Assembly: GCA_032128395.1 (NCBI GenBank) | Contig: JAQBGV010000184.1 | Span: 3,907-67,906 of the forward strand | Direction of reading: 5' to 3' | Length of the DNA: 64,000 bases | Source of the DNA: Planctomycetota bacterium | GTDB lineage: Bacteria > Planctomycetota > UBA8108 > UBA1146 | Notes under the pieces: generated by a model | Told to the model about the DNA's origin: nothing | The model's input: the letters and a program-made list of their open reading frames with translations, nothing else | The model's database searches: none | Part shown: piece after piece, positions 1 through 64,000 of the stretch | Layout of the letters: the number at the start of each line of letters is the position of its first letter | Position numbering within the stretch: position 1 is the first letter of the stretch | Position numbers and translations under genes: made by a program

Positions 1-92
1 GCTACTCACGCCGCGGGCGATCCGTCCCACCTCCGCCGAAGTCGCGAGAAACCCCCGGTCTCGAAGTGCCCGACTCCGGGTGATCGCCCGGC

Positions 93-106
93 GGGGGGGG
101 GGGGGG
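93..106 (+). repeat. Homopolymeric G14 tract a few bases upstream of the first dcw ORF start
   Basis: gcgggggggggggggggcgtcGTGacaccgATG. Confidence 0.6.
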
Positions 107-110
107 CGTC

Positions 111-569
111 GTGACACCGATGAGACTCGTGTTGATCGCGCTCGTCGTGGCGCTGCTCGCTCTCGACCTCGCACGCACGGGAAGTGATGAATTCTCATGT
201 CGGGCCGAAATCGCCCGCGCCGAGGAGGAGATCGGGATCTTGCGACGTCACTGCGACGACCTTCGGGTCGGAACTCAGGTTCGACTGTTCGCCCGAGTGC
301 GCGATACGGAAATCGATCCCGGGGCCGAACTGTCGCCCTTGGAATTGACGCGACGTCCCACCCCTTGGGAGCGTGCAGTGCAGGGCGAGGAGACGGGAAA
401 TCGTGCGTATGCGATTGAGAAGTTGGCACCGCCGCGAGGGTGGCGCCTCGGCGACTGGCTGCGCGCGCGCGAGGGAGGAATCGACGTGCTGTCGAGTACC
501 TATGCGGCGCGGTCCGGGGAACGAGTGGACGTGGCGACCGAGGTCGAGATTCGGAGGAATCGCAGATGA
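111..569 (+). CDS. Small bitopic membrane protein with N-terminal TM helix, immediately upstream of and overlapping ftsI by ATGA; FtsL-like septum protein. Start could be GTG 111 or ATG 120.
   Basis: N-terminal hydrophobic helix MRLVLIALVVALLALDL; position directly 5' of PBP3 gene as in dcw clusters; 4-bp overlap with next gene. Confidence 0.45.
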   Translation: MTPMRLVLIALVVALLALDLARTGSDEFSCRAEIARAEEEIGILRRHCDDLRVGTQVRLFARVRDTEIDPGAELSPLELTRRPTPWERAVQGEETGNRAYAIEKLAPPRGWRLGDWLRAREGGIDVLSSTYAARSGERVDVATEVEIRRNRR

Positions 570-2572
570 GGATCAGTGGACGGCAATTCACTCGGGATCG
601 CTTCTCACTCCGGGTCGGACTCCTCTTCGGCAGCTTTCTCCTGCTCTTCTCGGGAGTTTTCGCGCGCTGCGCCTGGTTGACGATCGCCGAGGCAGATGAG
701 GGTGTCGCACTGCAGGACCGATACGCCCTCTCCCCGGGGTGGGTGCCAGCACGACGTGGGGAGATCACGGACGCGCGGGGGATCACCCTCGCCCGCGACC
801 GTTCCCGCTGGATCGTCGCGATCGACCCCTGGGCAGCCTCCGGTCGGCTCGCCGGGGCGCGAATCCTCGGGGAGACCGCGGCGGCTTTCGAGCGGAATTG
901 TCCGGAACGACTCCGCACGGCGCTCGAGGAGCTGCTTCGGCTCGAGGGATTTCAACCGCTCGCGGATCCGGACGAGATACTCACGCAGCTGATCGAGGAC
1001 CAGAAATTGGCGAGCAAACGTCAGTTTCGGGTGATCGGGCGAATCGACTCGGTCGAATCGTACGAGCGGTTCCTCGAACACCGGCAGCGGGTTCATCGAG
1101 AACGCTGGATCACCTTCCCGATGCCCCGAGAGGAGACGGTACGAGAGTACCCGCTCTGCGGCGTCGCGATGCAGGTCGTCGGGGACACGTCGTCGAAAGG
1201 AACGCCCTACTTCGGAATCGAGGAGCGATTCGACCCCGTACTCTCCGGAATGCGAGGGATCGAGGTTGCGCAGGTCGATGGCATTGGTCGCAACCGATAC
1301 GCGGTCCCCGATGACGCGAACGGAGTCACCGCTCATCCCGGCGCCGCCATCGAGCTGACCATCGAGGTCCCCGCCCAGATCGCCCTCGAGATCATCCTCA
1401 GGGAGACCCTGGAGAAGACCGGAGCAACGATGGTCTCCGGTCTCGTGATGGATCCCCGCACCGGAGCGATCATCGCCGCGGCGAGCGTCCCGACCTGCGG
1501 ACGGGGGACGTACGGAGGGTACTTCCGCCAAGTCATCGCCTCACACTCTGAAGACACTCCGGGCGACGCGGCCGCGCAGATGACCTCGTTCGTGGATCCG
1601 GAGGCGTTCGGTGTCCAGTTGATGGCGAGCCTCTTTCCGATGTCCCCCGGTTCGATCATGAAGCCTCTCGTGCTCGGCCGGGCGCTCGACCTCGGAATGG
1701 TTCGTCTCACCGATCCGGTGCATGTGGACGGGACGCACAATTCGCAGCGGTACGGTCGCGCGGTGCGGCACTACACGGACTCCCATCCGCTACACGACCG
1801 CACCGTGCGTGGGTCCGTGGTCGAGTCGAGCAACGCGGGGATGGGAGAGGTCGGCGCAAAGCTCGGGACCGAACCGCTCCAGGAACTCCTTGCCGACCTC
1901 GAGTTCGGAGCGGGGACCGGGTTCGACCTCAGCGAGGCTTCGGGGCGTTTGCCTGGACAGCGGGGCGCGCTCCCCTGGAACGATCACACCACGCTGTCGA
2001 TCCCGATCGGCTACGAACTCCTCGTCACCCAGGTGCAGATCGCGCGCGGATACGCCGCGATCGCGAATGGGGGTTGGCTCATCACCCCGCACGTCGTACG
2101 TAGGATCGACGGCGTCGCAACACCCAATGCGGCCTCGCGACGGGTCTACTCAGCGGAGACTTCGGAGGCGCTACGGAAGGTGCTCCGCGAAGTGGTGACC
2201 CGAGGAACCGGTCACGAACTCGACGGCGATGCGATTCGACTCGCCGGGAAGACCGGAACGGCCGCGCACTACGACAAGCACGGGAAGATCGAGGGGTGGT
2301 ACACCAGCTCCTTCGCGGGATTCGCGCCGGCGGAGGCGCCGCGGTACGTGGCGGTGGTCACCGTGGAGAGGCCGAGCGGAGAGACCTACTACGCCAGCAA
2401 GACCGCTGCTCCGGCAGTCTTGGAGATCTTGAAGGCACTCCTCGGGGACCCGGGCGGGAACCGGTTCCGCGCCCTCCTCGCCGATGCACTTGCGGGGTCC
2501 GGAGAGGCACCTATCATCGCTCCGGGACTGCATGGGGAGGATGGGAGATGGGGAACTCCCGCAGGGGACTGA
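566..2572 (+). CDS. ftsI: Penicillin-binding protein 3 / FtsI-type class B transpeptidase
   Basis: N-terminal TM helix, then SxxK (SIMKPL), SxN (SSN) and KTG(T) (KTGTA) transpeptidase motifs in order; dcw context. Confidence 0.85.
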   Translation: MRISGRQFTRDRFSLRVGLLFGSFLLLFSGVFARCAWLTIAEADEGVALQDRYALSPGWVPARRGEITDARGITLARDRSRWIVAIDPWAASGRLAGARILGETAAAFERNCPERLRTALEELLRLEGFQPLADPDEILTQLIEDQKLASKRQFRVIGRIDSVESYERFLEHRQRVHRERWITFPMPREETVREYPLCGVAMQVVGDTSSKGTPYFGIEERFDPVLSGMRGIEVAQVDGIGRNRYAVPDDANGVTAHPGAAIELTIEVPAQIALEIILRETLEKTGATMVSGLVMDPRTGAIIAAASVPTCGRGTYGGYFRQVIASHSEDTPGDAAAQMTSFVDPEAFGVQLMASLFPMSPGSIMKPLVLGRALDLGMVRLTDPVHVDGTHNSQRYGRAVRHYTDSHPLHDRTVRGSVVESSNAGMGEVGAKLGTEPLQELLADLEFGAGTGFDLSEASGRLPGQRGALPWNDHTTLSIPIGYELLVTQVQIARGYAAIANGGWLITPHVVRRIDGVATPNAASRRVYSAETSEALRKVLREVVTRGTGHELDGDAIRLAGKTGTAAHYDKHGKIEGWYTSSFAGFAPAEAPRYVAVVTVERPSGETYYASKTAAPAVLEILKALLGDPGGNRFRALLADALAGSGEAPIIAPGLHGEDGRWGTPAGD

Positions 2573-4104
2573 GAATTTCCGCCGAAGTGTACGACGAGCG
2601 GTCGGGACGCCCCGAGGCTCTCCCGAGACCACTCGACGGAGTGGAGATCGTCGCTCGCACCGGTGCGCGACAGCACGGTCCGTCACCGGTTGCAGCGTTC
2701 CGTACCCTCCGAACCGACGACCGCGCGAACCGAGGCGATCTCTTCGTCGCGATTCGCGGCGTTCACTACGACTCGCACCGCTCGATTTCCGAGCTACCAC
2801 GGTCCGGCGTCCTCGGGGTGGTGGCGGAGTCCGCTCCCCCCGCCGGCTATCCCCTCCCGTGGTTCGAGGTCGACGACACTCGCCGAGCCCTCGGGCGGCT
2901 CGAGCACGCGCGTTGGGGAGACCCTGCGCAACGACTGCGAGTCTTCGGAATCACCGGCACCAACGGGAAGTCCTCGACCGTCCGGATCCTCGCATCGATT
3001 TTCGAGGCGGCCGAAAGTTCCTGCGGATTCATGACCACGGTCTCCCGCTCGCTCGCCGGAACGGAGGAGCCGAGCGCGATGACGACCCCGGGGGCGAGCG
3101 ATCTCGCCGAGATGCTCGCGCGCTGCGTTGCCTACGGCAGCCGATCCGTGGTGCTGGAAGTCTCTTCCCACGCACTCGATCAGCACCGCGTCGAGGGGAT
3201 CCCCTTCGCCGGGGCCGCCATTACCCAACTCTCCCGAGACCATCTCGACTATCACGGGGACCTCCGTGCTTATCGAGATGCGAAGCTGCGCATCACGGAG
3301 CATCTGGCCGATGGAGCACCGATCGTTCTCCCGACCGATGAGACATTCCGCTCGGATCTCCCCGATCTTCCGGGGGTGCTCCTCAGGCACTCCATGAATG
3401 CGGAGCTTCTCGCCGGGGAGCGTGGGGGGACGGTGCGCGGAAGCGAGCTCGATGGTGAGGGAATCTCAGCGGAGCTGGAACTCCTCGGTGAGCGGCTCCT
3501 GATTCGAAGCACTCTGCGTGGCCGACACAACCTCGAGAACATCCTGACCGCCTCGACGCTCGCCCGCGCGGTGGGGATTTCGATGGAAGTGATCGCGAGC
3601 GGGATCGAACGGACCCCAGCGGTCCCAGGGCGACTCGAGGAAGTGAAGGGGAAGGTCGGACGGGGGAGGGTGTTCATCGACTACGCGCACACCCCGGACG
3701 CGCTCTCTGCGGTTCTCGAATCGCTGCGCGCGTGGCGTCCTCGACGACTCCTCGTGGTCTTCGGTTGCGGCGGGGATCGCGACCGTGGGAAGCGGCCAGA
3801 GATGGGAGCGGCAGCGGAGCGACTTGCCGACCGGGTCTTCGTGACCTCGGACAATCCTCGCGGGGAGGACCCCGGGGCGATCATCGACGACGTTCTCAGG
3901 GGGATCGAGGACCGCGGTCGTGTCGTCGTCGAGCCCGATCGCCGATCTGCGATCGCCGCGGCGGTGGCGGACCTGGGCGGGGAGGACCTTCTCGTCGTCG
4001 CAGGGAAGGGACACGAGAGGGAACAATGGATCGGCGGGACGAACATTCCCTTCGATGACCGACAGGTGGTCGCCGAACTCCTCGCCGCGGAGCCTCGGTC
4101 TTGA
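2548..4104 (+). CDS. murE: UDP-N-acetylmuramoyl-L-alanyl-D-glutamate--2,6-diaminopimelate ligase (start uncertain; the annotated ORF extends upstream into ftsI)
   Basis: Mur ligase P-loop GITGTNGKSST, C-terminal DNPR motif, position after ftsI. Confidence 0.8.
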   Translation: MGNSRRGLRISAEVYDERSGRPEALPRPLDGVEIVARTGARQHGPSPVAAFRTLRTDDRANRGDLFVAIRGVHYDSHRSISELPRSGVLGVVAESAPPAGYPLPWFEVDDTRRALGRLEHARWGDPAQRLRVFGITGTNGKSSTVRILASIFEAAESSCGFMTTVSRSLAGTEEPSAMTTPGASDLAEMLARCVAYGSRSVVLEVSSHALDQHRVEGIPFAGAAITQLSRDHLDYHGDLRAYRDAKLRITEHLADGAPIVLPTDETFRSDLPDLPGVLLRHSMNAELLAGERGGTVRGSELDGEGISAELELLGERLLIRSTLRGRHNLENILTASTLARAVGISMEVIASGIERTPAVPGRLEEVKGKVGRGRVFIDYAHTPDALSAVLESLRAWRPRRLLVVFGCGGDRDRGKRPEMGAAAERLADRVFVTSDNPRGEDPGAIIDDVLRGIEDRGRVVVEPDRRSAIAAAVADLGGEDLLVVAGKGHEREQWIGGTNIPFDDRQVVAELLAAEPRS

Positions 4105-5477
4105 GGGCGCGCCCGCTCTCCGAGGTGGCCCGCCTCCTCGGCGGCCGCATTCTGGGAAGCCAAGCGGAGCAGTGTCGAGACGTCCTCGCGACGGGCGCGG
4201 CGATCGATTCTCGAATGGTTCACCGCGGGGACATTTTCTTCGCGATCCGCGGTGTGCGGGATGGGACCGAGTTCGCTTCATCCGCAATCGAACTGGGAGC
4301 GATCGCGGCGGTGGTCGGACGCGGGTCCGCGGATCGGGTTGCCGGGCCGGCGATCGAAGTCGACAACCCTCGCGATGCCCTCGGACGCCTCGCCGCCGGG
4401 GTGCGCCGGGAGGAGCGAGACGCCCTCCCCGCGGTCGCGATCACCGGGAGCGTCGGCAAGACCACCGCCTGCGGGTACGTCGCGACCCTGCTCAGCACGA
4501 TCGGTCCGACCCATCGCCCCCCCGAGAGCTTCAACAACGACCTCGGGGTACCACTGACGATTCTCGGGGCTCCGGAGGAGACCCGCTCGCTCGTGATCGA
4601 AATCGGTACGAACGCTCAGGGGGAAGTCGCGGCGCTCGCGGCTTGGACCGAGGCCTGCGTCGGGGTCGTCACCTCGATCGCGCACGCTCACCTCGAGGGG
4701 CTCGGTTCTCTCGCCGGAATCGCGCGCGAGAAACTCTCGCTCTTCGATGCGCTCCCAGCGAGCGCGGTCGGCTGGGTCCCTGTCGCTCACGCAGCAGCTG
4801 CCGCGGCACGGGGACGCACGATCCACTCGTTCGGGCCAGGGGGGGAGAGCGAAGTGATCCCACTTCGCGACGATCCCACCCGGTCGATCTGGCGGCTCGG
4901 GGCAGTGGAGCGCGAGTTCTCGTGGCCCGGTGCCAGGCGTGATCAACGCGAACTGCTCGCAGCGGCGTTCGGGGTCGGATTCACGCTGGGAGCGAATCCC
5001 GAGTTGATGCTCGCCTGCGTCGGGGAGCTCCCGGTGCCGCCGCTTCGAGGCGAGATCCGTCGACACGGAGGGGTGGAGCTCCTCCTCGACTGCTACAACG
5101 CGAACCCTGCCTCGCTCGAAGCCGCGATCGAACGCCTCGAGGAGGAACCCGCCGAGGGCCGACGGCTCTGCGTCATCGGGACGATGGAAGAACTCGGTGC
5201 CGAGGAGGCGAATTGGCACCGAGCTCTGGGTCGCCGTGTCGGGAGCGGTGTCGTGGACGGGGTATTTCTGGTCGGTCGCGCAAGAGAGTGGTACCGCGAG
5301 GGACTTCGCGAGTCCGGACGCGACGGGGAGCTGGTCGAGGTCGACGATCGAGGTGCCCGCCACCTCGCCACAACTCTGCGCCCGGGCGACCGCGTGCTCT
5401 TCAAGGCGTCGCGGCTCGAGGCACTCGAGGTGTTCGCAGGCCGGGTCGCCGCACTCCTCGGCGCGGAGGAACGGTGA
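4101..5477 (+). CDS. murF: UDP-N-acetylmuramoyl-tripeptide--D-alanyl-D-alanine ligase; TTG start overlapping murE stop
   Basis: Mur ligase P-loop ITGSVGKTT, gene order murE-murF. Confidence 0.8.
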   Translation: MRARPLSEVARLLGGRILGSQAEQCRDVLATGAAIDSRMVHRGDIFFAIRGVRDGTEFASSAIELGAIAAVVGRGSADRVAGPAIEVDNPRDALGRLAAGVRREERDALPAVAITGSVGKTTACGYVATLLSTIGPTHRPPESFNNDLGVPLTILGAPEETRSLVIEIGTNAQGEVAALAAWTEACVGVVTSIAHAHLEGLGSLAGIAREKLSLFDALPASAVGWVPVAHAAAAAARGRTIHSFGPGGESEVIPLRDDPTRSIWRLGAVEREFSWPGARRDQRELLAAAFGVGFTLGANPELMLACVGELPVPPLRGEIRRHGGVELLLDCYNANPASLEAAIERLEEEPAEGRRLCVIGTMEELGAEEANWHRALGRRVGSGVVDGVFLVGRAREWYREGLRESGRDGELVEVDDRGARHLATTLRPGDRVLFKASRLEALEVFAGRVAALLGAEER

Positions 5478-6637
5478 AGATCAGCGGCGGCGCAGCGACG
5501 TGGCTTCTTCCCCGTTCTAGGCCGATCCCCGCCCCTGGGCTCGGTTGGCTCGGGGCCGCGCTCCTCCTCCTCGCGATCGGACTCGCGACCGTCTACTCGG
5601 CGAGCTTCTACCGAGCACTGATTCGAGAGGCGGGTGAATTCCACTTCCTGAGGCAACAGCTCCTCGGGGCGGGACTCGGCCTGATCGCGCTCGCCTGCGC
5701 GGCCCGCATCGACCCACGCCGCTGGATCGAACATGCGCCGACGCTCTACCTCGGGACCCTCGCGATGCTGATTCTCGTATGGTCGCCGCTCGGAATCGCT
5801 TCCGGTGGGTCGCATCGCTGGGTGAATCTCGGGGTGGTCGGGGTGCAGTCGTCGGAATTGGCGAAGATCGCGACCCCGCTCCTCCTCATCTGGTACTTCG
5901 GCCGATACGGCGACCTCTCAGGGAAACAGTCCGGGTGGAAGATCCACGTCAATCTGCTCCTCATCGGGACACTCTTCCTGGCCGTCGGTCTGGTCCTCCT
6001 GGAACCGGACCTCGGAACTGCTGCGTTCATCTTGACCGTCGGCCTGGTCGTGATCGTCTGCTCCGGCGCTCCGCTCCGGTACTGGATCGGGTTCGGTCTG
6101 CTCGTCTCGCCGCTCCTCGTGTGGCAGATGAACTCGCGATGGGACCTGATCCAGAACCGATTTCTCGCGGTCACCGCCCCAGAACAGGTCCCGCAGGTCC
6201 AACACGCGCTGACCGCGATCCGGGCGGGTGGAATCGATGGCGCAGGGATCGGGCTGGGGACGGAGAAGACCCTCTTCCTCTTCGCGGAATTCAGCGATTT
6301 CATCTTTGCGGTGTACGCCGAAGAAACCGGACTCCTCGGAATCTCGGTGCTGTTGATCCTCTTCGTCGCGCTCCTCGTATTCGGTTGGCGGATCGTCCAC
6401 CGTTGTCGAATTCCGCTCCTCCGACTCCTCGGCCTCGCCATCGTCTGCAACCTGGTCCTCCAGGCGCTCGTCAACCTCGCGGTGAATACCGCACTCGCAC
6501 CGACGAAAGGTATCGCGCTACCGTTCATCTCCCACGGCTCGACCGGCCTCACCCTCGCGCTCTTCCAAGTCGGAGTGCTGCTCGCGATCTCCCGCATCGG
6601 CACCGAAGAACGCGACTCCGAAGTGGCGCCCTCGTGA
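5474..6637 (+). CDS. ftsW: SEDS-family peptidoglycan glycosyltransferase FtsW; GTG start overlapping murF stop. The annotated ORF from 5213 is an upstream extension inside murF.
   Basis: Multi-TM protein with FtsW/RodA-like motifs (VYSASFY, SELAKI); position between murF and murG. Confidence 0.75.
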   Translation: MKISGGAATWLLPRSRPIPAPGLGWLGAALLLLAIGLATVYSASFYRALIREAGEFHFLRQQLLGAGLGLIALACAARIDPRRWIEHAPTLYLGTLAMLILVWSPLGIASGGSHRWVNLGVVGVQSSELAKIATPLLLIWYFGRYGDLSGKQSGWKIHVNLLLIGTLFLAVGLVLLEPDLGTAAFILTVGLVVIVCSGAPLRYWIGFGLLVSPLLVWQMNSRWDLIQNRFLAVTAPEQVPQVQHALTAIRAGGIDGAGIGLGTEKTLFLFAEFSDFIFAVYAEETGLLGISVLLILFVALLVFGWRIVHRCRIPLLRLLGLAIVCNLVLQALVNLAVNTALAPTKGIALPFISHGSTGLTLALFQVGVLLAISRIGTEERDSEVAPS

Positions 6638-7782
6638 TGCGCCGCATCCTCTTCGCTGGAGGAGCAACGGGGGGGCACCTCTACCCCGGTCTTGCTCTCG
6701 CCGAGGAGTTGCGCAGCCGCGGCGAGGTGGACCCGATCTTCCTGACCGAGGGCGATGAGATCGCTGAGCGCATCCTCGGCCCCCGGGGGATGCGGACCAT
6801 CTCCGCAAACGTGCTCTCGTCGCGACGGCCGTGGCGTTGGGGTATCCGGGGGCGGCAGCTCGCGCGGAGACTCGATCGGGAGCAGATCGATGCCGTCGTC
6901 GCCCTGGGGGCGCGACCTGGAATCGTTCCGGGAGCGTGGACCCGCTGGAATCGTCGGCCGCTCTTCCTCCTCGAACAGAATCGCGTTCTCGGCCGCGCGA
7001 ACCGAGTGTTGCTTCCCTTGGCGACCCGGATCTTTCTCAGCTTTGACGACACCCAACCCGAGGATCGCCTGCGCGATCGCGCCCTCCGACTCGGCTGCCC
7101 CGTGCGCTCCGAGTTCACCCGGGCTGAACTCCCCCCGGGACCACCGATGCTGCTGGTGCTCGGGGGCAGTCAGGGAGCCCGTGACATCAACGAGCTCGCC
7201 CCCGCGGCGCTCGAGTTGATGCCGGCGAAGTCTCGCTGGCGTGTGTTCCACATCTGCGGGTCGGGTAAGGAGAAAGGGATCGAGGAGCGGTATCGCGCGG
7301 CCGGGATCCTTGCCACCGTCCGGGCGTTCCTGCAAGATCCGGCCGACGCGCTCCGGGAGGCATCGTTGGTCCTGGCGCGCGCAGGGGGATCGACCATCGC
7401 CGAATTGACGGCCGTCGGGCGGGGAAGTCTGCTCATCCCGTATCCCCATCATCGCGATCTTCAGCAGTTCCGGAACGCCGAGGCGCTCACTCGGGTCGGG
7501 GCTGCGGAGGTCATCGGGTGCGATTCGATCGGCCTCGCCTCTCGACTGGTTGCGCTCTACGCCGACCTGGGCCGACGGGTCACGATGGCGCGAGCAGCGC
7601 GTGAGGCCGGGAGGCCAGATGCGGCCAAGAGAATTGCGGACGTGATCGCGACGCATCTCGACTGCGATCCCATCCGTCGGCGGGATGCTCGGGGATTGGA
7701 CTGCTCTCCGCACGCGGGGACGGCGGTTGCTCCGAGCGGGGGAGTGGGTCGGCGGGAGATCCGATCGGAGGGGGACCGATGA
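6637..7782 (+). CDS. murG: UDP-N-acetylglucosamine--N-acetylmuramyl-(pentapeptide) pyrophosphoryl-undecaprenol N-acetylglucosamine transferase
   Basis: N-terminal GGxGGH motif (MRRILFAGGATGGHLYPG), C-terminal glycosyltransferase-28 region; 1-bp overlap with ftsW stop; the long 5779 ORF is an artefactual 5' extension. Confidence 0.8.
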   Translation: MRRILFAGGATGGHLYPGLALAEELRSRGEVDPIFLTEGDEIAERILGPRGMRTISANVLSSRRPWRWGIRGRQLARRLDREQIDAVVALGARPGIVPGAWTRWNRRPLFLLEQNRVLGRANRVLLPLATRIFLSFDDTQPEDRLRDRALRLGCPVRSEFTRAELPPGPPMLLVLGGSQGARDINELAPAALELMPAKSRWRVFHICGSGKEKGIEERYRAAGILATVRAFLQDPADALREASLVLARAGGSTIAELTAVGRGSLLIPYPHHRDLQQFRNAEALTRVGAAEVIGCDSIGLASRLVALYADLGRRVTMARAAREAGRPDAAKRIADVIATHLDCDPIRRRDARGLDCSPHAGTAVAPSGGVGRREIRSEGDR

Positions 7783-8411
7783 GCCCGAGCTTCGGGCCCT
7801 GGCTGCGAATTCTCGGCTCGGGGGCGATCGCTACTCTCGGGATCGCAGTTCTCTGGTCCAGCTGGCCCGAGGGAAGTCGGACCGCCGCTGCCCCTCGATC
7901 AGGTCCTTGGACCGTGCCGGTCCAGGCTGGTTGGCTCCCCGATCCTCTCGTTCTAGACCCCTGGGCGGAGCCCCAGCCGGCTCTCATCGAAAATCACCCG
8001 GCTCCGCACGACCCCGCTCCCGTGCTTCCTCCCCCGTCGGACGTCACCTTCATCTATGTCGTGAAACAGAACGACTCCCTCTGGGGCATCTCGGCCCGAG
8101 TCCTCGGTGATCCACTCCGGGTGAGCGAGATCGAACGTTGGAATCCGGGCATCGGTGAGCGGATGCTGCAGCCGGGGATGGAAGTCGTGCTTCCCGGGGC
8201 AGGTTCTTCGAATACTCAGACGCAGGCGCGAACCACGCCTCAAGAGATCCGACACCACCTCGTGAGCAAGGGGGAGAATCTGACCCGCATCGCGAACCGG
8301 TACGGCGTCACCGCGGAGATGATCTTCGAGGGAAATCGTGACCGGCTCCCCTCGATCGATCGAGTCCGCGTGGGCCAACGCCTGCGCATCCCCGAAGGGG
8401 GGGGACGATGA
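7779..8411 (+). CDS. Membrane-anchored protein with two LysM peptidoglycan-binding domains and no evident catalytic domain
   Basis: N-terminal TM segment; two LysM-like blocks (YVVKQNDSLWGISARV..., HLVSKGENLTRIANRYGV...); inserted between murG and murC with 4-bp overlaps. Confidence 0.6.
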   Translation: MSPSFGPWLRILGSGAIATLGIAVLWSSWPEGSRTAAAPRSGPWTVPVQAGWLPDPLVLDPWAEPQPALIENHPAPHDPAPVLPPPSDVTFIYVVKQNDSLWGISARVLGDPLRVSEIERWNPGIGERMLQPGMEVVLPGAGSSNTQTQARTTPQEIRHHLVSKGENLTRIANRYGVTAEMIFEGNRDRLPSIDRVRVGQRLRIPEGGGR

Positions 8412-9790
8412 TCATCGGTCCCAGGCTCCCGGAGACGGTTCACATCGTCGGCGTCGGGGGCAGCGCGACGAGCGGTCTCGCTCGCATCCTTCAGTCGCGC
8501 GGGGTTCGGGTGAGCGGATCCGACCTGACGCGAGAGTCGGTCGGTGCGCTCCACGCTGCGGGGATCACGGTGGAGGTCGGACACCGCACCGAGAACGTTC
8601 GTGAGCGAGTGGAGATGGTCGTGCACTCCGCGGCGATCCCCGAGTCGAATCCGGAGTTGGTCGAGTCGCGCCGACGCGGGGTCGAAGTCCTGAAATACGC
8701 CCAATTCCTCGGGCGACTGGTCGATCAGAGTTTCGGCATTGCGGTCGCCGGCACCCATGGCAAGACTTCGACCGCGGCGATGCTCGCGAGCGTCTGGATC
8801 TCCGCGGGACGGGAACCGTCCGTTCTGCTGGGCGGCCGCCACCCGGACCTGGGAGGGAACTGGCGCGCTGGCCGGGGCCCGGACTTCCTGGTCGAAGCGT
8901 GCGAGTTCGATCGCAGCTTCCACTCCCTCCATCCCCAGGCGGGGATCATCACGAACCTCGAGCTCGACCATCCCGACATCTACGCCGATCTCGGTGCGGT
9001 CCAGGAATCCTTCGGTGCGTTCATCGCCGGGTTCCGACCCCCGGGAATCATCGCTCTCGGGATCGACAGCGAGGGGGCCCGAACGCTCTCACGTCCTCCG
9101 GAGGTGCGGATCGAGACCTTTGGGTTCCGCCCCGACGCGCAGTGGCGCGCCACAATGCGTGAGGGGGGCAGCGCTCCGGTCTTCGAGGTGTACCGCAGAG
9201 GGCGCTCGTGGGGTAGGTTCCGCTTGCGGGTCGCCGGGCGGCACAACGTTCTCAATGCGCTCGGAGTGATCGCGTTGGCGGATGCTCTCGGCGTCGAGCG
9301 CGAGGCGATCGCCTCGGGGCTGGAGCGTTTCCCCGGAGTCGAGCGTCGTTTCGAGCACCGCGGCCGAGCCGGCGGCATCGACTGGGTCGATGACTTCGCG
9401 CACCATCCCACGGAACTTCGAACGGCGATCGCGACCGCCCGGGAGGTCTTCGGAGGGCGACGCCTCTGGGTCTTGTTCCAGCCACACCAGCACACACGCA
9501 TGCGGAGCTTCGGCGCCCAGTTCGCGGAGGAGCTCGCACGCGCGGACGCGATCGGCCTTCTTCCGGTCTACTCGGTCCGGGAGCCGGAGGGACGGGGATC
9601 CCCCGACCTTCTCGAGTCACTGGTCCGGGAGGTCCGTCGGCGCGGGGCACCGGTCGAGAGGTTCTCTTCCTTCGACGATGCCGCGCGCGGTCTTCCCGAT
9701 GTGCTTCTCCCTGACGATGTCTGTCTCGCCTGCGGCGCCGGAGACCTTTTCCTCCTCACTCGGAGACTCATCGAGGATCTGCGCAGATGA
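8408..9790 (+). CDS. murC: UDP-N-acetylmuramate--L-alanine ligase
   Basis: VHIVGVGGSATSGLA N-terminal Rossmann motif, Mur ligase P-loop AGTHGKTSTAAM. Confidence 0.85.
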   Translation: MIIGPRLPETVHIVGVGGSATSGLARILQSRGVRVSGSDLTRESVGALHAAGITVEVGHRTENVRERVEMVVHSAAIPESNPELVESRRRGVEVLKYAQFLGRLVDQSFGIAVAGTHGKTSTAAMLASVWISAGREPSVLLGGRHPDLGGNWRAGRGPDFLVEACEFDRSFHSLHPQAGIITNLELDHPDIYADLGAVQESFGAFIAGFRPPGIIALGIDSEGARTLSRPPEVRIETFGFRPDAQWRATMREGGSAPVFEVYRRGRSWGRFRLRVAGRHNVLNALGVIALADALGVEREAIASGLERFPGVERRFEHRGRAGGIDWVDDFAHHPTELRTAIATAREVFGGRRLWVLFQPHQHTRMRSFGAQFAEELARADAIGLLPVYSVREPEGRGSPDLLESLVREVRRRGAPVERFSSFDDAARGLPDVLLPDDVCLACGAGDLFLLTRRLIEDLRR

Positions 9791-10662
9791 TCCATCACAA
9801 GGTCCCCCTCGCTCCGTGGATGGGATACCGCACGGGCGGGATCGCGCGGTTCTTCGCCGCTCCGCGGACGGAAAAGGAATTCATTGCGGCCTTGCGATGG
9901 AAGGAGCGGGAAGGGACCCCGTGCTTCATCCTCGGCGGTGGGACGAACACGTTGATCGGAGACGATCTCTTCGATGGCCTGGTGATCGCGACCGCCGGCC
10001 TTCGCGCGAAGAGCACCATCTCCGATGGGCGACTCGAAGTGGGGACGGGGAAGACCCTACCCTCGTTGATCGGCGTGACGGTCCACGCCGGGTGGCAGGG
10101 GCTCGAGGGGTTCATCGGGATCCCGGGGACGATCGGCGGCGCGGTGTGGGGAAACGCCGGTGGCGCGGGGGGGGAGATTCAGCGACTCATCGAATCGGTT
10201 CTGGTCATCGAGAGGAATTCTGCCCCCCATTGGATCGAGGGCGCGACGCTCCCGTGGGACTATCGTCACTCTGGAATCGGTGACAGAGCGATTCTACGGG
10301 TACGCCTCCAGTTGCGTCCCGGATCGGAACCGAAAGCGCTCAAGGACCACGCGAATGCGGTACTTGCGCGGAAGCGTGCCACACAACCGCTCCACGCGCG
10401 GAGCGCCGGTTGCGTCTTTCGCAATCCTCCGGGGGATTCTGCGGGTCGACTGATCGAGGCCGCGGGGTTGAAGGGGACGTCACTCGGGGGAGCCCGGGTC
10501 TCCGATCGGCATGCGAACTTCATCGTCAACGAGGGGTGTGCGACCTCGGGAGAGATTCTCGCACTCATCGAGCGCGTGCGTTCCCGGGTCGCCACAAAGT
10601 TCGGAGTCTCGCTCCAGAGGGAGATCGTGAATGCCACCACGACCGAGGGGTGTCATCCATGA
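9787..10662 (+). CDS. murB: UDP-N-acetylenolpyruvoylglucosamine reductase
   Basis: FAD-binding GGGTN motif, C-terminal RSAGCVFRNP motif; overlaps murC stop. Confidence 0.85.
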   Translation: MIHHKVPLAPWMGYRTGGIARFFAAPRTEKEFIAALRWKEREGTPCFILGGGTNTLIGDDLFDGLVIATAGLRAKSTISDGRLEVGTGKTLPSLIGVTVHAGWQGLEGFIGIPGTIGGAVWGNAGGAGGEIQRLIESVLVIERNSAPHWIEGATLPWDYRHSGIGDRAILRVRLQLRPGSEPKALKDHANAVLARKRATQPLHARSAGCVFRNPPGDSAGRLIEAAGLKGTSLGGARVSDRHANFIVNEGCATSGEILALIERVRSRVATKFGVSLQREIVNATTTEGCHP

Positions 10663-11525
10663 TCCGCGCGATCGAGAGTCGAACATCGGGGAGAGCGGTC
10701 GGGGGGCGCTCCCTCTCAGGATCGATCCGGGCGCTCCTCTTGCTGGTCGGAGCACTCTTGGTGGTCGGCGGATCGATGGCGATGGAGCAACGAGTGTCAC
10801 GGAAGCTGGCGGCAACCGAGGGAGACTGGCAGTTCGTCACCTCAGCGCTCCCGCAGTGGTTTCCGGCCGGCTTCACCGGATGCCTCGCTGACCTCGATCG
10901 AATTCCGAACCAGGTCCCCTTGCGGAGCGCGACCTGGCGACGTCGCATCGCCGCTGCACTCCGCAGCAATCCTTGGATCGAGAATGTTTCCAGAGTCGAG
11001 CGCGCGGTGGATGGGATCGCGTTCGAGGCGCAGTTCCTTCGACCGGCGGTCGCGGTTCGGGCCGATGGTGGGTACCTCCTCATCGACTCGGAGGGATGCG
11101 TGATCGATCTCCAGCCTGGTCCCGAACTGCTCCCTTCCTGGGGAGTCCCGGAGTACATCCCTGGCGGTCGTGAGTTTCCGCGTCTTGCATCGGGGACCCG
11201 CCTCGACGATCCCGAATTCGAGGAGTGTCTCTCTCTCGTGCGCGTTCTCTGGGAGAGCCGGACCCTGGATCGATTTCCCGGCGAGATCCTTGCCCTCGAT
11301 GCCTACACGATGACCGACACCCCAGGGCTCCTCTGGCGGATGCACTCCCGCACCGGGGTTGCCCTCTACTGGGGTCGGGCGCCGGCCTCCACGCATGTGT
11401 CACTCCGACCCGCCGAAGAGAAGATCCGCTCCCTACAGGAGGTTCTCCGCCTCGGGGACCGAATCCGCGGCGCCGGGGGAATCACGCTGCACGGAGCGGA
11501 GCCGATGGTCGTCGGTCGCCTGTGA
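10659..11525 (+). CDS. ftsQ: FtsQ/DivIB-like cell division protein (POTRA-containing bitopic protein); the annotated ORF from 10410 is a 5' extension inside murB
   Basis: Short cytoplasmic N-terminus, single TM (LLLLVGALLVVGG), periplasmic POTRA-like region; position after murB; ATGA overlap with murB stop. Confidence 0.55.
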   Translation: MIRAIESRTSGRAVGGRSLSGSIRALLLLVGALLVVGGSMAMEQRVSRKLAATEGDWQFVTSALPQWFPAGFTGCLADLDRIPNQVPLRSATWRRRIAAALRSNPWIENVSRVERAVDGIAFEAQFLRPAVAVRADGGYLLIDSEGCVIDLQPGPELLPSWGVPEYIPGGREFPRLASGTRLDDPEFEECLSLVRVLWESRTLDRFPGEILALDAYTMTDTPGLLWRMHSRTGVALYWGRAPASTHVSLRPAEEKIRSLQEVLRLGDRIRGAGGITLHGAEPMVVGRL

Positions 11526-11705
11526 TCACCACATTCGGGCCCATCGGACCGGGGGATGCCTCGACTCGGTCTGGCCCTGGTCGGTCGGACTCGTTATCTT
11601 GAGCCCTGATCGAGGGGCGATGGCGAGCATCGAGAACGTTTTTCGGGGCATGACTCCGAAGCGAAGTCCCGATTCTGAAACTGACCACGGAAGGGGAGAG
11701 GCACG

Positions 11706-11951
11706 GTGCAGGCCGATGACCGGTACCGGCGCCTGTTCGGTGAGATCGCTCTGGAGAGCGGATTCGTCGATGCGGCTCAGCTCTACGAGGCCCTGACCGT
11801 TCAGGCGAAGCGCCGCGCCGAGGGGAGGGCTGATAAGCTCCTCGGACAGATTCTCCTCGAGCTGGGATACCTCTCACCCGAGCAGCTGCAGGAGGTCATC
11901 GATCACCTGTACCCCCCGGAGCGGGAGAAGAACCCCGCTCTCGATCAGTAG
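11706..11951 (+). CDS. 81-aa protein made of two tandem MshEN/T2SSE_N-type 24-residue motifs (possible minimal c-di-GMP-binding MshEN domain)
   Basis: LFGEIALESGFVDAAQLYEALTVQ and LLGQILLELGYLSPEQLQEVIDH match the (R)LGxxLxxxGxxxxxxLxxALxxQ tandem motif of GspE/MshE N-terminal domains; good RBS (AGGGGAGAGG) before GTG start. Confidence 0.45.
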   Translation: MQADDRYRRLFGEIALESGFVDAAQLYEALTVQAKRRAEGRADKLLGQILLELGYLSPEQLQEVIDHLYPPEREKNPALDQ

Positions 11952-12054
11952 TCACGACTGGAGAGCGATGACCGAGCGCGACGATGGGCGCGCGTTTCGG
12001 CGGCGAGTGCTCTCACCCGAGGCGGAGCGATGAGACCCGACCCGAGGCGGCACG

Positions 12055-14124
12055 ATGAGTGAAGATCCGAAGCCGAAGCGCCCGAAGGCGCCGGTCCCGA
12101 AGGGTCGGCGTGCGCCGGTCCCCGCGCGCAAGCGGCTAGCAGCTCCCGGGGCCGCCCCCCGCCCTGCGACGCCGTCCCCTCAACAACAACCCGCTTCGGC
12201 CGGTTCTCCCGGTGCGAAGCCACCGGCGACGTCACCTCCACCCGTCGATGCGCAACGAGCATCGGCAGAGAGAGCGCAGGCCGCCGCAGAAGCGCAGTCC
12301 AGGGAAGTGGCGCAAGCCACGGCAGAGCAGCAGGCACGGGTTGCAGCTGCACGCCGAGCTGCGGAGCAGGCCGCACAACATGCTGCGCAGCAGCAGGCGC
12401 TCGCCGAGAAGGCCACTCGCATCGCGGCCGCTCGCGAAGCAGCGGCACGCAAGGCCGCGCAGGAGGCCGCAGCGGGCCAGAGGTCTGCACCCGCTGCTCC
12501 CGCGAAGCGAGCGGTCGGCCCCGCGAGGCCGACCCCTGCACCGCAAGCGAAGTCCCCCCCGCAGCGAATTCCATCGAAGGCCGGAACTCCGACTCCGGCG
12601 ACCAGACCACCGGCTCGTCGCCCCGGTTCTTCTCCAACATCTCCGCCCGCCCGTTCCACCCCCGGCGGAGCGCGCACTCCACCTCAACGAGGCGCCCGGA
12701 CCACTCCCCGCCCCGCTCGACACGCTCCGGCCGTTGCCGGAGCGGAGGGGAAGGAGCAACCTCGGGGTGAGCTCGTGCCCCATGGAGGTGGCAGTTCGAA
12801 GGTCCCACTCATCGGCGGAATCGTGGCGGTGGTCGCCGTCCTCACACTGGGTGGGTTCCTCTACTTGGGCGGGGATCCGGAGCCGGTGCCTGACGAGACG
12901 GCGCGCGTCGAGATCCCTCAGGTGGATCCGCGGCTCGAGGCTTCCAAGAAGGCCCTCGAGCAGGCGATCGCCTACGAGAAGGAGAATCCGCGGGAATTCG
13001 TGGAGATGATCATCCAGTACGACCAGATCGCGGAGGTCTTCGCCAGCCTGCCCCCCGCTGTCGAGTCGGCGGAGAGGAAGGCCGCCGCGGTCGACGCCTG
13101 GCGCAGCGCCGTCGATGTGGCCCGCCAGCAACTCTCGACCGATGTGGATCAACTCGTCGCCAAGTTGCGCTATTCCGAGGCCCTTGCGATGCTGGACTCC
13201 CCGGACCAGGTATTCCAAGGAGCGGATGACTTCTTTTCGCCCGACCATCCGGTACTCCGCTGGATCGGTTCTCGCCGGAAGGAGGTCAAGATCCTCGTCA
13301 CCGCCCAGGCTCGACTCCAGGAGCTGGAGGGCAAGGCCGCGAGGTATGGCGAGCACGAGGAGATCGCTCTGGCGATCCTGGCTGCGTTCCCCGAAAAGTA
13401 CGAGACCGAAGCAGCTCCGGTGTGGAGCCTCAAGCAGGAGACCCTCGCCCAGATCAAGCGCGACGGACTGAGTCGTTGGATCGACACCGAGCAGAGCGCC
13501 GAACTCGATAGGGTCGAGACCGCCAGAGTCCAGGCAGTGGAAGAAGAGAGCCGCCGCGCGGCGCGGTGGGCGAGCCTGAAAGACGGCAAGGCGTGGTTCC
13601 CACACCTCGGGAGGCACAACCTCTACAACTGGATCTCGACCAGCGACGCGATCCGACAGGAACCCCAGTGGCGGTTGACCGTGCGCGAGGACCAACCCCT
13701 GTTGATCGCGGACAACGGCTACGGCAACGACATGTGGATCGGGCCTTTCACGAATCACTGGAAGGACTACGTGCTCGAGTTCGAGATGCGTCTCCTCCGG
13801 GGCGAGGTGTCGGTCTCACCTCGCACGACTCTCACCTCAGGGGAGTACGTACGAACGATCGGGGATCAAACGAGCCCGATGTTCGTGTTCTCCGAGGCAA
13901 ACGGTGTCGCGGCCGGGAAATGGGTTCGCGTGACGATCGAGGTGAACGGCACTTCGCTACGAGCGGACGTGGCGGGACGATCCGAGCCACTCGTACTCGA
14001 CCCCGAAGAGTCCCGTATCCCCGAACTGGGCGGATTCATCTTCTGGGTTCCCGATGGCTCTCAGGTCGAGCTGCGCGGAATTCAGAGCAAGCTCATCAAC
14101 TCGACTCGCGACGGTCCCTTCTGA
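12055..14124 (+). CDS. Bitopic membrane protein with a basic Ala/Gln/Pro-rich low-complexity cytoplasmic N-terminal region (~260 aa), one TM helix, and a periplasmic C-terminal beta-sandwich (DUF1080 / concanavalin-like) domain
   Basis: Composition and hydrophobic segment VPLIGGIVAVVAVLTLGGFLYLGG; C-terminal WKDYVLEFEM...GKWVRVTIEVNG resembles 3-keto-disaccharide hydrolase/DUF1080 fold; antisense ORFs here rejected. Confidence 0.5.
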   Translation: MSEDPKPKRPKAPVPKGRRAPVPARKRLAAPGAAPRPATPSPQQQPASAGSPGAKPPATSPPPVDAQRASAERAQAAAEAQSREVAQATAEQQARVAAARRAAEQAAQHAAQQQALAEKATRIAAAREAAARKAAQEAAAGQRSAPAAPAKRAVGPARPTPAPQAKSPPQRIPSKAGTPTPATRPPARRPGSSPTSPPARSTPGGARTPPQRGARTTPRPARHAPAVAGAEGKEQPRGELVPHGGGSSKVPLIGGIVAVVAVLTLGGFLYLGGDPEPVPDETARVEIPQVDPRLEASKKALEQAIAYEKENPREFVEMIIQYDQIAEVFASLPPAVESAERKAAAVDAWRSAVDVARQQLSTDVDQLVAKLRYSEALAMLDSPDQVFQGADDFFSPDHPVLRWIGSRRKEVKILVTAQARLQELEGKAARYGEHEEIALAILAAFPEKYETEAAPVWSLKQETLAQIKRDGLSRWIDTEQSAELDRVETARVQAVEEESRRAARWASLKDGKAWFPHLGRHNLYNWISTSDAIRQEPQWRLTVREDQPLLIADNGYGNDMWIGPFTNHWKDYVLEFEMRLLRGEVSVSPRTTLTSGEYVRTIGDQTSPMFVFSEANGVAAGKWVRVTIEVNGTSLRADVAGRSEPLVLDPEESRIPELGGFIFWVPDGSQVELRGIQSKLINSTRDGPF

Positions 14125-14312
14125 CGCGAAGCGCCGAAGGGCTTCGGTTGCCGCGAAGAATTTTCCTTCGTCGGTCAGGCTCGAAACGGGTAGTGGTAGG
14201 GCCGTCCGGGACCAGCTGCCAGAGCGGCAGGGTGCGGAGCCCGGGGGTGACCAGCCCCTGTCGATCTGGCAGGCGATGCGGCCGCGGTGGTCCCAGCGAT
14301 TCCGTAAGTGGT

Positions 14313-14347
14313 TCTCTGGCAAGAATTTCCGCTCCCCCTCCGCATCT
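14313..14347 (+). promoter_or_regulatory. Possible sigma-32-type heat-shock promoter upstream of groEL copy 1
   Basis: TCTCTGGCAAGAA ... CCCCCTCCGCATCT resembles TCTCnCCCTTGAA-N13-15-CCCCATnT; about 95 bp before groEL start; no CIRCE seen. Confidence 0.3.
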
Positions 14348-14440
14348 CTAGTTGGCCCTCTCTTTGCTCCGCCGCGACGACTCTGGCCCATGATCTGAAG
14401 CTCGGTCCGGAGCGGACTCTCCGGCAAGGAGGAAGCAAAG

Positions 14441-16072
14441 ATGGCAAAGCAGATCACATTCGACGACGCGGCCCGAGAGGCGCTGCTCGCCGGAGTGAGG
14501 AAGTTCGCCCGCGCGGTGAAGTCTACCCTCGGCCCTCGGGGTCGGTACGCGGTCATCGATCGCGGATGGGGTGCACCGAAACTCACCAAGGACGGCGCGA
14601 CCGTCGGAGACGAAGTCGAGCTCGGGGACCCGGTCCAGAACATCGCAGCCCGCATGATGCGGGAGGCAGCCGACAAGACCGCGAAAGAGGCGGGAGACGG
14701 GAGCACCACCGCGACCGTACTCGCGGAGGCGATCTTCCGTAACGGTCTCCGCAACGTCGTCGCCGGGGCGAACCCGATCCTGATCCAACGCGGGATCGCG
14801 GCCGCCGCCACGCGGGTGATCGACCGTCTGCACGAGATGGCATTCGAAGTCGAGGGTGACGAGCTCGTCCACGTCGCTACGATCGCCGCCAACAACGATG
14901 CGGTGATCGGAAAGCAGATCGCGAAGGCGCTCAGCGCAGTTGGCGAAGATGGTGTGATCAGCATTCAAGAGGGGAAGAGCCTCGAGACCACGCTCGACGT
15001 GGTGGAGGGTCTTCACTTCGACCGGGGGTACCTCTCCCAGTACTTCATCACCGATGCTGAAGCGTCGAAGGCGGTCATCGAAGATCCGTACATTCTCATC
15101 CTAGAGGAGAAGATCTCGAACCTCAGCCAGATCATTCCGGTGATGGAAGCAGTGCTCCAGAAGAAGAAGCCGCTCCTTTTCATCGCCGAGGACATCGATG
15201 GTGAGGCTCTCTCGACCCTAGTCGTGAACAACATGCGGGGCGTGCTGCGCTGCGCAGCGGTCAAGGCGCCGGGGTACGGCGATCGCCGGAAGGAGATGCT
15301 GACCGATATCGCGACCGCGACCGGGGGAACCGTGATCTTCAAAGATCTCGGCCTCGAGCCGGACTCGATCACCCTCGCCCACCTCGGTCGGGCGAAGAGG
15401 GTGGAGATCACCAGCAATCAGACGACGATCATCCGCGGGGCTGGCAAGAAGACTGCGGTCGAGGAGAGGGTCCGCCAGATCCGCCTCGAGCTGGAAGAAG
15501 CCCGGAGCGACTACGACAAGGAGAAGCTCCAAGAGCGGCTCGCTCGGCTCGTCGGCGGGATCGCCGAGATTCGCGTCGGGGGGGCCAGTGAGGCTGAGGT
15601 CAAGGAGCGGAAGAAGCGCTACGAGAACGCACTGAGTGCTACGCGATCCGCGGCCGAAGAGGGGATCCTCCCCGGGGGCGGGGTCGCGTTGATCCACGCG
15701 GGCGACGCGGTGTCTGTGATGCGCCTCAAGGACCCTCAGGAGAAGGTCGGAGCGCAGATCCTCGCGGTGGCTCTGGAGGCTCCGTTCCGTCAGCTCGCTC
15801 GAAACTCGGGGGAGGAGCCGAGCCAACTGCTCCGCAAGATTCGGGCTGCAAAAGAGCCGAGCTGGGGATTCGACTTCATGAAGAAAGAGGAGTGCGACCT
15901 GATCGAGTCCGGCGTCATCGACAGCTGCAGAGTCGTCACTTCGGCCCTGAAGAACGCTGTCTCGGTGGCGACGATGATCCTCACCTCGGACGCGGTGATC
16001 ACTGAGATTCCGAAGGAGACCGAGGACGAGCACGACCACGACCACGATGAGGCTGGGTTCGGCGGGTTCTGA
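14441..16072 (+). CDS. groEL: Chaperonin GroEL, copy 1, with His/Asp-rich C-terminal tail (HDHDHDEAGFGGF) instead of a GGM repeat
   Basis: MAKQITFDDAAREALLAGV..., GDGSTTATVLA ATP-binding motif, full-length Cpn60. Confidence 0.9.
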   Translation: MAKQITFDDAAREALLAGVRKFARAVKSTLGPRGRYAVIDRGWGAPKLTKDGATVGDEVELGDPVQNIAARMMREAADKTAKEAGDGSTTATVLAEAIFRNGLRNVVAGANPILIQRGIAAAATRVIDRLHEMAFEVEGDELVHVATIAANNDAVIGKQIAKALSAVGEDGVISIQEGKSLETTLDVVEGLHFDRGYLSQYFITDAEASKAVIEDPYILILEEKISNLSQIIPVMEAVLQKKKPLLFIAEDIDGEALSTLVVNNMRGVLRCAAVKAPGYGDRRKEMLTDIATATGGTVIFKDLGLEPDSITLAHLGRAKRVEITSNQTTIIRGAGKKTAVEERVRQIRLELEEARSDYDKEKLQERLARLVGGIAEIRVGGASEAEVKERKKRYENALSATRSAAEEGILPGGGVALIHAGDAVSVMRLKDPQEKVGAQILAVALEAPFRQLARNSGEEPSQLLRKIRAAKEPSWGFDFMKKEECDLIESGVIDSCRVVTSALKNAVSVATMILTSDAVITEIPKETEDEHDHDHDEAGFGGF

Positions 16073-16121
16073 TCGAGCGATCGTTCACCAGCACAACACA
16101 CTGACCGGATGGATGACGAGC

Positions 16122-17735
16122 ATGTCCAAGCAGATCCTTTTCGACGACGAGGCGCGCCGCCAGATGCTCTCCGGAGTACGCCAGCTCGCCCGGGCGGTCG
16201 GGCTCACGTATGGCCCCTCGGGGCGAAACGTGATGATCAATAAGAGTCTCGGCAAGGTGAGCGTAACGCGTGACGGCCTGAACGTCTCGCGCGAGGTCGA
16301 GATCGAGGAGCCGTTCCAGAACATGGGCGCAAAACTGCTCGGCGAAGTCGCGCAGAGGACCCACAAGGAGGTAGGGGATGGCACTACGAGCGCGGTGATC
16401 CTCGCGGACTCACTGATCCTCGAAGGACAACGATACGTTGGCCACGGCGTCAATCCGATCGCCCTCCGCGTTGGGATCGAGAAGGGCGTCGCGAGTGCGG
16501 TGGCCGCTCTCGAGAAGAGCGCGATTCCGGTCGACCAGCGCAAGATGATCGAACAGGTAGGAACGATCGCGAGCAATGACGCGGAGCTTGGCCAGCTCTT
16601 CGGCGAAGCGATGCACAAGGTCGGACTCCAGGGAGTCGTCACCGTGGAGGAGACCGACGGTGTAGAGACCCTCCTCGACCTGGTCGATGGATTCGAGATC
16701 GACAAGGGCTACGTCTCTCCCTATTTCATCACCGATGCCCAGAACCTAGAGGCGGTCCTCGATGACGTGCTGATCCTCGTCACCGACCGGAAGATTTCCT
16801 CGCTCGCCGAGATCCTCCCTGTGCTCGAGCAAGTGGTCACTTCCGGGAAACCGCTGCTCATCGTCGCCGATGACGTCACCGGCGAGGCTCTCGCCGCGCT
16901 GATTCTCAATCGGCTTCGGGGAGTCCTGAAGGTCGCCGCGATCAAGGCTCCGGGATTCGGAGATCGTCGCAAGGCGCTCCTCGAGGACTTCGCCGTGATG
17001 ACCGGCGGGACCTTCTTCGCGAAGGACACGGGCTTCGAATGGAGCAACACGACGACGAATGACCTCGGCCGGGCGAAGAGAGTCGAGATCTCGAAGGACA
17101 AGACGATCGTCTTCAAGGGGGCGGGGAAGAAGGCCGAGGTCGATGCTCGCTGCCGTCAAATCGAGGCGCAGATCGAGCAGACCACTTCGACCTACGACAA
17201 GGAGAAGCTCGAGGAGCGTCTCGCCAAGATCTCGGGGCAGATCGCAGTGATCCGGATCGGTGGCCATTCGGCAGTCGAGATCAAGGAGCGGAAGGGCCGC
17301 GCCGATAATGCGCTCCACGCCACCCGCGCGGCGATGGAGGAAGGGGTGATCCCAGGGGCGGGGACCGGTTACATCCGAGCTATCGCCGCAGTTCGGGAAA
17401 CACGGACCCGCGGTGACGAGAAGTTCGGGGTCGAGGTGGTCGCGCGAGCGTTGCGGGCCCCGCTGGTCCGGCTCGTCGACAATCTGGGACTCGACGGCCA
17501 GGCGATCGCGGGCGAAGTCGAGGAGCGTGGGGCCAAGGACGAGATTCACCACGGGTTCCTTGCGCAGAGCGGAAAAATTGTCGACCTGGTCCGCGCCGGC
17601 GTTCTCGATGCGGTGAAGGTGAGCCGGGTCTCGCTCCAGAACGCGGCGAGCGTGGCATCCCTCTACCTGACATCGGACACCGCGATCACGAATGTCGAGA
17701 AGAAGTCGGCGCCGGTCGAAGGGGCGATGCACTGA
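16122..17735 (+). CDS. groEL: Chaperonin GroEL, copy 2 (the annotated ORF from 16047 is a 5' extension)
   Basis: [16 protein letters not shown]..., [11 protein letters not shown] motif, full-length Cpn60; 50 bp after copy 1. Confidence 0.9.
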
Positions 17736-17757
17736 TCGTCTCCAGGGGAGTGCTTCG

Positions 17758-18882
17758 ATGAGCCCTCGGGACTACTACGAAGTCCTCGGAGTATCTCGCG
17801 AGGCGGGCTCCGAGGAGATCAAGAAGGCCTACCGTCAGCGGGCCCTGAAACATCATCCGGACAAGAACCCGGGGGATGCGGAGGCGGAGCGTCGATTCAA
17901 GGAGGCCGCCGAGGCGTACGACGTCCTCCGCAACGGTGAGAAACGGTCGGCGTACGATCGGTTCGGTCACGCGGGCCTCACCGGGGCGGGTGCTGCACCA
18001 TCAGGATTCTCGAACGTCGAAGATATCTTCTCGGTGTTCGGGGACATCTTCGGCGGCGGTTCGATCTTCGAGGACATTTTCGGCGGGGCCGGCGGGCGCG
18101 TGCATTCGCAGCAGGGCGAAAACCTGCGCGTCGAGATTCCTATTTCGTTCAATGAAGCGGGAAACGGGACGCACCGGGAACTCGCCGTTACCCGACGTGT
18201 TGCCTGTTCCACCTGCGGCGGCAACGGCGCGCGTCCCGGGACAGAACCGACGGTGTGCAATCTCTGCCGCGGCGTGGGCCAGGTCCAGCAGTCCCAGGGT
18301 TTCTTCTCCATTCGATCGGTCTGTCCGCAGTGCCGCGGGGATGGGATGCGGAACGAGAATCCGTGCCAGGACTGTCGCGGCGATGGTCGTCAGCGACGCA
18401 AGGATGATGTCCGGGTCGAGATCCCCGCCGGGGTTCACGATGGAACCCGCATTCGGGTCACGGGGCGAGGCAACGATGGTCACCGCGGGGGCCCAGCGGG
18501 GGACCTGCACGTCGTGATCCGGCTCGAAGCACATGAGTTCTTCCAGAGGCTCGAGAACGACGTTCTCTTCGAACTGCCGGTTTCATACTCCCAAGCGGTT
18601 CTCGGCGCCAAGGTCGAGGTCCCAACCCTGCGCGGGCGCGCGACGATGTCGATCCCGGGGGGAACCCAGAGTGGGGAGATCCTGCGCCTCCGGGGGCAGG
18701 GGTTCCCGAGCCTGCACGGCCATCGGCCGGGAGACCAGCTGGTCAAGGTGGTCGTGGACGTTCCCAAGAAGCTCAGTAGCGAGCAGGAGGAGATTCTCCG
18801 ACGGCTCGCTGAACTGGAGGAGAAGGAGGTCGGCTCCCGCCGTCACACCTTCTTCGAAAAGTTGAGGAATTACTTCGAGTGA
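17758..18882 (+). CDS. dnaJ: Molecular chaperone DnaJ (type I, four CxxCxGxG repeats)
   Basis: J domain with HPD (KHHPDKNP), Gly/Phe-rich region, [32 protein letters not shown] zinc finger. Confidence 0.9.
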
Positions 18883-18895
18883 GGACTCGGAACCG

Positions 18896-19468
18896 ATGAA
18901 CCTCTCCCATGAACCGCGTCCCCACGAGGACGAACTCGCCGAGGATCAGAATTCGCAGGCCTCCGATGGATCTTCTCCAGAGGGGGAGAGCAGCGACACC
19001 GATCCGATGGACGACCTCGAGGACGAATCTGCGACCCAACTCCTGATGTACATCGACCGACTGCAGAGGCTGCAGGCGGAATTCGACAACTTCCGAAAGC
19101 GGAGCCAGCAAGAGCTCCGGGACCGCGAGGAGCGCACGATCGCGCGGGTGATCCGCCAGATCCTTCCGGTGATCGATGATCTCCGGCACGCTGCCCGCGC
19201 TGAGGAGCAGGCAGGGGAGGGGATCGGCGAGGGATTGCGCATCATTCTCGACAAGGTCGGAGCGTTGTTGCTGGAGCTCTCCATCGAAGAGATTCCGGCG
19301 AAGGGAGAGCCGTTCGATCCTCGCTGGCACGAGGCGATGGTCCATCAGGAGAGTGACGAGGTGTCGCCCGGCGCCGTCCTCACAGAGCTCGAGCGAGGAT
19401 ACCGCCTCCGGGATACCCTCGTCCGACCGGCGCGAGTGATCGTCGCCAAGTCGCCGAAGGGGGAGTGA
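18896..19468 (+). CDS. grpE: Nucleotide exchange factor GrpE
   Basis: Acidic N-terminus, coiled-coil LQRLQAEFDNFRKR, C-terminal GEPFDPRWHEAM motif. Confidence 0.85.
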   Translation: MNLSHEPRPHEDELAEDQNSQASDGSSPEGESSDTDPMDDLEDESATQLLMYIDRLQRLQAEFDNFRKRSQQELRDREERTIARVIRQILPVIDDLRHAARAEEQAGEGIGEGLRIILDKVGALLLELSIEEIPAKGEPFDPRWHEAMVHQESDEVSPGAVLTELERGYRLRDTLVRPARVIVAKSPKGE

Positions 19469-19471
19469 GGT

Positions 19472-19795
19472 GTGCCGACCTACGAGTACGAGTGTGAGGG
19501 ATGTAGCCATCGCTTCGAGCGCTTCCAGCCGATGGGGAGTCCGATCCCGAAGAGCTGTCCAGAGTGCAGGAAGCGAAAGATCCGCCGATTGATCGGGAGT
19601 GGCGCAGGTATCATTTTCCGCGGGAGTGGCTTCTACCAGACCGACTACCGTAGCGCGGACTATCAGAAACGCGCGAAGGAGGACTCGGGAGGAGCGTCGG
19701 GAGGAAAGAGCGAGAAGCCGAAAAAGGCCGACACCGCGAAGGGCGGTGACACCAGTGGCGGCGAGAAGAAGAAGTCCCCCGGGAGCGACACGTGA
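19472..19795 (+). CDS. FmdB-family zinc-ribbon protein with Lys/Gly-rich tail
   Basis: MPTYEYECEGCSHRFE...CPECRK CxxC-x-CxxC pattern typical of FmdB/putative regulatory zinc ribbon. Confidence 0.6.
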   Translation: MPTYEYECEGCSHRFERFQPMGSPIPKSCPECRKRKIRRLIGSGAGIIFRGSGFYQTDYRSADYQKRAKEDSGGASGGKSEKPKKADTAKGGDTSGGEKKKSPGSDT

Positions 19796-20004
19796 TCACG
19801 GTTGCCTGTCCCGCCTGTCGCGAGCGGAAAGTCGATCGGGAGGAACCGACCTTTCCGTTTTGCTCCCCGGAGTGTCGGGATCGAGATCTCACCGGCTGGG
19901 TGGAGGAGAAATACCGCTTCCCAGGGGCTCCCGCCCCATCCGCAACCAGTTTCGGGGATGAAGCGGGGGGTGGAGCTCCATCGGACGAGAGTCTCGAGGA
20001 GTAG
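19792..20004 (+). CDS. yacG: YacG-like zinc-binding protein (DNA gyrase inhibitor family)
   Basis: CPACRER...PFCSPECRDRDLTGWVEE matches YacG CPxC...FCSxRC...DL..W pattern. Confidence 0.5.
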   Translation: MITVACPACRERKVDREEPTFPFCSPECRDRDLTGWVEEKYRFPGAPAPSATSFGDEAGGGAPSDESLEE

Positions 20005-20131
20005 CCACTGGATGGAGAACGGGGTCCAGCCCGCCGTTCGGCGCAGCCGGACCCCGCTACTCCGAGAACTCTCTCCAAGAACAGCTCTTCCCCTCAGTCT
20101 CTTCCCCTCAGTCGCGACTCACTTCGAGCGG

Positions 20132-20731
20132 CTACTGGCTGTTCCCGATCAGACCCTTCGGAATGTCGGTGTCGGGGAATTTCTCCTTGGGAACGAACTT
20201 GCCGCTGTTGTCGGCGAAGTATGCGTTGACGCCGTGCTCGTGGTTTTCGTCGATTCCAGCGTCCTCATCCTTGACCGAGTCATCGCTGACGATGATCACG
20301 GTCCCCTTCGCGCTGTTGGTCTTCTGCACCGCGAGGTAGGCGTAGCTATTGTTCTCTTCGGTCAGGACGAACTTGTTGTCATCGTCGGTTTCCGCCGCGA
20401 TATCCAAGACGGCTGCGGGACAGATGAACTGCTCCGGCTTCAGTTCCCCGGGGAACCGGTCGACAAGTTTCTGGAACGACTCGAACGCGAGAGGGTTCTT
20501 TCCATTGCCGAAGGGGAACCTTCCTGAGTTCCCCGACTCATCTGCGTAGGCGAGTACCATCGCGCCGATCCCTTTGATCTTGCTCAGGCACTCGACTTCC
20601 TTCGCCTTCGTCCGTGCTCGGATGATGTTCGGAACTAGGAAACCAGCGAGCGCTCCGATGATGGCGACCACCACCAGTAGCTCGACCAATGTGAACCCGT
20701 TCCTGCGGGACGCCCCGTGGACCCTACCCAT
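20132..20731 (-). CDS. Prepilin-type N-terminal cleavage/methylation protein with C-terminal H-X9-D(G/N) (DUF1559-like) motif; PVC-type pseudopilin-like protein. The ORF's upstream Met at 20791 is less likely.
   Basis: Leader ...RRNG|FTLVELLVVVAIIGALAG with Phe+1/Glu+5; C-terminal HEHGVNAYFADNSGKFV resembles DUF1559 HxxGxNxxFxDGSV. Confidence 0.65.
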   Translation of the reverse strand: MGRVHGASRRNGFTLVELLVVVAIIGALAGFLVPNIIRARTKAKEVECLSKIKGIGAMVLAYADESGNSGRFPFGNGKNPLAFESFQKLVDRFPGELKPEQFICPAAVLDIAAETDDDNKFVLTEENNSYAYLAVQKTNSAKGTVIIVSDDSVKDEDAGIDENHEHGVNAYFADNSGKFVPKEKFPDTDIPKGLIGNSQ

Positions 20732-21110
20732 TCGTCTCTCCTTCCACTTGCTCCATTTCGATCCGCCCCTTCTCCATCGATCGGCCTCCATGGTTCGGCC
20801 AGGTCGACCGATGAGCCCTCGGCGGGGAACGTCTTCTCTCAGCTACACCCCAGCCGACGAGTTCAGGACGGCGCATGACCCGGATCGGCAGCCAACCCCC
20901 CCTGTACGCCCCAAAAGGAGACAGTTCGCTCGGGGGGGCCCGGGAGGCGATCGGACCAGTCGCGTCGATCGCTATTCTAGTCCGTCGCCCCGATTTTTCC
21001 AACCGCGCCGGGCGTCAAGAGTTCGAACGATGGGACGGGATGATGCTCAGGACGTTGCATTCTGGGCCTCAGGCGACCCCACGATCGCGCCAGCTGCGTC
21101 CTCGGCGACG

Positions 21111-21140
21111 TTGACAGGTCTGCGGCACGGATCCTATAAT
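21111..21140 (+). promoter_or_regulatory. Perfect sigma-70 consensus promoter TTGACA-N18-TATAAT
   Basis: TTGACA at 21111-21116 and TATAAT at 21135-21140; next + strand CDS begins 440 bp downstream. Confidence 0.5.
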
Positions 21141-21589
21141 CCGTCCCCTGCGAGGGTTGGGATCTCCGATCTCCCTTGTTCTCGGGACCCTTCTTGCGGG
21201 GGGCCTTTCCAGATTCGCAGTCTCGCAGGCTGTTGCTCGTCGGATCGGGTTCTCTCGTGTGCTGTGACCCGATGAGGACGATCCTCCCGTAGAGTGTGTT
21301 GTGAGTTCCTTCGCTTTTCGGTCGCGGGTCGTCGGGTCCGTGCAGCCATCGATCGATGGGAATGCCGGCTACGCTCAGCGCGCCAGGCATCGGAAGCAGA
21401 GTTCGGAAAGAGAATCCGGAGCGGCGTCACCCTGCCGAGCGTAGCCCTGATCTTCGGAGGTTCGCACCCGGTGGGTGGTACCTCGCGAAGTCGCCTCGGG
21501 CGATCGCGGTCGTGGGATCCCACTCCCCTTCCCGCCTCATCTCCGGCCGGGCATCCGGCACGGTCGAGGGGTCCTGAAGGAGGTTTCCT

Positions 21590-22282
21590 GTGTTTCGTTC
21601 TCGACGGTGCTTCTGGGCAGTCCCGGTACTTTTCTCGCTGGTGGCGCTGGGACTCGCTCCGATCGCACCATCCTCCAGCGTGCGCGCTGTCCAGGACGCC
21701 TCGGACATTCCGCAGCTCGATTTCACTGCGGGCCAACCGAAGTCGGTCACGATCTACCCCGGTAGCGGCAGCGGGATCGCCCCGGGCGGATCGCTCGAAT
21801 CCGGGCGGCTGTACTGGTACCTGCCCTACACCCTGAAGAACAAAGGCGAGAAGGCCGGCTCGTTCTTTGTCACGGTGCGCGCGTACTCCGACAAAGGCCG
21901 CAGATACAGCGACCTCGCGCTACCCTTCGTCGAGGAGCGCGTCGAGAAACTGGAGCGCCGGAAGCTCTTCTCGAAGGCGGATCTGCTCGCTGAAGGGGAA
22001 GGGATCGGCGCGTACATCCAGTACGCACCGGACTCCGACCGCGAGTGCGTGGCGATCTTCAATCCGATCGACCCGGAAGCGGACGAGATCACGGTCCATA
22101 TTCATGGGCTGATCGATGACATCGAGATCCAGGAACTCCCCAACGGTGGATTCAAGGTCACGGAGCGGGTTCTCGTCCTGAAGTACGAACGCCCGGGGGA
22201 CGAGTTCTACACCTCGCTCGATAGTTTCGAGTTCAAGAGCCGGGAATGGACAAAGCGCACGACGGAGACTCCACCGCAGTGA
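21590..22282 (+). CDS. Secreted hypothetical protein with signal peptide
   Basis: N-terminal signal-like sequence AVPVLFSLVALGLAPIAPSSSVRA; coding-like composition; no recognizable domain. Confidence 0.45.
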   Translation: MFRSRRCFWAVPVLFSLVALGLAPIAPSSSVRAVQDASDIPQLDFTAGQPKSVTIYPGSGSGIAPGGSLESGRLYWYLPYTLKNKGEKAGSFFVTVRAYSDKGRRYSDLALPFVEERVEKLERRKLFSKADLLAEGEGIGAYIQYAPDSDRECVAIFNPIDPEADEITVHIHGLIDDIEIQELPNGGFKVTERVLVLKYERPGDEFYTSLDSFEFKSREWTKRTTETPPQ

Positions 22283-22536
22283 CTGCGGGTCCCCAGGAAC
22301 TCGGGCCTGGAGACCTCAGCCCGGAGGAGCGGATCCTCCTGATCCTGCGGGATGAGCTCTACGACGGTTCTTGGGAGGAGATGCGAGCGGACCTGGTCGG
22401 CCGGAGGGACGGAAAGCCCTTCATCTTCCAGCTAGCGAGCCGAATCGATGAAGATCTGGAGCGGATCGCCCGTCTCGCCCGATATGAGAGTGAGCACGAC
22501 CTCGATCTGGGGGAGCTCCTCGACGACGAGGGGTAA
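22246..22536 (+). CDS. Small acidic hypothetical protein (start uncertain)
   Basis: ORF only; overlaps the end of the previous gene. Confidence 0.25.
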   Translation: MDKAHDGDSTAVTAGPQELGPGDLSPEERILLILRDELYDGSWEEMRADLVGRRDGKPFIFQLASRIDEDLERIARLARYESEHDLDLGELLDDEG

Positions 22537-22582
22537 GCCCAGGCACTCGTCGCAAGCGGCGGCGCCGGAAGGGAACTGAGCT

Positions 22583-23821
22583 GTGCAAGGACGTCGGCCT
22601 GTGCAAGGAAATCGCTGGATCCTTGGCCTCTCGGGAATGATCCTCACGCTGAGCATCGGCTGCAGCGGTGGGACTCCCCAGGGAAAACCGGACGCGGTGA
22701 CGAGCCGGAAGATGACACGGGGGGACTCCTCGGGAGCGATCCCCGAGAGCCGCCTCGAAGAGATCGGATTCCGCACGCTGTGGAAGACCTCTACCGGCGG
22801 TCCGATCGTCCAAGCTTGGTGCGTCGGCAACAACCTCTACGTAGTCCGCACCGGCACGGATGACCCGTTCGTCCTCGAGAAGCTCGACGGCGAGTCGGGT
22901 CTCACCGTGTGGCGCTACGGTCTCCGGGAGAAGCTCGACTACCCTCCGAAGGTGTACTCCTACCCGAGCGAGCTTCGGGCGGTGAACCCAGACGAACTCT
23001 ACATCATCCAAGAGGATGACCTGGTCGGCATCGATGATCGGTACGGCCAGAAGGAATTCGGGGTGACCTTGGGCTTCCCCGTCTCGACCGCCGCGGTCCC
23101 CGACCAGGATCATGTCTACATCGGTTCCTGGAACCAACGGATGTACGCGATCCACAAGAAGACGCGTCTCGAGCAGTGGAGCTACATCACCGACGACTCG
23201 ATCACCGCCGCGCCTGCGGTCGGTAGTGCAAACGTCTACTTCGGGAGTGAGGACCACCTCGTCTACAGCCTCACCCGAGGGGGAGGCTACGTCCCGAGCC
23301 GCTCTTGGACCCTGAAAACCAGCGGCCGTATCACGGCCGAGCCTTTGATCTACGGGGATCGGATCTTTGTCGGGTCGGGCGACTACAAGCTGTACTGCCT
23401 CGAGGATGTCGGAGCAGAAGCGTTCACCCGGTGGTCCTTCCCCTGCGGAGCGCCCGTGGTTCGCCGCCCTTTCGCATTTCGGGACTGGGTCTTCGCGGTA
23501 ACCCAGGAGACCCGCCCTGACGGGTCGCTCCGGTGGAACGTGAACAGCCTCGGCGCGGTGCGTGGGGACAGCCGCTGGGAAGCTGCCGGAGTCACTGAAG
23601 TGCTGGCTGCGGATGCGATTCACTGCTACGGACTCGACGTCGACGGCAACATTCAGGCTCTGCGACTCGATTCCGGGCAAGTGAACTGGACCCTCGAAGC
23701 GAATGGGTTCGGGCTCATCCTGGGACAAGACGCCCGACTCGGGGCAGACAAAGCGTGGTGGGGACGAATGTTCCTAGTCGGCGGCGATGGGCTGGTGCAA
23801 GCGATCCGTCCGCGGCGGTGA
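22583..23821 (+). CDS. Lipoprotein with PQQ-like beta-propeller repeats (BamB-like fold)
   Basis: Lipobox LSIGCSG; repeated VY(I/F)GSxDxxLY(A/C/S)L motifs typical of PQQ/WD-like propeller blades. Confidence 0.6.
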   Translation: MQGRRPVQGNRWILGLSGMILTLSIGCSGGTPQGKPDAVTSRKMTRGDSSGAIPESRLEEIGFRTLWKTSTGGPIVQAWCVGNNLYVVRTGTDDPFVLEKLDGESGLTVWRYGLREKLDYPPKVYSYPSELRAVNPDELYIIQEDDLVGIDDRYGQKEFGVTLGFPVSTAAVPDQDHVYIGSWNQRMYAIHKKTRLEQWSYITDDSITAAPAVGSANVYFGSEDHLVYSLTRGGGYVPSRSWTLKTSGRITAEPLIYGDRIFVGSGDYKLYCLEDVGAEAFTRWSFPCGAPVVRRPFAFRDWVFAVTQETRPDGSLRWNVNSLGAVRGDSRWEAAGVTEVLAADAIHCYGLDVDGNIQALRLDSGQVNWTLEANGFGLILGQDARLGADKAWWGRMFLVGGDGLVQAIRPRR

Positions 23822-23880
23822 TATCGGAGGGGGCATTCGAAGAGCCCCTTGGTCGCAGAAGCGGCGGGCGTGCACAGTCC

Positions 23881-25404
23881 TCAAGTCAGATCGATGGATC
23901 GCGCCTCGGGCATCCCGCGAATCGCAGGGTGCGCCGCGTCGAAGCGGTGAAGTCCCAGCAGGAATCCGATCGGATCCACATCACCTGAGGGAACGACTTC
24001 GACCGTGCGCGTCCCTCCGCTGTTCGGGGGACGGATACCCGGGATCCAGATGACCCCTTCGGTCCCGGCGATCACCGGATACTCGACCCGCCACCGCGCG
24101 GGAATCCCCGCGCTGCGCAAGAGTTCGCCGACCCGATGCGCGATTCCATCAAGGTGGATCCGGTCGTCGGTTCTCGCCCCCCGAACGAACAGATCGGATC
24201 CGGCGGGAAGCCGGGCGGAGAGCGAATTCGTGGGAGAGTCACGCTTTTCGGTACCGGCCCGAATTTGGGCTCCCCGCCATTCGATCGTGCCCCGGTCGGG
24301 GATGAGGATCGGTGGAGTGGCGGAACGGGGTGGACGCGCCGATCCGAACACCAAGACCCAGCCACCGGCGCGATCGATCGAGGCACCTCTCGGCAGATCG
24401 TAGTGATGTCCGTCTCCCACGCCGTCGATGAATCGCCTCCAGATGCGGTGATGGTCTCGCGTCAACGCCCCTGATCTCCCCTGTGACCGACTCCAAACTT
24501 CAAAGAGAACGGTGCTGGCGAGCGCCGGCACGACCTGGAGGACCTCCACGACCGCGGGAGGCAGTGCGGCGTGCGGCGGCGCGATCCGCACTTCCTCGAG
24601 GAGCGGCTCGACCTGGCGTGCCAGCCGCTGGACCTCGGATCGGGCCCCGGTTGCGATCGAAAGGAGTGCGGACTCGGCCGACGGACTCCACTCTCCTCGC
24701 AAGAGCGGGAGGAGCTGGTGTCGGATCCGGTTCCGCCGCGGAGCGAGGCAACGGTTCGATACATCCTCTCGGTGGGGGAGCCCGGCGGAGATGCGATAGG
24801 TGGCGAGCTCCGCGCGGGAGAAGGCGAGACAAGGACGCCACAGTTCCACCTCCGGGAGTCCCGGCAGAGGGCGGCGCGCCGGCATCCCCGCGAGTCCCCG
24901 GACCCCCGCGCCTCGAAGGAGATGCAGGAGGACCGTCTCGACCTGGTCGTCCTGGTGGTGTGCGGTCAAAACCGCGGTGACCTGCTTCTGGCGCCCCCAT
25001 CGTGCAAAAGTAGCGAGTCGTGCCTCGCGTCCCGCAGTTTCGATCGACACCCGGTCGCGAGAGGCTCGGGCCGCCACATCCACTTCCTCGACCGTGCATG
25101 AGACTCCGAGGGAGTGTGCGAGATCCCGGCAGAACTTCGCGTCACCGCTCGACGCCGCCCCCCGGAGTCGATGGTCGAGGTGGCCCGCGGTGACTTCGAC
25201 CTCGGGGTGGTACCGGTCGCGCCAGGCGAGCACGAGAGAGAGGAGCGCGACCGAGTCACTCCCCCCAGAGAGCGCGATGAGCAGGCGGCCCTCGCTCGGC
25301 AAGGGGCCGAGCGCAACGAGGGCCAGGTGAAACCTATCGAGGAGAATCGGTGCGCTCTCAGGTGTCGCCGTTCGCCCGGTCACTCGAGGAAATCGATGCG
25401 CCAC
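23881..25404 (-). CDS. tilS: tRNA(Ile)-lysidine synthetase
   Basis: PP-loop SGGSDS (LLIALSGGSDSVALL), HxxDQxET motif (HHQDDQVETVLLHLLRG), C-terminal TilS_C-like region. Confidence 0.8.
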   Translation of the reverse strand: MAHRFPRVTGRTATPESAPILLDRFHLALVALGPLPSEGRLLIALSGGSDSVALLSLVLAWRDRYHPEVEVTAGHLDHRLRGAASSGDAKFCRDLAHSLGVSCTVEEVDVAARASRDRVSIETAGREARLATFARWGRQKQVTAVLTAHHQDDQVETVLLHLLRGAGVRGLAGMPARRPLPGLPEVELWRPCLAFSRAELATYRISAGLPHREDVSNRCLAPRRNRIRHQLLPLLRGEWSPSAESALLSIATGARSEVQRLARQVEPLLEEVRIAPPHAALPPAVVEVLQVVPALASTVLFEVWSRSQGRSGALTRDHHRIWRRFIDGVGDGHHYDLPRGASIDRAGGWVLVFGSARPPRSATPPILIPDRGTIEWRGAQIRAGTEKRDSPTNSLSARLPAGSDLFVRGARTDDRIHLDGIAHRVGELLRSAGIPARWRVEYPVIAGTEGVIWIPGIRPPNSGGTRTVEVVPSGDVDPIGFLLGLHRFDAAHPAIRGMPEARSIDLT

Positions 25405-26183
25405 TCGAACTCGAGCGGAGGCCTCGCCTCTCGGGGTGGGGCTGCGAGGGGATTCAATGTCGCGATCGCTCGCTCGATGGTGCGAGGATCGAGCCCGCTT
25501 CCGGGAGGGAGTCGCAGTCCGAGATCGTAGATGTAGCCCGAGTCGTCGATGCGGAAGCTCAGAATGCAGCGGAATCGAGCCTGATCCTGACGGACGAAAC
25601 GGGCCCCCGGGTGGACCGACTCCAGAGCGAGTTGGACCCTCTCGCGCACTTCGATGAATCGGTATCGGGTCTCGGCGCTCTGCCTTCGGATCTTCTCCGC
25701 GGTCAGGTCGAGGAGAGCTTCGATGCGGGTCGTGTCGAGGTCGATTGGATCTGACTCAGGAGAGTCCAAGTCCGCGAACGGGACCGAGACCGTGACCGAG
25801 TCCGTGACCGAGTCCGTGACCGAGTCCGTGACCGAGTCCGTGACCGTGTCCGTGTCCGTGCCCGAGACCGAGACCGTTGCCGGGAGATGGTCCGGGACCT
25901 GGTCGGACACGGTTGCCAGGACCGGGTCCGTATCTGTCGCCATGATGGGCTCCTCGACGGCCCTTTCGAACGCCTCTGCTTCGGGCTCTCGCTGTGATTC
26001 CCTGGACACGATCGGGGGGGGAGGCTCAGCCGGCAGCCACTCGACCATGACGGCGATCGATCCCGATTCGCTCGTTTCTCCGGGGCCCGGGACCAACAGG
26101 AAGAACAGCAGATGGAGGCCTAGGGAGACCCACAACGCCACTGCGAGCGTTCGATCCTCCACGCGCAGCGCCCCCTCCACCAA
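25380..26183 (-). CDS. TonB-like energy transducer with an unusual (TDSV)n repeat linker
   Basis: N-terminal TM (LAVALWVSLGLHLLFFLLV), acidic repeat linker encoded by 12-bp tandem repeats, C-terminal region resembling the TonB_C fold (FRCILSFRIDDSGYIYDLGLRL). Confidence 0.4.
   Translation of the reverse strand: MVEGALRVEDRTLAVALWVSLGLHLLFFLLVPGPGETSESGSIAVMVEWLPAEPPPPIVSRESQREPEAEAFERAVEEPIMATDTDPVLATVSDQVPDHLPATVSVSGTDTDTVTDSVTDSVTDSVTDSVTVSVPFADLDSPESDPIDLDTTRIEALLDLTAEKIRRQSAETRYRFIEVRERVQLALESVHPGARFVRQDQARFRCILSFRIDDSGYIYDLGLRLPPGSGLDPRTIERAIATLNPLAAPPREARPPLEFEWRIDFLE
25782..25860 (+). repeat. 12-bp tandem repeat GACCGAGTCCGT (about 5 copies plus variants) inside the TonB-like gene, encoding (TDSV)n on the minus strand
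   Basis: Visible perfect periodicity in sequence. Confidence 0.6.
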
Positions 26184-26208
26184 GGAGCAGCCTCGCGTAA
26201 CGCTCGGC

Positions 26209-28002
26209 TCACTTCTCGAGCCAGCGGCGCCAGGCGTACTCCAGATCTGCCACGCTATCGTAGCCCGCCACCTCGCTCAAGGCAGGCTCCACTCCTCCTA
26301 GAGCCACCCTTTTCGCGAAGACGAGGAGTTCGAGGAGGCCGAGTCTTTCCCGGAGGAACTCGACTATCGACGCAGACGCTGCATAGAAGAGCGGTGCACT
26401 GGCCTCGGGGATCTTCTCCGCGCCGAAGAGCTCCGCCAGGGGGATCTGGACCTCCGAACGGGCTGCGTCGAGCAGAGTCCGACGACGGTGGCGGCGCAGG
26501 AGTTCTGGCTCCTCCGAGCACGCGATCCCCTCCTCCAGCCACGGGGGGAGGACCAGGCCGCGACCGATCCGGTGAGGGAGGAGCAGGTGCACGAGTTCGT
26601 GCGGAACCACGGCTGAGGTCAGCCGCGCCGCATCGCCATTCAGGTGCACCTCCTGACGGACGAGAATCCCGTACCGTCGATCGGTCCTGACGAATCCATC
26701 GCACCCGCTGATCTGGGGGGCTCCTTGCGCCAAGAGCGCCTCACGCCCCGGGTGCAGGAAAACCGCGACTTCGAGATCGGAGGGGAGCGCGGGTTGCCCC
26801 CCGAACCAGCTCGCCTCGAAGTGAGAAAGGTCGCGACGAAGTGCGTCGAGGACACCCTCTGCATCGAAGCCCTCCACGTGGTGGACCACGAACGGGCCCC
26901 CTTGGATCGACCCGCGAAGCTCCAGGTCCGTTCGGCCGACGGGGAGTTCCGGTTCCGCCGAGAACAACAGGGCGACCCCGCGCTGTACGCGCTCGGCCGC
27001 CTTCTGGCGAAGCTCCTCGAGGTATTTCTGCCCTTCGATGGTCTGCTTGTGCTCGCCCGCGAGCTGTGCATAGATCTTCCCCGCTGCGCGGTAGTCCCCC
27101 TTCGCCTCCTCGATCAATGCAAGATGAAAGAGGATGGCGGGATCGTCCGGGAGGATCTCGAGCGCGGCGCGGAGCTCATGGTCCGCTTCATCGAAGCGTC
27201 CCTGTTGAAGGTACGGACGGATCCGCTCGATCTCGCAGAGTGCGAACGGTTCCCGCACGTCGAGGAGGCGGTCCGGGTCGAGTTCGAGGGTCTCGAGATA
27301 GCGCGCCCGCGCGGGTTCGAGTCGACGGCCGAGGAGAGCGTCGTGACCGAGCCTGAGCGCCGCAGCGGCGAGGGGCTTGCGCCACCGCTCCGCACGGTGG
27401 GGGTTCTCCGTTCGGAGCTCTGACCAGAGGCGATGTGCGGTTTCGAACGACCCTTCGTGCCACGCTGCGATCGCCCGTCTCTCCCGCGAAGCCCGTTCCT
27501 CCCGAAGAATCCGGATCCGCTCGCGAATGGGGGACTCGACCGCGGGGTCTCCTCCGAGGGCACGATGCTCGTCGAGGAGTGCCTCCGCATCGCCGAGCCT
27601 GCGGGCCTCGACCCTTTGATCCGTCGCTCGCTCCAGGGTTCGCAGCAATTCCGATCGCCGGCCCGGATCCTCCGGTGCGAGCTCGAACGCTCGGCGGACC
27701 AGATCGAGCGCCTTCGAGACATCTCCCGCCTTGAGGATGCGCTCGCTCGCCTCGCGGAGATATTCGGACTCCCCCGCCCGGGTGATTTCGAGTACGTCGC
27801 GACGGGGAATCGTGATCCGCCCGTACGGAACTTCGACGATGAGCTGCCGGTCGGACTCCGAGATGATTCGACCGCTGACCACTCCGCCGTGTCGTAGCCG
27901 GATCTCGTCCGCGTTCACCGCTCCCGACCGGGCGAGCCCCGCGAGGGTGATCGAAAGCACGAGAATTGCCGACCAGGGTCGGTTGACGCGTCGTCCCTCC
28001 AC
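26209..28002 (-). CDS. Secreted TPR-repeat protein with a C-terminal HExxH (HELVH) zinc-metallopeptidase-like domain; GTG start at 28002 inferred. The annotated 1016-aa ORF extends antisense through purB and is rejected.
   Basis: Signal peptide RPWSAILVLSITLAGLARSGAVNA after GTG with upstream GGAGAGAGAGGA RBS; TPR-like helical repeats; HELVHLLLPH motif. Confidence 0.55.
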   Translation of the reverse strand: MEGRRVNRPWSAILVLSITLAGLARSGAVNADEIRLRHGGVVSGRIISESDRQLIVEVPYGRITIPRRDVLEITRAGESEYLREASERILKAGDVSKALDLVRRAFELAPEDPGRRSELLRTLERATDQRVEARRLGDAEALLDEHRALGGDPAVESPIRERIRILREERASRERRAIAAWHEGSFETAHRLWSELRTENPHRAERWRKPLAAAALRLGHDALLGRRLEPARARYLETLELDPDRLLDVREPFALCEIERIRPYLQQGRFDEADHELRAALEILPDDPAILFHLALIEEAKGDYRAAGKIYAQLAGEHKQTIEGQKYLEELRQKAAERVQRGVALLFSAEPELPVGRTDLELRGSIQGGPFVVHHVEGFDAEGVLDALRRDLSHFEASWFGGQPALPSDLEVAVFLHPGREALLAQGAPQISGCDGFVRTDRRYGILVRQEVHLNGDAARLTSAVVPHELVHLLLPHRIGRGLVLPPWLEEGIACSEEPELLRRHRRRTLLDAARSEVQIPLAELFGAEKIPEASAPLFYAASASIVEFLRERLGLLELLVFAKRVALGGVEPALSEVAGYDSVADLEYAWRRWLEK

Positions 28003-28101
28003 CGGCGATGATCCTCTCTCTCCCCGGCGCGGCGGCCGAGGACGGATTCCATCCTCCGTATCGGCCCGATCGGAGCCGCACTGCTGTTCATTCGCGGGAG
28101 C

Positions 28102-29574
28102 GTGGCAGCTCCGGAGTGGGGAGCCCCGCTGGCCCCTCGGAAGGACCGGGAATTGACCCTCGAGCAGTACATCGACCCGATCTCGGAGCGCTACGCGTCC
28201 GCCCCGATGCGGGAACTGTTCTCGCCGCTCTGCCGTGCGCGGGTCTGGCGGGACCTCTGGATCGCACTCGCGGACGCCGAGCGTGAGTTTGGGCTGCCGG
28301 TCACTGCTGGCCAGGTCACCGAGCTGCGCGAGGCCCGGGACCGGATCGATCTCGACCGCGTCGCGAAATTCGAGAAGGAACTGCGCCACGACGTGATGGC
28401 GCACATCCACGCCTACGGTGAAGTCGCCCCGGGAGCGCGTGGGATTCTCCACCTCGGAGCCACGAGCTGCTACGTCACCGATAACGCCGACCTCATTCTG
28501 ATGCGTCGCGGTCTGGAGTTGATTTCCGAGGAGCTGCTTCGCGCGATCCACGCCTTCGCTCGCTTCGCGCGTGAGCACGCTGCGGTTCCCACCCTCGGTC
28601 TCACCCATCTCCAACCGGCCCAGTTGACGACGGTCGGCAAGCGGTGCGCGCTCTGGGTTCAGGATCTCGTCGATGTCTGGAGCGAGATCGAGGACATTCG
28701 CGAGCGGCTCCCATTTCGAGGCGTGAAGGGGACCACCGGTACCCAAGCCTCCTTCCTCCACCTCCTGGGTGGGGATGCGGAGAAGGTGCGTGCCCTCGAA
28801 CGGCGCGTGGCGGAGTCGATGGGATTCACAACTGTCGTTCCGCTCACCGGCCAGACCTACTCGCGTCTCTGGGATCTTCGCATCATCAGCCGACTCGGCG
28901 AGCTCGGCGCCGCAGCGCACAAACTCGCGACCGACCTTCGGCTCCTCCAAGCCTTCGGCGAGGTGGAGGAACCGTTCGCCGCGAGCCAGGTCGGTTCCTC
29001 CGCGATGCCTTACAAGAGGAATCCCATGCGCGCGGAGCGCGTCTGCTCGCTCGCTCGGCATCTGATGTCGATTCCCCCCGGAATGGCAACCCTCGCCTCG
29101 ACGCAGTGGATGGAGCGCACCCTCGACGACAGCGCCCACCGGCGAGTGGCGATCCCCCAGGCGTTCCTGACGGCGGATGCGGTTCTGCTCACCCTCCACA
29201 ACATCGGATCGGGCCTTACCCTCATCCCCCAGGTCGTCGAGCGTCGGGTCGCCGAGCAACTACCGTTCATGGCGGCGGAGGAGGTCCTGATGGGGGGGGT
29301 GAGCGACGGAGGTGATCGGCAGGACCTTCACGAGCGGATCCGCCAGCTCTCCTGGCGCGCGAAGAAACAACTCGTCGAAGAGGGCGGCGCGAATCCTCTG
29401 CGCGCCTGGCTCGAGGCCGACTCCGTCCTCGGTCCCGTCGTCGAGAAACTCCCCCCGTGGGAACCGACCCGTTTCGTCGGCCTGGCGCCGGAGCAGACGA
29501 TCCGCTACCTCGACTCTGTGGTCGGCGCCCTCCCCGTCCCCCCTGACGAGTCCCCCTCCGATCTCGAGGTGTAG
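28102..29574 (+). CDS. purB: Adenylosuccinate lyase (start codon uncertain)
   Basis: Fumarate lyase family motifs: HLGATSCYVTDNAD, GSSAMPYKRNP signature; colinear with Bacillus-type PurB. Confidence 0.85.
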   Translation: MAAPEWGAPLAPRKDRELTLEQYIDPISERYASAPMRELFSPLCRARVWRDLWIALADAEREFGLPVTAGQVTELREARDRIDLDRVAKFEKELRHDVMAHIHAYGEVAPGARGILHLGATSCYVTDNADLILMRRGLELISEELLRAIHAFARFAREHAAVPTLGLTHLQPAQLTTVGKRCALWVQDLVDVWSEIEDIRERLPFRGVKGTTGTQASFLHLLGGDAEKVRALERRVAESMGFTTVVPLTGQTYSRLWDLRIISRLGELGAAAHKLATDLRLLQAFGEVEEPFAASQVGSSAMPYKRNPMRAERVCSLARHLMSIPPGMATLASTQWMERTLDDSAHRRVAIPQAFLTADAVLLTLHNIGSGLTLIPQVVERRVAEQLPFMAAEEVLMGGVSDGGDRQDLHERIRQLSWRAKKQLVEEGGANPLRAWLEADSVLGPVVEKLPPWEPTRFVGLAPEQTIRYLDSVVGALPVPPDESPSDLEV

Positions 29575-29607
29575 CGAGAGCCCCCTTCGCTCTCGAGCCC
29601 GGGACCG

Positions 29608-30588
29608 ATGGGGCGGCCGGGTTCGATTCTGGCCCGGGGCTCGTCAATAATGCGAGCAGACGGAGGTACATTGGCGAACACCCGGATCGGTCAGGTGATC
29701 TTTCGCTCGAGCCGAGAGGTGATCGTGCTCATCGGTGAAGAGCGTATTCCCTGTGAGTTGCGTGGACTGCTCCGCCGGCGGGGCTCGAACGCGGTGGTGG
29801 TCGGGGACCGGGTAGAGGTGATCTCGGACGGCCCCGACCGGGGTCGGGTCGAAGACGTACTCCCCCGTGACAAGACTCTCTCCCGTCGTCGAGAGTCGGG
29901 GCGAGGGCGCGAGCTCGTGATCGCCGCCAACGTCCACCAGGTCGTCGCGATGCTCGCCGCGCGTCAACCGCGCCCGAAGCTCGGTGCTCTCGACCGTCTC
30001 CTCGTCGCCGCGGCAAGTTCCGATCTCGCGGCGACGATCGTCTTGAACAAGGTGGATCTCGGAGTCCCACCCGACATCGATGACGCACTCGGATGCTACG
30101 CAGAGATGGGGTATCCGGTCGTGAAGACCAGTCGCCTAACGGGTGAGGGTCTCGCGCAGTTCGAGGAGGTCCTCGCCGGGAAGACTACCGTGGTGTCCGG
30201 GCCATCCGGGGTCGGGAAGAGTTCGCTGATCGCCCCGATCATCGGCGTGGATCTGCGGGTCGGAGACGTGAGTCGGGCGAACGAGAAGGGCCGGCACACC
30301 ACCACTGCCGTCACGTGGTATCCACTCCGCGGAGCAGGCGCAGTGCTCGACACTCCCGGATTCCGCGACTACGCCCTCTGGGGGCTCCCGGCGGAAGAGC
30401 TAGCGGAGTGCTTTCCGGAATTCCGGCCCTTCCTCGGTTCCTGCCACTTCACCAACTGTCTCCATCGCGAGGAGCCCCGCTGCGCGATCCAGGATGCGGC
30501 GAAGCGGGGTGAGCTCGATCCGCGGCGATACCATAGCTACCTCGGCATCCTGCAGTCCATCCTCGAGCAGGACCCCACCCGTGGCTGA
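29608..30588 (+). CDS. rsgA: Ribosome small-subunit-dependent GTPase A (RsgA/YjeQ)
   Basis: Circularly permuted GTPase: NKVDL (G4) before GPSGVGKSS (G1) and DTPGF (G3); C-terminal CxxC...H...C zinc finger. Confidence 0.8.
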   Translation: MGRPGSILARGSSIMRADGGTLANTRIGQVIFRSSREVIVLIGEERIPCELRGLLRRRGSNAVVVGDRVEVISDGPDRGRVEDVLPRDKTLSRRRESGRGRELVIAANVHQVVAMLAARQPRPKLGALDRLLVAAASSDLAATIVLNKVDLGVPPDIDDALGCYAEMGYPVVKTSRLTGEGLAQFEEVLAGKTTVVSGPSGVGKSSLIAPIIGVDLRVGDVSRANEKGRHTTTAVTWYPLRGAGAVLDTPGFRDYALWGLPAEELAECFPEFRPFLGSCHFTNCLHREEPRCAIQDAAKRGELDPRRYHSYLGILQSILEQDPTRG

Positions 30589-30714
30589 CGGATTCCGCTC
30601 CCCCGGCGAGGGATCCGTTCTCGACTCGCGTCCTCCTCCCACGTGGGGGATCCTCGGGCCCCGGCACCTCCGGATCGCCAGCTCCACCTCCATCCGACCG
30701 AGCTCGGGACCGAG

Positions 30715-31344
30715 ATGACCGAACGCGAGCCGCGCGGCGATGAGCTCCGGCCGACCCAGCTTCGAGAGCTGGTCGAGCGGGCTAGGAGTGGCGACCGCGA
30801 AGCGTTCACCGAACTGGTGGAACGGCACCGCGGGATCGCCGCGGCGAAGGCGTTCGGGATCCTCGGTGACGTGCACCTGACTGCGGATGCGTTGCAGGAG
30901 GCGTTCCTCAAGGCGTGGCAGAGGATCTTGACCCTGCGCGAACCGGAGCGGTTCTCAGGGTGGTTTCTGGCGATCGTCCAGAGGTCTTCGCTCGACCTTT
31001 CGCGACGACGCGGCCGTGTGTCGCTGCACGAGCAGGGGTGGGAAGAGCTGCCGGGGGAGGACGGAGCCGCTCCGGCGAAAGCGTCGGGGGCGGAGGCCCT
31101 CGTGCAGGAGGAACGCGGAGACCGGATCCGCGTGGCCCTTCGCGCCTTGCCTCCCGAATACCGTGAGGTGATCATCCTGAAGCACGCCGAGGGGCGCTCG
31201 TACCGCGAGATCGCCCGACTGCTCGGTACCACAGTGAAGGCGGTGGAGTCCCGCCTGTTCCGAGCCCGACAGCAACTCGGTCGGATGCTCGAGGAAAAGG
31301 AGCCGCCCGCTCGCGGGCGGCCTCCCAGAAAGGACGAGAGATGA
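30715..31344 (+). CDS. ECF (group IV) sigma-70 factor; alternative start at 30643
   Basis: Sigma-70 region 2 (LQEAFLKAWQRI) and region 4 (EVIILKHAEGRSYREIARLLGTTVKAVESRLFRARQQL). Confidence 0.8.
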   Translation: MTEREPRGDELRPTQLRELVERARSGDREAFTELVERHRGIAAAKAFGILGDVHLTADALQEAFLKAWQRILTLREPERFSGWFLAIVQRSSLDLSRRRGRVSLHEQGWEELPGEDGAAPAKASGAEALVQEERGDRIRVALRALPPEYREVIILKHAEGRSYREIARLLGTTVKAVESRLFRARQQLGRMLEEKEPPARGRPPRKDER

Positions 31345-32390
31345 CGCGGGCGATCTCGTGCGAGCTTGCGGACCGCTGGCTCTCGCGAGCGATCGACGAG
31401 GAGATCACCTCCGAAGAGGAGCAACTCCTCGAGTCGCATCTCGACACTTGCCCTCGCTGCCGCGAGGAGCGGGATCGTCTCGCCGTGGAGATCGGCCGGA
31501 TCGATCGCGGCTTTGCTGGGATCTCCGAGGAGCTCGACGCCCTGCTCAGGGGGCGGATGGGTCCGGAGCAGATCCTCGATGCTGAGATTCGGTCGTCGGC
31601 TGCTCCCCGCGGACGCCGGCTCGGCGCGCTCGCAGCCGTGGTTGCCATGGCGCTTGTCGCCGCTCTTCTGTTCTGGACCCTGCCCGACGGCTCTGCTACC
31701 GCTCCTCGAGTGATCGTCGAGTGGGGGGATGCCGGAGTCGAGTGGACGAGCGACGGAGTCCTTCGGTCGTTCGCTGGAAGTGGCGAGCAGTCGCTGGTAG
31801 CCGGGGATCGACTTCGACTCCCCGCGGGGGGAGATGCCCGGCTCACGTTCCCCGACGGCAGCATCGGCCGCCTCGGCCCCCAGAGCCAGCTCGCGTTCCG
31901 CGCGATCGGAAGCGACGACGAACTCGAGCTGGGCATCGGTCGCGCCGCCTTCGATATCACTCCCCGGGACGACGCACATTTCGTAGTGCTCACTCCCCTC
32001 GTTCGAATCGAAGTTGTCGGAACCCGATTCGGAGTGATTCACGAGAACGGTTGGACCGATGTGACGGTGGAGGAGGGAGAGGTCGTGGTCTCGCGGCGCA
32101 CCCGTGAGCCCGCGTTGATCCATCTCGGACCGGGGGCTGGGCTCAAACTTTCTTCGCAGACGATGTTCTACGACAGCGGTGGTTACATCTTGAGAGAGGG
32201 CGAACCGGATGCACGAATCGATTCGGGACCGCCGAGTTCCGGCCCTGGAACGAATGCGGGGGGGGACGCGGGACCGGACCCCACCGGCACCACCCCGCCG
32301 GGCTCGACTCCGCTGGACGGAGATGGTGAGCGAAAAAGACCGCTCGATATGCCTCCGGGGGAAACGCGGGGGAGTGGCGGCGGAAACTGA
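31341..32390 (+). CDS. Anti-sigma factor with N-terminal zf-HC2-like domain, one TM helix and periplasmic FecR domain
   Basis: HLDTCPRCREE motif, TM LGALAAVVAMALVAALLFW, FecR-like beta region; ATGA overlap with the sigma gene. Confidence 0.7.
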   Translation: MTRAISCELADRWLSRAIDEEITSEEEQLLESHLDTCPRCREERDRLAVEIGRIDRGFAGISEELDALLRGRMGPEQILDAEIRSSAAPRGRRLGALAAVVAMALVAALLFWTLPDGSATAPRVIVEWGDAGVEWTSDGVLRSFAGSGEQSLVAGDRLRLPAGGDARLTFPDGSIGRLGPQSQLAFRAIGSDDELELGIGRAAFDITPRDDAHFVVLTPLVRIEVVGTRFGVIHENGWTDVTVEEGEVVVSRRTREPALIHLGPGAGLKLSSQTMFYDSGGYILREGEPDARIDSGPPSSGPGTNAGGDAGPDPTGTTPPGSTPLDGDGERKRPLDMPPGETRGSGGGN

Positions 32391-32448
32391 CGCGGTGGGG
32401 GAGAGGGTCGTGGGAAGGAGCGCGGGGGAGTTCGCGTCGGTCGAGCTG

Positions 32449-32511
32449 CCGTCCGACCGGGCATGAGCAAGCCGGCGACGTCCGAATCGATGTTTTCCGA
32501 CAGCCTGCTAG
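32449..32511 (+). repeat. About 63-bp intergenic repeat, copy A (about 90 percent identical to the reverse complement of 39181..39243)
   Basis: ccgtccgac(c)gggc..gagcaagccggcgacgtccgaatcga.gtttt.cgac.gcct.ctag aligns between the two loci in opposite orientation; the shared spurious peptide RKTSIRTSPACS in two antisense ORFs confirms it. Confidence 0.7.
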
Positions 32512-33515
32512 TCCTGCGAGAAGAACACCAAACCTTCGATGAGATAGACCTCGCGGTTCTCGTAGATCCACCCCTCGTAGAATGAGTTCCCCTCGCGCTT
32601 CCAGGTGACACGATGCGGGTAGCCCCAGGCGAGGACGACTTCCTCTCGTTTCATCCCCTCCGCGACCTCATGTGACCCCGCCAGTTCTTTGTACTGCGGA
32701 GTGCTGCGCCCTCGGAGGAGGGAAGCTTGTTGGCGCCGCTCGCTCCAGCGCGCGATTTCATCGCGTAGGTGCGACTGATCGAGGGTCATCCGCTCCCCAT
32801 CCCGCTCGATCATGCCGGTCTCGTGCAGAAAAACGGATCGAGGTCGCCACCCCTTGCTCGACTCGATCAGTCCCAGGGACTCGAAGGTGCTCGTGACCGA
32901 GCGCTCGTTGCCGTACTTCTCGGCGAGTTGATTTGCGTAGGCGATCCATCGATCGTCCCCCTCGAAGTGCGGGTGGCCGATCTTGAGCCATGCGACTGCG
33001 GACTCCTGGTCGCGACCAAGTTCATCGGTGGCGAGGTCGGCCCAACGAGAGGCCACCTGTTCGCGGAACTCGATTTGTTCCTCACCGGTGGAGAGGCCGA
33101 GAGCCCAACCGATCACCGCTCGGCGGCGCGGGGACGGGGTCGAATCCAGGCGAGCAGAGAGCCCGGCGAACAAACTATCCGCCGCCGGTGTTCCCTGGAT
33201 GTCCTCCACCCGATACTCCCAACTCCCACCGTTCGATCGATTCGCGCGAGCGTGAATCTCGAGGATCCCTCGGCGGGTCTTCGAGTCCATGAGGACCTGG
33301 AATCGCTTCTCCTCAGGCACGATGAACTTCGCCTCGCACCCCTCGAGTTCCATTCGGACTCCGACTTGTGAGCTGTAGCGGGCGAGGACGCGGACCTGCG
33401 CTCCCTCGGTCGGCGAGAAGTGGGCGAGCTCCTCGGCGACGACCTGGGGTACGGTCTCCTCACCGCCGGGAGGCGCGACGAGGACGATGGCGAGGAGCAG
33501 CACGAGTCCGCTCAT
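32508..33515 (-). CDS. Secreted hypothetical protein, translationally coupled (ATGA overlap) to the upstream large regulatory protein; possible BamE-like C-terminal fold
   Basis: Signal/TM MSGLVLLLAIVLVAPPGG; coding-like; the annotated ORF start at 33626 is an extension. Confidence 0.45.
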   Translation of the reverse strand: MSGLVLLLAIVLVAPPGGEETVPQVVAEELAHFSPTEGAQVRVLARYSSQVGVRMELEGCEAKFIVPEEKRFQVLMDSKTRRGILEIHARANRSNGGSWEYRVEDIQGTPAADSLFAGLSARLDSTPSPRRRAVIGWALGLSTGEEQIEFREQVASRWADLATDELGRDQESAVAWLKIGHPHFEGDDRWIAYANQLAEKYGNERSVTSTFESLGLIESSKGWRPRSVFLHETGMIERDGERMTLDQSHLRDEIARWSERRQQASLLRGRSTPQYKELAGSHEVAEGMKREEVVLAWGYPHRVTWKREGNSFYEGWIYENREVYLIEGLVFFSQD

Positions 33516-36475
33516 CGAACTCTCCCTTCGAAGAGGAGCAGCTGGCCAGTCACGAGGAGGACGAGCACATCTCCGTCGGCAGTTGAGGCCAGACCCACGA
33601 CCGGGGCCGAGACCTGGATCGACCACTGCGGATCCCCGGTGGGGGAGACGCAGTACAGGCGACCATCGCGGCCGCCGAAGAACGTCTCCTCACCCGTCGT
33701 CAGCGGTGGACAGCTGAGGATCGTGGGGGCGGGGAACGCGGTCCACTTCGATCCGTCGAACTCGACCCATCGCCGATCCGTAGTCCCATAGAAGAGAGTG
33801 CCATCCCGTTCGACGACGTCGGTTGCAGGAGCGGGCCACTGCTCCACTCCCTCGGGCGCCTGGCGCGTCCCGTTACGGAGGAGCAGAGATCCATCGGAGA
33901 GAACCGCGGAGATCTCGCTCGGGTAGGCGCGCTCGTGGAGCAGCGCGAGGCCGGGGAGCTCGAGGATCCTCACCCGGTCGGCGCCATCGGTCACGACGAG
34001 CACGTCCCCTCGCACTGCGAGGCTCTTCACAGGGAATCCGGGTTCGGAACGGGCGATCACCCGACCGGTGTTCCGGTCGAGAAGTTGCACCCGCCCCGTC
34101 TCGTCCCCGATCGCCATGTCTCCCCCTGGAATCGAGCTGACCGCGAGTACCGGGGAATCGAGGCGGACCCCCCAACGGGTTTCCCAGCCAGTGGTCTCGA
34201 CGCAGTGGATCTCGCCGTCGTAGCCGGCGATCACGATCACATCTTCTTCCGCCACTACTCTCGCCGAGGGGTGCCCCGGTTTCCCACCGATGAACACCCG
34301 GCGGGCGGTCTTTGTGGCCTCTCGACTGTCGGGGAGCGCATAGACGCGTCCATCCCGACACGGGACCAGGATGAACCCTGGGATCGAGGTTGCGGCGCGA
34401 TCGAGCCCGCCGGGGAGAGCTCCCGCCGCGAGGGGGGCACGGGTCATCTGGATGCGAAGGCGAGCCCGGCCATCGTCGGTGTGTTTTAGCTCCTGGTCTT
34501 CGCAGCCGGGGCGGGACAGACGGATCACGAACGGCTCGGATCCCGGTTCGAAGTGATGGACGTAAGGGGTTCGACCGATGCCGACCCCCGCGACGTCGAT
34601 CCGCGCGCCGGGAGGGTCGGTCTCGATCGAGAGGGGGAGACGGATCTCCGCCTGGACCTCGAGGGGAAGGCTCCGGACCGGCCCCTCGAGGAGGCGATCG
34701 AGGGAGGCTCGCGCCTCCTTGAATCGACCCTCGTTCTCAGCGGTCCTCGAACTGGTGAGCAGCTCCTCTGCGTGCTGACGACGTCGCTCACGCGACTGAC
34801 GGTCGCGTTGCTCGAGGTCCTCGACGCGGGCCTTGTCTTCCTGCCGGAGGCGCACGATACGGGCATCGAGATCCTGGAGTGCGTCGCGGCTCCGTGACGC
34901 GACGGTGGACATCCCGTAGTCGGCGACGATCTCGCGGAGGTGCGCCCGTGCTTCCTCGAGTTGAACGGTCTCGGCCTCGGCGATCTGGAGGCGCAAGCTC
35001 TCCTGGAAGAGGCCCCGTGCACGGGTTTCGTAACGGAGTGCGGGAATCGCGGCGGCAACGATGAGGACGGTCGCGACGGTCAAAACGATGCGGCGAATGC
35101 GGCGAAATTTCTGGACTCCCTCCTCCCTGTGGATGAGGGACTCGAGCTTGTTGCGCAGCCCAGTGATCTCAGGGTCGATCTCAAACAGGAGTCGAGCGGC
35201 GCGAATCGACTCCGGTCGACTCTTCGTCTCTTCAGCGAGTCGGAGTGCCCGCTCGAGGTAGTCGACGGCGAGGCCGATCTGGCCGATCTTCTGGGCGAGT
35301 TCCCCGCGTTCCACCCAATACTGGAACTTGCCGCGTTCGCTCTCCTCGAGCTCAGCGAGAAGTGCTTCTGCCTCGTGGAACTCACCCTGCCGCTTGAGCG
35401 CGTTGAGTAGCTCGACTCGAAGCTCTTCGAGCGAACGAGGGGAGGCGGCACTGCGCAGGGTCCAGAGTTGTTGCAGGACCGCGAGGTCGTTCGGGTGGAG
35501 ATCGCGGAGGACCCGTCCGATCTCCCATGCCTCGGCCATCCGACTCTCGAGGCGGAGGCGCTCGAGCGCCTGGAAGAGGATTGCCGAGGCATCCTTCTTG
35601 CGTCCCACCTCGACCATGTAGCGGCCGACTTCGACCAGGAACGAGGCGTCCCGGCTCTGCGGGATCCCCCACTCCTGGAGGAAGCGGTAAAGATCGGCCG
35701 CGCGATCCCGCTCGTTGTGTTTCCGGTGCTGTCGCGCGACCTCGAGCATTTCGGTGAAGTCGAGGGTGCGGAGCCACCCCTCCTCCACGAACCGGTAGAG
35801 GATCTTCAGGGTCTGGAACCGACTGGTCGGGGCGACCCTTTGGATCTGCTCGACCGGGGCGGACTGCGCGCAGTACCCCCAGATCTCCCGGTCACGGTCG
35901 GAGATCTCGGCCCCGGCGGGAATCGCCTCGACCTGTCGGGCGACCCAGATCTTCGGATCGGGGAGCCGGGTTCTGATGATGCGGGACTCGTCGAGTTGAC
36001 GCAGACCCTCGATGAGCACCGACTGCGGGTCGACCCGGACCTGGGTGTACTTCTGCATGGGTTCGAGGAGATCGGGTGGACAGAAGTCGGGGACGAATTC
36101 GAAGTCCCCCTCTTCCCACATCAGGAGCTCGTAGAGCTCTTCCTCGAACTTGGTTCGGAGTGCGGCCTGGAGGTGTTCCGGCTCGATGACCCCCTGCTCG
36201 ATGAGGATGCGACCGAACAGCTTGTCAGAGTTCTTCTGCTCTTCGACCGCGGCTTCGATCTGTTCCCTGGAGACCACCCCGGCGCGCAGGAGGACCTCTC
36301 CTAGGAGGATCGTTCCGGACCCGGAACCGAGGAAAGCGATCGAGCCGGTCGCGAAGTATATCGTCTTTTTTTCGTGGCGGGAGGTGACGTAGAGGGTGCC
36401 GGTGTGCTGATTGCAGGCCAGGGTCTGGAAGAGTTCTCCCAAACCGAAGTGCTGCAAATGCCCTTTGAGCGCCAT
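33512..36475 (-). CDS. 987-aa multidomain membrane protein: DUF4388-like N-terminus, tandem MshEN/T2SSE_N motifs, helical/TPR-like region, TM helix, coiled coil, PEGA domain, PQQ-like beta-propeller
   Basis: MALKGHLQHFGLGELFQTLACNQHTGTLYV (DUF4388-like); LLGEVLLRAGVVSREQIEAAVEEQ...LFGRILIEQGVIEPEHLQAAL (MshEN motifs); TM VLTVATVLIVAAAIPAL; PEGA-like IDVAGVGIGRTPYVHHFEPG; PQQ blades. ATG at 36475 chosen; upstream 62 codons of the annotated ORF are rejected. Confidence 0.6.
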   Translation of the reverse strand: MALKGHLQHFGLGELFQTLACNQHTGTLYVTSRHEKKTIYFATGSIAFLGSGSGTILLGEVLLRAGVVSREQIEAAVEEQKNSDKLFGRILIEQGVIEPEHLQAALRTKFEEELYELLMWEEGDFEFVPDFCPPDLLEPMQKYTQVRVDPQSVLIEGLRQLDESRIIRTRLPDPKIWVARQVEAIPAGAEISDRDREIWGYCAQSAPVEQIQRVAPTSRFQTLKILYRFVEEGWLRTLDFTEMLEVARQHRKHNERDRAADLYRFLQEWGIPQSRDASFLVEVGRYMVEVGRKKDASAILFQALERLRLESRMAEAWEIGRVLRDLHPNDLAVLQQLWTLRSAASPRSLEELRVELLNALKRQGEFHEAEALLAELEESERGKFQYWVERGELAQKIGQIGLAVDYLERALRLAEETKSRPESIRAARLLFEIDPEITGLRNKLESLIHREEGVQKFRRIRRIVLTVATVLIVAAAIPALRYETRARGLFQESLRLQIAEAETVQLEEARAHLREIVADYGMSTVASRSRDALQDLDARIVRLRQEDKARVEDLEQRDRQSRERRRQHAEELLTSSRTAENEGRFKEARASLDRLLEGPVRSLPLEVQAEIRLPLSIETDPPGARIDVAGVGIGRTPYVHHFEPGSEPFVIRLSRPGCEDQELKHTDDGRARLRIQMTRAPLAAGALPGGLDRAATSIPGFILVPCRDGRVYALPDSREATKTARRVFIGGKPGHPSARVVAEEDVIVIAGYDGEIHCVETTGWETRWGVRLDSPVLAVSSIPGGDMAIGDETGRVQLLDRNTGRVIARSEPGFPVKSLAVRGDVLVVTDGADRVRILELPGLALLHERAYPSEISAVLSDGSLLLRNGTRQAPEGVEQWPAPATDVVERDGTLFYGTTDRRWVEFDGSKWTAFPAPTILSCPPLTTGEETFFGGRDGRLYCVSPTGDPQWSIQVSAPVVGLASTADGDVLVLLVTGQLLLFEGRVR

Positions 36476-36645
36476 GCTTGCTCCGGCTCGACCCACGGTT
36501 CGCCTATGCCGATTCGGCCGGGGCGAACGGAACCGAAGACCGCGGAGCACCCCCCCATTCCCGGACTCCCGCGGAGGAGGATGGTCCTCGACGCCGGGGG
36601 AGGTACGATCCGGGATCGCTCGCCTGCGATCTCCGAGAAGGATAC

Positions 36646-37887
36646 GGCATGACTCTCGCATCGACGAACGAGGAGGGGGACCGGAGCCGCGTCCAACCCC
36701 GAGTTCAGCTCTCCCCGGGGCTCTATGTCCACATCCCGTTCTGTACGGTCCGGTGCTCGTATTGTGACTTTCACGTCGCCGGATTTCGGGAGGGGATCGC
36801 GGTTCGATACGTGGACACGCTCCTCGAGGAGGCGCGAGAATTGTCTGAGGAGGGGTTTCGTCCGCAGACGATCTTCATCGGCGGAGGGACGCCATCCACG
36901 CTCGCGATCCGCGACTGGACGAGGCTCCTCGGTGGATTGTCGGAGTTCTTCGGTGGGGAACAGCTTCTCGAGTGGACCGTCGAAGCAAATCCGGGGACGG
37001 TCGACGGTCCGAAGGCCCGCATCGCTCGGGATGCGGGGGTGGATCGGATCAGTACCGGCGCACAGACCTTCGACCCGGCGGGACTCGCGGTCCTCGGAAG
37101 GCAACATGGAGCCGATGTGGTCGCTGGCGCCCACGAGATCCTGCGCGATGCGGGATTCGAGCGGCTGAGTCTCGACCTGATCATCGGGTGGCCAGGACAG
37201 ACGATCGACTCCCTCGCCGGGGATCTCCGCGCGATCGCAGAGATCGATCCCGACCATGTCAGCCTGTATCACCTCAGCTACGAGAAGGGGACGCTGCTCG
37301 AGCGCAGACGTCTCGCGGGACAAATTGCTCCACTGTCGGACCCCGCAGCGCTCCGGGTCGCGCGTCGCGCATTGGGCGGCTTGGGCGCAGCGGGCTATAC
37401 TCGCTACGAGGTGTCGAACCTCTGCCGATCCGGGCAGGCCTCGCTGCACAACCTCAACTACTGGCAGCGTGGGACCTACCGCGGGATCGGGTCCGGGGCC
37501 GCGAGCTTCGACGGCCGCCTGCGCTGGCGAAACCGACCGGATGTCGGCGCATACCTGCGAGGAGGCGGCCGACCGGAGCGGGTCGAGGTGGAGGAGCTCA
37601 GTGCGGAGACCGCACTCGAGGAGCTCCTCCTCCTCACCCTGCGGCTGACGGATGGGATCACCCTCGACCGGTTCTGGGAGTTCGCGGGCACCTCGCCACA
37701 GGATTTGTGCCGGGAGGCCCTGCCCGAGTTGGTCGAAGCGGGTCTCCTCTGCTGCGACGATGGAACGATGCGGGCCACGGCACGTGGCTTCGAGGTGCTC
37801 GACGCTGTGATCGTGCGCCTCTGGGAAGACTGTCAGCGTTTCGCGAGGCGAAGAGAATGTCCCAGCCGAACTCCTCTCCAGACTTGA
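36646..37887 (+). CDS. hemW: Radical SAM HemN/HemW-family protein (heme chaperone / oxygen-independent coproporphyrinogen oxidase-like)
   Basis: LYVHIPFCTVRCSYCDF CxxxCxxC radical SAM motif, HemN_C-like tail; the annotated ORF start at 36478 is likely an extension. Confidence 0.75.
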   Translation, partial: GMTLASTNEEGDRSRVQPRVQLSPGLYVHIPFCTVRCSYCDFHVAGFREGIAVRYVDTLLEEARELSEEGFRPQTIFIGGGTPSTLAIRDWTRLLGGLSEFFGGEQLLEWTVEANPGTVDGPKARIARDAGVDRISTGAQTFDPAGLAVLGRQHGADVVAGAHEILRDAGFERLSLDLIIGWPGQTIDSLAGDLRAIAEIDPDHVSLYHLSYEKGTLLERRRLAGQIAPLSDPAALRVARRALGGLGAAGYTRYEVSNLCRSGQASLHNLNYWQRGTYRGIGSGAASFDGRLRWRNRPDVGAYLRGGGRPERVEVEELSAETALEELLLLTLRLTDGITLDRFWEFAGTSPQDLCREALPELVEAGLLCCDDGTMRATARGFEVLDAVIVRLWEDCQRFARRRECPSRTPLQT

Positions 37888-38438
37888 TGTTGCTCCTTCG
37901 GATGATCCGCTACCGCGGATGGCTCGAGGAGCCGGAAATCGAGTCCGTTCTTTCCGAGTGTGGAATGCAGGTGAGCGCGGACGAGCTCCTCGAGTTCCTC
38001 TGCGATGGCGAGCACCTCAGCTCGGACCAGGCCGAAGATGCCCGCCGGTTCCTCCGCGAGAAGAGCCGCTCCCTGCGCCTGAACTCGGGGGATCGGTTCC
38101 GGATCGACCGGAGCTTCGGGCAGATCGCGCTCGAGCACGGCTGGCTCGACGCCCCGGGGCTCGAAGCGGCCCTCCTCGAGCAGGAGCGCCTCAGGCGCCT
38201 GCGCCTGAACTTCAGAATCGGTGAGGTCCTGGTTCGACTCGGTTCCCTCCAGGTCGACCAGGTTCGGTCGATTCTGAAGGAGCAGGGATTCGACCTCTCT
38301 TGCTGTCGCGATTGCGACACACTGATCGAGGGCGCCACCAGCGATGTGGGGGACGGGACCTGCCCCGAGTGTGGCGGCGAACTCCGTCCCCCCGTGTTCC
38401 TCGATCCCGTCCCCGCCGACCGCCACAGGTCGAAGTAG
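37857..38438 (+). CDS. MshEN-like tandem-motif protein with C-terminal four-Cys zinc ribbon
   Basis: FGQIALEHGWLDAPGLEAALLEQ and RIGEVLVRLGSLQVDQVRSILKEQ motifs; CCRDCD...CPECGG; the long annotated ORF from 36972 is artefactual upstream of this Met. Confidence 0.45.
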   Translation: MSQPNSSPDLMLLLRMIRYRGWLEEPEIESVLSECGMQVSADELLEFLCDGEHLSSDQAEDARRFLREKSRSLRLNSGDRFRIDRSFGQIALEHGWLDAPGLEAALLEQERLRRLRLNFRIGEVLVRLGSLQVDQVRSILKEQGFDLSCCRDCDTLIEGATSDVGDGTCPECGGELRPPVFLDPVPADRHRSK

Positions 38439-38596
38439 CGGATCGCGTCCCGACCTCGCGCCATCCCTGGCAATTCGCCTGAGAAAGTGCTTCCGATCCG
38501 AACGATCGGAAGCACTCTCTCATCCTAGTGTTGGCACCAGGCTCTTGCTTCCGTCCCGATCCCAGGTTGGCATCGGGGCCGGGACCGAGTCCCGGG

Positions 38597-39184
38597 ATGG
38601 GAGGCGGCATGGATCCGAGAGAACTCTTGCTCGGACGTGAGCTCGTCGCGAGCGAACTTCTGCGCCCTGAGCACCTTCGGATCGCGCTCGACTATCAGGC
38701 CCAGTTGCACGGCCGGCTCGAGGACATTCTGGTCAAGCTCGACTTCATCGACGAGCGGAAGCTGAGTGAGTTCGTCGCCGAGCGCGAGCATATGCGCACC
38801 GTCGACCTCACCAGTCGGGAGATCGACGAACAGCTGATGGAGCGGATCCCTCGCGACGTGATCGAGCGGCACGAAGTGCTGCCGTTCCGACTCGACGCCG
38901 AGACGGTCCTCCTCGCGATGAGCGATCCGACTGATTTCCGGGCGATCGACGAGGTGCAGTTCCTGACGAGTTGCAAGGTCGAGACCGCCATCGCCCCGCG
39001 CACCGCCCTCCGGGAGCGGATCGAACGATACTACGACACCCTCCCTGCACCCCCGCCCGCCCCGCTTCCGCTCGAGGAGCGACTCCTCGAGCGGGTTGCG
39101 GATCCCGCGATGCAGGCGCTGGCCCGGATTCTCCTGCGCAAGGGCGTCATTCAAGCGGAGGATTGGGAGCAGGAGATTCGCTAG
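38597..39184 (+). CDS. Stand-alone T2SSE_N (GspE/PilB N-terminal) domain protein
   Basis: LLGRELVASELLRPEHLRIALDYQ...LEDILVKLDFIDERKLSEFVAE...IDEQLMERIPRDVIERHEVLPFRLDAETVLLAMSDPTDFRAIDEVQFLT matches the GspE N1 domain consensus end to end. Confidence 0.6.
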   Translation: MGGGMDPRELLLGRELVASELLRPEHLRIALDYQAQLHGRLEDILVKLDFIDERKLSEFVAEREHMRTVDLTSREIDEQLMERIPRDVIERHEVLPFRLDAETVLLAMSDPTDFRAIDEVQFLTSCKVETAIAPRTALRERIERYYDTLPAPPPAPLPLEERLLERVADPAMQALARILLRKGVIQAEDWEQEIR

Positions 39185-39243
39185 GAGGCAGTCGAAAAAC
39201 CTCGATTCGGACGTCGCCGGCTTGCTCCCGCCCTGTCGGACGG
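39181..39243 (-). repeat. About 63-bp intergenic repeat, copy B (inverted orientation relative to copy A)
   Basis: See copy A; lies between convergent gene ends 39184 and 39296. Confidence 0.7.
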
Positions 39244-39295
39244 CGGCTCAGATCGAGGGTTCCACCCCTGCGATCGACCTGTCTGGGCCGGGACA

Positions 39296-39964
39296 CTAGT
39301 CGTAGAGATCGTCCCCGCGTGCTCCGCGATCGAGCGTGCCGTTCTCGGAGACGCTCTCGTCGAGGCAATTCGGGCCGGTCGAGTAGACTCGCCAGCTTCC
39401 GTCCTCGGCGAGGAGGCGGTAGGGCGCTCCGAACGGATCGAGCAAGCTACCCACAGGGGAGATCGGAATTCCCTCGAATGCCTTCGGGTCCGCGGCGCGC
39501 AACGTCTCACCCCATCGCTCGATCAGGGGACTCCCGCCGGGGGCCGGCAGGTGCTTCTCGACCGCGCTCTGGATCTTCTCGATCTGGTCGTGGGTCTGGT
39601 CGATGAGCTTGAGTTGAGCTCGCCCCCCCGACAGCGTCCCGATCATGAGCTCCACGGCGAGGAGGAGGACGAAAACGACGCCGATCAGGAACGGGAGAAG
39701 CGCCAGCGAGACACGTCGGGGGTGCCCGCTCGCAGACCGGAGCGGTTCGCGGAACTGGAGATGGCGCGGCGGTGGCGACTCGATCCTGCCGAGCTGCCAA
39801 CGAAGGAGCTCCTGGTCGAGGCGGATCGCGTCTGCAAGCTCCCGGCAACTCCAGCAGCGCTGCAGATGGTCCTCGGCCTCGACCGAGGTCAGATCCTCAC
39901 AGACCCATGCCTCGAGCGCGCGCCGGCACTCCTCCGGGAGCACGCCGGGGGAATTCGTGCTCAT
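39296..39964 (-). CDS. Anti-sigma factor (zf-HC2) fused to a pseudopilin-like TM helix and GspG-like periplasmic domain
   Basis: N-terminal HLQRCWSCREL motif; TM LLLAVELMIGTLSG resembling the pilin hydrophobic helix with Glu; C-terminal DPFGAPYRLLAEDGSWRVYSTGPN...GDDL resembling the GspG DPWGNxYxL...G.DG region; ATGA overlap with upstream ECF sigma. Confidence 0.55.
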   Translation of the reverse strand: MSTNSPGVLPEECRRALEAWVCEDLTSVEAEDHLQRCWSCRELADAIRLDQELLRWQLGRIESPPPRHLQFREPLRSASGHPRRVSLALLPFLIGVVFVLLLAVELMIGTLSGGRAQLKLIDQTHDQIEKIQSAVEKHLPAPGGSPLIERWGETLRAADPKAFEGIPISPVGSLLDPFGAPYRLLAEDGSWRVYSTGPNCLDESVSENGTLDRGARGDDLYD

Positions 39965-40602
39965 TCTCGATCTCCTTCTCCGGAATCTGTCTTTTCGACC
40001 TCCCGCGATTCCCGCGGCAGGGATTCCTTCGCGAGCCTCTCGCGGAGGAGCAGATGCGCACGAAAGATCCGGTTCCGGATCGTTCCCTCCGGCTCTTCGA
40101 GGAGTCGCGCGATCTGAGCCGGGGTCAGCCCCGACCAGTATCTCAGGATCAAGACCGTGCGGTACAGCTCGGGGATCTCCCCGAGAATCGTGCGGAGAGC
40201 CTCTGCTCGCTGCGGGTCGAGCCCAGGCTCGCCAGCGCTCACCTCGGCGGGTTCTTCACGCTCGGGTAGCCGGGTCTCGGGCCTCACCCCGAACCATCGG
40301 TGCGAGTCGATCACCTTTCTCGACGCGATCGCGAGTATCCAGGAGACCGCGCTCTCCGAATTCCGCAGTGAGCCACGCTTCTCCCAGGCCTGGAGAAAGC
40401 TCTCCTGAGTCAGATCCTCGGCTCGCTCTCGGTCCGAAATCCGCTGCCGGATGAAGACGTAGACGAGCCCCCAGAGTTGCTCGACAACCCGGTGGAAGGC
40501 TTCGCGATCCCCCGCGAAGGCGAGCCGGAGGGTATCCGGATCGGGTCGGTGTCGTTTCCCACCCTGCTCGTTGGTCCGATCCTCGGCCTCCTCCGAGCAC
40601 AT
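39961..40602 (-). CDS. ECF (group IV) sigma-70 factor
   Basis: Region 2 EDLTQESFLQAWEK, region 4 VLILRYWSGLTPAQIARLLEEPEGTIRNRIFRAHLLL. Confidence 0.8.
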   Translation of the reverse strand: MCSEEAEDRTNEQGGKRHRPDPDTLRLAFAGDREAFHRVVEQLWGLVYVFIRQRISDRERAEDLTQESFLQAWEKRGSLRNSESAVSWILAIASRKVIDSHRWFGVRPETRLPEREEPAEVSAGEPGLDPQRAEALRTILGEIPELYRTVLILRYWSGLTPAQIARLLEEPEGTIRNRIFRAHLLLRERLAKESLPRESREVEKTDSGEGDRE

Positions 40603-40784
40603 CCTGAGGTCCCTTCGACCGAGGGGAGTCGTGTCGCATCCACCCGCAGCTGGAGACGTTGCGGCGACGGGGCCGTTGCTCCTCCGTTTGACGCCGGCTC
40701 GTACCCCATCATAGGCTTCCTCAAGGAACCATCGATGGATCGAACCTCACCAGATCCTCGGACACAGGATGGGGAACGGGTGCA

Positions 40785-41789
40785 ATGGCGAAGAAGAAGA
40801 AGAGCGAAGAAGAGTTGTCTCCGGCGATGCAGACGGAGGACCTGACCGGTGCATTCCCCCCGGGGGACTTCACCGGCTCCTTCCCGACCGAAGGGCTCGG
40901 CCATCCGGTCGGCGCGACCGGGGAGCATGGGCTCCGGACCGAAGGTCACTCCGGTGACCTTGGCATGCCGACGGAGGGATTCACGGGTGAGCAGCCGATC
41001 CCGACGGAGGGTTTTACTTCCTCCTACGGCATGCCCACCAGCAGCATGACCGGGGACCATGGCATTTTGCCCACGGAGGGATTCATCGCGCATGGAGCAC
41101 CGATGGGAGGCCAGGAGCTCGATGAACTCGATGACGTGCTCGTTCTCCTCCCGGAGGAAGACGACGTACGGGGCTACACCGGCGAGGTGATCCGCACCGA
41201 GGGGATGGGTGATCCGACGATCCAAGCGACGACCGGGTACGTGCCTTCGAGCGAGTCCCCGACCGGGATCGAGGATGTCCAACTCCTTTCACAGCATCCC
41301 GACTTCGGGTTGCACCCAGTCGACACTCTCCCTGACGCGCAGGTCCTCGAAGAGCTCCCCGACATCGAAGATGTCGAGGACATCACCTCCCTCGTCGAGG
41401 AGGCAGTCGCCTACGACCTCCCCCCGCCGATGGCGGACTTCGAAGATGAGTTCGGCGCGATGCCGAGCCGCTCCGGTCGCCGTCGAAGCGGCTTCGGCGC
41501 GTTTCTCCGTATTGCCGCCGCGGCCGCGTTGCTCGTGACCGGGGTTCTCTACGGACCGGAGCTCTACGACCGCTATCTCGAGCAGGGCAACACAGCCCTC
41601 GCGAGCGGCTCGAACGGCGGCGGTGGCACGTCCACGGGCCCACCCGTGGCGATCACCGATCCCGTCACCACTGGCCCGGGATCCGGTGACCCAGGGGCCG
41701 GTGTCCATCCGGTCCAGGTCCAGTTTCGGGATTGGGTCGATGGGGTGTTGGCCGCAAACTTCGGGACCAACGTCCCGTCGGATCGATAG
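40785..41789 (+). CDS. Acidic hypothetical protein with degenerate (P/R)TEG(F/L/H) repeats and a C-terminal hydrophobic segment
   Basis: Six spaced xTEGx repeats mirrored by repeated ccgacggagggattcac DNA units; TM-like FGAFLRIAAAAALLVTGVLYG. Confidence 0.4.
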   Translation: MAKKKKSEEELSPAMQTEDLTGAFPPGDFTGSFPTEGLGHPVGATGEHGLRTEGHSGDLGMPTEGFTGEQPIPTEGFTSSYGMPTSSMTGDHGILPTEGFIAHGAPMGGQELDELDDVLVLLPEEDDVRGYTGEVIRTEGMGDPTIQATTGYVPSSESPTGIEDVQLLSQHPDFGLHPVDTLPDAQVLEELPDIEDVEDITSLVEEAVAYDLPPPMADFEDEFGAMPSRSGRRRSGFGAFLRIAAAAALLVTGVLYGPELYDRYLEQGNTALASGSNGGGGTSTGPPVAITDPVTTGPGSGDPGAGVHPVQVQFRDWVDGVLAANFGTNVPSDR

Positions 41790-41807
41790 AAGGGAGCGAG
41801 GAGCCCA

Positions 41808-42722
41808 ATGAAGCGCTACCTGATCGGGACCACATTTGCCTCTCTGCTGCTCGTCCTCGCCTGCTCGGCCCCGGCCGAGGCGGGAAGCGTCTTCCTGAAG
41901 AACGGCTACATCCTTCAGGGCCGGATCGTCGAGCGCGGCGAGGGAGTCGTCGTCCTCGGATGGCAGAACGGCAGAGTGACGATCCACGATCGATTCATCG
42001 ATGAAGTCCTCCTGGATCCCTCCGAGGAGGAGATGATTCGCAGCAAGCGAGAGCTCGATGCGGTCGAAGCGGAGCAGACCGCCGTCGCGATCGAGGACTT
42101 CACCCTACGAAGCAATGAGGTGATCGCCCTTCCGGTGAGTTACCAGTCGATCCTCACACGCGACACGTCTGATCCGGGGACTCCGATCGGCCCCGGCGGG
42201 GCCATGACCATCGTGGATCCACTCGCCCAGGTGACGACCGATCCCAGGGGATCGACCCCTGGAACCGTGGTCGGAGTCGTCCCGAGTCCCTCCGATTTGG
42301 AAAAAATATTTCCGGCTCTCGGGGTGGCGATCGAGGTCCCCGAAGGGTGGCGGGTCGATGAGAAGCCCGACTCGCTGCGAGTCGGATTGGTGGGGAAGCC
42401 CGCAGTCGCCGCGCTCACCGTCGACCTCTGGCACGGGAAGAACCTCAAGGCACTCGAGGCTCTCCGCATCATCGAAGACAGTCTCACCTCGAGCTTTCCG
42501 TCCGCCTCGATCGAAGCGGGTGCGGAGATGGTCATCGGCGGAAAAGCCGCGATTTCATTGGTCTGCCGCGATACGGAGAGGCGAATCGGGTGCCGTCAAA
42601 ATGTGATCGAGACGTTGAACGGAGTGTTCGTGCTGGGCATGTACCTCCCGCTCGATGCCGATCCGACGATGGCACTCGCACTCGATGATGTTCTGACTTC
42701 GCTTCGCTTCATCTCCGAGTAG
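41808..42722 (+). CDS. Secreted hypothetical protein with signal peptide
   Basis: MKRYLIGTTFASLLLVLACSAPAEA signal; coding-like composition; no recognizable domain. Confidence 0.45.
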   Translation: MKRYLIGTTFASLLLVLACSAPAEAGSVFLKNGYILQGRIVERGEGVVVLGWQNGRVTIHDRFIDEVLLDPSEEEMIRSKRELDAVEAEQTAVAIEDFTLRSNEVIALPVSYQSILTRDTSDPGTPIGPGGAMTIVDPLAQVTTDPRGSTPGTVVGVVPSPSDLEKIFPALGVAIEVPEGWRVDEKPDSLRVGLVGKPAVAALTVDLWHGKNLKALEALRIIEDSLTSSFPSASIEAGAEMVIGGKAAISLVCRDTERRIGCRQNVIETLNGVFVLGMYLPLDADPTMALALDDVLTSLRFISE

Positions 42723-42910
42723 CCGATGGCGCGTGGTGGGGTCGCCGAGTGCGCGACTCCACCACGCGACCGTCGCCCAATCTTCGCGACGCGCACCGAC
42801 GCGAAGCTCCCATCCCAAAACTCCATTGAACCTGCGGGTCCCCTCGTTACGATAACGAGGTCTCGGGAGGGCGTTCCCTCGTGGGTCGCTCGACCGGCGC
42901 ACAGCACGAC

Positions 42911-42956
42911 GCGCGCGCAGCACTTCTTCGCGCGAGTTTTTGGCGCGAGTTTTTGG
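42911..42956 (+). terminator. GC hairpin (CGCGCG arms) followed by duplicated GAGTTTTTGG; candidate intrinsic terminator downstream of the 41808..42722 gene
   Basis: cgcgcgcagcacttcttcgcgcgag + ttttt, with 13-bp unit cgcgagtttttgg repeated twice in tandem. Confidence 0.35.
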
Positions 42957-43601
42957 CGCCAAGTGCAACACGCCGGACTGCGATCTGTCGAGAGTCGTCC
43001 ATGAGCCCGAGGGGCGTGTGGACCCCCGCGAAGGGTCCGCGTCAGGATCGCGGCGTGGGAGAGTCAAGAGATCTCACTCTCGGAGTTCTCACTCTCTCGA
43101 GGGGTCGTCACTAGACGGCACCACGCGGTCGGAGCACAACGGCGCGTTGTCCCGCCGCTGGCTCTCGATCAGGGGAGGACAGCCCCCGGGGGCAGAATTG
43201 CTTCGGAGGAAGAGGATCGCGCGGAGGAAGGACGGGGCTCAGGCCCTGGTTTCCGGATTCTGGGCTCAGGAGGACGCTTCCTTACCCTCTCGGTCCCCGT
43301 GGTCATCCACGGGTGGCCGCGGTCCGGTGCAAATTCGACCGGGCAGAACGACGCGTTTTGGAGTTTGGGGTGCTCCTGTTGTTCCGATGGGCCGCGCATT
43401 CACTACTTGCATCATTGGCACTCGAATCATGGGCCCTCGAATCGACGGCACTCGAGTCATCGGGCTCACATTCCCAACCAGCAGGTGCGCAAGAAATTGC
43501 GCGTCGTCCGTCGGGGGCGACGCCGAGTAACGAATCGTGTCCCTTGTGGGGATACGAGGCATCAGGATTGAGGGGGATTCCCCCTGAAGGAGTGTTTCAC
43601 G

Positions 43602-43901
43602 ATGGCGAAGAAGAGAGCGGCGAAGAAGAAGACTGCGAAGCGGAAGACTGCGAAGCGGAAGACTGCGAAGCGGAAGACTGCGAAGCGGAAGACTGCGAAG
43701 CGGAAGACCAAGAAGAAGGCGGCAAAGAAGACGACCGCCAAGCGTAAGACGAAGAAGAAGGCTGCGAAGAAGACCGCGAAGCGGAAGACCAAGAAGAAGG
43801 CGGCGAGTAAGAAAACCGCCAAGAAGAGGACCGCAAAGCGGAAGACCAAGAAGAAGGCGGCGCGTAAGAAGACCGCCAAGAAGGCGACTACGTCAAAGTA
43901 A
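43602..43901 (+). CDS. Histone H1-like Lys/Ala-rich nucleoid protein (KKTAKRKT repeats)
   Basis: 99-aa protein almost entirely AKK/KRKT repeats, encoded by 15-bp tandem DNA repeats; RBS AGGAG upstream. Confidence 0.65.
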   Translation: MAKKRAAKKKTAKRKTAKRKTAKRKTAKRKTAKRKTKKKAAKKTTAKRKTKKKAAKKTAKRKTKKKAASKKTAKKRTAKRKTKKKAARKKTAKKATTSK

Positions 43902-44087
43902 CGGGGCCCGCCACCGACCATCGTCCCTGGCGGTCCGGGAAGAAGGGAACCTCGACCTCGCCCACGAAGCCGAAGTACGACTTCTGGGGCTACACGGTTT
44001 GAGGTTTCGGATTCCCCGCCCGCCGGGCGAGCGTCGGCTGCGCGGGCGTTCCGGGGTGATTGCGCGAGAGGCCTCGGCCTGTCGCCG

Positions 44088-44128
44088 GAAGGGGTGGGGG
44101 CGTGGTCCCCACCCCTTCTTCCTTTGTG
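44088..44128 (+). terminator. 12-bp perfect GC-rich hairpin followed by T-rich tract; candidate intrinsic terminator downstream of the histone-like gene
   Basis: GAAGGGGTGGGG-gcgtggt-CCCCACCCCTTC followed by TTCCTTTGTG. Confidence 0.4.
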
Positions 44129-44743
44129 CGCCTTGTCCCGGCGCTGTCAACTGAGCCTAATGAAAGTCCGTCTGCGACTTTGCAACGCTTTCTGAACCGC
44201 CGAGTACGGAGCCGTACGCACGGTGGCGCGGGAGCTGAGAGGGGTGACCCCCCCTCGACCAGAACCCCACTCCGAGCCTGCCCCAGTGAGTTGCCCTCGC
44301 CGGACCCGCGGCCACGATCCTCCGCGAAATCCTCCTTGCCCCCTGAGAAACGGTGGGTTCGCCGGGTCCGGCTCCCTCACCATGGAGGAGGGGTACCCCT
44401 GGTGATATGATCCATTTCTGGATCGTCGCTCCCGCTGGAGGGGGCGTGAGCCTTCAGATGTCTTGGGTGCTGATGGACTTGAGTGTGGATGGACTTGAAG
44501 GCTGGTGGAACTGAGCGCGAGTGGACCTGAGGGGGTGTGGATCCCAGGTCCAATCCGGTTTCGAACGCTGCCCGCGCCAGTATCTTGCGAGAGCGGGACT
44601 CGCCCATCTTCGGGAGTTGATCTCGCGGTTCTCAGGTGACTTCACCGAGGCGAAGCCGATCACGAAAGTCGCTCCGCACCCACCATGGCTCGCCGAAGTC
44701 GATCTTCTCTGGACCCATCGAAGAAGGAAGAGAGAGCGATTCC

Positions 44744-46849
44744 ATGCGAGTGTGTTGCCCGACCACGCTCCGATCGCGGCCGCTGTTCCTTTCCGCGGTT
44801 CCGCCTCTCTACCACACTCTGGGGGTGGTGTTCCTTCTCAGCTTCGTCCTCGGCTCGGCACCCGCCGTCGGGCAGACCTTCAACGCGGAGGCGACGCTCT
44901 CGACCGCGGATCCCGACGACATCACTATGCGGATCTTCCAGTCGGGGCACCTCTACATCGCATTCGTCGAGTCGAACGAGGTATTTCTCCAAGAAGGTCC
45001 GAACTTCGCTGAGTTTCCCCCTTCGATGGGTACCCCCGGGGTCGCCCAGCGACACCCTGGGATCGCGATTTCCCTTCCGGGCGCGCTCACTGTGTTCTGG
45101 GAGGAAGACGACGCGAGTCCGGGGGCGACTGGACCGGAGATCCTCTACCGGGTGAGTGTCGGTGGAGGCCTCGGTTCGCCGACGGCACTCGATCCCAGCC
45201 CGCTCCCCGACCTGGAGCCTGCTCTCGCGACGGACGTCGGTTTCGGAAGCCGGGATGTGGTTTGGACTCATGACCCGATCGGGGGGCCCCCCGAGATCTA
45301 CTTCAGCATCGATCTGGCGCCGGGGACCTCGGTCGCAGTGGGGGAGGAACCGGCTCTCGCGACCTTCGATGGCATCGGCCACGAGCTGGTCTACCGTCGG
45401 AGCGGCAGCGTGTTCCAGCGCTCTCGGGTGGGTGGGAATTGGAGCCCCGAGACGCAGATCTCCGGGCTCCTCACCGGGGTGTCTGCACCTCAGGTCGAGC
45501 GCGATGCCTTCGGGGCGGTCCACGCGATCTTCCTCTCCGGCGGAAAAACTTGGTACGTGCGCCGCCCCTCCGGAGGAGGATTCACCGCTCCGATCGAGGT
45601 GACTCCGGGAGTATTCGATGTCACTGAGGCGCAGCTGGTCGTCGAGGATGGCGGGAGCGTTCACGTTTTCTATCTCTCCGGCGGCGACATCTGGCGCCGC
45701 GAGGGTTCGCTCGGGATCTTCGATGCGAACACGAACCTCACGCTCACCCCGGGCGACCCGGAAGACCGCTTCGCGGCCGGGGTGGACGGGCTGGGTTCCC
45801 TCCACCTCGCCTACCGGCGCGCTGGCCTCCTCCGGTACCGCAACAACGCGCCCCCGCCGGTCGCCGCAATCTCGATCGCACCGGCGATCGGCGAGGTGCC
45901 GCACAATGTGACCTTCACGGATCTCTCCACCGGGGAGATCGAGGAGTGGTTGTGGCAGTTCGGGGACGGTGAGGTTTCATCGCAGATCCATCCCACTCAC
46001 GTATACCTGGTTCCGGGGAACTACACGATCACTCTCGAGGTCTCCGGTCCGGGGGGCACCGATTCCATCACTGTGCCATCCGGAGTGCAGGTCTTTCCGC
46101 CGAGCAACGTGATCCGGGTCCCGTCGGTCTCCGTACTGCAGGGTCAGTCGAACGTGACGCTTCCCGTCCTCTCGACCCACGTCGACCCGCTCCAGGGCTA
46201 TCAGAACGGCATGATCTGGGATCCGACCGTCCTTCATCTCCAAGAGGCGACGATCGTCGGGACTGCGACCGAGGCGTTGTTCGCGGAGTTTCTGGTCATC
46301 AACCTGGTCGCTGGGCCGAACGGGCCGGAGGGCCTCACCATGGGAGTGGTGTTCGACACCATTCCTCCGTTCGACGGGCGGGTCATCCTCCCCGGGGTCG
46401 ACCATCGCACTCTCCACCTCGTGTTCGATGTCGACGGCGGGGCTCCGCCGAACGAGACGACCCTGATCGAGTTCGTAGACACGTTCGGCCAGCCGCCCGT
46501 GCTCAATATCTTCATCGTCGGCGGCGTCAGTCAAACTCCGTTCCCGATCGCCGGGGAGATCCTCATCCTTCCGTTCGTGCTGCCTCCCCCGATCGCATTC
46601 CTGCGAGGGGACTTCGAGAGCGATCAGCTGATCGTGATCAGCGACGCGATCAATCTCCTCGCGTACCTCTTCGGCGGCGGGATGCCCCCCTTCTGCGCGG
46701 ACTCCGGAGATGTGAACGATAGCGGCACGATCGACCTCTCCGACCCGATCTATCTGCTCAATTTCCTCTTCGTCGGAGGAAATCCGCCCCCGTACCCGTG
46801 GCCGTCCGGGGGCTACGATCCGACCGCGGACACACTCCCCGGGTGCTGA
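44744..46849 (+). CDS. Secreted beta-rich protein with PKD domain and C-terminal dockerin-like Ca-binding repeat (annotated ORF begins 44636)
   Basis: Signal peptide; PKD signature WLWQFGDGEVSSQIHPTHVYLVPGNYTITLEVSG; C-terminal GDVNDSGTIDLSDPIYLLNFLFVGG dockerin-type repeat. Confidence 0.55.
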   Translation: MRVCCPTTLRSRPLFLSAVPPLYHTLGVVFLLSFVLGSAPAVGQTFNAEATLSTADPDDITMRIFQSGHLYIAFVESNEVFLQEGPNFAEFPPSMGTPGVAQRHPGIAISLPGALTVFWEEDDASPGATGPEILYRVSVGGGLGSPTALDPSPLPDLEPALATDVGFGSRDVVWTHDPIGGPPEIYFSIDLAPGTSVAVGEEPALATFDGIGHELVYRRSGSVFQRSRVGGNWSPETQISGLLTGVSAPQVERDAFGAVHAIFLSGGKTWYVRRPSGGGFTAPIEVTPGVFDVTEAQLVVEDGGSVHVFYLSGGDIWRREGSLGIFDANTNLTLTPGDPEDRFAAGVDGLGSLHLAYRRAGLLRYRNNAPPPVAAISIAPAIGEVPHNVTFTDLSTGEIEEWLWQFGDGEVSSQIHPTHVYLVPGNYTITLEVSGPGGTDSITVPSGVQVFPPSNVIRVPSVSVLQGQSNVTLPVLSTHVDPLQGYQNGMIWDPTVLHLQEATIVGTATEALFAEFLVINLVAGPNGPEGLTMGVVFDTIPPFDGRVILPGVDHRTLHLVFDVDGGAPPNETTLIEFVDTFGQPPVLNIFIVGGVSQTPFPIAGEILILPFVLPPPIAFLRGDFESDQLIVISDAINLLAYLFGGGMPPFCADSGDVNDSGTIDLSDPIYLLNFLFVGGNPPPYPWPSGGYDPTADTLPGC

Positions 46850-46887
46850 CCCTCCCCGATGGAGCTCGCGATCGGGCTCGATCCGAG

Positions 46888-46947
46888 GACTGGGTAGATC
46901 GAGAACTGGGCAGATCGAGAACTGGGTAGATCAAGGACTGGGGTCGG
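46888..46947 (+). repeat. 3.75 tandem copies of a 16-bp unit (g/a)ACTGGG(t/c)AGATC(g/a)AG upstream of the efflux operon
   Basis: gactgggtagatcgag aactgggcagatcgag aactgggtagatcaag gactggggtcgg; 80 bp before the MFP start; a TATACT -10-like element follows at 46959. Confidence 0.6.
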
Positions 46948-47026
46948 AAGGTCCACTCGCGTATACTCGCCTTCCACCGATCCGCGTCCCGGTCCCGAGA
47001 GGACCCCCAACCGGAGATCCCCCCGA

Positions 47027-48496
47027 ATGATGCGGCGACGGCTCTGCGCGCACTGTGTCTCGAGACGGCGCGCCTCGACTCCACCTCACTCCGTCTCGCC
47101 GAGGCGACGGTCGCACGTCTCGGTCCTACCGCCCGCTCGGTCTGGGCTCGCATCGATCACCTTAGCCGTCGCGATCCTTGCCGTCGGTTGCGTGGCTCGT
47201 TCCGCGCCCACCACCGGGCCTCGCGAGGCGGATTCCCCAGAACCCGCCCCGCAGGAGGCCCGCAAGGTCGAAGCGGTTCCATCGCGTCTCGGCGCGGTGC
47301 GCGACACCCTGACACTCTCGACGACTCTCGAGGCACTCCACACGATCGAAGTCCCGACGCAGATCTCCGGAAGGGTATCCGAGGTGATCGTGCGGGAGGG
47401 CGCGTCGGTGCGCAAAGGAGATCCGATCCTTCGGCTCGACAACGAGGAGTTGGTCCTCGCCGTACGGGAGCGCGAACTCGAGCATCACGATGCGGTCGAG
47501 CGTGCTGCGACGGTGCAGCTCGACTGGGAGGAATCGAAGCAGTCGGAAGCGGTGAACGAACTCTCGTTCCTGAAAGCGGAGAGGGAGTATCAACGACTCG
47601 AGCGTCTGCTCACCGACCTGGGACGTCGCCCGGTCTCCGAGGAGGCGGTCGAGGCGAGTCGGTTCGCGATGGATGAAGCTCGGATCCGCCGGGAAACCGG
47701 CTTGCTCATCACGCAGCGGAAGGACCACCTCAGGAAGCTCGCGGAGTTGACCGTCGACAAGACAAAGATCGCGTGGGACCGCGCGCAACTCGATCTCGAT
47801 CGTGCCGTCATCGGGGCGCCGATCGACGGGGACGTGACCTTTCTCGAGATCCGTCCCGGCGAACAGGTCAACGCGGGGGCCCATGTGGTCACCGTCGTCG
47901 ACCGCGGAATCCTCTACTGCAAGGTTCGCATCCCGCAACGTCGGCTCGCGGAGCTCTCCCTCGGCCAGCCGGTCGAGATCGAATCGGAAACCCACCCCGG
48001 TCTGGAGATTCTCGGGCGAGTCGAGGCGATCCTCGCGGTGGTCGACCCGATCGAGGGCACGGTCGAGGCACGGGTCGAAGTCGATGACCCCGACGGAGTT
48101 CTCCGTCCGGGGGCGTTCCTCACCGCCCGGATCGTGCTCTCCGAGCGTCCCGACGCGTTGCTGATTCCCAAGCGCGCCCGTCTCTTCGAGGGGAACCGCT
48201 CGTTGATCTTCGTCGTGCGCGATGATCATGCGGTTCGGCTCGAGGTCGCGACCGGGCTTCTCACCGACGACGAAGTCGAGATTCGCCCCGCTGTGGGGGG
48301 GTTGATCGCAGGCGAGTCCGTCGTGGTCCGCGGTCAATCTCGACTGCGCGACGGGGAGGCGGTGATCATCGCCGGCGAAGCCGACGAGGATCAGCCGCCG
48401 ACGGTGGAGACCGGATCGGAAGCGGCCGAGGTTCCTGCCCCGCAGTCTGCGGTAGGCGAAGGCCCTGCTTCCGGGAGCGCCCCGCGGCAGGGGTGA
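47027..48496 (+). CDS. RND-efflux membrane fusion protein (HlyD/periplasmic adaptor family)
   Basis: Biotin-lipoyl-like ISGRVSEVIVREGASVRKGDPILRLD, coiled-coil hairpin, beta-barrel and MP domains; precedes two RND genes. Confidence 0.8.
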   Translation: MMRRRLCAHCVSRRRASTPPHSVSPRRRSHVSVLPPARSGLASITLAVAILAVGCVARSAPTTGPREADSPEPAPQEARKVEAVPSRLGAVRDTLTLSTTLEALHTIEVPTQISGRVSEVIVREGASVRKGDPILRLDNEELVLAVRERELEHHDAVERAATVQLDWEESKQSEAVNELSFLKAEREYQRLERLLTDLGRRPVSEEAVEASRFAMDEARIRRETGLLITQRKDHLRKLAELTVDKTKIAWDRAQLDLDRAVIGAPIDGDVTFLEIRPGEQVNAGAHVVTVVDRGILYCKVRIPQRRLAELSLGQPVEIESETHPGLEILGRVEAILAVVDPIEGTVEARVEVDDPDGVLRPGAFLTARIVLSERPDALLIPKRARLFEGNRSLIFVVRDDHAVRLEVATGLLTDDEVEIRPAVGGLIAGESVVVRGQSRLRDGEAVIIAGEADEDQPPTVETGSEAAEVPAPQSAVGEGPASGSAPRQG

Positions 48497-48500
48497 GCCG

Positions 48501-51500
48501 ATGGATTCGAGCCCCCACTCCTCTCTTCCGGGCGAATCGCCTCGCAAGGGGGTGATCGAGCTGGCGGTACGTCGGCCGATCGCCCTCCTGATGATCTTCT
48601 CCGCGGTCGCGGTCTTCGGACTGATCTCACTCCGCCGGCTCCCCGTCGACCTGATGCCCGATGTCGACCTCCCGACGATCACCGTGCGCACCGATGTCCC
48701 CGGGGCAGCGCCGGGCGATGTCGAAGAACGGGTTTCCCGTCGCTTGGAAGAGGCACTGAGTGTGGTCGGCGGGCTGCGCCGCATCACCTCGATCTCGCGG
48801 GCCGAGACCTGCGATGTGATCTTGGAATTCGCGTGGGACTCGGACCTGCGCAGTGCGGTCCAAGACATCCGCGAGAAGCTCGACCAAGCTTTTCTCCCCG
48901 ACGATGCCGGGGCGCCGACGGTCTTGCGCTACGACCCTCGCCTCGAGCCGATCCTGCTCGTCGGTCTCGAAGGGCCGACCGATCTCTCCACTTTGCGTCG
49001 CATCGCCGAGGAAGAGGTGGAGCGACGGCTCGAGACGGTCGATGGGATCGCCGCGGTCCGGGTGCGGGGAGGCTTCGAGGAGGAGATCGGGATCCTGGTC
49101 GACGAGGATCACCTGAGAAGTCGCGGAGTCTCGATCGCCCGGATCTCGCAGCGGCTCGCCGAGGAGAACCTCGACCAGGCCGCGGGGCAATTGAGCGACG
49201 GTGAGGTCCGCTACATCGTCCGGACCCGCAACGAGCTCAAGACCCTGGACGAGATCCTCGCTCTCCCGATTCGGGTCGACGGAGAGGCGATCGTCCGACT
49301 CTCCGACGTCGCGACCGTCGTCTCCCGCCCGAAGGAGGAGCGGGTGATCACTCGGATCGATGGGAGACCGGCGGTCCAAGTGGAGATTCTCCGCGAGGGG
49401 GACGCGAACATCGTCGAACTCTCGGAGCAAGTCCGGAACCGACTCTTCGGGACCGAGAAGGAGCAGGCGGCGTTTCTCCGCTGGCTCTCCGAGCAAGAGG
49501 GGCCCATCCCAGCGGCGCCGGCGTCGGACCCAACGGAGACCGGTGGGCGATCGGGGAAGCAGGGCTCTCGCGAGGGGATGGAGGGAATGCCGCGAACCAC
49601 GCCGCGGCCCGACTACATCGCGTCCTGGCTCCCCCCCGATACGCGACTCGTCCTCTTGTCGGACCAGTCGGTGTTCATCGAAGGGGCGATCCGAGACCTG
49701 CAGCAGACTGCGATCCTCGGCGGAGTCCTGGCCATCTTCGTCTTGTTCCTCTTCCTCGGACGGCTCTCGTACACCGCCGTGGTCGCGGTGACGATCCCCT
49801 GCTCCGTGATCGCGACCTTTGCCCCGATGCACCTCGGAGGGATCTCCCTGAACATCATGTCACTCGGGGGGCTCGCGCTCGGGATCGGAATGCTGGTCGA
49901 CTCGAGCATCGTCGTGCTCGAATCGATCTTCCGACGGCAGGAGGATGGTCTGGGCGCGGTCGAGGCGGCGATCACCGGCGCGCGCGAGGTCGCTCCTGCG
50001 GTGATGGCCTCGACGTTGACCACCGTCGCAGTATTCTTCCCGATCGTGTTCGTCGAGGGGATGGCCGGTCGGCTCTTCCGCGACCAAGCGCTCACCGTGG
50101 TGCTCTCCCTCCTCGCTTCGCTGATCGTCGCACTCACTCTGATTCCGATGCTCGCCGCACGGCTCGGGGGAGTCGGGGGTGCGAGCAAGGAGAGGCGAGC
50201 GCTGGTGGGCTTCGGGGGACGCTTCTGGACGGTTCATCGCGTCCGGTCGATTCTCCTTTGGATCCATCGCGGTATCTGGTTGCGCTGGGCTCTCACCCCG
50301 TTGTTCCTCCCCTACGTTCTGGTCTCTGCGCTCATCGACTTCTTCGGGATCGTGATCCTGCTCTCCCGAAGGGCAATTCAGCTCATCGGTTGGTCGCTGA
50401 TCCGCGCCGCCGGTCGCGCCGGCGCCTATTCGGCCACCCCACTCCTTCGCGTTTTCCGCGGCGGGTACACCTGGCTCGAGGATCTCTATCTCCGAGGAAT
50501 CTCGGTCGCGCTCGACCAACGGGGACCGATTCTGGTGGCGACGGCGGGAGCGGTCGCCCTTTCGCTCTGGGCGGTCGCGGGGTTGGGTTCGGAGCTGGTC
50601 CCCGAGGCGTCGCGCGGAGAATTCACGATCCACGTACGTTATCCGGTGGGGACCCCGATCGAGACCACGGACCAATACGCGCGTTCGATCGAAACCGTCC
50701 TCGCTGAGCACCCCTCGGTCGCGACCGTGGCGACGATCATCGGGCGCGATCCGGAGGAGCTGCGGGAGACTCAGGAGGGGGACCACAGCGCACGGTTCCA
50801 GGTGCGACTCGACGTGGGTCGCGACGAGCCGGCGGAGGTCGAAGCGCGGGTCCTTGCCGCCCTGCGTCCCGAGCTCGAGTCGGTCGACGATCACGACTGG
50901 GAGGTGCGACGCCCTGCGCTCTTCTCGACGCGCAGTCCGATCGAGATCGAGATTCGTGGTCCCGATCTCGAGGCCCTTCGTGACATCGAGCGGGAAGTGC
51001 GGATGATTCTCGCGGAGATTCCGGAATTGCGAGAGGTGCGGAGTACCCTCGCTCCCGGGAGTCCCGAAGTCCACCTGCATCCCGATCGGGATGCCCTCGC
51101 ACGTCACGGCCTGACCAGTGAACAGATTGCTCTTGTCCTGCGGCGCAAGAATCTCGGGGAGGTGGCGACGCGTTACCGATCGGGAGATCGAAGGATCGAC
51201 ATGCGGGTGCAGCTGCGCCCGGAAGATCGCGCGTCGATCGATGATCTGCTCTCGCTCATCGTCGCTCCCCGCGAGGGGGGGGATGGAATCCGCCTCGGGG
51301 ATCTGCTCGCTTCCTGGGAATCTCTGGAGGGTCCGGCGGAGATCCGTCGGATCGGCCGGCAGCGGGCGGTGGTGATCTCGGCGGAGATCGAAGGGGTCGA
51401 CCTCGGCCGGATCGCGGAGACGATCGAGACGCGGCTCTACGGGCGGTTGCAGCTCCCACCGGATGTGGTCGTCGAAGTGGTGGGGCAGAAGAAGGAGATG

Positions 51501-52094
51501 GAGCGCTCTCTCGACTCGCTCCTCGCCGCACTCGCGCTCGCGATCTTCCTCGTCTACGTGGTGATGGCGAGCCAGTTCGAATCGCTCCGGCAGCCGTTCG
51601 TGATCTTGTTCACGATCCCCCTCGCTGCGGTGGGCGTGATCGGGACACTCTGGCTGACCGGGACTCCGATCTCCGTGATGACCTTCATCGGCATGATCGT
51701 CCTCGCGGGGATCGTGGTGAACAACGCAATCGTGCTCCTCGACCAGGTGAACCGATTGCGGGTAGGAGGAGCGACCATCCGCGAAGCGCTCGTCGAAGGC
51801 GGGCGCCGCCGGCTCCGTCCGATCCTGATGACCACCTTGACGACGGTGCTCGCTCTTCTCCCGGTGACGGGGATCCTCACTCGAATTCCCCACCCCGCGA
51901 TGCTCGACGCGATTCTCGGCACCGGCGAGGGTGCGGAGATCCGCGCCCCCCTCGCGCTCACAGTGATCGGGGGACTCATCTCGAGCACGCTGCTCACCTT
52001 GATCGTGGTCCCGGTGGTGTACTCCCTCGTCGAGCGAGACCCGCGTCGCGAGGCGCCGCTCGAGCCACCCGAGCCGGAAGGAGTGGCGGGGTGA
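48501..52094 (+). CDS. RND (AcrB/HAE1-like) efflux permease, first of two
   Basis: 12-TM architecture with two large periplasmic loops; N-terminal IRRPIALLMIFSAVAVFGL; 1197 aa. Confidence 0.85.
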   Translation: MDSSPHSSLPGESPRKGVIELAVRRPIALLMIFSAVAVFGLISLRRLPVDLMPDVDLPTITVRTDVPGAAPGDVEERVSRRLEEALSVVGGLRRITSISRAETCDVILEFAWDSDLRSAVQDIREKLDQAFLPDDAGAPTVLRYDPRLEPILLVGLEGPTDLSTLRRIAEEEVERRLETVDGIAAVRVRGGFEEEIGILVDEDHLRSRGVSIARISQRLAEENLDQAAGQLSDGEVRYIVRTRNELKTLDEILALPIRVDGEAIVRLSDVATVVSRPKEERVITRIDGRPAVQVEILREGDANIVELSEQVRNRLFGTEKEQAAFLRWLSEQEGPIPAAPASDPTETGGRSGKQGSREGMEGMPRTTPRPDYIASWLPPDTRLVLLSDQSVFIEGAIRDLQQTAILGGVLAIFVLFLFLGRLSYTAVVAVTIPCSVIATFAPMHLGGISLNIMSLGGLALGIGMLVDSSIVVLESIFRRQEDGLGAVEAAITGAREVAPAVMASTLTTVAVFFPIVFVEGMAGRLFRDQALTVVLSLLASLIVALTLIPMLAARLGGVGGASKERRALVGFGGRFWTVHRVRSILLWIHRGIWLRWALTPLFLPYVLVSALIDFFGIVILLSRRAIQLIGWSLIRAAGRAGAYSATPLLRVFRGGYTWLEDLYLRGISVALDQRGPILVATAGAVALSLWAVAGLGSELVPEASRGEFTIHVRYPVGTPIETTDQYARSIETVLAEHPSVATVATIIGRDPEELRETQEGDHSARFQVRLDVGRDEPAEVEARVLAALRPELESVDDHDWEVRRPALFSTRSPIEIEIRGPDLEALRDIEREVRMILAEIPELREVRSTLAPGSPEVHLHPDRDALARHGLTSEQIALVLRRKNLGEVATRYRSGDRRIDMRVQLRPEDRASIDDLLSLIVAPREGGDGIRLGDLLASWESLEGPAEIRRIGRQRAVVISAEIEGVDLGRIAETIETRLYGRLQLPPDVVVEVVGQKKEMERSLDSLLAALALAIFLVYVVMASQFESLRQPFVILFTIPLAAVGVIGTLWLTGTPISVMTFIGMIVLAGIVVNNAIVLLDQVNRLRVGGATIREALVEGGRRRLRPILMTTLTTVLALLPVTGILTRIPHPAMLDAILGTGEGAEIRAPLALTVIGGLISSTLLTLIVVPVVYSLVERDPRREAPLEPPEPEGVAG

Positions 52095-55000
52095 AAGAGC
52101 CCAGGACCCGAGGCTGGCAACTTGCGCTCGACCGCCCGGTGACGGTCCTGATGCTCCTCTGCTCGATCCTAGTCATCGGAGTGATCGCGAAGCTGGGCGT
52201 GCCGCTCATCCTGTTCCCTCCCGGCATCGTCGCCGGGTCGATCTCGGTGTCGGTGCCGGTCCCAGAGTCGACCCCGCAAGAGGTGATGGAGCAGGTCGCG
52301 GTCCCCGCGGAGGAACTTTTCCGCACCATTCCGGGGACCACCAAGATCAGCAGCTTCTCGGGGGCCTCGTTCTGCCAGATCCGCGTGCAGTACTCGGGCG
52401 GCGCAGATGGGGACGCGATCTACGCGGACATCCGCGACCGGATGGAGCGACTCCTCCCGAGCTTCCCGGAGGGTGCGGACCGGTACCGCATCTTCCGCTT
52501 CAATCTCGACACCGATGTTCAGGTGATGTCGTGCGCCGCCACCTATTCCGACGAAGTCCATTCGCCGGAGACACTTCTCGAGAACGTGATCCGCCCTCGG
52601 CTGGAGGCGACCGAGGGGGTCGCCAGAGCCGATGTTCGGGGGTTGGTGGGCCGGCAGGTCTCGATCGAGTTGATCCCGGAGCGGGTGACCGCCCACTCGG
52701 TGGACGTCCGCGCGCTCGTCGCGAAACTCCGGGGGGAGAACCTGCTCGTCCCGGGGGGCCCGGTCGACGATGGGGGCCGCCGCTGGTTGGTGCGCGTTTC
52801 CCAGCGCTTTCAGGACCTCGACGAGATCCGTTCGCTCCGGATCGACGACGCGCTGACCCTCGGAGACATCGCGGACGTCAGGATCCGACGCGGGGTCGAC
52901 CGCTTCCTGGTCCGGGTCGATGGCGAACTCTGTCAGGTGGTCGAGGTGTTCAAGGAGTCGGAGGCGAACGCGGTCGACGTGTGCAAGCGCCTCCGCCACG
53001 TCTACGAAGAGGAACTGACGAAGGACCCGCGGCTCTCCGGGTTCACCTTCCATATCTTCTTCGATCAGGGCGAGACGATCACGCAGCAGATCGGAAACCT
53101 CCAGAGCACCTGCCTGTGGGGCGGATTGCTCGCGGTGGTGGTCCTCTTCCTCTTCATCCGGCGGTTGCGTCCGACCCTCCTGATCGCCGCGGCGATCCCC
53201 CTCTCGCTCCTGATCGCGGTCGTCTCGCTCTTCTTCCGGGGGGGGACCTTCAACTTCCTCTCACTGACCGGCCTGACCCTCGCGATCGGGATGCTGATCG
53301 ACAATGCGATCGTCGTCTCCGAGAACATTCTCCACTATCGCGAGCGCGGACTGGACCCGCGCGAAGCCGCCGGACGAGGCGTCTCCGAGGTCGCACTCGC
53401 GGTCACCCTGGCCACGTTGACCACGGTCGCGGTGTTCGTGCCGCTCATCTTCCTCGGAGAAGACTCGAACACGCGCGTGATCATGCGTGAACTCGGCCTG
53501 CCGGTCTGTGAGTCGCTCCTCGCGTCCCTCTTCGTCGCCCTGGTGTTCATCCCGACCGGAGCCGCGAAGCTGCTTCCTCTAGGAAGCGTGGCGTCACGCG
53601 CGGTGGGGGCGGATCCGCGCGGAGGAAGGATGATGCGCCTCTACCGCAGGTCGATCGTCTACGGGCTTCGGCATCGACTCCCGCTCCTCGTCCTGCTCGC
53701 CGTCGCGCTCGGGAGCCAGGCGATCCCTCTCGGGCAACTCCAGAAAGAGGGGAAGGGCGGTCGCCCCTCGAACGACCACTACGTCAACGTCGACTTCCCG
53801 GTTCATTCGACGCTGATCGAGGCGGACGAGATCATGGAGAAGATCCGCGAGAGCCTCGAGTCGCTCCGTGAAAAAGTCTCCATCGAGACGATCGTCAGTT
53901 TCTTCGATACGGACGATGGCACGACGATGCTGATCCTCGAGCCGGGGCAGTTGGAGTCACAGGAGGTGATGCAGAGCCTCCTGAAGGAGCGGCTCCCCGA
54001 CATTCCAGGGATCGAGTACCGCTTTCCCGGCGCGGAGGAGGAGCGGGAGGGACGGCGGATCGACATCTCGGCCACGGGTCGCGATCCTTCGATGCTCGCG
54101 GTGATCTTGGCCGACCTCGCGGAGCGTCTCCGCGGCATCCCCGGGATCCTCGCGGTGAGTACTCCCACGGATGACACGAACGAAGAGATCTCCGTGGTGG
54201 TGGAACGGGAACGTGCCCAGCGCTTCGACGTGAACCCGACCCAAGTGTCGGGCATCATCGGCTGGATGCTCCGAGGAGCTCCACTCCCCGACTTCGAGGT
54301 GGACGGGGAAGAGCTCCCGATGTGGATCCGCTTCCAGGAGCAGGAACTCGACGGATTTGGTGACCTGTACCAGGTGCAGGTCTTCAACCAGCAGGGGCAG
54401 TCCCTGCCGCTCGCCACCCTCGCTCGATTCGAGGTGGGGAAGTCGCTGCCGAGCATCCGACGCGTGGACCGGCGCGTGACGAGCCGCCTCGGCGTGACCC
54501 TCGAACCTGGCGCGAAGTTCGAGAACGTCGGTCCGGCGGTGCTCCAGCAGGTCCGAGAGACCGAACTCCCCACGGGATACCACCTCCTCTCGCAGGACGG
54601 GTCGCGGGAGTTCGAGGAGAGCCTCAAGGATGTGAAGGTCGCCGGTATCCTCGGGCTCGTCCTGATCTTCGGCCTGATGGGAGTGCTCTTCGAGAGCGTG
54701 CTCCTGCCACTCTCGGTGATCTGCAGCATCCCGTTCCTGTTCGTCGGGGCGTTCTGGAGTTGCTATCTCTTCGGCGAGACGTTGACCCCCGAGGCGCTGG
54801 TCGGCTTCGTGATCCTGATCGGGATCGTCGTCAACAATGCGATCGTGCTCGTCGACTGCATCAATCGGTTCCGAGCCCAGGGGATGAGCCGCTCGAAGGC
54901 GATCATCGAAGGGTCGCGGGCGCGATTTCGGCCGATCTGGATGACCTCTCTGACCACCATCTGTGGCCTCCTCCCCCTGATCCTCATCCCGGACCGCGGT

Positions 55001-55180
55001 GAGGGGATGAGTTTCCGCCCGATCGGCGTCGTCGTGCTCGGGGGCTTGGCGAGTGCGACGATCTTCACCACCATCGGGGTGCCGATCTTCTACTCCATCT
55101 TCGACGATCTGGGCCGGTGGTTCCTGGGCGACCGAGGCACGTCGACGGACCCCGAACCGGCTCTGGACGAGCGATCTTGA
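52091..55180 (+). CDS. RND (AcrB/HAE1-like) efflux permease, second of two (MdtB/MdtC-like arrangement); GTG start overlapping upstream stop
   Basis: Same family architecture, 1029 aa. Confidence 0.85.
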   Translation: MKEPRTRGWQLALDRPVTVLMLLCSILVIGVIAKLGVPLILFPPGIVAGSISVSVPVPESTPQEVMEQVAVPAEELFRTIPGTTKISSFSGASFCQIRVQYSGGADGDAIYADIRDRMERLLPSFPEGADRYRIFRFNLDTDVQVMSCAATYSDEVHSPETLLENVIRPRLEATEGVARADVRGLVGRQVSIELIPERVTAHSVDVRALVAKLRGENLLVPGGPVDDGGRRWLVRVSQRFQDLDEIRSLRIDDALTLGDIADVRIRRGVDRFLVRVDGELCQVVEVFKESEANAVDVCKRLRHVYEEELTKDPRLSGFTFHIFFDQGETITQQIGNLQSTCLWGGLLAVVVLFLFIRRLRPTLLIAAAIPLSLLIAVVSLFFRGGTFNFLSLTGLTLAIGMLIDNAIVVSENILHYRERGLDPREAAGRGVSEVALAVTLATLTTVAVFVPLIFLGEDSNTRVIMRELGLPVCESLLASLFVALVFIPTGAAKLLPLGSVASRAVGADPRGGRMMRLYRRSIVYGLRHRLPLLVLLAVALGSQAIPLGQLQKEGKGGRPSNDHYVNVDFPVHSTLIEADEIMEKIRESLESLREKVSIETIVSFFDTDDGTTMLILEPGQLESQEVMQSLLKERLPDIPGIEYRFPGAEEEREGRRIDISATGRDPSMLAVILADLAERLRGIPGILAVSTPTDDTNEEISVVVERERAQRFDVNPTQVSGIIGWMLRGAPLPDFEVDGEELPMWIRFQEQELDGFGDLYQVQVFNQQGQSLPLATLARFEVGKSLPSIRRVDRRVTSRLGVTLEPGAKFENVGPAVLQQVRETELPTGYHLLSQDGSREFEESLKDVKVAGILGLVLIFGLMGVLFESVLLPLSVICSIPFLFVGAFWSCYLFGETLTPEALVGFVILIGIVVNNAIVLVDCINRFRAQGMSRSKAIIEGSRARFRPIWMTSLTTICGLLPLILIPDRGEGMSFRPIGVVVLGGLASATIFTTIGVPIFYSIFDDLGRWFLGDRGTSTDPEPALDERS

Positions 55181-55232
55181 GCGATCTTGACACCCCCCCG
55201 GCCCACCCTATGATCGCCGCTCTTCCATCGAT

Positions 55233-55318
<86 letters not shown>

Positions 55319-55360
55319 TTTCAATTTCCGCCTTGGCGGAGATTGAAATGGTGTTTTTTT
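55319..55360 (+). terminator. Intrinsic terminator immediately after tRNA-Leu
   Basis: Hairpin TTTCAATTTCCGCC/GGCGGAGATTGAAA (one G-U) followed by a T7 run. Confidence 0.55.
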
Positions 55361-55532
55361 GCATTTCCGCTGACGCGGAAATCGCCTTTGGATCGGGGTC
55401 GACTATTCCGAATAGGGCCCTGGGAAATGGTGTTTTTTTTGCATTTCCGCTGACGCGGAAATCGCCTTTGGATCGGGGTCGACTGTTCCGAATAGGGCCG
55501 TAGGTCGGGGTCGACTATTCCCGATAGGGCCC
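55345..55532 (+). repeat. Two full (79 and 80 bp) and one partial tandem copy of an AT-richer unit containing a T7-8 run, hairpin ATTTCCGC-tgac-GCGGAAAT and near-palindrome GACTATTCCGAATAGGGCC
   Basis: Direct comparison of 55345-55423 with 55424-55503 (near identical) and the partial third copy 55505-55532. Confidence 0.65.
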
Positions 55533-55665
55533 TTCTTGATTCTCGTGCGGGTCTTGCTCCTCTTGCCTTCCGCCCCTGCTTCCCTTCTTCTCCCTCCACC
55601 GTCTTCCCTCCTTCGTTCTCCCTCCTCCTCTCCCCTTGGCTCCCCAACCTCTCCTGTCTCCGCTA
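55531..55665 (+). other. About 135-bp polypyrimidine (CT-rich) tract immediately upstream of the aminotransferase gene
   Basis: Continuous run of mostly C/T on the + strand: ccttcttgattctcgtgcgggtcttgctcctcttgccttccgcccctgcttcccttcttctccctccaccgtcttccctccttcgttctccctcctcctctcccc... Confidence 0.6.
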
Positions 55666-55690
55666 CGATTCCGTCGGGGGAGGAACCACC

Positions 55691-56860
55691 ATGCTCAGTC
55701 AGCGCGTCCGTACCATCGAGCCGTCCGCGACCTTGGGGATGAACACCGCGATTCAGAAGTTGCGGGCCGCGGGGCAGGACATCATCAACTTCAGCGTCGG
55801 GGAGCCCGATTTCGACACTCCGGAGTTCATCCGGGAGGCGGCGAAGCGCGCGATCGATGCCGGTCAGACCCGGTACACGCCGGTGCCGGGCACTACGGAA
55901 TTGCGCGCAGCGGTCGCGGACTTCGTCGGGTCGGTGCGCGGCGAGTCGGTGCGTCCGGAAGAAGTGATCATCACGAGCGGGGCGAAGCAGGCGCTCGCCG
56001 AAGCGCTGACCGCGCTCTGCGATCCCGGCGACGAAGTTCTGCTTCCTGCACCGTACTGGGTGAGCTACCCCGACGAGATTCGCATCACCGATGCGATCCC
56101 GGTCGTCGTCACCCCACCCGCGGAGACCGGCTTCCGCGTGACACCCGAATCTCTCGCCCCCTACGTCACACCCCGCACCATCGGACTCATCCTGAACAGT
56201 CCGAGCAATCCTACCGGCGCCGTGCTCTCCGCCGACGAGATCACCGCCTTCGTCGAGTTCGCCGAGCAGCACGACCTCTGGATCCTCTCCGATGAGATCT
56301 ACGAGCGCTTCGTCTTCGACGGGACCTTCGCGAGCCCGTTCTCCGGGGAGGGGCGTGCGCGCACGATTCTCGTCAGCGGGCTGTCGAAGTCGTTTGCGAT
56401 GACCGGTTGGCGGATCGGTTGGGCCGTCGCGGATCCCGCATTGATCTCCGGGATGTCGCGACTCCAGAGTCACATCGCTTCGAACGCCTGCTCGATCTCG
56501 CAGGCGGCGGCGCTGGAGGCGGTGCGGAATCCCGATCACCCGGACCTCCTGGCGATGCTCGGTGCATTCGCGGCTCGTCGCACCCGGGCCCTCGAGATCC
56601 TCGGGGAGATCGAGGGGCTCGCCGTTCTCCCCCCCGAGGGTGCCTTCTACCTCTTCGTCGACCTCCGGGCCTTCCTCGGTGCCGCCGGACCGCGTGCAGG
56701 AAGCGCTCTCTGTCAGGAGCTGCTCGAGGATCGCGGGGTCGCGACGGTGCCCGGCGATGCCTTCGGGCTCCCGGGGTGGGCGCGAATCTCGACGGCGCGT
56801 TCGATGGAGGAGATCGAGCGCGGCCTAGGGATTCTGGGGGAGTTTCTTCGAGCGCGCTGA
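55691..56860 (+). CDS. Class I/II pyridoxal-phosphate aminotransferase (aspartate aminotransferase-like)
   Basis: SGLSKSFAMTGWRIGW PLP-lysine region, SNPTG motif; N-terminal MLSQRVRTIEPSATL. Confidence 0.85.
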   Translation: MLSQRVRTIEPSATLGMNTAIQKLRAAGQDIINFSVGEPDFDTPEFIREAAKRAIDAGQTRYTPVPGTTELRAAVADFVGSVRGESVRPEEVIITSGAKQALAEALTALCDPGDEVLLPAPYWVSYPDEIRITDAIPVVVTPPAETGFRVTPESLAPYVTPRTIGLILNSPSNPTGAVLSADEITAFVEFAEQHDLWILSDEIYERFVFDGTFASPFSGEGRARTILVSGLSKSFAMTGWRIGWAVADPALISGMSRLQSHIASNACSISQAAALEAVRNPDHPDLLAMLGAFAARRTRALEILGEIEGLAVLPPEGAFYLFVDLRAFLGAAGPRAGSALCQELLEDRGVATVPGDAFGLPGWARISTARSMEEIERGLGILGEFLRAR

Positions 56861-57051
56861 CCCTCGAGTCTCCCCAAACTCGACCCCGATCCGGGAGCGA
56901 CCGCACGAGTGTCGGATCCAAGTCGGGGTCGGGTTCGCTCCAACCCTGGATTTCACACCCAACTGCCGCTTACAATTCGACTTCGGCGGGTGGTTCACGC
57001 GCGCCGCCCCCGCGACCCGTGTCGACCGATGCCGGTGGAGAGGCAAACACG

Positions 57052-59097
57052 ATGAAGACGCTTCCTGGACGAACTCCTCTTGTAGTGATTCTGTTGCTCG
57101 GAATCACCCTGCTCGTTCCGATCGGAATGCGGGCGGTCGTCGCCGCGACGCCGGACGAGACCGCGATCTCCCTCGACGATGACCTCGAGCAGCTGAAACA
57201 GCGCTTCGAGAACGAGATCGAGAAGATGCGCGCGGAATTCCAGCGCGAACTCGAGCGGGTGCAGGGAACAGATCAGCGCACCGAACTGCGCAGAGCGCGG
57301 GAGCGCATCGAAGAACTCGAGCAAGAGAACGCCAGACTGCGGCGTGCGGTCCGAGAGCTCCGCGGTGCCGCAGGAGCGGGCGGTGAGGCAGGAGCGGAGA
57401 GGGAGCGCTTGCCAGAGCCACGCGGCGAACGTCCTCGCGGGATGCTCGGAGTGACCCTCTCGGGCGCCGATCCCGAACTCGCAGAGAGTCTCCGGGTCGA
57501 TGCCGAGAATTGTGTGCAGATCACCGGGATCCAGGCTGGGAGTCCGGCGGCCCGGATGGGGCTGCGCTCCGGCGACATGATCACTTCGTTCGATGGCAAC
57601 GAGGGGAACCTCGAGGCGTTCGTCGCACACATGAGTAAGAAGCGCGCCGGCGACGAGGTCGTCATCACGTACGCCCGTCGCCAGGAGTCCGGCGACATTT
57701 TGCGAATCACCGGACGCACCGAGTTGATGGCGTGGCGCGAGCCGACTGCGACCGACCTTCGGCCGTTGATCGTGGCAGAGCCTCGCAACGACCCTCCTCC
57801 CTCCAGGGGACCGATCTCTCTCGGGGTCTCCGTCGTCGCGAGCGAAGCGGGGAACGGAGTCGTGGTCACCGATGTGACGGAAGATGGGAATGCCGCCGCG
57901 GCGAAGATCGAGACCGATGACCGGATCGTCCGTTTCGGGGAGAGCACGATCGGTTCGATCGACGATCTGCGCGGTGCGTTGCAGCAAGTCTCCTCGGGGG
58001 ACGCGGTCACGATCCAGTTCGTCCGCGGAGGCGCCCAGTGGCAGAGCCGAGTGCGACTCTCCCATCGCGCTGGCAGCGCCGAGATTCTTCACGGCCCCGA
58101 TCGAGTCGGGGGGGGTGAAGTGCGTGGAGATGGCGGCTCGAATCGCCAGCCCGGATTCCTCGGCATCGCCATCGATCCGGAGGCGGAAGGGCTCGCGGTC
58201 GGAGAGGTCGTGGCGGGGAGCACCGCCGAGGCGATGGGACTCTTGGTCGGAGATCGGATCGTCTCCGTCAACGACTCCCGGGTTCGTACCAGCGCTGAGC
58301 TGAGATCTGCCCTCACCGCCCTTTTCGCCGGCGACCGCATCTTCATGACGGTGCGCCGCGGCGGGGCGAGGCAGAACGTCGAAGGGACCCTCGGGGCGCG
58401 TCCGGAGGAGCGCGAGCAGTCCCGGGTACCGGTGGCGAGCCCGGCGAGGGTTCGCACCGTTGCCGCACGAACGGCTGAGGCCGCTCTCGTGAACGCTGCC
58501 GCTCCCACCGTCGAGCCCCGAGGCGAGCTCGGGGTGATCGTCGTCGAGCGCGAGGGTGCCGTCGTCATCGAGGAAATCCCCCGAGGGAGCGCGGCGGGGG
58601 CCGCCGGGGCCCGGAGCGGCGACACGATCCGCCGGATCGAGGGGCGCACGGTCGACGGATTCGCATCGATCGAGACCGTCCTCACCAGCCGCAGCGCTGG
58701 AGATCGGATCGCGCTCACGGTCGAGAGGGACGGACGGCCGATCGAGCTCCGAGTGACCTTGGCCGGGGCGACTCGAGACGTGCCCCTTCCGAGCAAGCCC
58801 CTCGAGGCCACGACTCCGGTGCGACAGATCGCTCCCGTCGGCACGCCACACCTCGGTCTCGAGGTCGAGGAGCGCGCCGACGGAATCTGGATCGTCGCGA
58901 TCGATTCCGGAGCCCCCGCCGCCTCGGCCGGACTGCGGATCGGGGACCGCGTGCTCACCCTCGGGGGGATCGAGGTCACCGATCTCGGTTCGATGCACAG
59001 AGCGGTCGACGGGCTGCGCGGGCAAGAGTCCTCCGAAGTCACCGTTTGGCGCGGAGACCACGAGGAGCGCCGTGAGGTGACCCCCCAACCGCGGTGA
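57052..59097 (+). CDS. Periplasmic protein with signal peptide, coiled coil and five PDZ domains, no protease domain (annotated ORF begins 56407)
   Basis: Signal MKTLPGRTPLVVILLLGITLLVPIG; five GxxAGLRxGDxI-type PDZ carboxylate-binding/beta blocks. Confidence 0.6.
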   Translation: MKTLPGRTPLVVILLLGITLLVPIGMRAVVAATPDETAISLDDDLEQLKQRFENEIEKMRAEFQRELERVQGTDQRTELRRARERIEELEQENARLRRAVRELRGAAGAGGEAGAERERLPEPRGERPRGMLGVTLSGADPELAESLRVDAENCVQITGIQAGSPAARMGLRSGDMITSFDGNEGNLEAFVAHMSKKRAGDEVVITYARRQESGDILRITGRTELMAWREPTATDLRPLIVAEPRNDPPPSRGPISLGVSVVASEAGNGVVVTDVTEDGNAAAAKIETDDRIVRFGESTIGSIDDLRGALQQVSSGDAVTIQFVRGGAQWQSRVRLSHRAGSAEILHGPDRVGGGEVRGDGGSNRQPGFLGIAIDPEAEGLAVGEVVAGSTAEAMGLLVGDRIVSVNDSRVRTSAELRSALTALFAGDRIFMTVRRGGARQNVEGTLGARPEEREQSRVPVASPARVRTVAARTAEAALVNAAAPTVEPRGELGVIVVEREGAVVIEEIPRGSAAGAAGARSGDTIRRIEGRTVDGFASIETVLTSRSAGDRIALTVERDGRPIELRVTLAGATRDVPLPSKPLEATTPVRQIAPVGTPHLGLEVEERADGIWIVAIDSGAPAASAGLRIGDRVLTLGGIEVTDLGSMHRAVDGLRGQESSEVTVWRGDHEERREVTPQPR

Positions 59098-59642
59098 GTC
59101 CTGCGAGTTCTCGGGGGCTCGCTTCTCGGATCGCGCTCCTCGGATTGCGAGGTTCCGGGAAGACGACGGTCGGGAGGCTCCTCGCAGCCCGTCTCGGCGT
59201 TCCCTGGCACGACACCGATCATTCGATCGCAGCAACGACGCTCGCTTCCCCCGCCGAGCTTCTCTCGAGCGGCAGGATCGCGGAGCTTCGTGCTGCGGAG
59301 TGCCGGGTCGTCGCCGAACTCTCCCAGCTCACCGCGGCCGTCATCTCCCTCGGAGGCGGCGCCGTGGAGAGCCCGGAAGTTCTCGCCGCGCTCCACGACT
59401 GGCGTGCATTTCTTCTCGATGCCCCCGATGCGGAACTCGCTCGCCGCATCGCCGGGGACCCCTCGCCGCGCCCTCCGCTCACCGATCGGACGCCGCTCGA
59501 AGAGATCGCCATCCTGAGAGAACGACGCTTCGCTCTTTACACTGCGCTCGACCCGGTGATCATCGCGACCGCGTTCCGCTCACCGACCGAGATCGTCGAC
59601 GAGATCTTGATACGTCTCGCCGAAGGGGAAGAGTCTTCGTGA
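59094..59642 (+). CDS. aroK: Shikimate kinase; GTG start overlapping upstream stop
   Basis: P-loop GLRGSGKTTVG, DTD motif; size 182 aa. Confidence 0.75.
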   Translation: MSPASSRGLASRIALLGLRGSGKTTVGRLLAARLGVPWHDTDHSIAATTLASPAELLSSGRIAELRAAECRVVAELSQLTAAVISLGGGAVESPEVLAALHDWRAFLLDAPDAELARRIAGDPSPRPPLTDRTPLEEIAILRERRFALYTALDPVIIATAFRSPTEIVDEILIRLAEGEESS

Positions 59643-59712
59643 TCCGTTTGCTGAGTGGAGTTCGGCTGCGGGGGGCTCAGGAGTCGGGGTGTGGTCGGGG
59701 GAGTAGGGGCGA

Positions 59713-60804
59713 GTGACTCCGATCGATCTCTTCACCAGCTTCGCAACTCTCCTCGGAGCGTGTGTCGGCAGCTTCCTCAACGTCTGCATCTATCGCATTC
59801 CCACCGAGGGGATGACGATCGCCCGGCCACGAGGCTCGTTCTGTCCGAAGTGCCGTGCCCCGATTCGTTGGCACGACAACATCCCGATCCTCGCCTGGCT
59901 AGCCCTCGGCGGGAAGTGCCGCGCCTGTCGCGCTCCGATCTCCTGGCGATATCCGGTGATCGAGCTCCTGACCGCAGCCCTCTTTCTCGTCATTTGGCTC
60001 CGCTTCGGTCCCAGCGACGCGACCGAACTCCCATCGCTCGCGATGTGGGGGACGGTGGCCTTCTGGTGGGCGACCTTCGCCGCGATGTTGGTCATTGCGA
60101 TGATCGACATCGACCACCGAATCATCCCTGACGAGATCAGCGTCACCGGCGGTGCGGCGATCCTCCTCGTCGTCCCCCTCCTCCACGGGGTTCCCCCCGA
60201 CCGGTCTGGGCTCGAGACGATCCAGCGGGTGCTCGAGCCGCTCGATCGGGCCATCGCCCCCGGGTCCGGGTCCTGGATCCAGGGCGGACTGGCGTTGTGC
60301 TTCGGAGCGGCGGCGATGGCGGCGATGCGGCGCTTCAGTCGCGACTGGCAGGGGAATCGGCGGACTTGGTGGGGGACCCGCTGGGCCGGCGCGGTCGGGG
60401 CTGTGGCCGGGATCGGGGTCGGAGGGCTGCTCTGCCACACTCTTTGGCTCCATGGGCCGTCCGCGGCCGCGCTCGTTCCCTCTCTCCTCGGCTCGGCGAT
60501 CGGGGCGGGCACGATCTACGCGATCGGCGTCGCCGGGAAGCTGGCGTTCCGAAAAGAGGCGATGGGATTCGGCGACGTGAAGCTGATGGGGCTGCTCGGT
60601 GCATTTCTCGGCCTCCAGTACGTCTTGCTCGCGATCTTCGTGGCGAGCTTTCTCGGATCCGTGATCGGGGTCGGGCTGCGACTCATCACTCGATCGAGCT
60701 ACATCCCCTTCGGGCCGTTCCTCTGCGCGGGAGCCTCGATCTTGGTGCTTGCGAGCGATCAGGTCGACGCCGCGATTCGATGGTATCTCAGTCTGTTCCG
60801 GTGA
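59713..60804 (+). CDS. pilD: Type IV prepilin peptidase (A24 family)
   Basis: N-terminal CxxC...CxxC zinc-binding (CPKCRAPI...CRACRAPI), conserved DIDH... and GFGDVKL motifs. Confidence 0.8.
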   Translation: MTPIDLFTSFATLLGACVGSFLNVCIYRIPTEGMTIARPRGSFCPKCRAPIRWHDNIPILAWLALGGKCRACRAPISWRYPVIELLTAALFLVIWLRFGPSDATELPSLAMWGTVAFWWATFAAMLVIAMIDIDHRIIPDEISVTGGAAILLVVPLLHGVPPDRSGLETIQRVLEPLDRAIAPGSGSWIQGGLALCFGAAAMAAMRRFSRDWQGNRRTWWGTRWAGAVGAVAGIGVGGLLCHTLWLHGPSAAALVPSLLGSAIGAGTIYAIGVAGKLAFRKEAMGFGDVKLMGLLGAFLGLQYVLLAIFVASFLGSVIGVGLRLITRSSYIPFGPFLCAGASILVLASDQVDAAIRWYLSLFR

Positions 60805-60935
60805 CGCTCACGACACCCGGATCGAACATTTCCGACGGCGTCCGAGCCGCTCCCCTTGTCCCCGGAGCGGGCCCTGATTAGAGTGCCACCCCGGCGAAAA
60901 GCCGCGTCCGCACTGAGAAAATCGGTTGGGGAAGG

Positions 60936-61700
60936 ATGGACTCCACGATGCACATGCGCTCCCGACTCGCCTTGATCTCCCTCACGATGGTCGTGCTTCC
61001 TGGTTTTTCCGGGGGGTGCGGAGTGATGAGCCTCCAGAAGGAGGTCGATTGGTACAAGCAGCAGCTCTCGAGCAGCGAGTCGGACCGGCATCGGCTCGAA
61101 CTCGAGCTCGCGCAGAGCGAAGGCTCGCAAAAGGGCTGGTCCGATCGCACCTCCGATCTGAGGGGGGAGCTCGACCGGGCCGAGCAGGAGCTCCTGGCGC
61201 TGCGTGCTCAGCAAGAGTCGCGCGACCTCGAGCCGGTCGATATCCAGCCGGTCTCTGGGACCTTCCCGGGGGACCCTGAGGACTTCGCCGGGATCGAAGG
61301 CGTTCAGGCGACCCGCGGTGAGAACGACGAAATCCGCCTGACGCTCGACCAGCAGATCCTTTTTGCCGCTGGGAGCGTGTCGATTCGGAAGAGCGGAGCC
61401 GAGACCCTGGGTCGCATCGCCGACGTCATCGGTCGGAGTTACCCCGGCCGCGAGCTGAGGGTCGAGGGCCACACCGACAACGCGCCCCCCGAGAAGGTGA
61501 AGGCGCTCTATCCGACGAACTGGGAACTCTCGACCGCCCGCGCCTGCGTGGTCCTGCGAGCCCTTATCGACACCGGCAAGGTCGATGCGCGGCGCGCGGC
61601 TGCGATTGGGTATGCGGATCAACACCCGGTCGCGGAGAACACCACAGATGCCGGGCGTCACCAGAACCGCCGGGTCGAGGTGATCGTTCGCGGGCGCTGA
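60936..61700 (+). CDS. OmpA/MotB-family peptidoglycan-associated lipoprotein with coiled-coil spacer
   Basis: Lipobox FSGGCG; OmpA_C motifs LRVEGHTDNAP, NWELSTARA, NRRVEV. Confidence 0.7.
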   Translation: MDSTMHMRSRLALISLTMVVLPGFSGGCGVMSLQKEVDWYKQQLSSSESDRHRLELELAQSEGSQKGWSDRTSDLRGELDRAEQELLALRAQQESRDLEPVDIQPVSGTFPGDPEDFAGIEGVQATRGENDEIRLTLDQQILFAAGSVSIRKSGAETLGRIADVIGRSYPGRELRVEGHTDNAPPEKVKALYPTNWELSTARACVVLRALIDTGKVDARRAAAIGYADQHPVAENTTDAGRHQNRRVEVIVRGR

Positions 61701-61967
61701 CCGGGGGATCCCGTTCACGGGGGACTTCCAGGGTCTTCGGGAAGCCTTGCAACCCCTCGTGAGCCTCCGTACCCTACCGAACTCGGGCGTGTTTCCACCT
61801 CTCTCGGGCGAGGACGGCTCTGTTCCTCGATCGAAAATGCCCTCGACTCGGCGCGCCGCTCCCGGCGGCGTACTTTCCTCCATCGGTCCAAGCACCGAGG
61901 AGAGTGAGCCGATCGGAGGAGAAGGGTCGACCGCCCCCTCCCGACGGGATGACAGGAGAGGTGCAGA

Positions 61968-63995
61968 GTGGCCCAGAGGATCCGCAACATCGCCATCGCC
62001 GGACACGGAACCTGCGGCAAGACGACTCTGCTCGAAACCCTTCTGGCCCTCGGGCGAGCGATCCCCCGCGTGGGGAAGGTCGACGACGGGACCTCGATCC
62101 TCGACCATTCCTCGGAGGAGCGCTCCCACCGATTCACGGTCGCCGCGACTCCCTGCTACATCGAGCATGATGGGGTTCTCCTCCAGATGCTCGACACGCC
62201 CGGATACGCCGACTTCCGTGGTGCGGTGACCGAGGCATTCGCGGCGGTCGAGACTGCCCTCATCGCGATCGACGGCTCCGCTGGGATCCGGGTGAACACC
62301 CGCAGGGTCTGGGATGACGCCGAGCGCGCCGGCCTCGGTCGAGTGATCGTGATCATGCGACTCGACACCGAGAACGCTCGATTCGACGAGCTGGTCGAGG
62401 AGATCCGCAGCACTTTCGGAAAGCAGTGCGTTCCCCTCGAGTTTCCCGATGAAGCGGGCCCCTCCTTCAGTTCGGTCGAGAACGTGCTCGAGACGGGAGC
62501 GACCGGTTCGGAGCGCTCCCAGCGGATGTTCCAACAGATGCGCGAGGCGATCATCGAGTCGGACGAATCGATGATGGAGCGCTATCTTGCCGAGGAGCAG
62601 ATCTCCGACGCGGAGGTACGAGACACGTTCTCGACCGCGGTCCTCTCGGGTGCCGTCGTGCCGATTCTCTGCTGCTCATCGGTCAAGGGGATCGGGATCA
62701 ACAAGTTGCTCCACTTCCTGGTCTCGATTCCTCCGACCCATGATTCCGCGGTGCAACGAAAGCTGGTCGACGCGGAGGGGAACGAGAGCGTGGGGTCTGC
62801 GTCGGGAAGTGCGAGTGATCCGCTGATCGCCCAGGTGTTCAAGATCGAGCTCGACCCTTTCGTCGGGAAGCTCTCCTACGTCCGCATCCACTCGGGAACG
62901 CTGACTTCGAACACGCCGGTCCAGAACTTGACCCGGCGGGTGAAGGAGAAAGTGAACACGATCCTACGGATGCAGGGGAAAGACCATACGACGATCGAGA
63001 GCGCCGGTCCGGGCGAGATCGTCGCTCTCCCCAAAGTGGAGGAACTTTCGGTAGGGGACTGCCTCGGCGATGGAAAGTCATCGCTTTTCCCGGCGAAGAT
63101 CATCCACCCGAGCTCGATGGTGAAGCTTGCGGTCGAGCCGAAGAATCGGAACGACGAGACCAAGCTCTCCGAAGCGTTGAACAGGCTGCACGAGGCCGAC
63201 CCGACCTTCCAGTCGGCCCGGATCCGCTCTACCCACGAGCTCGTCATCGCGGGGAGGTCCTCCCTGCACCTCGATCTGATCCTCGAGCGCCTGAAGGACC
63301 AGTTCAAGATCGAGGTGGTGACGCACGTCCCGACCACCGCGTACCTCGAGTCGATCGGGGGGAGCTCCGAGGCGCACCATCGCCACCGGAAGCAGACGGG
63401 GGGGCGTGGCCAGTTCGGCGAGGTCTACATCCGTCTCGCCCCCGCCGATCGAGAGAAGTCACTCGTTTTCGTCAACAAGGTCGTCGGTGGCTCCGTCCCC
63501 CGGGAGTACATCCCCGCCGTCGAGAAGGGGGTGGCCGAGACGATGGAACACGGGGTGCTCGCGGGCTGCCCGGTGATCGGGTGCGAAGTGACCCTCTACG
63601 ATGGTGGGTATCACGCCGTCGACAGCTCCGAGATGGCGTTCAGGACTGCCGGTCGCGAGGCGTTCAAGAAGGCGTTTCTCGAGGCAAAGCCGGTCCTCCT
63701 CGAGCCGATCCTCAATCTCGAGGTGCATGTCCCCGGTCAATTCATGGGGGACATCACCGGCGATCTGAACAGCCGCCGTGGCCGGATCCAGGGGATGGAT
63801 CAGGATGGGGACCTGCAGGTGATCAAGGCTCAAGTTCCCGAGGCGGAGATGAAGACCTATTCCACCGATCTTCGCTCGATGACCGGGGGCGAGGGGAGCT
63901 ATTCCGTCGATTTTTCCCACTACGACACGGTTCCGGCGAGCGTCCAGCAGCAGATCGTGGCGGCGATCAAGAAGCAGCAGGAAGAAGCGAGCTAA
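61968..63995 (+). CDS. Elongation factor G paralog (EF-G-like translational GTPase) with divergent G1 and switch II
   Basis: Five-domain EF-G architecture; G1 AGHGTCGKTT (canonical AHIDAGKTT), switch II DTPGYADF (canonical DTPGHVDF), G4 present; GTG start with AGGAGAGG RBS. Confidence 0.8.
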   Translation: MAQRIRNIAIAGHGTCGKTTLLETLLALGRAIPRVGKVDDGTSILDHSSEERSHRFTVAATPCYIEHDGVLLQMLDTPGYADFRGAVTEAFAAVETALIAIDGSAGIRVNTRRVWDDAERAGLGRVIVIMRLDTENARFDELVEEIRSTFGKQCVPLEFPDEAGPSFSSVENVLETGATGSERSQRMFQQMREAIIESDESMMERYLAEEQISDAEVRDTFSTAVLSGAVVPILCCSSVKGIGINKLLHFLVSIPPTHDSAVQRKLVDAEGNESVGSASGSASDPLIAQVFKIELDPFVGKLSYVRIHSGTLTSNTPVQNLTRRVKEKVNTILRMQGKDHTTIESAGPGEIVALPKVEELSVGDCLGDGKSSLFPAKIIHPSSMVKLAVEPKNRNDETKLSEALNRLHEADPTFQSARIRSTHELVIAGRSSLHLDLILERLKDQFKIEVVTHVPTTAYLESIGGSSEAHHRHRKQTGGRGQFGEVYIRLAPADREKSLVFVNKVVGGSVPREYIPAVEKGVAETMEHGVLAGCPVIGCEVTLYDGGYHAVDSSEMAFRTAGREAFKKAFLEAKPVLLEPILNLEVHVPGQFMGDITGDLNSRRGRIQGMDQDGDLQVIKAQVPEAEMKTYSTDLRSMTGGEGSYSVDFSHYDTVPASVQQQIVAAIKKQQEEAS

Positions 63996-64000
63996 GAGGC

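Follow-up and report, generated by a model that had tools for sequence, protein, structure and literature searches.

The MshEN_N unit is a bundle of four helices, 53 residues in length, which in MshE and PilF binds c-di-GMP. Not every copy is a receptor: the G40I substitution in MshE abolishes c-di-GMP binding, the N-termini of XpsE/GspE and the GSPII-A domain of PilF are non-binding precedents, and the N-terminus of X. citri PilB binds PilZ. Work on PilF GSPII-B extended the binding consensus to (R/K/L)LG..., Leu at position 1 being compatible with nanomolar binding (PMC11731258). The occurrence of this domain type outside ATPases is already known; non-ATPase MshEN proteins, stand-alone (MshEN_N)2 forms and PATAN-embedded copies were all catalogued in the supplement of Wang et al. 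(2016; PMC5013675), who counted 22 MshEN genes in Myxococcus. The alpha-helical insertion of the PATAN domain was itself described in 2006 (Makarova et al.), and the literature already notes the kinship of this alpha-clip to GspE/PilB N-termini. Binding of PATAN domains to the N-termini of PilB1 and PilC has also been reported (10.1101/2021.06.11.447907).

The window analysed here is a 64-kb stretch of a contig from an uncultured Planctomycetota bacterium. We scanned its 47 predicted proteins with NF053729 (NCBIfam, 'c-di-GMP_motif, MshE-related'), a curated model that describes the c-di-GMP site of MshE with 53 positions and has a cut-off of 38 bits. Exactly four of the proteins matched it: g29 (987 aa), g31 (193 aa), g32 (191 aa) and g11 (81 aa; Table 1). 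Three scored above the cut-off (g29, g11 and g32) and g31 fell below it. We detected no T2SSE ATPase domain in these four proteins, in the other scanned proteins or among the top families of a whole-window scan, which confirms the initial annotation's proposal of four MshEN-type proteins without a secretion ATPase; all four hold one or two MshEN_N ('alpha-clip') units outside any ATPase. Recovery by T2SSE_N/MshEN models, suggested as a check, succeeded for all four with NF053729 (g31 below the cut-off) but only for g32 with Pfam PF05157 (MshEN/T2SSE_N). The alpha/beta subdomain is what PF05157 chiefly represents, so that Pfam alone would have spoken against the other three, whose alpha-clips it flagged only via PF14332 positions 33-80 and spurious FumaraseC_C matches. 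With phmmer, matches to the N-termini of PilB, PilF and MshE were obtained, and hhalign related the MshEN_N families to one another at 73-97% probability. The lengths of 987, 193 and 191 aa were also those of gene calls made independently for this MAG contig (GCA_032124895.1).

The strict and relaxed 24-residue patterns of Wang et al. (2016), applied as six-frame regular expressions, gave no match. A reading of this result as absence of the c-di-GMP site was considered and dropped, since, according to the 2024 study of PilF GSPII-B, position 1 may also be Leu, and since NF053729 does match. Under the extended consensus, three motif matches were observed against 0.09 expected (0/1000 shuffles reached three), while tandem core motifs numbered two against 0.005 expected from shuffled sequences. 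The four proteins share with MshE of V. cholerae (5HTL) the tandem 24-residue motifs, the four-helix bundle and the NF053729 match, with 5htl among the top structures, but differ from it in having Leu or Ser for Arg at position 1 in most copies and in spacer length, which is 10 residues in g31 and 11 in g11, the canonical five being kept in g29 and g32. The residues that contact c-di-GMP, whose conservation had been suggested as a further check, fit the consensus in g29, are largely kept in g31 and g11, and are degenerate in g32. No gene for a GGDEF, EAL or HD-GYP protein was found among the scanned proteins, nor was one for PilB/GspE, PilC, PilM or GspL in the window or the conserved block.

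Table 1. Position of the MshEN_N-bearing genes, their parts and their neighbours in the window
Feature	Coordinates	Strand	Basis or remark
g11, 81 aa, bare MshEN_N four-helix bundle	11706..11951	+	NF053729 52.2 bits (11-65)
g26 ECF sigma + g27 zf-HC2/FecR anti-sigma, second flanking pair	30643..32390	+	Pfam
g28, 335 aa, no recognised domain	32508..33515	-	start overlaps g29 stop by 4 nt
g29, 987 aa	33512..36475	-	Pfam PF14332, PQQ_2, PEGA, TPR; same gene call in GCA_032124895.1
g29, single TM helix, residues 462-480	35036..35092	-	Kyte-Doolittle window score 2.27
g29, MshEN_N (alpha-clip) unit, residues 57-109	36149..36307	-	NF053729 52.8 bits (58-108)
g30, HemW/HemN-like radical SAM protein	36649..37887	+	Pfam Radical_SAM + HemN_C
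g31, 193 aa, soluble	37857..38438	+	family alignment A1; NF053729; AF2 + Foldseek
g31, first repeat pair, about residues 10-64	37884..38048	+	AF2: four helices, pLDDT 79-90; hhalign 50-89%
g31, second repeat pair, residues 86-143	38112..38285	+	alignment A1, phmmer, Foldseek
g31, zinc ribbon, C150, C153, C169, C172	38304..38372	+	four Cys invariant in A1
g32, 191 aa, soluble	38609..39184	+	PF05157 83 bits; phmmer; NF053729
g32, MshEN_N unit, residues 7-59	38627..38785	+	family alignment
g32, alpha/beta subdomain (MshEN_C / T2SSE_N1)	38795..39040	+	PF05157 profile positions 4-86
g32, C-terminal hairpin, DP..AL..LL..GV[IV]..EW	39095..39181	+	kept in all family members, truncated ones included
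g33, anti-sigma factor, ZAS-type	39296..39964	-	H-x3-C-x2-C, TM helix 78-96, variable periplasmic domain
g34, ECF sigma factor	39961..40602	-	Sigma70_r2 + r4_2; TIGR02937 71.5 bits
g35 (334 aa, acidic, one TM helix) + g36 (304 aa, signal/lipoprotein-like)	40785..42722	+	conserved neighbours

The largest of the four proteins, g29, is a single-pass membrane protein in which the MshEN_N unit is the classical alpha-helical insertion of a cytoplasmic PATAN (PatA_N/DUF4388) domain, followed by a helical/TPR region, the TM helix, a periplasmic PEGA domain and a PQQ/BamB-like beta-propeller. PATAN membership is given by the PF14332 match (residues 4-164, 1e-26; 93.6 bits, where the cut-off is 25; the model has 122 positions), with the NF053729 match at 58-108 as its alpha-helical insertion; the other Pfam matches were to PQQ_2 (33.8 bits), PEGA (21 bits) and TPR. 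The DUF4388-MshEN-TM-PEGA-PQQ architecture initially assigned to this gene was correct. The unit consists of motif I (LLGEVLLRAGVVSREQIEAAVEEQ), a 5-residue spacer and motif II (LFGRILIEQGVIEPEHLQAALRTK), both fitting the extended (R/K/L)LG...L...L...Q consensus save for Lys at position 24 of motif II. Across the family alignment Gly3 is invariant in both motifs, the 5-residue spacer is retained and motif I reads R[LI]GE in most relatives; hhalign linked the unit to the g32 family at 95.7%. Like the PATAN regulators PixE and PixG of Synechocystis (PF14332), g29 has its MshEN_N at the site of the known alpha-helical insertion, but it differs from them in lacking a receiver (no Response_reg match to the REC domain of PatA-type response regulators was found in g29), in being membrane-anchored with periplasmic PEGA and beta-propeller domains, and in having no evident PilB/PilC partner.

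Two MshEN_N pairs, a CxxC...CxxC zinc ribbon and an FLDxV tail make up g31, bearing out its earlier description as a 193-aa MshEN plus zinc-ribbon protein, on the strength of NF053729 (23.7 bits, residues 87-143, E 3e-5), the AF2/Foldseek comparison and the four invariant Cys. NF053729 matched 13/13 members of the g31 family. The first pair is degenerate in the window genome, as Gly3 has been lost, and intact in distant relatives (e.g. IFGRIAL...DLGQLLL in the L010 orthologue). The second comprises motif I (SFGQIALEHGWLDAPGLEAALLEQ), a 10-residue spacer and motif II (RIGEVLVRLGSLQVDQVRSILKEQ); motif II fits the consensus and is canonical in relatives too, and in motif I position 1 is taken by Ser. 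Invariant in this pair in alignment A1 are R85, S86, F87, G88, Q109, R120, G122 and Q143, giving the family signatures RSFGQ...LEQ and FR[IL]GEV...IL.EQ. Its best structural and sequence match is Thermus thermophilus PilF GSPII-B (8PDK; phmmer E 0.002). The AF2 model of g31 (pLDDT 72) had c-di-GMP-bound 8pdk and 5htl (MshE) as its top PDB matches, superposing over about 60 residues with an rmsd of 0.9-1.5 A (probability 1.00). PilF GSPII-B also resembles g29 and g11 in having Lys/Leu for Arg at position 1; it differs in sitting in a pilus ATPase and in carrying an affinity-adding C-terminal alpha/beta subdomain, which g29, g31 and g11 lack. The zinc ribbon gave weak rubrerythrin-like/Zn_ribbon matches and forms strands in the model. 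In metagenomes, the g31-type module comprises 1669 clusters at 50% identity, and many proteins carry it fused to Pkinase; g31 represents in stand-alone form this module, which in other proteins stands at the head of Ser/Thr kinases.

The third gene of the block, g32, resembles the PilB N-terminus (phmmer 3jc8 2e-20, 5htl 3e-10). It had been described as a 196-aa protein with a full T2SSE_N domain; the full domain is present (PF05157, 83 bits), while the length is called as 191 aa. Residues 2-140 align with PilB of M. xanthus (3JC8; cf. Geobacter 5TSG) over both subdomains (E 2e-20), NF053729 scores 45.8 bits over residues 8-58, and TIGR02538 matches at positions 2-138 only, without the ATPase part. 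Unlike PilB, g32 stands alone without an ATPase and has an extra conserved C-terminal hairpin. It is the only one of the four proteins in which the alpha/beta subdomain follows the helical unit (PF05157), and this subdomain is missing from the orthologues in L010 and L019. Its unit is formed by motif I (LLGRELVASELLRPEHLRIALDYQ), a 5-residue spacer and motif II (RLEDILVKLDFIDERKLSEFVAER), the latter departing from the contact consensus with Glu for Gly3 and Arg at position 24. Within the clade Gly3 of motif II is replaced by Glu, Arg, Gln, Thr or Pro, and it is present in the distant P0013 and P0014. Because motif II is degenerate and its Gly3 replaced across the clade, canonical c-di-GMP binding by g32 is improbable; a similarly degenerate motif II is found in XpsE and in the X. 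citri PilB-PilZ structure (7LKM).

Genes g29, g31 and g32 are contiguous with the g33/g34 pair in 11 Planctomycetota loci, across which g29 protein identity falls to 24-35%. The kept order is g28-g29, (hemW) g31-g32, g33-g34 and g35-g36. The hemW gene (g30) was rejected as a module member and is best regarded as a variable passenger between g29 and g31, since it is present in 6/11 and absent from 5/11 orthologous loci; where it is absent, g29 and g31 are transcribed divergently from a common intergenic region. Orthologues of g28, which has no Pfam or NCBIfam match, occur in nine loci and are kept beside g29. This core order persists where hemW has been gained or lost and where the distal flanks differ (L010, and L007/L013 compared with the window). 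Motif matches across 213 kb of related loci were to orthologues only, and the roughly 10-kb flanks of each locus held no further NF053729-type motif. Synteny extends over at least 20 kb, including the genes for RsgA, a TPR/peptidase protein, PKD and RND proteins, so that conservation alone does not delimit a functional unit. As judged from gene order and sequence, the conserved block is plausibly a lineage-specific signalling locus.

The neighbourhood conservation, which had been suggested as a check, did not extend to g11, which the initial annotation had grouped with the block. We excluded it because it occupies a separate conserved locus near the dcw-groEL junction (its relatives in L022 and L023 lie between the dcw cluster and groEL), and it belongs to a widespread family of at least 118 clusters, distinct from the block genes. 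The label ftsQ given to the gene upstream of it was not upheld, as no Pfam or NCBIfam match was found. In the g11 family FGE.A...LYEAL..Q...LGQ.L is invariant; in g11 itself, motif I fits the consensus, the spacer has 11 residues and position 24 of motif II is Leu rather than Gln. The AF2 model (pLDDT 84.6) matched 5htl, 8pe0 and 8pdk best in the PDB (probability 1.00), with an rmsd mostly of 0.8-2 A and up to 2.8 A against 5htl (58-63 columns).

Downstream of g32, g33 and g34 form an ECF sigma/ZAS anti-sigma pair with a 4-nt gene overlap. C13, H33, C37 and C40 are invariant in the g33 alignment (A3), and the zf-HC2 Pfam model had no match on g33. The proposal that this anti-sigma factor is 'pseudopilin-type' gained no support: the periplasmic part had no Pfam match at E<=10; no PDB match was obtained with the single sequence, a family profile or the 41-aa C-terminal peptide; BLAST against the pilin-like g18 of the window was negative; and in L010 and L016-L018 the domain either is missing or could not be aligned. 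The resemblance consists of a DPxGxPY...SxGPxG...GDD pattern seen by eye. The position of the second pair, g26-g27, is conserved in L005, L007 and L015-L018, only g26 being detected in L020 and L021. A search of the divergent intergenic regions yielded no common ECF-type promoter and no link of the sigma factors to g29/g31.

We infer from the contact positions (Gly3, the Leu cluster and Gln24), kept under strong purifying selection, that g29, the second pair of g31 and g11 are candidate c-di-GMP receptors. By analogy with the degenerate MshEN domains of XpsE and X. citri PilB, g32 would have lost the canonical site and may act as a protein-binding adaptor. That g29, g31 and g32 make up an envelope-signalling module, specific to this Planctomycetota clade and with a putative c-di-GMP input, has, in our estimation, an even chance of being correct. 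In such a module g29 and g31 would read the cytoplasmic c-di-GMP level, and this reading would be coupled to the periplasmic beta-propeller/PEGA sensor or scaffold of g29 through PATAN-MshEN contacts like those of cyanobacterial PATAN on the PilB N-terminus; output might be relayed by the flanking ECF sigma/anti-sigma pair(s) or by an unlinked pilus or secretion machine, with g11 acting independently near cell-wall/division genes. Weighing against a receptor module are the want of any match to the Wang patterns, the 10-11-residue spacers of g31 and g11, the loss of Gln24 from motif II of g11, Ser as the first residue of motif I in g31, the sub-threshold NF053729 score of g31 and the failure to find GGDEF, EAL or HD-GYP genes among the scanned proteins.

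The missing pattern matches would suit alpha-clip units that are pure protein-protein interaction or dimerisation hairpins without a nucleotide ligand, in a cluster signalling independently of c-di-GMP. The lack of Gly3 and Gln24 in motif II of g32, spacers of twice the canonical length in g31 and g11, loss of binding through such substitutions in homologues, and the presence of 7lkm (a PilB-PilZ complex) among the structural matches of the g31 and g11 models all point the same way. We nevertheless consider this fairly unlikely: the invariants of g29, g31 and g11 over deep divergence are the contact positions Gly3, Leu17/21 and Gln24, three of the proteins exceed the cut-off of a curated c-di-GMP-site model, and Leu in the first position counts as a high-affinity variant and no defect. 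A different objection concerns the grouping itself. As synteny covers RsgA, PKD and RND genes, the genes may lie together because their order was inherited and not because they are functionally coupled, the three then being unrelated members of a domain family abundant in the lineage. The abundance of the g31-type module in metagenomes, the many MshEN genes of Myxococcus and the unrelated gene context of P0014, a distant stand-alone MshEN protein, agree with such an origin, which is unlikely given that the core order outlasts hemW insertion or loss and distal flank changes, that g29 and g31 diverge from their common intergenic region wherever hemW is absent, and that further motifs of this type are missing from the flanks of every locus. 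It is quite unlikely that the proteins serve as auxiliary regulators for a type IV pilus or type II secretion system encoded elsewhere, the PATAN domain of g29 and g32 as a mimic of the PilB N-terminus competing with or bridging PilB/PilC, with the sigma factors incidental. PATAN domains do bind PilB1 and PilC N-termini, PilB residues 2-138 can be aligned with g32 along its full length, and a prepilin peptidase and a pilin-like N-terminus are encoded within the window; yet neither the window nor the block has a PilB/GspE, PilC, PilM or GspL gene, and the pseudopilin label of g33 is unsupported.

A more elaborate version of the envelope-signalling module, which we regard as highly improbable, would make the block a clade-specific c-di-GMP-gated trans-envelope switch acting on an ECF sigma factor, with a g11-type mini-protein separately linking c-di-GMP to cell-wall growth or division. 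Here g29 would sense both the periplasmic state (beta-propeller/PEGA) and cytoplasmic c-di-GMP (PATAN-embedded MshEN_N) and recruit g32, as a mimic of the PilB N-terminus, and g31, as a (MshEN_N)2-zinc-ribbon adaptor, the three releasing or sequestering g34 via g33. A precedent for c-di-GMP control of a sigma factor exists in RsiG-sigma(WhiG) of Streptomyces, where RsiG is a helical-hairpin, c-di-GMP-dependent anti-sigma factor whose fold and motif (ExxxSxxRxxxQxxxD) differ from MshEN_N. The switch, if true, would be a second, structurally unrelated case of a c-di-GMP-controlled sigma/anti-sigma system after RsiG-WhiG. The ultra-conserved 71-90-aa mini-protein near dcw would, as a separate part, tie c-di-GMP to cell-wall growth or division, a link that would matter if the lineage lacks FtsZ, as some Planctomycetota do.

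The initial annotation held that such a module had not been described as a unit. This is true of the gene block, a literature search on alpha-clip/DUF4388 and MshEN in Planctomycetes having returned no description of it, and the literature searched contained no study of c-di-GMP signalling in Planctomycetota. It does not hold for the domain architectures as a class: since non-ATPase and PATAN-embedded MshEN_N were catalogued in 2016, the present case is an addition to a known kind. The g31 zinc-ribbon fusion and the PATAN-TM-PEGA-beta-propeller protein g29 are absent from the architecture table of Wang et al. (2016) and, with the bare 81-aa four-helix bundle, are the new candidate architectures. 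Receptors are the hard part of c-di-GMP networks to identify, and the locus offers three or four easily expressed candidates, together with a conserved block in which they stand beside two ECF sigma/anti-sigma systems. Should binding not be confirmed, the locus would be an unremarkable case of a helical interaction module that is common. If it is confirmed, the MshEN repertoire would be extended, the rule that Leu at position 1 gives high affinity would be tested beyond pilus ATPases, and the (MshEN_N)2-zinc-ribbon module would become a candidate c-di-GMP input domain of Ser/Thr kinases.

Elsewhere in the window, the prepilin peptidase lies at 59713-60804 and the pilin-like N-terminus at 20132-20689. 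The two genes on the far side of g34, g35 and g36, had no Pfam matches and do have orthologues in relatives; upstream of g35 lies a conserved sigma70-like element, TTGACG-N17-ATAGGC.

Exactly four of the 47 proteins predicted in the window (g29, g11, g32 and g31) matched NF053729, an NCBIfam model of 53 positions dedicated to the MshE c-di-GMP site (cut-off 38 bits), which was the family with the most matches in a scan of all 47 products. The g31 score fell below the cut-off; all 13 members of its family match the model (best E-value 2e-11). The window proteins scanned contained no pilus or secretion ATPase domain, upholding the central claim of the initial annotation, that MshEN-type domains occur here outside any secretion ATPase. 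Among the four, only g32 matched PF05157 (now named MshEN; 83 bits), across its alpha/beta subdomain and not its helical motifs. In Pfam, g29 matched PF14332 (DUF4388/PatA_N, hereafter PATAN; 1e-26, residues 4-164), TPR, PEGA and PQQ_2, g31 matched nothing, and g11 gave only a sub-threshold PF14332 match and a spurious one to FumaraseC_C. With Pfam alone, most of the MshEN assignment would have been lost. Spurious matches to FumaraseC_C (PF10415) recur on the helical hairpins of the unit (the alpha-clip), including in precomputed annotations of many 81-aa homologues (P0032-P0141), and are a likely source of mis-annotation.

Features of the window discussed in the text, with matches to NF053729
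Feature	Coordinates	Strand	Description	NF053729 match
"ftsQ"	10659-11525	+		
g11	11706-11951	+	81 aa; 22 kb from the block	residues 11-65; 52.2 bits, above cut-off
Chaperone genes	14441-17735	+	two tandem GroEL genes, then DnaJ, GrpE and an FmdB-type zinc-ribbon protein	
Pilin-like protein	20132-20689	-		
g29	33512-36475	-	987 aa	residues 58-108; 52.8 bits, above cut-off
g30	36649-37887	+	HemW-like radical SAM protein (gene call)	
g31	37857-38438	+	193 aa	residues 87-143; 23.7 bits, E 3e-5, below cut-off
g32	38609-39184	+	191 aa	residues 8-58; 45.8 bits, above cut-off
g32 C-terminal hairpin	39095-39181	+		
g33	39296-39964	-	anti-sigma factor (gene call)	
g34	39961-40602	-	ECF sigma factor (gene call)	
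g35 upstream region	40603-40784			
Prepilin peptidase	59713-60804	+		

Sequence, profile and structural comparisons support the same MshEN-type assignment, in which we have high confidence for the four proteins. Among sequences of solved structures, g32 aligned over its full length to the N-termini of PilB (3jc8, 2e-20), PilF and MshE (5htl, 3e-10), and residues 82-147 of g31 aligned weakly (E 0.002) to the c-di-GMP-binding GSPII-B domain of PilF. The helical unit was recovered between the four families at 73-97% probability in profile-profile comparison. AlphaFold2 modelled g31 (pLDDT 72; 13-sequence alignment) as eight helices followed by a small beta zinc ribbon, and g11 (pLDDT 85; 24 sequences) as a four-helix bundle; the top Foldseek PDB matches of both models were exclusively c-di-GMP-bound PilF GSPII-B and MshE (probability 1.00, rmsd 0.8-2.8 Å over ~60 residues, identity 29-36%). 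Three extended-consensus motifs were observed against 0.09 expected from residue-shuffled controls, and two tandem core motifs against 0.005. The full-domain protein first reported at 196 aa is present as g32, with a called length of 191 aa. An identical copy of the 987-aa protein lies on contig JAQBCW010000211 (MAG GCA_032124895.1), where genes called independently form the same set; the window contig has a high GC content (~65%), and related contigs are labelled as Planctomycetota or Planctomycetia MAGs.

The c-di-GMP-contacting motif, RLGxx(L)(V/I)xxG(I/F)(L/V)xxxxLxxxLxxQ, occurs twice with a 5-residue spacer, and mutation of Gly3 in either copy (G11L, G40I) abolishes binding (Wang et al., PMC5013675). 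Neither the strict nor the relaxed form of this pattern matched anywhere in the window, mainly because position 1 is Leu or Ser in the window copies. A 2024 study of PilF GSPII-B reported 6 nM binding with Lys or Leu at position 1, widened the consensus to (R/K/L)LG... and identified hydrophobic replacement as a predictor of high affinity (PMC11731258). Both motifs of g29 fit this extended consensus, except for Lys at position 24 of motif II, with a spacer of 5 residues; across its family Gly3 is invariant in both motifs, and motif I is the canonical R[LI]GE[IV]L in most relatives. In the g31 family alignment the second motif pair is invariant for RSFGQIA...LE.ALLEQ and FR[IL]GEV...IL.EQ, with a textbook motif II in several relatives, Ser at position 1 of motif I and a 10-residue spacer. 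In the g11 family, FGE.A...LYEAL..Q and LGQ.L...G do not vary among at least 118 clusters; g11 has an 11-residue spacer, and its motif II ends in Leu/Ile, not Gln. In g32, Gly3 of motif II is replaced by Glu (Glu, Arg, Gln, Thr or Pro across the clade) and Gly3 of motif I is also variable; two more distant homologues (P0013 and P0014) retain Gly at motif II. The sole protein that Pfam calls MshEN is thus the degenerate one. Given this per-family conservation, the c-di-GMP-contacting residues are present in g29, partly present in g31 and g11, and degenerate in g32. Binding of c-di-GMP by at least two of the proteins seems to us slightly better than an even prospect. Under NCBI's annotation model, three of the four would be labelled c-di-GMP-binding.

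Both soluble-protein families are small: a word-indexed search gave 14 clusters for g32 and 17 for g31. Placing their members on contigs, together with a genome-collection scan using the g31 alignment, gave 11 informative loci, all from Planctomycetota MAGs, among them a contig of 7.9 Mb and a chromosome of 9.2 Mb. Order and orientation are kept in all 11 for g28 (335 aa, no known domain) and g29 on one strand, g31-g32 on the other, the anti-sigma/sigma pair on the strand of g29, and g35-g36 on that of g31, and persist at g29/g31 identities as low as 24-33%. In six loci g29 and g31 are separated by hemW (g30), a passenger gene that the other five lack; where it is missing, g29 and g31 are transcribed divergently from a single intergenic region. 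In the window, the 3' end of g30 overlaps the start of g31 by 31 nt. A scan of 213 kb of orthologous loci confined the motif to orthologues of the four genes.

The syntenic region exceeds the block, extending to a TPR/peptidase-like protein, RsgA, a second ECF sigma/FecR anti-sigma pair, a PKD protein and RND efflux genes, so that conservation alone is no proof of functional coupling. As a second caveat, one distant stand-alone MshEN protein has an unrelated gene context. That g29, g31 and g32 form a functional unit is a tentative reading, to which we give slightly less than even credence. Upstream of g35, a conserved sigma70-like element (TTGACG-N17-ATAGGC) is shared with five related loci (L005, L007, L015, L019 and L010, the last in the version TTGACA-N17-TATCCT); no ECF-type promoter shared by the divergent intergenic regions was seen.

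The 81-aa protein g11, initially grouped with the block, is not part of it. Its very conserved family (71-90 aa, at least 118 clusters, 55-87% identity, mostly from marine or environmental Planctomycetota) sits at a separate locus, lying in L022 (6001-6225) and L023 (6001-6228) between the end of the dcw cluster (murC-murB plus an unannotated gene) and groEL. The family gene is on the opposite strand in one contig, two copies occur on one 9.2-Mb chromosome, and a conserved neighbour of ~590-690 aa has no Pfam match. The gene upstream of g11 in the window, initially named ftsQ, matched neither Pfam nor NCBIfam models at E<=0.01, and the name derives only from its position after murB.

The cytoplasmic part of g29 (residues 1-461) comprises the PATAN domain and a helical/TPR stretch, followed by one TM helix (462-480), a periplasmic coiled region, a PEGA domain and a beta-propeller. 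No TM segment was predicted in g31 or g32. The C-terminus of g32 forms a conserved extra helical hairpin (DP..AL..LL..GV[IV]..EW), which is kept with the helical unit in the distant loci L010 and L019, where the alpha/beta subdomain is lost. Searched exhaustively with HMMER, the g31 profile matched 1669 clusters at E<=1e-3, of which 32 reached E<=1e-30; many of the matches are the N-terminal 180 residues of far longer proteins (e.g. P0188, P0197, P0204, P0220, P0240 and P0245). Among 10 such proteins sampled, six were Ser/Thr kinases and one an amidase, and some kinases add FGE-sulfatase, TPR or Kelch domains. Pfam has no model for this (MshEN_N)2-zinc-ribbon input module, which is widespread and has no name; since it heads many longer proteins, g31 is its stand-alone version.

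From the domain identities, topology, contact-residue conservation and gene order observed, we infer a mechanism in which g29, g31 and g11 would bind c-di-GMP and g32, not binding it, would act as an adaptor. In cyanobacteria, PATAN domains bind both PilB1, at its N-terminal region, and the PilC N-terminus (10.1101/2021.06.11.447907); as g32 resembles the PilB N-terminus, it is a reasonable guess that the PATAN domain of g29 contacts the MshEN domain of g32 and/or g31. The block would most likely function as a lineage-specific envelope-signalling module that links cytoplasmic c-di-GMP with a periplasmic sensor or scaffold, the beta-propeller/PEGA part; its output would run by way of the ECF sigma/anti-sigma pairs on its flanks or of a pilus or secretion machine encoded elsewhere.

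MshEN domains that are not part of an ATPase have been documented before, and the window proteins belong to this known kind. Wang et al. (PMC5013675) list fusions to REC, HD-GYP, CheA, CheX, cyclases, Ser/Thr kinases and glycosyltransferases, stand-alone (MshEN_N)2 and MshEN-HD-GYP-REC-DUF4388 proteins, and up to 22 copies in Myxococcus; their supplementary alignment includes PATAN-embedded copies (e.g. MXAN_4739 residues 51-129, followed by the PATAN motif LYRLF..G.YEF). The PATAN alpha-helical insertion and its kinship to GspE/PilB N-termini date back to Makarova et al. (2006), as cited in later work. In the literature found, we saw no description of the PATAN-TM-PEGA-beta-propeller architecture of g29, of the (MshEN_N)2-zinc-ribbon module with its frequent kinase fusion, or of the conserved Planctomycetota block. 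The suggestion of an undescribed unit holds for this gene block only, non-ATPase MshEN proteins having been catalogued already. The clustering of non-ATPase MshEN proteins is real and, while no surprise to a specialist, makes the block a good experimental entry into Planctomycetota c-di-GMP signalling.

The gene of the anti-sigma factor g33 overlaps the sigma gene g34 by 4 nt; its product carries a single TM helix and a ZAS-type C...H-x3-C-x2-C motif that is invariant, and did not match Pfam zf-HC2. Its description as pseudopilin-type was not supported: the periplasmic domain had no Pfam match even at E<=10, and searches of PDB sequences with the single sequence, the family profile and a C-terminal peptide gave no match. 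Only by eye does its C-terminal string DPxGxPY...SxGPxG...GDD resemble the GspG C-terminus. In L010 and L016-L018 the periplasmic region is missing or cannot be aligned, so it cannot be integral to the conserved block. Elsewhere in the window, one protein without a Pfam match has a pilin-like hydrophobic N-terminus, and another gene encodes a prepilin peptidase (A24_N_bact and Peptidase_A24).

Follow-up and report, generated by a model that had tools for sequence, protein, structure and literature searches.

ECF sigma factors and their anti-sigma factors are among the main routes by which bacteria sense their envelope, and the input signal is unknown for most such pairs. The window analyzed here, a 64-kb stretch (64,000 nucleotides) of a Planctomycetota bacterium contig, contains a sigma gene followed by a gene for a membrane protein of unusual composition (39296 to 40602), and the question it raises is what this protein presents to the periplasm and to what end. 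An earlier note, made from the sequence alone, had described an anti-sigma factor with a zf-HC2 domain fused to a domain like GspG, the pseudopilin of the type II secretion system (T2SS).

The upstream gene (39961..40602, minus strand) encodes a 213-aa protein that is clearly an ECF (group 4) sigma factor of the sigma-70 family. Pfam detected Sigma70_r2 (E value, 1.4e-9; 38 bits, cut-off 24), Sigma70_r4_2 (2.1e-13; 50.1 bits, cut-off 25.7), and Sigma70_r4 (2.7e-8), and TIGR02937 (sigma70-ECF) scored 71.5 bits against a cut-off of 42.9. Regions 2 and 4 are the only domains detected in this small protein; regions 1 and 3 are absent. The downstream gene (39296..39964, minus strand) encodes a candidate anti-sigma factor of 222 aa plus stop, recognized from its ORF, a sequence motif, and its sigma neighbor. 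The two ORFs overlap by 4 bases (ATGA), with the anti-sigma start codon on the sigma stop codon, and cotranscription is supported. Both ORFs and the pairing had been called in the earlier note, and these calls were confirmed. Adjacent sigma and anti-sigma genes in one operon are likewise found for SigW/RsiW of Bacillus subtilis (PDB 5wuq). In the divergent region between the sigma gene and the gene at 40785..41789 lies a candidate promoter, a conserved block at 40687..40719 that is shared by the window and three related loci (L001 to L003) and reads TTGACG-N18-TAGGCT on the plus strand. It was not called by a simple sigma-70 scan, and a regulon search found one copy of the motif in the window and one per locus in L001 to L003.

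Residues 1 to 62 of the 222-aa protein (39779..39964, minus strand) form a predicted cytoplasmic three-helix domain with the zinc anti-sigma (ZAS) motif C13 ... H33-x3-C37-x2-C40, the latter part of which lies in HLQRCWSCREL (residues 33 to 43). C13, H33, C37, and C40 are invariant in an alignment of ten family members, and Cys22 is a further, nearly invariant cysteine of the same family. The AF2 model contains three confident helices, with HxxxCxxC at the junction of helices 2 and 3; the fourth helix, usual in class I anti-sigma domains, is absent from the model, and residues 62 to 85 have low confidence. What stands of the proposed zf-HC2 domain is the HxxxCxxC motif, the predicted fold, and the gene context, but not the profile match: the 222-aa protein matches neither Pfam zf-HC2 nor any NCBIfam model, a result that formally counts against the earlier note at the single-sequence level. 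Searches with zf-HC2 over all ten family members gave sub-threshold matches only (E value, 0.45 in one member), and a profile of this domain built from the family only matched no solved anti-sigma factor among PDB sequences. We treat the protein as a candidate anti-sigma factor on the basis of its motif, its predicted fold, and the ECF sigma gene that immediately precedes it, both in the window and in all nine related loci. With these features, the domain would bind both zinc and the sigma factor. Class I anti-sigma factors of the RsiW type likewise have HxxxCxxC and an upstream ligand in a cytoplasmic domain that is helical, as predicted here; they also cross the membrane once and carry an extracytoplasmic domain at the C terminus. 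Unlike them, the window protein matches no zf-HC2 profile and has no predicted fourth helix; where that helix would be, there is an extended, invariant segment with ASGHPRRVSL at its end.

This juxtamembrane motif (residues 78 to 87; 39704..39733, minus strand) is predicted to sit next to the membrane helix at its cytoplasmic face; all ten of its positions are invariant in alignment A1, and it has low pLDDT in the model. A match of GHPRRV to PriB, obtained with a family-only profile against PDB sequences, was dismissed as chance. The protein has only one hydrophobic segment (maximum Kyte-Doolittle value over 19 residues, 2.86; residues 85 to 108), and the net charge of +3 on its N-terminal flank predicts a bitopic N-in/C-out topology, the orientation of an uncleaved prepilin. 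The transmembrane helix (residues about 85 to 111; 39632..39712, minus strand), which contains an invariant P91 and a nonconserved E104, runs on into the first helix of the periplasmic domain, and AF2 predicts one continuous helix over residues 86 to 138 (53 residues). The sequence AVELMIG in this helix had been read as a retained pilin signature. That reading was ruled out, because its glutamate, E104, is shared by only 5 of 10 homologues and falls outside the pilin register, aligning with about residue 19 of PulG and not with Glu5; in the PulG register, positions -1 and +5 are Val85 and Leu90. The earlier observation that no prepilin cleavage site precedes the helix holds: there is no cleavage motif, Pfam N_methyl does not match the window protein, and a prepilin regular expression matches no family member. 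G80 was considered as a prepilin peptidase site and is unlikely to be one, since His-Pro-Arg-Arg follows it, so that the basic residues come after rather than before the glycine, and there is no Glu at +5.

The periplasmic domain (residues 113 to 222; 39299..39628, minus strand) has the core LDPFGAPYRL...WRVYSTGPN...GDDL and is a very divergent homologue of the GspG (T2SSG) domain, a relationship that is real but remote. Pfam T2SSG found nothing in the window protein at an E value of ≤10, which again tells formally against the earlier proposal at the level of the single sequence, and over all ten family members it gave sub-threshold matches only (best E value, 0.2, in one member). Despite this failure, the assignment is rescued by more sensitive profile tests, which bear out the GspG-like domain that had been recognized by eye. 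A C-domain profile built from the family only had 414 matches at an E value of ≤1e-3 in 1.84 billion proteins, and 81 of the 122 matches that were scanned are positive for Pfam T2SSG, among them a bona fide prepilin, P0154 (N_methyl and T2SSG). The alignments with T2SSG-positive proteins cover positions of about 3 to 104, the whole domain, with library-wide E values of 1e-5 to 1e-7. An iterated profile reached eight distinct solved GspG sequences, also over the whole domain (E values, 3.3e-8 to 1.2e-4); hhalign against solved GspG gave 88% probability and an E value of 3e-6 with only 32 columns aligned; and a reciprocal profile from which the family had been left out scored 36.9 bits on the window ORF. 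Family-only profiles of the whole protein and of the C-terminal domain matched no solved GspG among PDB sequences, and a Foldseek search of the PDB with the full model returned nothing at an E value of ≤0.001.

The C-terminal domain of the 222-aa protein has the elements of a pilin-type fold, namely, a long helix, an alpha-beta loop, and an antiparallel sheet. W151, D176, W191, S195, G197, and DD217-218 are invariant in a nine-member alignment of the domain (A2), which argues for selection on it and against a passive anchor. One lineage, that of P0010 (on more than 100 contigs), is without the C-terminal GPD...DD loop. In common with GspG, EpsG, and PulG (PF08334; PDB 4lw9, 1t92, 5wda, and 2kep), to which profiles and fold link it, the window protein has a long helix with its first half in the membrane, followed by an alpha-beta loop that includes a short helix, then by a beta-hairpin and, at the C terminus, a GPDG...DD loop. 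Unlike these proteins, it has no class III signal peptide, Gly(-1)/Phe1, Glu5, or N_methyl match, carries a folded cytoplasmic domain of 85 residues ahead of the helix in place of a 6- to 8-residue leader, falls below the Pfam T2SSG threshold, and is encoded outside any gsp operon. With the operon, the leader, Glu5, N_methyl, and the prepilin site Gly-Phe-Thr-Leu-x-Glu all missing, cleavage, methylation, and polymerization are not expected.

Judged from the profile matches, the GspG-like fold is widely used outside pili. N_methyl was found in 2 of 122 matches and the prepilin regular expression in 3 of 146, and at most 2 of the 81 T2SSG-positive relatives carry N_methyl, so the pilin-specific reading of the fold in the earlier note was not upheld. 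The closest relatives of the window domain outside its own family are non-pilin T2SSG-like proteins, which include membrane-anchored proteins of ~140 aa (for example, P0071) and proteins that have a signal peptide and 2 to 5 repeats. The latter make up many of the profile matches, and TonB_C is present in 16. These proteins share with the window protein a DPWGxPYR...SAGPD...DD core and the absence of a prepilin site; unlike it, most have no ZAS domain and, among those checked, no adjacent sigma gene.

The 222-aa protein has 10 homologues, all unnamed or "hypothetical," and every one named by its source is a "hypothetical protein." In each of the nine related loci, the gene immediately upstream on the same strand encodes an ECF sigma factor. 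The window sigma factor is 56 to 65% identical to those of L001 to L003 and 29 to 35% identical to those of L004 to L006. The order of ZAS domain, transmembrane helix, and T2SSG domain, encoded after an ECF sigma gene, is also found in P0097 (L006), P0120 (L004), and P0126 (L005). P0120 and P0126 are above the Pfam T2SSG threshold and P0097 passes zf-HC2 (30 bits); no member passes both models. Similarity of these three to the window family in the N-terminal domain amounts to about 7 to 12 bits, with only HxxxCxxC in common, and their gene neighborhoods differ. P0120 is a singleton. The three represent either families of their own or very ancient branches of one design. The architecture is shared by at least three further, unrelated pairs of sigma and anti-sigma factors (at least four families including that of the window), and this recurrence points to a sensor design that can be reused, not to an isolated fusion. 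The architecture is unannotated and rare. A literature search found no description of an anti-sigma factor joined to T2SSG, GspG, or a pseudopilin, in agreement with the earlier claim that it had not been described, and the pilin-type extracytoplasmic domain sets the window protein apart from RsiW-type factors, for none of which such a fold is described in the literature searched.

From the observed gene arrangement, sigma identity, conserved motifs, homology to T2SSG, and recurrence of the architecture, we consider it fairly likely that the locus encodes an ECF sigma factor with a ZAS anti-sigma factor of class I type in which a GspG-like periplasmic domain serves as the input module. The cytoplasmic Cys/His/Cys/Cys domain would keep the sigma factor inactive at the membrane, and the pilin-like domain would most likely receive a ligand or partner outside the cytoplasm. 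An envelope signal acting on the periplasmic domain would then inactivate the anti-sigma factor, most likely through regulated proteolysis ending in intramembrane cleavage, with release of the sigma factor. Both the sensor role and proteolytic release are proposed by analogy with RseA/RsiW-type systems, and intramembrane cleavage would fit the invariant Pro91 in the helix.

An alternative follows the earlier note in coupling the pair to pseudopilus or T2SS assembly or to PilD. The unprocessed module would dock on a T2SS or type IV pilus platform or on a pseudopilus, or PilD would act on it, and sigma release would report the assembly or activity of the machine. The full pilin layout is kept, with the helix of residues 86 to 138 starting in the register of PulG Phe1 and followed by the alpha-beta loop and beta-hairpin, and the GPDG...DDI region of GspG, described in the literature as its calcium site, is conserved. 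PilD is encoded in the genome, at 59713..60804, in agreement with the position given earlier (59713), and the convergent neighbor of the pair has an MshEN domain, which elsewhere occurs in the ATPases of T2SS and type IV pili. Against coupling stand the missing in-register Gly(-1), Glu5, and short leader, the nonconserved E104, and the occurrence of the domain mostly in non-pilin secreted proteins. Moreover, no T2SS or type IV pilus genes (GspD/E/F, pilins, minor pseudopilins, or PilD) lie beside the pair in any of the ten loci, and the 64-kb window contains neither a further T2SSG-like ORF nor a prepilin motif. PilD is 20 kb from the pair and is flanked by a PDZ protein and, about 1.2 kb away in the opposite direction, by an EF-G gene, and given this distance and unrelated context its proximity was rejected as evidence of coupling. 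We consider coupling unlikely. Still more doubtful is a version in which the protein acts as a frozen prepilin, its helix and GspG-like head engaging a filament or T2SS platform, or prepilin peptidase cutting near ASGHPRRVSL, so that ECF output tracks the state of the machine; if true, this would be a new wiring of a filament machine to transcription.

The conserved cysteines raise another alternative, a cytoplasmic thiol or zinc redox switch in which the ZAS domain senses oxidative or thiol stress as RsrA does and the helix and periplasmic part only localize the protein. RsrA is an established case of a ZAS protein that senses redox state, and the four invariant candidate zinc ligands and the nearly invariant Cys22 would suit such a role. 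However, RsrA is soluble, and in ZAS proteins that are anchored in the membrane, as RsiW is, release depends on proteolysis and not on redox sensing. The invariant periplasmic residues and the recurrence of the layout with ECF pairs in three other families are also hard to reconcile with a passive anchor, and we regard a redox switch as rather improbable. Finally, it is hardly credible that the resemblance to GspG reflects only a short motif (DPxGxPY...SxGPD) that arose by chance or convergence in an otherwise unrelated periplasmic domain, for although the lack of direct Pfam matches and of a PDB match to the family-only profile, the short hhalign alignment, and the negative Foldseek search would fit, the family-only profile spans the whole domain, most of its scanned matches are T2SSG positive, and the iterated profile matches the soluble domains of GspG along their entire length.

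The preferred reading, an envelope-sensing pair with a GspG-like input domain, leaves the view of how anti-sigma factors work unaltered, and the analysis revealed no connection with secretion machinery. Domains like GspG are common in proteins other than pilins, where they are membrane anchored, repeated, or linked to TonB_C, and a T2SSG match therefore need not denote a secretion component. What is new is a proposed extracytoplasmic input domain of pilin-type (GspG) fold, to which standard annotation is blind: here the periplasmic GspG fold has probably been reused for sensing and not as a building block of a secretion pilus.

At 39296-40602, two and only two minus-strand open reading frames (ORFs) have homologues and domain matches, among many spurious overlapping ORFs that reflect the window's G+C content of about 65% throughout. 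The upstream gene (39961..40602, minus strand) encodes a 213-aa protein with Pfam matches to Sigma70_r2 (1.4e-9), Sigma70_r4_2 (2.1e-13), and Sigma70_r4 (2.7e-8) and a score of 71.5 bits against the ECF superfamily model TIGR02937 (cut-off, 42.9). By sequence, this product is an ECF sigma factor, in agreement with the earlier note. It reached no equivalog or subfamily cut-off and is therefore left without a named ECF group. The candidate anti-sigma gene (39296..39964, minus strand) encodes 222 aa, and its start overlaps the sigma stop by 4 bases.

Pfam and NCBIfam scans of the 222-aa protein returned nothing relevant. Its relatives in a 5.8-billion-protein collection form ten clusters (42-52% identical), all unnamed or "hypothetical," and those with taxon labels all derive from Planctomycetota metagenome bins. 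The family is rare: across one genome per species (185,579 species), relatives are encoded at only three loci. The family alignment contains three conserved blocks, namely, an N-terminal block in which C13, H33, C37, and C40 are invariant (HLQRCWSCREL, residues 33-43), a pre-hydrophobic block, and a C-terminal block, LDxYGxPYRL...W+..SAGPD...GDDL. A single hydrophobic segment has its hydropathy maximum at residues 85-108, and its N-terminal flank carries a net charge of +3, which predicts an N-in/C-out orientation. One relative, P0008 (L003, 4086-4847), was called as a gene of 192 aa that begins too late; the ORF can be extended as far as the sigma stop codon, and in that form it matches the family profile over its full length. 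The missing N terminus is therefore a gene-calling artifact. The P0010 lineage (L002, 6001-6603, and L009), found on more than 100 contigs, has 200-aa proteins that stop right after the beta-hairpin and lack the GPD...DD loop, which makes their periplasmic domain partly degenerate.

The 222-aa protein is very likely a zinc anti-sigma (ZAS)-type factor, as judged from ligand invariance, predicted fold, and gene context. The spacing of the four invariant zinc-ligand candidates resembles that of RsrA and RsiW, and AlphaFold predicts a confident three-helix N-domain (pLDDT, 85) that places HxxxCxxC where helices 2 and 3 meet. The argument with most weight is gene context: both in the window and at 9/9 related loci, the gene immediately upstream, on the same strand, encodes an ECF sigma factor. 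The zf-HC2 domain named in the earlier note is based on motif, predicted fold, and context, not on a Pfam match; no family member passes the threshold (best E value, 0.45). N-domain and whole-protein profiles did not find solved anti-sigma sequences, and likeness to other ZAS proteins in this domain extends no further than the motif (about 7-12 bits). As modeled, the protein is atypical for its class in having no predicted fourth helix; residues 62-85 are of low confidence yet partly invariant. Within them begins ASGHPRRVSL (residues 78-87; 39704-39733, minus strand), which is invariant in all family members. It is located at the cytoplasmic face of the membrane helix, directly before the hydrophobic stretch, and is unstructured in the model. 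This segment could supply the contact with sigma region 2 that is otherwise missing, or it could be cut by a protease.

Resemblance of the C-terminal part to the pseudopilin GspG, also proposed earlier, was not detected directly: the protein has no match to Pfam T2SSG (PF08334), and neither a family-only C-domain profile against PDB sequences nor Foldseek against the PDB gave one. It was recovered by more sensitive comparisons. A profile built from family residues 113-222 only (A2) gave 414 matches among 1.84 billion representative proteins (E ≤ 1e-3). Of the 122 matches of ≤640 aa that were scanned, 81 are positive for Pfam T2SSG (E ≤ 1e-3; best, 4.4e-29). The matches include P0154, a bona fide prepilin (N_methyl, 33.4 bits; T2SSG, 44.4 bits), across profile positions 7-102. 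The second-iteration profile (A4) matches eight distinct solved GspG/EpsG/PulG/XcpT-type sequences (E values, 3.3e-8 to 1.2e-4) over the whole soluble domain. With hhalign, the family-only alignment matched three solved GspG sequences across the DPWG..Y...S.GPDG core (probability, 88%; E value, 3e-6), and a reciprocal profile without any family member scored 36.9 bits on the window ORF. In A4, the family's SxGPD...DD aligns with GspG GPDG...DDI, the segment that forms the calcium-binding loop in GspG. AlphaFold (mean pLDDT, 79; about 90 across most of residues 121-190) models residues 86-138 as one helix, 151-158 as a short helix, and 181-195 as a hairpin. We hold with great confidence that this domain is homologous to T2SSG.

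The membrane helix itself lacks prepilin features. The earlier note saw no prepilin cleavage site before the helix, and no family member carries a prepilin motif or a Pfam N_methyl match. PulG residue 31 aligns with about residue 116 and the modeled helix is continuous, which places PulG Phe1 at Ser86, Gly(-1) at Val85, and Glu5 at Leu90. On this register ASGHPRRVSL sits where a prepilin has its leader and its cleavage site (RRV|SLALL, compared with QRG|FTLLE). The "AVELMIG" stretch, read earlier as a retained pilin signature, was discarded as such: its Glu104 would correspond to about PulG residue 19 and is present in only 5/10 homologues. Compared with pseudopilins, the protein is best described as a complete pseudopilin-shaped module with the leader exchanged for an 85-residue cytoplasmic domain. 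Because the motif, N_methyl, and the register equivalents of Gly(-1) and Glu5 are all absent, the module, judged from sequence, could not be processed as a prepilin.

The architecture recurs. Among the best 150 matches to the C-domain profile, three further proteins, P0097, P0120, and P0126, combine HxxxCxxC with a single membrane helix and a domain resembling T2SSG. Each gene immediately follows an ECF sigma gene (29-35% identical to the window sigma), in neighborhoods that all differ. P0120 (23.7 bits) and P0126 (23.6 bits) pass the Pfam T2SSG threshold and P0097 passes zf-HC2 (30 bits); none of the three passes both, which is why the combination has gone unnoticed. Among the profile matches outside the window (P0011-P0156), T2SSG-like modules are found chiefly in proteins other than pilins. 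N_methyl is present in only 2/122 scanned matches and TonB_C in 16/122; many begin with an ordinary signal peptide or plain membrane anchor. Two to four domain matches each were found in 99 retrieved proteins (domain E ≤ 1e-3), and the library search gave as many as five matching stretches in a single protein. The non-pilin forms include membrane-anchored proteins of ~140 aa and a signal-peptide type in which 2-5 modules stand in tandem and which can be as long as 2000 aa.

Conserved neighbors of the pair are a stand-alone MshEN-domain protein (38528-39184, plus strand; 1.4e-23), convergent on the anti-sigma gene; the preceding genes for a 184-aa protein with C-terminal CxxC...CxxC (37884-38438, plus strand) and a HemN-like radical SAM enzyme (36478-37887, plus strand); and a divergent unannotated envelope-protein pair. 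The first three are complete in the relatives' loci L001 and L003; L002 has a short gene without a recorded MshEN match beside its anti-sigma gene. A 1,049-aa protein (33512-36661, minus strand) with PatA_N/DUF4388, TPR, PEGA, and PQQ-type beta-propeller matches has a counterpart in L001 and L002, where it likewise adjoins the gene for the HemN-like enzyme. The envelope pair, divergent from the sigma gene and kept in L001 and L002, comprises an acidic protein that contains PTEGF-like repeats and has a membrane helix at its C terminus (40785-41789, plus strand) and a signal-peptide protein (41808-42722, plus strand), neither with a Pfam match; both are candidate regulon members. Between the sigma gene and 40785..41789, a conserved block at 40687-40719 is shared with L001-L003 and occurs once in the window. 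It reads GAAGCCTATGATGGGG...CGTCAAA on the minus strand and TTGACG-N18-TAGGCT on the plus strand and could be the promoter of the divergent genes or an autoregulated ECF promoter. Because the relatives compared are close, common inheritance rather than function may account for the synteny.

We consider the protein to be probably a standard single-pass anti-sigma factor with a pilin-like periplasmic input module. The ZAS domain would sequester the sigma factor at the membrane, the pilin-like domain would take periplasmic input, and regulated proteolysis would release the sigma factor, as for RseA and RsiW. The invariant Pro91 of the membrane helix would suit a substrate of a site-2 protease. 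The coupling that the earlier note suggested, to a secretion or filament machine or to PilD, is unlikely, and no evidence for a functional link was found. The neighboring MshEN, a domain known elsewhere from the N-terminal part of T2SS and pilus ATPases, offers a weak thematic link only. No T2SS or type IV pilus genes adjoin the pair at any locus compared, and the 64-kb window holds no further T2SSG-like ORF or prepilin motif. PilD is encoded where the note had placed it (59713-60804, plus strand; A24_N_bact, 8.8e-33; Peptidase_A24, 1e-12), 20 kb from the pair. It lies just downstream of a gene for an 896-aa protein (56407-59097, plus strand) with five PDZ domains, an OmpH-like stretch, and no detected peptidase domain, and about 1.2 kb upstream of EF-G. 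With the fold so common outside pili, the presence of a T2SSG-like domain is in itself less likely to signify pseudopilus assembly. Slightly less likely still is a cytoplasmic redox switch for which the rest of the protein is a passive anchor. Chance resemblance to GspG is very improbable beside the profile matches.

We found no description in the literature of an anti-sigma factor with a pseudopilin/T2SSG domain, and the main texts of the two large ECF/anti-sigma classifications contain none. Since the extracytoplasmic domains of anti-sigma factors are already known to be very diverse, the pseudopilin-like form is a variant and not a new type of system, an architecture invisible to routine annotation yet recurrent in several families.

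Follow-up and report, generated by a model that had tools for sequence, protein, structure and literature searches.

The EFG II (EF-G2) subfamily comprises widespread, fast-evolving second or third copies of EF-G that lie outside the str operon. Its founding structure is that of Thermus thermophilus EF-G-2 (1WDT / 2DY1), a protein that reportedly both binds and hydrolyses GTP and sustains poly(Phe) synthesis. Another member, the non-essential EF-G2 of Mycobacterium smegmatis (9K0Z / 9K10), carries Tyr in place of the catalytic His, is devoid of ribosome-dependent GTPase activity and has been described as trapping post-translocated ribosomes; its Tyr98 is turned from the gamma-phosphate, and the H88Y substitution nearly abolishes the GTPase activity of EF-G1. 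The EF-G2 of Bacteroides thetaiotaomicron (7UVP / 8DMF; NF058620) is also an EF-G paralogue without the catalytic His; according to papers that describe the work on it, it translocates without GTP hydrolysis and is induced by carbon limitation. EFGII is capable of slow translocation (PMC4342817).

Signature positions for the subfamily, in 1WDT numbering, were defined by Margus 2011 (PMC3150367), and include Gly16 (Ala in EFG I), Leu25 (Thr in EFG I) and Thr291 (Ile in EFG I), together with a relaxed G2 motif from which RGITI is gone but Thr or Ser is retained at the fourth position; in actinobacterial EFG II this motif is qqRSV (Margus 2011). A further mark of the subfamily is that its genes always share the genome with another EF-G, either EFG I or spdEFG1 plus spdEFG2. 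Other EF-G family paralogues are spdEFG1 and spdEFG2 and the mitochondrial EF-G1 and EF-G2. A three-residue KDG insertion in switch I is the mark of spdEFG1 (PMC3150367). spdEFG2 falls together with mitochondrial EF-G2 (mtEFG2), which retains G1-G5 and the catalytic His. According to genome surveys, spdEFG1 and spdEFG2 are the main factors of planctomycetes and EFGII is an occasional third copy, as in Isosphaera pallida, where it is found alongside both.

The gene and its product

The window, that is, the whole stretch of 64,000 nucleotides that was analysed, encodes an EF-G paralogue of 675 amino acids (Table 1). Its GTG start is shared by two close orthologues, L002 and L003. A tblastn search with the protein against all 64 kb returned only the self-match, so that a second EF-G was not found within the window. 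No Rfam match at E<=1 was obtained upstream (61500-62100), where no regulatory leader was found, and a scan of 61400-64000 found neither a sigma-70-like promoter nor a convincing terminator. An NCBI contig and a Logan contig both carry the identical protein, the Logan contig stopping at this gene, and a scan of GTDB recovered relatives at 80% identity or less.

Table 1. Position of the EF-G paralogue gene and of its motifs in the window.
Feature	Position	Strand	Remarks
Shine-Dalgarno-like AGGAGAGG	61954..61961	+	6 nt 5' of the GTG start; read from the sequence
EF-G paralogue ORF	61968..63995	+	GTG start; TAA stop at 63993-63995
G1 / P-loop AGHGTCGKTT, residues 11-20	61998..62027	+	Canonical AHIDAGKT replaced
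G2 / switch I HRFTV	62127..62141	+	Canonical RGITI; Mg-coordinating Thr57 retained; structure alignments
G3 / switch II DTPGYADF, residues 76-83	62193..62216	+	Tyr80 at the catalytic His position
Tyr80 codon TAC	62205-62207	+	Same TAC in both close orthologues
G4 MRLD	62355..62366	+	Canonical NKxD; guanine-specifying Asp133 retained; Met130 only in the window sequence
Domain IV loop HRKQTGGRGQ, residues 473-482	63384..63413	+	Homologue conservation
Domain IV tip loop HAVDS, residues 549-553	63612..63626	+	Counterpart of the canonical YH[DE]VDSS tip

Pfam recognises GTP_EFTU, EF-G_D2, EFG_III, EFG_IV and EFG_C in the window protein, so that the full set of five EF-G domains, G' included, is present. 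The AF2 model (pLDDT 89.3) gave its best TM-score in Foldseek, 0.91, with the ribosome-bound EF-G2 of B. thetaiotaomicron (8dmf), and reached 0.85-0.87 with 1wdt. The domain IV tip loops that reach the decoding centre are invariant family-wide: H473, Q476, G478, G479, G481 and Q482 do not vary among 120 homologues, and H549, D552 and S553, which align with YHEVDSS, are found in 119 of them. These loops, the domain architecture and the conserved domains III-V are common to the window protein and canonical EF-G (EFG I, fusA, TIGR00484), whereas the canonical motifs AHIDAGKT, RGITI and DTPGH are all changed.

The GTPase centre

The altered P-loop and switch II that the original prediction had called are both read as such in the ORF translation, and its placement of a Tyr at the catalytic His position of switch II withstood the alignment check. 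HMMER aligns the protein with solved EF-G structures without any gap; Tyr80 then lies exactly under the His of DTPGHVDF, with GHGTCGKT opposite AHIDAGKT. A Tyr occupies this column in 119 of the 120 nearest database homologues, and in the 77 related GTDB loci that cover the switch II region the residue is Y in 57, F in 13, A in 5, D in 1 and G in 1, with no H at all. The P-loop fits GxxxxGKT, with Gly12 for the canonical Ala and Gly14 and Thr15 for the canonical Ile and Asp, and is well conserved among the 120 homologues (G12 and H13 in 118 each, K18 and T19 in 119 each, L21 in 109). A cysteine in this loop (GHGTCGKT) is typical of the clade.

At the switch I column of Thr57, 61 of the 120 homologues have Thr and 58 have Ser. 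The first position of G4 varies (T 92, N 17, S 8, A 2, M 1); both close orthologues read TRLD with the codon ACT, and the window codon is ATG. The nucleotide-binding scaffold is intact, as seen in the GxxxxGKT P-loop, switch I Thr57, DxPG and G4 Asp133. [quoted passage not shown]

Assignment to the EFG II subfamily

Several comparisons indicate that the window protein very probably belongs to EFG II. When the G domain was scored against the PDB, the best match was T. thermophilus EF-G-2 (1WDT, 105 bits; GHAGSGKTTL / DAPGYGDF), followed by M. smegmatis EF-G2 (9K0Z, 93 bits), with Bacteroides EF-G2 (7UVP) at 80 bits and the canonical EF-Gs at 69-80 bits. In the full-length search the highest bit score went to a canonical EF-G (7pao, 462 bits; 1WDT, 427 bits), since the subfamilies have domains III-V in common. 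Among the NCBIfam models, NF009381 scored 777 bits (cut-off 583), whereas the canonical TIGR00484 reached 554 bits, below its cut-off of 659. The N-terminal fragments of the window protein and of 1WDT gave the same top three models in the same order (NF009381, NF009891, NF009377), and for both TIGR00484 scored far lower. The Bacteroidota-specific model NF058620 gave 476 bits against a cut-off of 1000, which places the window protein outside that group. A ribosomal protection protein of the Tet(M)/Tet(O) type was also considered and rejected, as NF012153 gave 309 bits against a cut-off of 775.

The signature positions point in the same direction. Window Gly12 and Leu21 align with 1WDT Gly16 and Leu25, Leu247 corresponds to Leu264, which contacts Leu25, and in domain II Gly337 and Lys356 correspond to Gly333 and Lys352; these last two columns hold Gly in 115 and Lys in 119 of the 120 homologues. 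The relaxed G2 is seen in HRFTV. At the column of Thr291, the window protein has Ile293 instead; this column is variable in the clade (V 28, S 28, T 23, I 13), and the aligned residue of 1WDT is itself Val. In a neighbour-joining tree a non-His group formed by the window protein, 1WDT, 9K0Z, 7UVP and 21 GTDB loci was separated from the EF-G of E. coli, that of M. pneumoniae and mtEFG2 in 300 of 300 bootstraps, this tree being built from distances over 151 G-core columns only, with few canonical references and with mtEFG2 (7NSH) as a proxy for spdEFG2. Across the 80 related GTDB loci, neither tuf nor rpsL adjoins the gene.

The likeness to T. thermophilus EF-G-2 extends over the five-domain fold, the motifs GHxxxGKTTL, H-R-x-T-V (HRTTV in T. 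thermophilus EF-G-2) and DxPGYxDF, with Tyr for the catalytic His, and the residues Leu264, Gly333 and Lys352 (1WDT numbering). Nevertheless, the two proteins are only 36% identical over the Foldseek alignment and come from different phyla; T. thermophilus EF-G-2 has TKLD as G4 and a shorter G' region, whereas the window protein has MRLD and a P-loop Cys. As EF-G2 / EFG II normally has the catalytic His replaced, usually by Tyr, the substitution found here is real but ordinary, and the window gene is a planctomycete addition to an already known EF-G2 family. The right label for it is an EF-G2 / EFG II-type paralogue, neither the housekeeping translocase nor a spdEFG, and past correct annotation this has little importance.

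Predicted function

The Thermus, Bacteroides and Mycobacterium members act differently, and thus belonging to the family does not by itself reveal the mechanism. Most likely, the window protein is an accessory, GTP-binding ribosomal translocase whose GTP hydrolysis is predicted to be weak or uncoupled. It would bind GTP and dock at the ribosomal factor site as EF-G does, domain IV would enter the A site, and the protein would promote or stabilise the post-translocation state, with hydrolysis slow or uncoupled from the step. Such an accessory factor may act in slow growth or energy limitation, where the main factors alongside it would be spdEFG1 and spdEFG2, as expected in planctomycetes. For the slow, hydrolysis-poor mechanism taken by itself the balance is about even; weighted together with EFG II membership, the reading is a probable one.

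The GTPase-impaired, specialised role suggested by the original prediction is only partly borne out: it fits the EF-G2 proteins of M. smegmatis and Bacteroides, but the Tyr-bearing T. thermophilus EF-G-2 hydrolyses GTP, and for this reason the Tyr alone is no proof of GTPase loss. It is possible, though rather unlikely, that the window protein acts as its mycobacterial counterpart does, binding GTP with neither GTPase nor translocation activity and trapping post-translocation or non-rotated ribosomes so as to slow translation under stress. It shares the exact switch II sequence DTPGYADF with M. smegmatis EF-G2, a protein for which the missing ribosome-dependent GTPase, the averted Tyr98 and ribosome trapping have all been described, and EF-G1 H88Y is nearly without GTPase. 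However, His13 of the P-loop and, in HRFTV, Thr57 of switch I have been retained in the window protein, as in T. thermophilus EF-G-2 (GHAGSGKT and HRTTV), whereas the M. smegmatis P-loop is GPSGGGKT, without the His, and the actinobacterial G2 is qqRSV. The G-domain scores (105 bits to 1WDT, 93 to 9K0Z) and the hydrolysis of GTP by T. thermophilus EF-G-2 despite its Tyr also argue against trapping of the mycobacterial kind. In G4, M. smegmatis EF-G2 has TKLD, with Thr148 and Leu150. The B. thetaiotaomicron protein differs from the window protein in having DCPGSDDF in switch II (Ser, not Tyr) and GSSGSGKT as P-loop.

Somewhat less likely still is an alternative translocase that hydrolyses GTP fully and simply tolerates the Tyr. 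The nearest solved G domain, that of T. thermophilus EF-G-2, has Tyr at the same position, and GTP binding, GTP hydrolysis and poly(Phe) synthesis were reported for that protein. On the other hand, the H-to-Y change abolishes GTPase in a canonical EF-G background, and the activity is missing in two other members of the family. In addition, the window protein has the Asn/Thr of G4 further altered to Met, and the monovalent-cation-binding Asp of the P-loop is missing from it. Slow or uncoupled hydrolysis by an accessory translocase is the reading that we favour.

The EF-G2 family is topical, as members of it show that GTP hydrolysis is dispensable for translocation and as they act in starvation or stress, and the planctomycete clade offers one further natural variant for comparative biochemistry. 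In this variant a P-loop His and a P-loop Cys are combined with a switch II Tyr and a switch I Thr, a combination that could help to account for GTP hydrolysis by some Tyr-bearing EF-G2s but not by others.

Genomic context

The window gene is located outside the str operon, with none of rpsL, rpsG and tuf adjacent to it. Upstream it is flanked by AroK, PilD and an OmpA-like gene, and in orthologous loci PilT, PilB and PilC follow downstream. In the Planctomycetia clade the EF-G2 gene lies within a type IV pilus locus, in which the arrangement PilD, OmpA-like, EF-G2, PilT, PilB, PilC, PAS histidine kinase, sigma-54 response regulator is preserved down to 54-58% protein identity. It is conceivable but improbable that EF-G2 expression is tied to a pilus/PilSR-like regulon, so that translation would be retuned at surface attachment or starvation, and that the P-loop Cys could provide a redox-sensitive control of nucleotide binding. 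The pilus synteny is confined to the near clade (L002-L005) and absent from all remoter EF-G2 loci; linkage to pilus genes was for this reason discarded as a feature of the EF-G2 family and treated as synteny of the lineage.

Relation to the spdEFG factors

To the original prediction the protein looked like a member of the divergent spd family, which has been reported in Spirochaetes, Planctomycetes and delta-proteobacteria. This attribution, by which it would be spdEFG1 or spdEFG2, the split translocation and recycling factors, is very improbable, since the protein has no KDG insertion and groups with EF-G2 / EFG II. The host is indeed a planctomycete, the nearest loci coming from MAGs labelled 'uncultured Planctomycetia' and 'Planctomycetota', and both spdEFG1 and spdEFG2 do occur in Planctomycetes. 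However, residues 5-160 align to canonical EF-G without gaps, and therefore the switch I insertion that marks spdEFG1 is absent from the window protein. As for spdEFG2, its relative mtEFG2 has canonical G1, G2 and G3 motifs, which the window protein has lost, and in the tree mtEFG2 (7NSH, a proxy for bacterial spdEFG2) stands apart from the window protein with 100% bootstrap. The score against mtEFG2 (7l20) was just 208 bits, compared with 427-462 for EF-G-2 and EF-G, and in published tables EFGII appears for a planctomycete as a third gene, distinct from the two spdEFG genes.

Selection on the gene

A decaying duplicate under relaxed selection, or a canonical fusA mis-sequenced at the His codon, can be dismissed for practical purposes: although several residues of the catalytic centre are gone and the G4 Met130 is unique to the window sequence, the ORF of 675 codons is intact and has a Shine-Dalgarno sequence, 58 columns are invariant across 53 homologues, selection has been maintained (dN/dS about 0.11, G domain included), and against a sequencing error stand the Tyr in 119 of 120 homologues, the TAC codon common to the orthologues and the same protein obtained from the NCBI and Logan contigs. 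Tyr80 is thus neither a chance substitution nor a sequencing error. Comparison of the window gene with L002 gave pN 0.13 and pS 0.62, from which the above dN/dS is derived, and the G domain alone showed the same pattern as the whole gene; the EF-G paralogue gene is under purifying selection.

Family assignment

The gene encodes a new, uncharacterised EF-G2 in a planctomycete clade, although proteins of this kind are already known: earlier publications and structures cover the family, the divergence of its G domain and the replacement of His by Tyr (PMC3150367; PMC4342817; bioRxiv 10.64898/2026.05.25.727771; PDB 1WDT, 9K0Z, 8DMF). All five EF-G domains are present (Pfam), and the protein is placed in the 'elongation factor G' subfamily NF009381 of NCBIfam (777 bits, cut-off 583) and fails the canonical EF-G equivalog TIGR00484 (554 bits vs cut-off 659). 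The top three PDB matches of the G domain alone were the three structurally characterised EF-G2 proteins, from T. thermophilus (1WDT; GHAGSGKTTL, HRTTV, DAPGYGDF), M. smegmatis (9K0Z; switch II DTPGYADF) and B. thetaiotaomicron (7UVP/8DMF; switch II DCPGSDDF). The defining features of EFG II are the P-loop residues Gly16 and Leu25, a relaxed G2 in which Thr/Ser is kept, Leu264, and Thr291, Gly333 and Lys352 in domain II (Margus et al. 2011, PMC3150367). Every one of these features was found except Thr291, a position that is Ile here, variable within the clade and Val in the aligned 1WDT. Moreover, a 359-residue fragment of T. thermophilus EF-G-2 and the corresponding N-terminal part of our protein gave the same top-three NCBIfam order (NF009381 > NF009891 > NF009377, the EF-G2 model), with TIGR00484 far lower for both.

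In a neighbour-joining tree (151 G-core columns, 300 bootstraps), the protein, 21 GTDB loci, 1WDT, 9K0Z and 7UVP split in 300/300 replicates from the EF-Gs of E. coli and M. pneumoniae and mitochondrial EF-G2 (mtEFG2). The protein and four Planctomycetia/Planctomycetota MAG orthologues formed a clade with 100% support. An AlphaFold2 model built with 53 homologues as input (mean pLDDT 89) superposes on EF-G structures, with the highest TM-score (0.91) for ribosome-bound Bacteroides EF-G2 (8dmf), followed by EF-G on hybrid-state ribosomes (0.88, 7pjv; 0.87, 9rtu), T. thermophilus EF-G-2 (0.85-0.87, 1wdt) and M. smegmatis EF-G2 (0.85, 9k0z).

The original prediction had placed the gene in the spdEFG family of Spirochaetes, Planctomycetes and delta-proteobacteria, an assignment that has to be abandoned. 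A KDG insertion in switch I defines spdEFG1 (PMC3150367), which is ruled out since the protein has no switch I insertion. As for spdEFG2, it is the sister of mtEFG2, which retains G1-G5 and the catalytic His; it is rejected on the clean separation from mtEFG2, its stand-in in the tree, and in full-length comparisons mtEFG2 scored only 208 bits vs 427-462 for EF-G-2 and EF-G. The gene is a planctomycete EFGII, a third kind beside spdEFG1 and spdEFG2. The confusion is probably explained by the genome table of Atkinson 2015, where these two are the main pair in all planctomycetes listed and Isosphaera pallida has EFGII on top of both. According to the literature, genomes with EFG II always have another EF-G as well; no second EF-G lies within the 64-kb window.

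The divergent G domain

The altered P-loop (AGHGTCGKTT, residues 11-20) and the Tyr at the catalytic-His position (switch II DTPGYADF, residues 76-83) had been predicted exactly. In HMMER alignments to solved EF-G structures, gapless over residues 5-160, GHGTCGKT falls under AHIDAGKT, and the His of DTPGHVDF has Tyr80 as its counterpart. Of the 120 nearest database homologues, 119 have Tyr in this column, and the codon TAC is shared by the closest pair of orthologues (L002 and L003). Comparison with L002 indicates purifying selection (pN 0.13, pS 0.62, dN/dS ~0.11), with the same pattern in the G domain by itself. The substitution is not noise.

We retrieved 80 relatives from GTDB species genomes, belonging to Planctomycetota, Victivallales, Nitrospirota, Acidimicrobiia, Armatimonadota, Mollicutes and Melainabacteria. 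None of the 77 that cover switch II has His at the catalytic position (Tyr 57, Phe 13, Ala 5, Asp 1, Gly 1); therefore its loss is the norm of the family and not a peculiarity of this gene. Phe occurs in Nitrospirota and Fimbriimonadaceae, and five Planctomycetota MAG loci (L007-L010, L014) form a second EF-G2-like clade with neither the P-loop His nor the Tyr (GAGGAGKTTL; DTPGA[LI]DF or DCPGALDF). Thus, the replacing residue is clade-specific within the family.

Two further residues of the G domain deserve mention. Met130 opens G4 (MRLD here vs NKxD in canonical EF-G) and is found at this position in no other of the 120 homologues; since the closest orthologues have Thr (ACT vs ATG), it is a lineage-specific change. 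Cys16 immediately precedes the invariant GK of the P-loop and is common to the near clade (L002-L005), Victivallis loci (GHSGCGKT) and 31/120 homologues; redox sensitivity is one conceivable role, but a purely speculative one.

Possible activity

The scaffold for nucleotide binding is kept (GxxxxGKT, Mg-coordinating Thr57, DxPG, guanine-specifying Asp133). What canonical EF-G uses to couple docking on the sarcin-ricin loop to hydrolysis is replaced: Ile and Asp in the P-loop, Arg, Gly and Ile in RGITI, and the catalytic His. Domain IV has two loops reaching the decoding centre, and both are invariant over the 120 homologues. The protein would bind GTP and occupy the ribosomal factor-binding site with domain IV in the A site, as EF-G does, and hydrolysis may be slow or uncoupled from this step.

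Experiments in the family bracket the possible activities. GTP hydrolysis and support of poly(Phe) synthesis are reported for T. thermophilus EF-G-2, which also bears Tyr, and slow translocation by EFGII in place of EF-G is possible (PMC4342817). For Bacteroides EF-G2, translocation without GTP hydrolysis, >200-fold induction on carbon limitation and a critical role in intestinal colonisation are reported. In EF-G1, the H88Y mutation nearly abolished GTPase activity.

The G domain resembles Thermus EF-G-2 more than mycobacterial EF-G2, as the P-loop His is kept, switch I reads H-R-x-T-V with its Thr, and 1WDT gives the higher score. We therefore favour, with moderate confidence, an accessory, slow, hydrolysis-poor translocase. 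A pure ribosome trap is held less likely, and a fully active GTPase slightly less likely again. The 'specialised, possibly GTPase-impaired' role proposed initially is plausible but unproven.

Genomic context

This DNA, of 65% GC, comes from an uncultured planctomycete. The loci nearest to it are labelled 'uncultured Planctomycetia bacterium' (L002 only 'uncultured bacterium'), and close homologues in NCBI MAGs simply 'elongation factor G'. None of the 80 GTDB relatives has tuf or rpsL as a neighbour, and neither an Rfam element nor a sigma-70-type promoter was detected upstream of EF-G2.

Features of the EF-G2 gene and its surroundings
Feature	Location	Strand	Remarks
EF-G2 ORF	61968..63995	+	675 codons, GTG start, TAA stop; single open reading frame
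Shine-Dalgarno-like element	6 nt upstream of GTG start		AGGAGAGG; sequence reading
Cys16 codon	62013-62015
Met130 codon	62355-62357
Upstream genes, in order			aminotransferase, multi-PDZ protein, shikimate kinase, prepilin peptidase, OmpA-domain protein
Type IV pilus locus	59713-61700		window
Type IV pilus locus	5644-12863		L002
Type IV pilus locus	12449-19623		L003
Type IV pilus locus	3540-6107		L004
Type IV pilus locus	9870-16989		L005
Antisense ORF	60759-62534	-	overlaps EF-G2 and OmpA-like genes

The window ends 5 nt past the EF-G2 stop codon. In the near-clade loci L002, L003, L004 and L005 (54-80% identity), PilT-like and then PilB-like ATPases follow ~400 bp after EF-G2, and in L002, L003 and L005 genes for a PilC-like platform protein, a PAS histidine kinase and a sigma-54 response regulator come next; the L004 contig stops inside the PilB homologue. 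In this Planctomycetia clade, EF-G2 lies inside a type IV pilus locus, with the prepilin peptidase (PilD) and the OmpA-domain protein on the upstream side. This order extends to orthologues with as little as 54-58% EF-G2 identity and was not found at more distant EF-G2 loci; we treat it as lineage-specific gene order.

Several long ORFs, the longest of 591 aa, run antisense to the EF-G2 and OmpA-like genes. The 'conservation' that they seem to show in relatives follows that of the genes on the sense strand, and such ORFs look like a common artefact in DNA of 65% GC.
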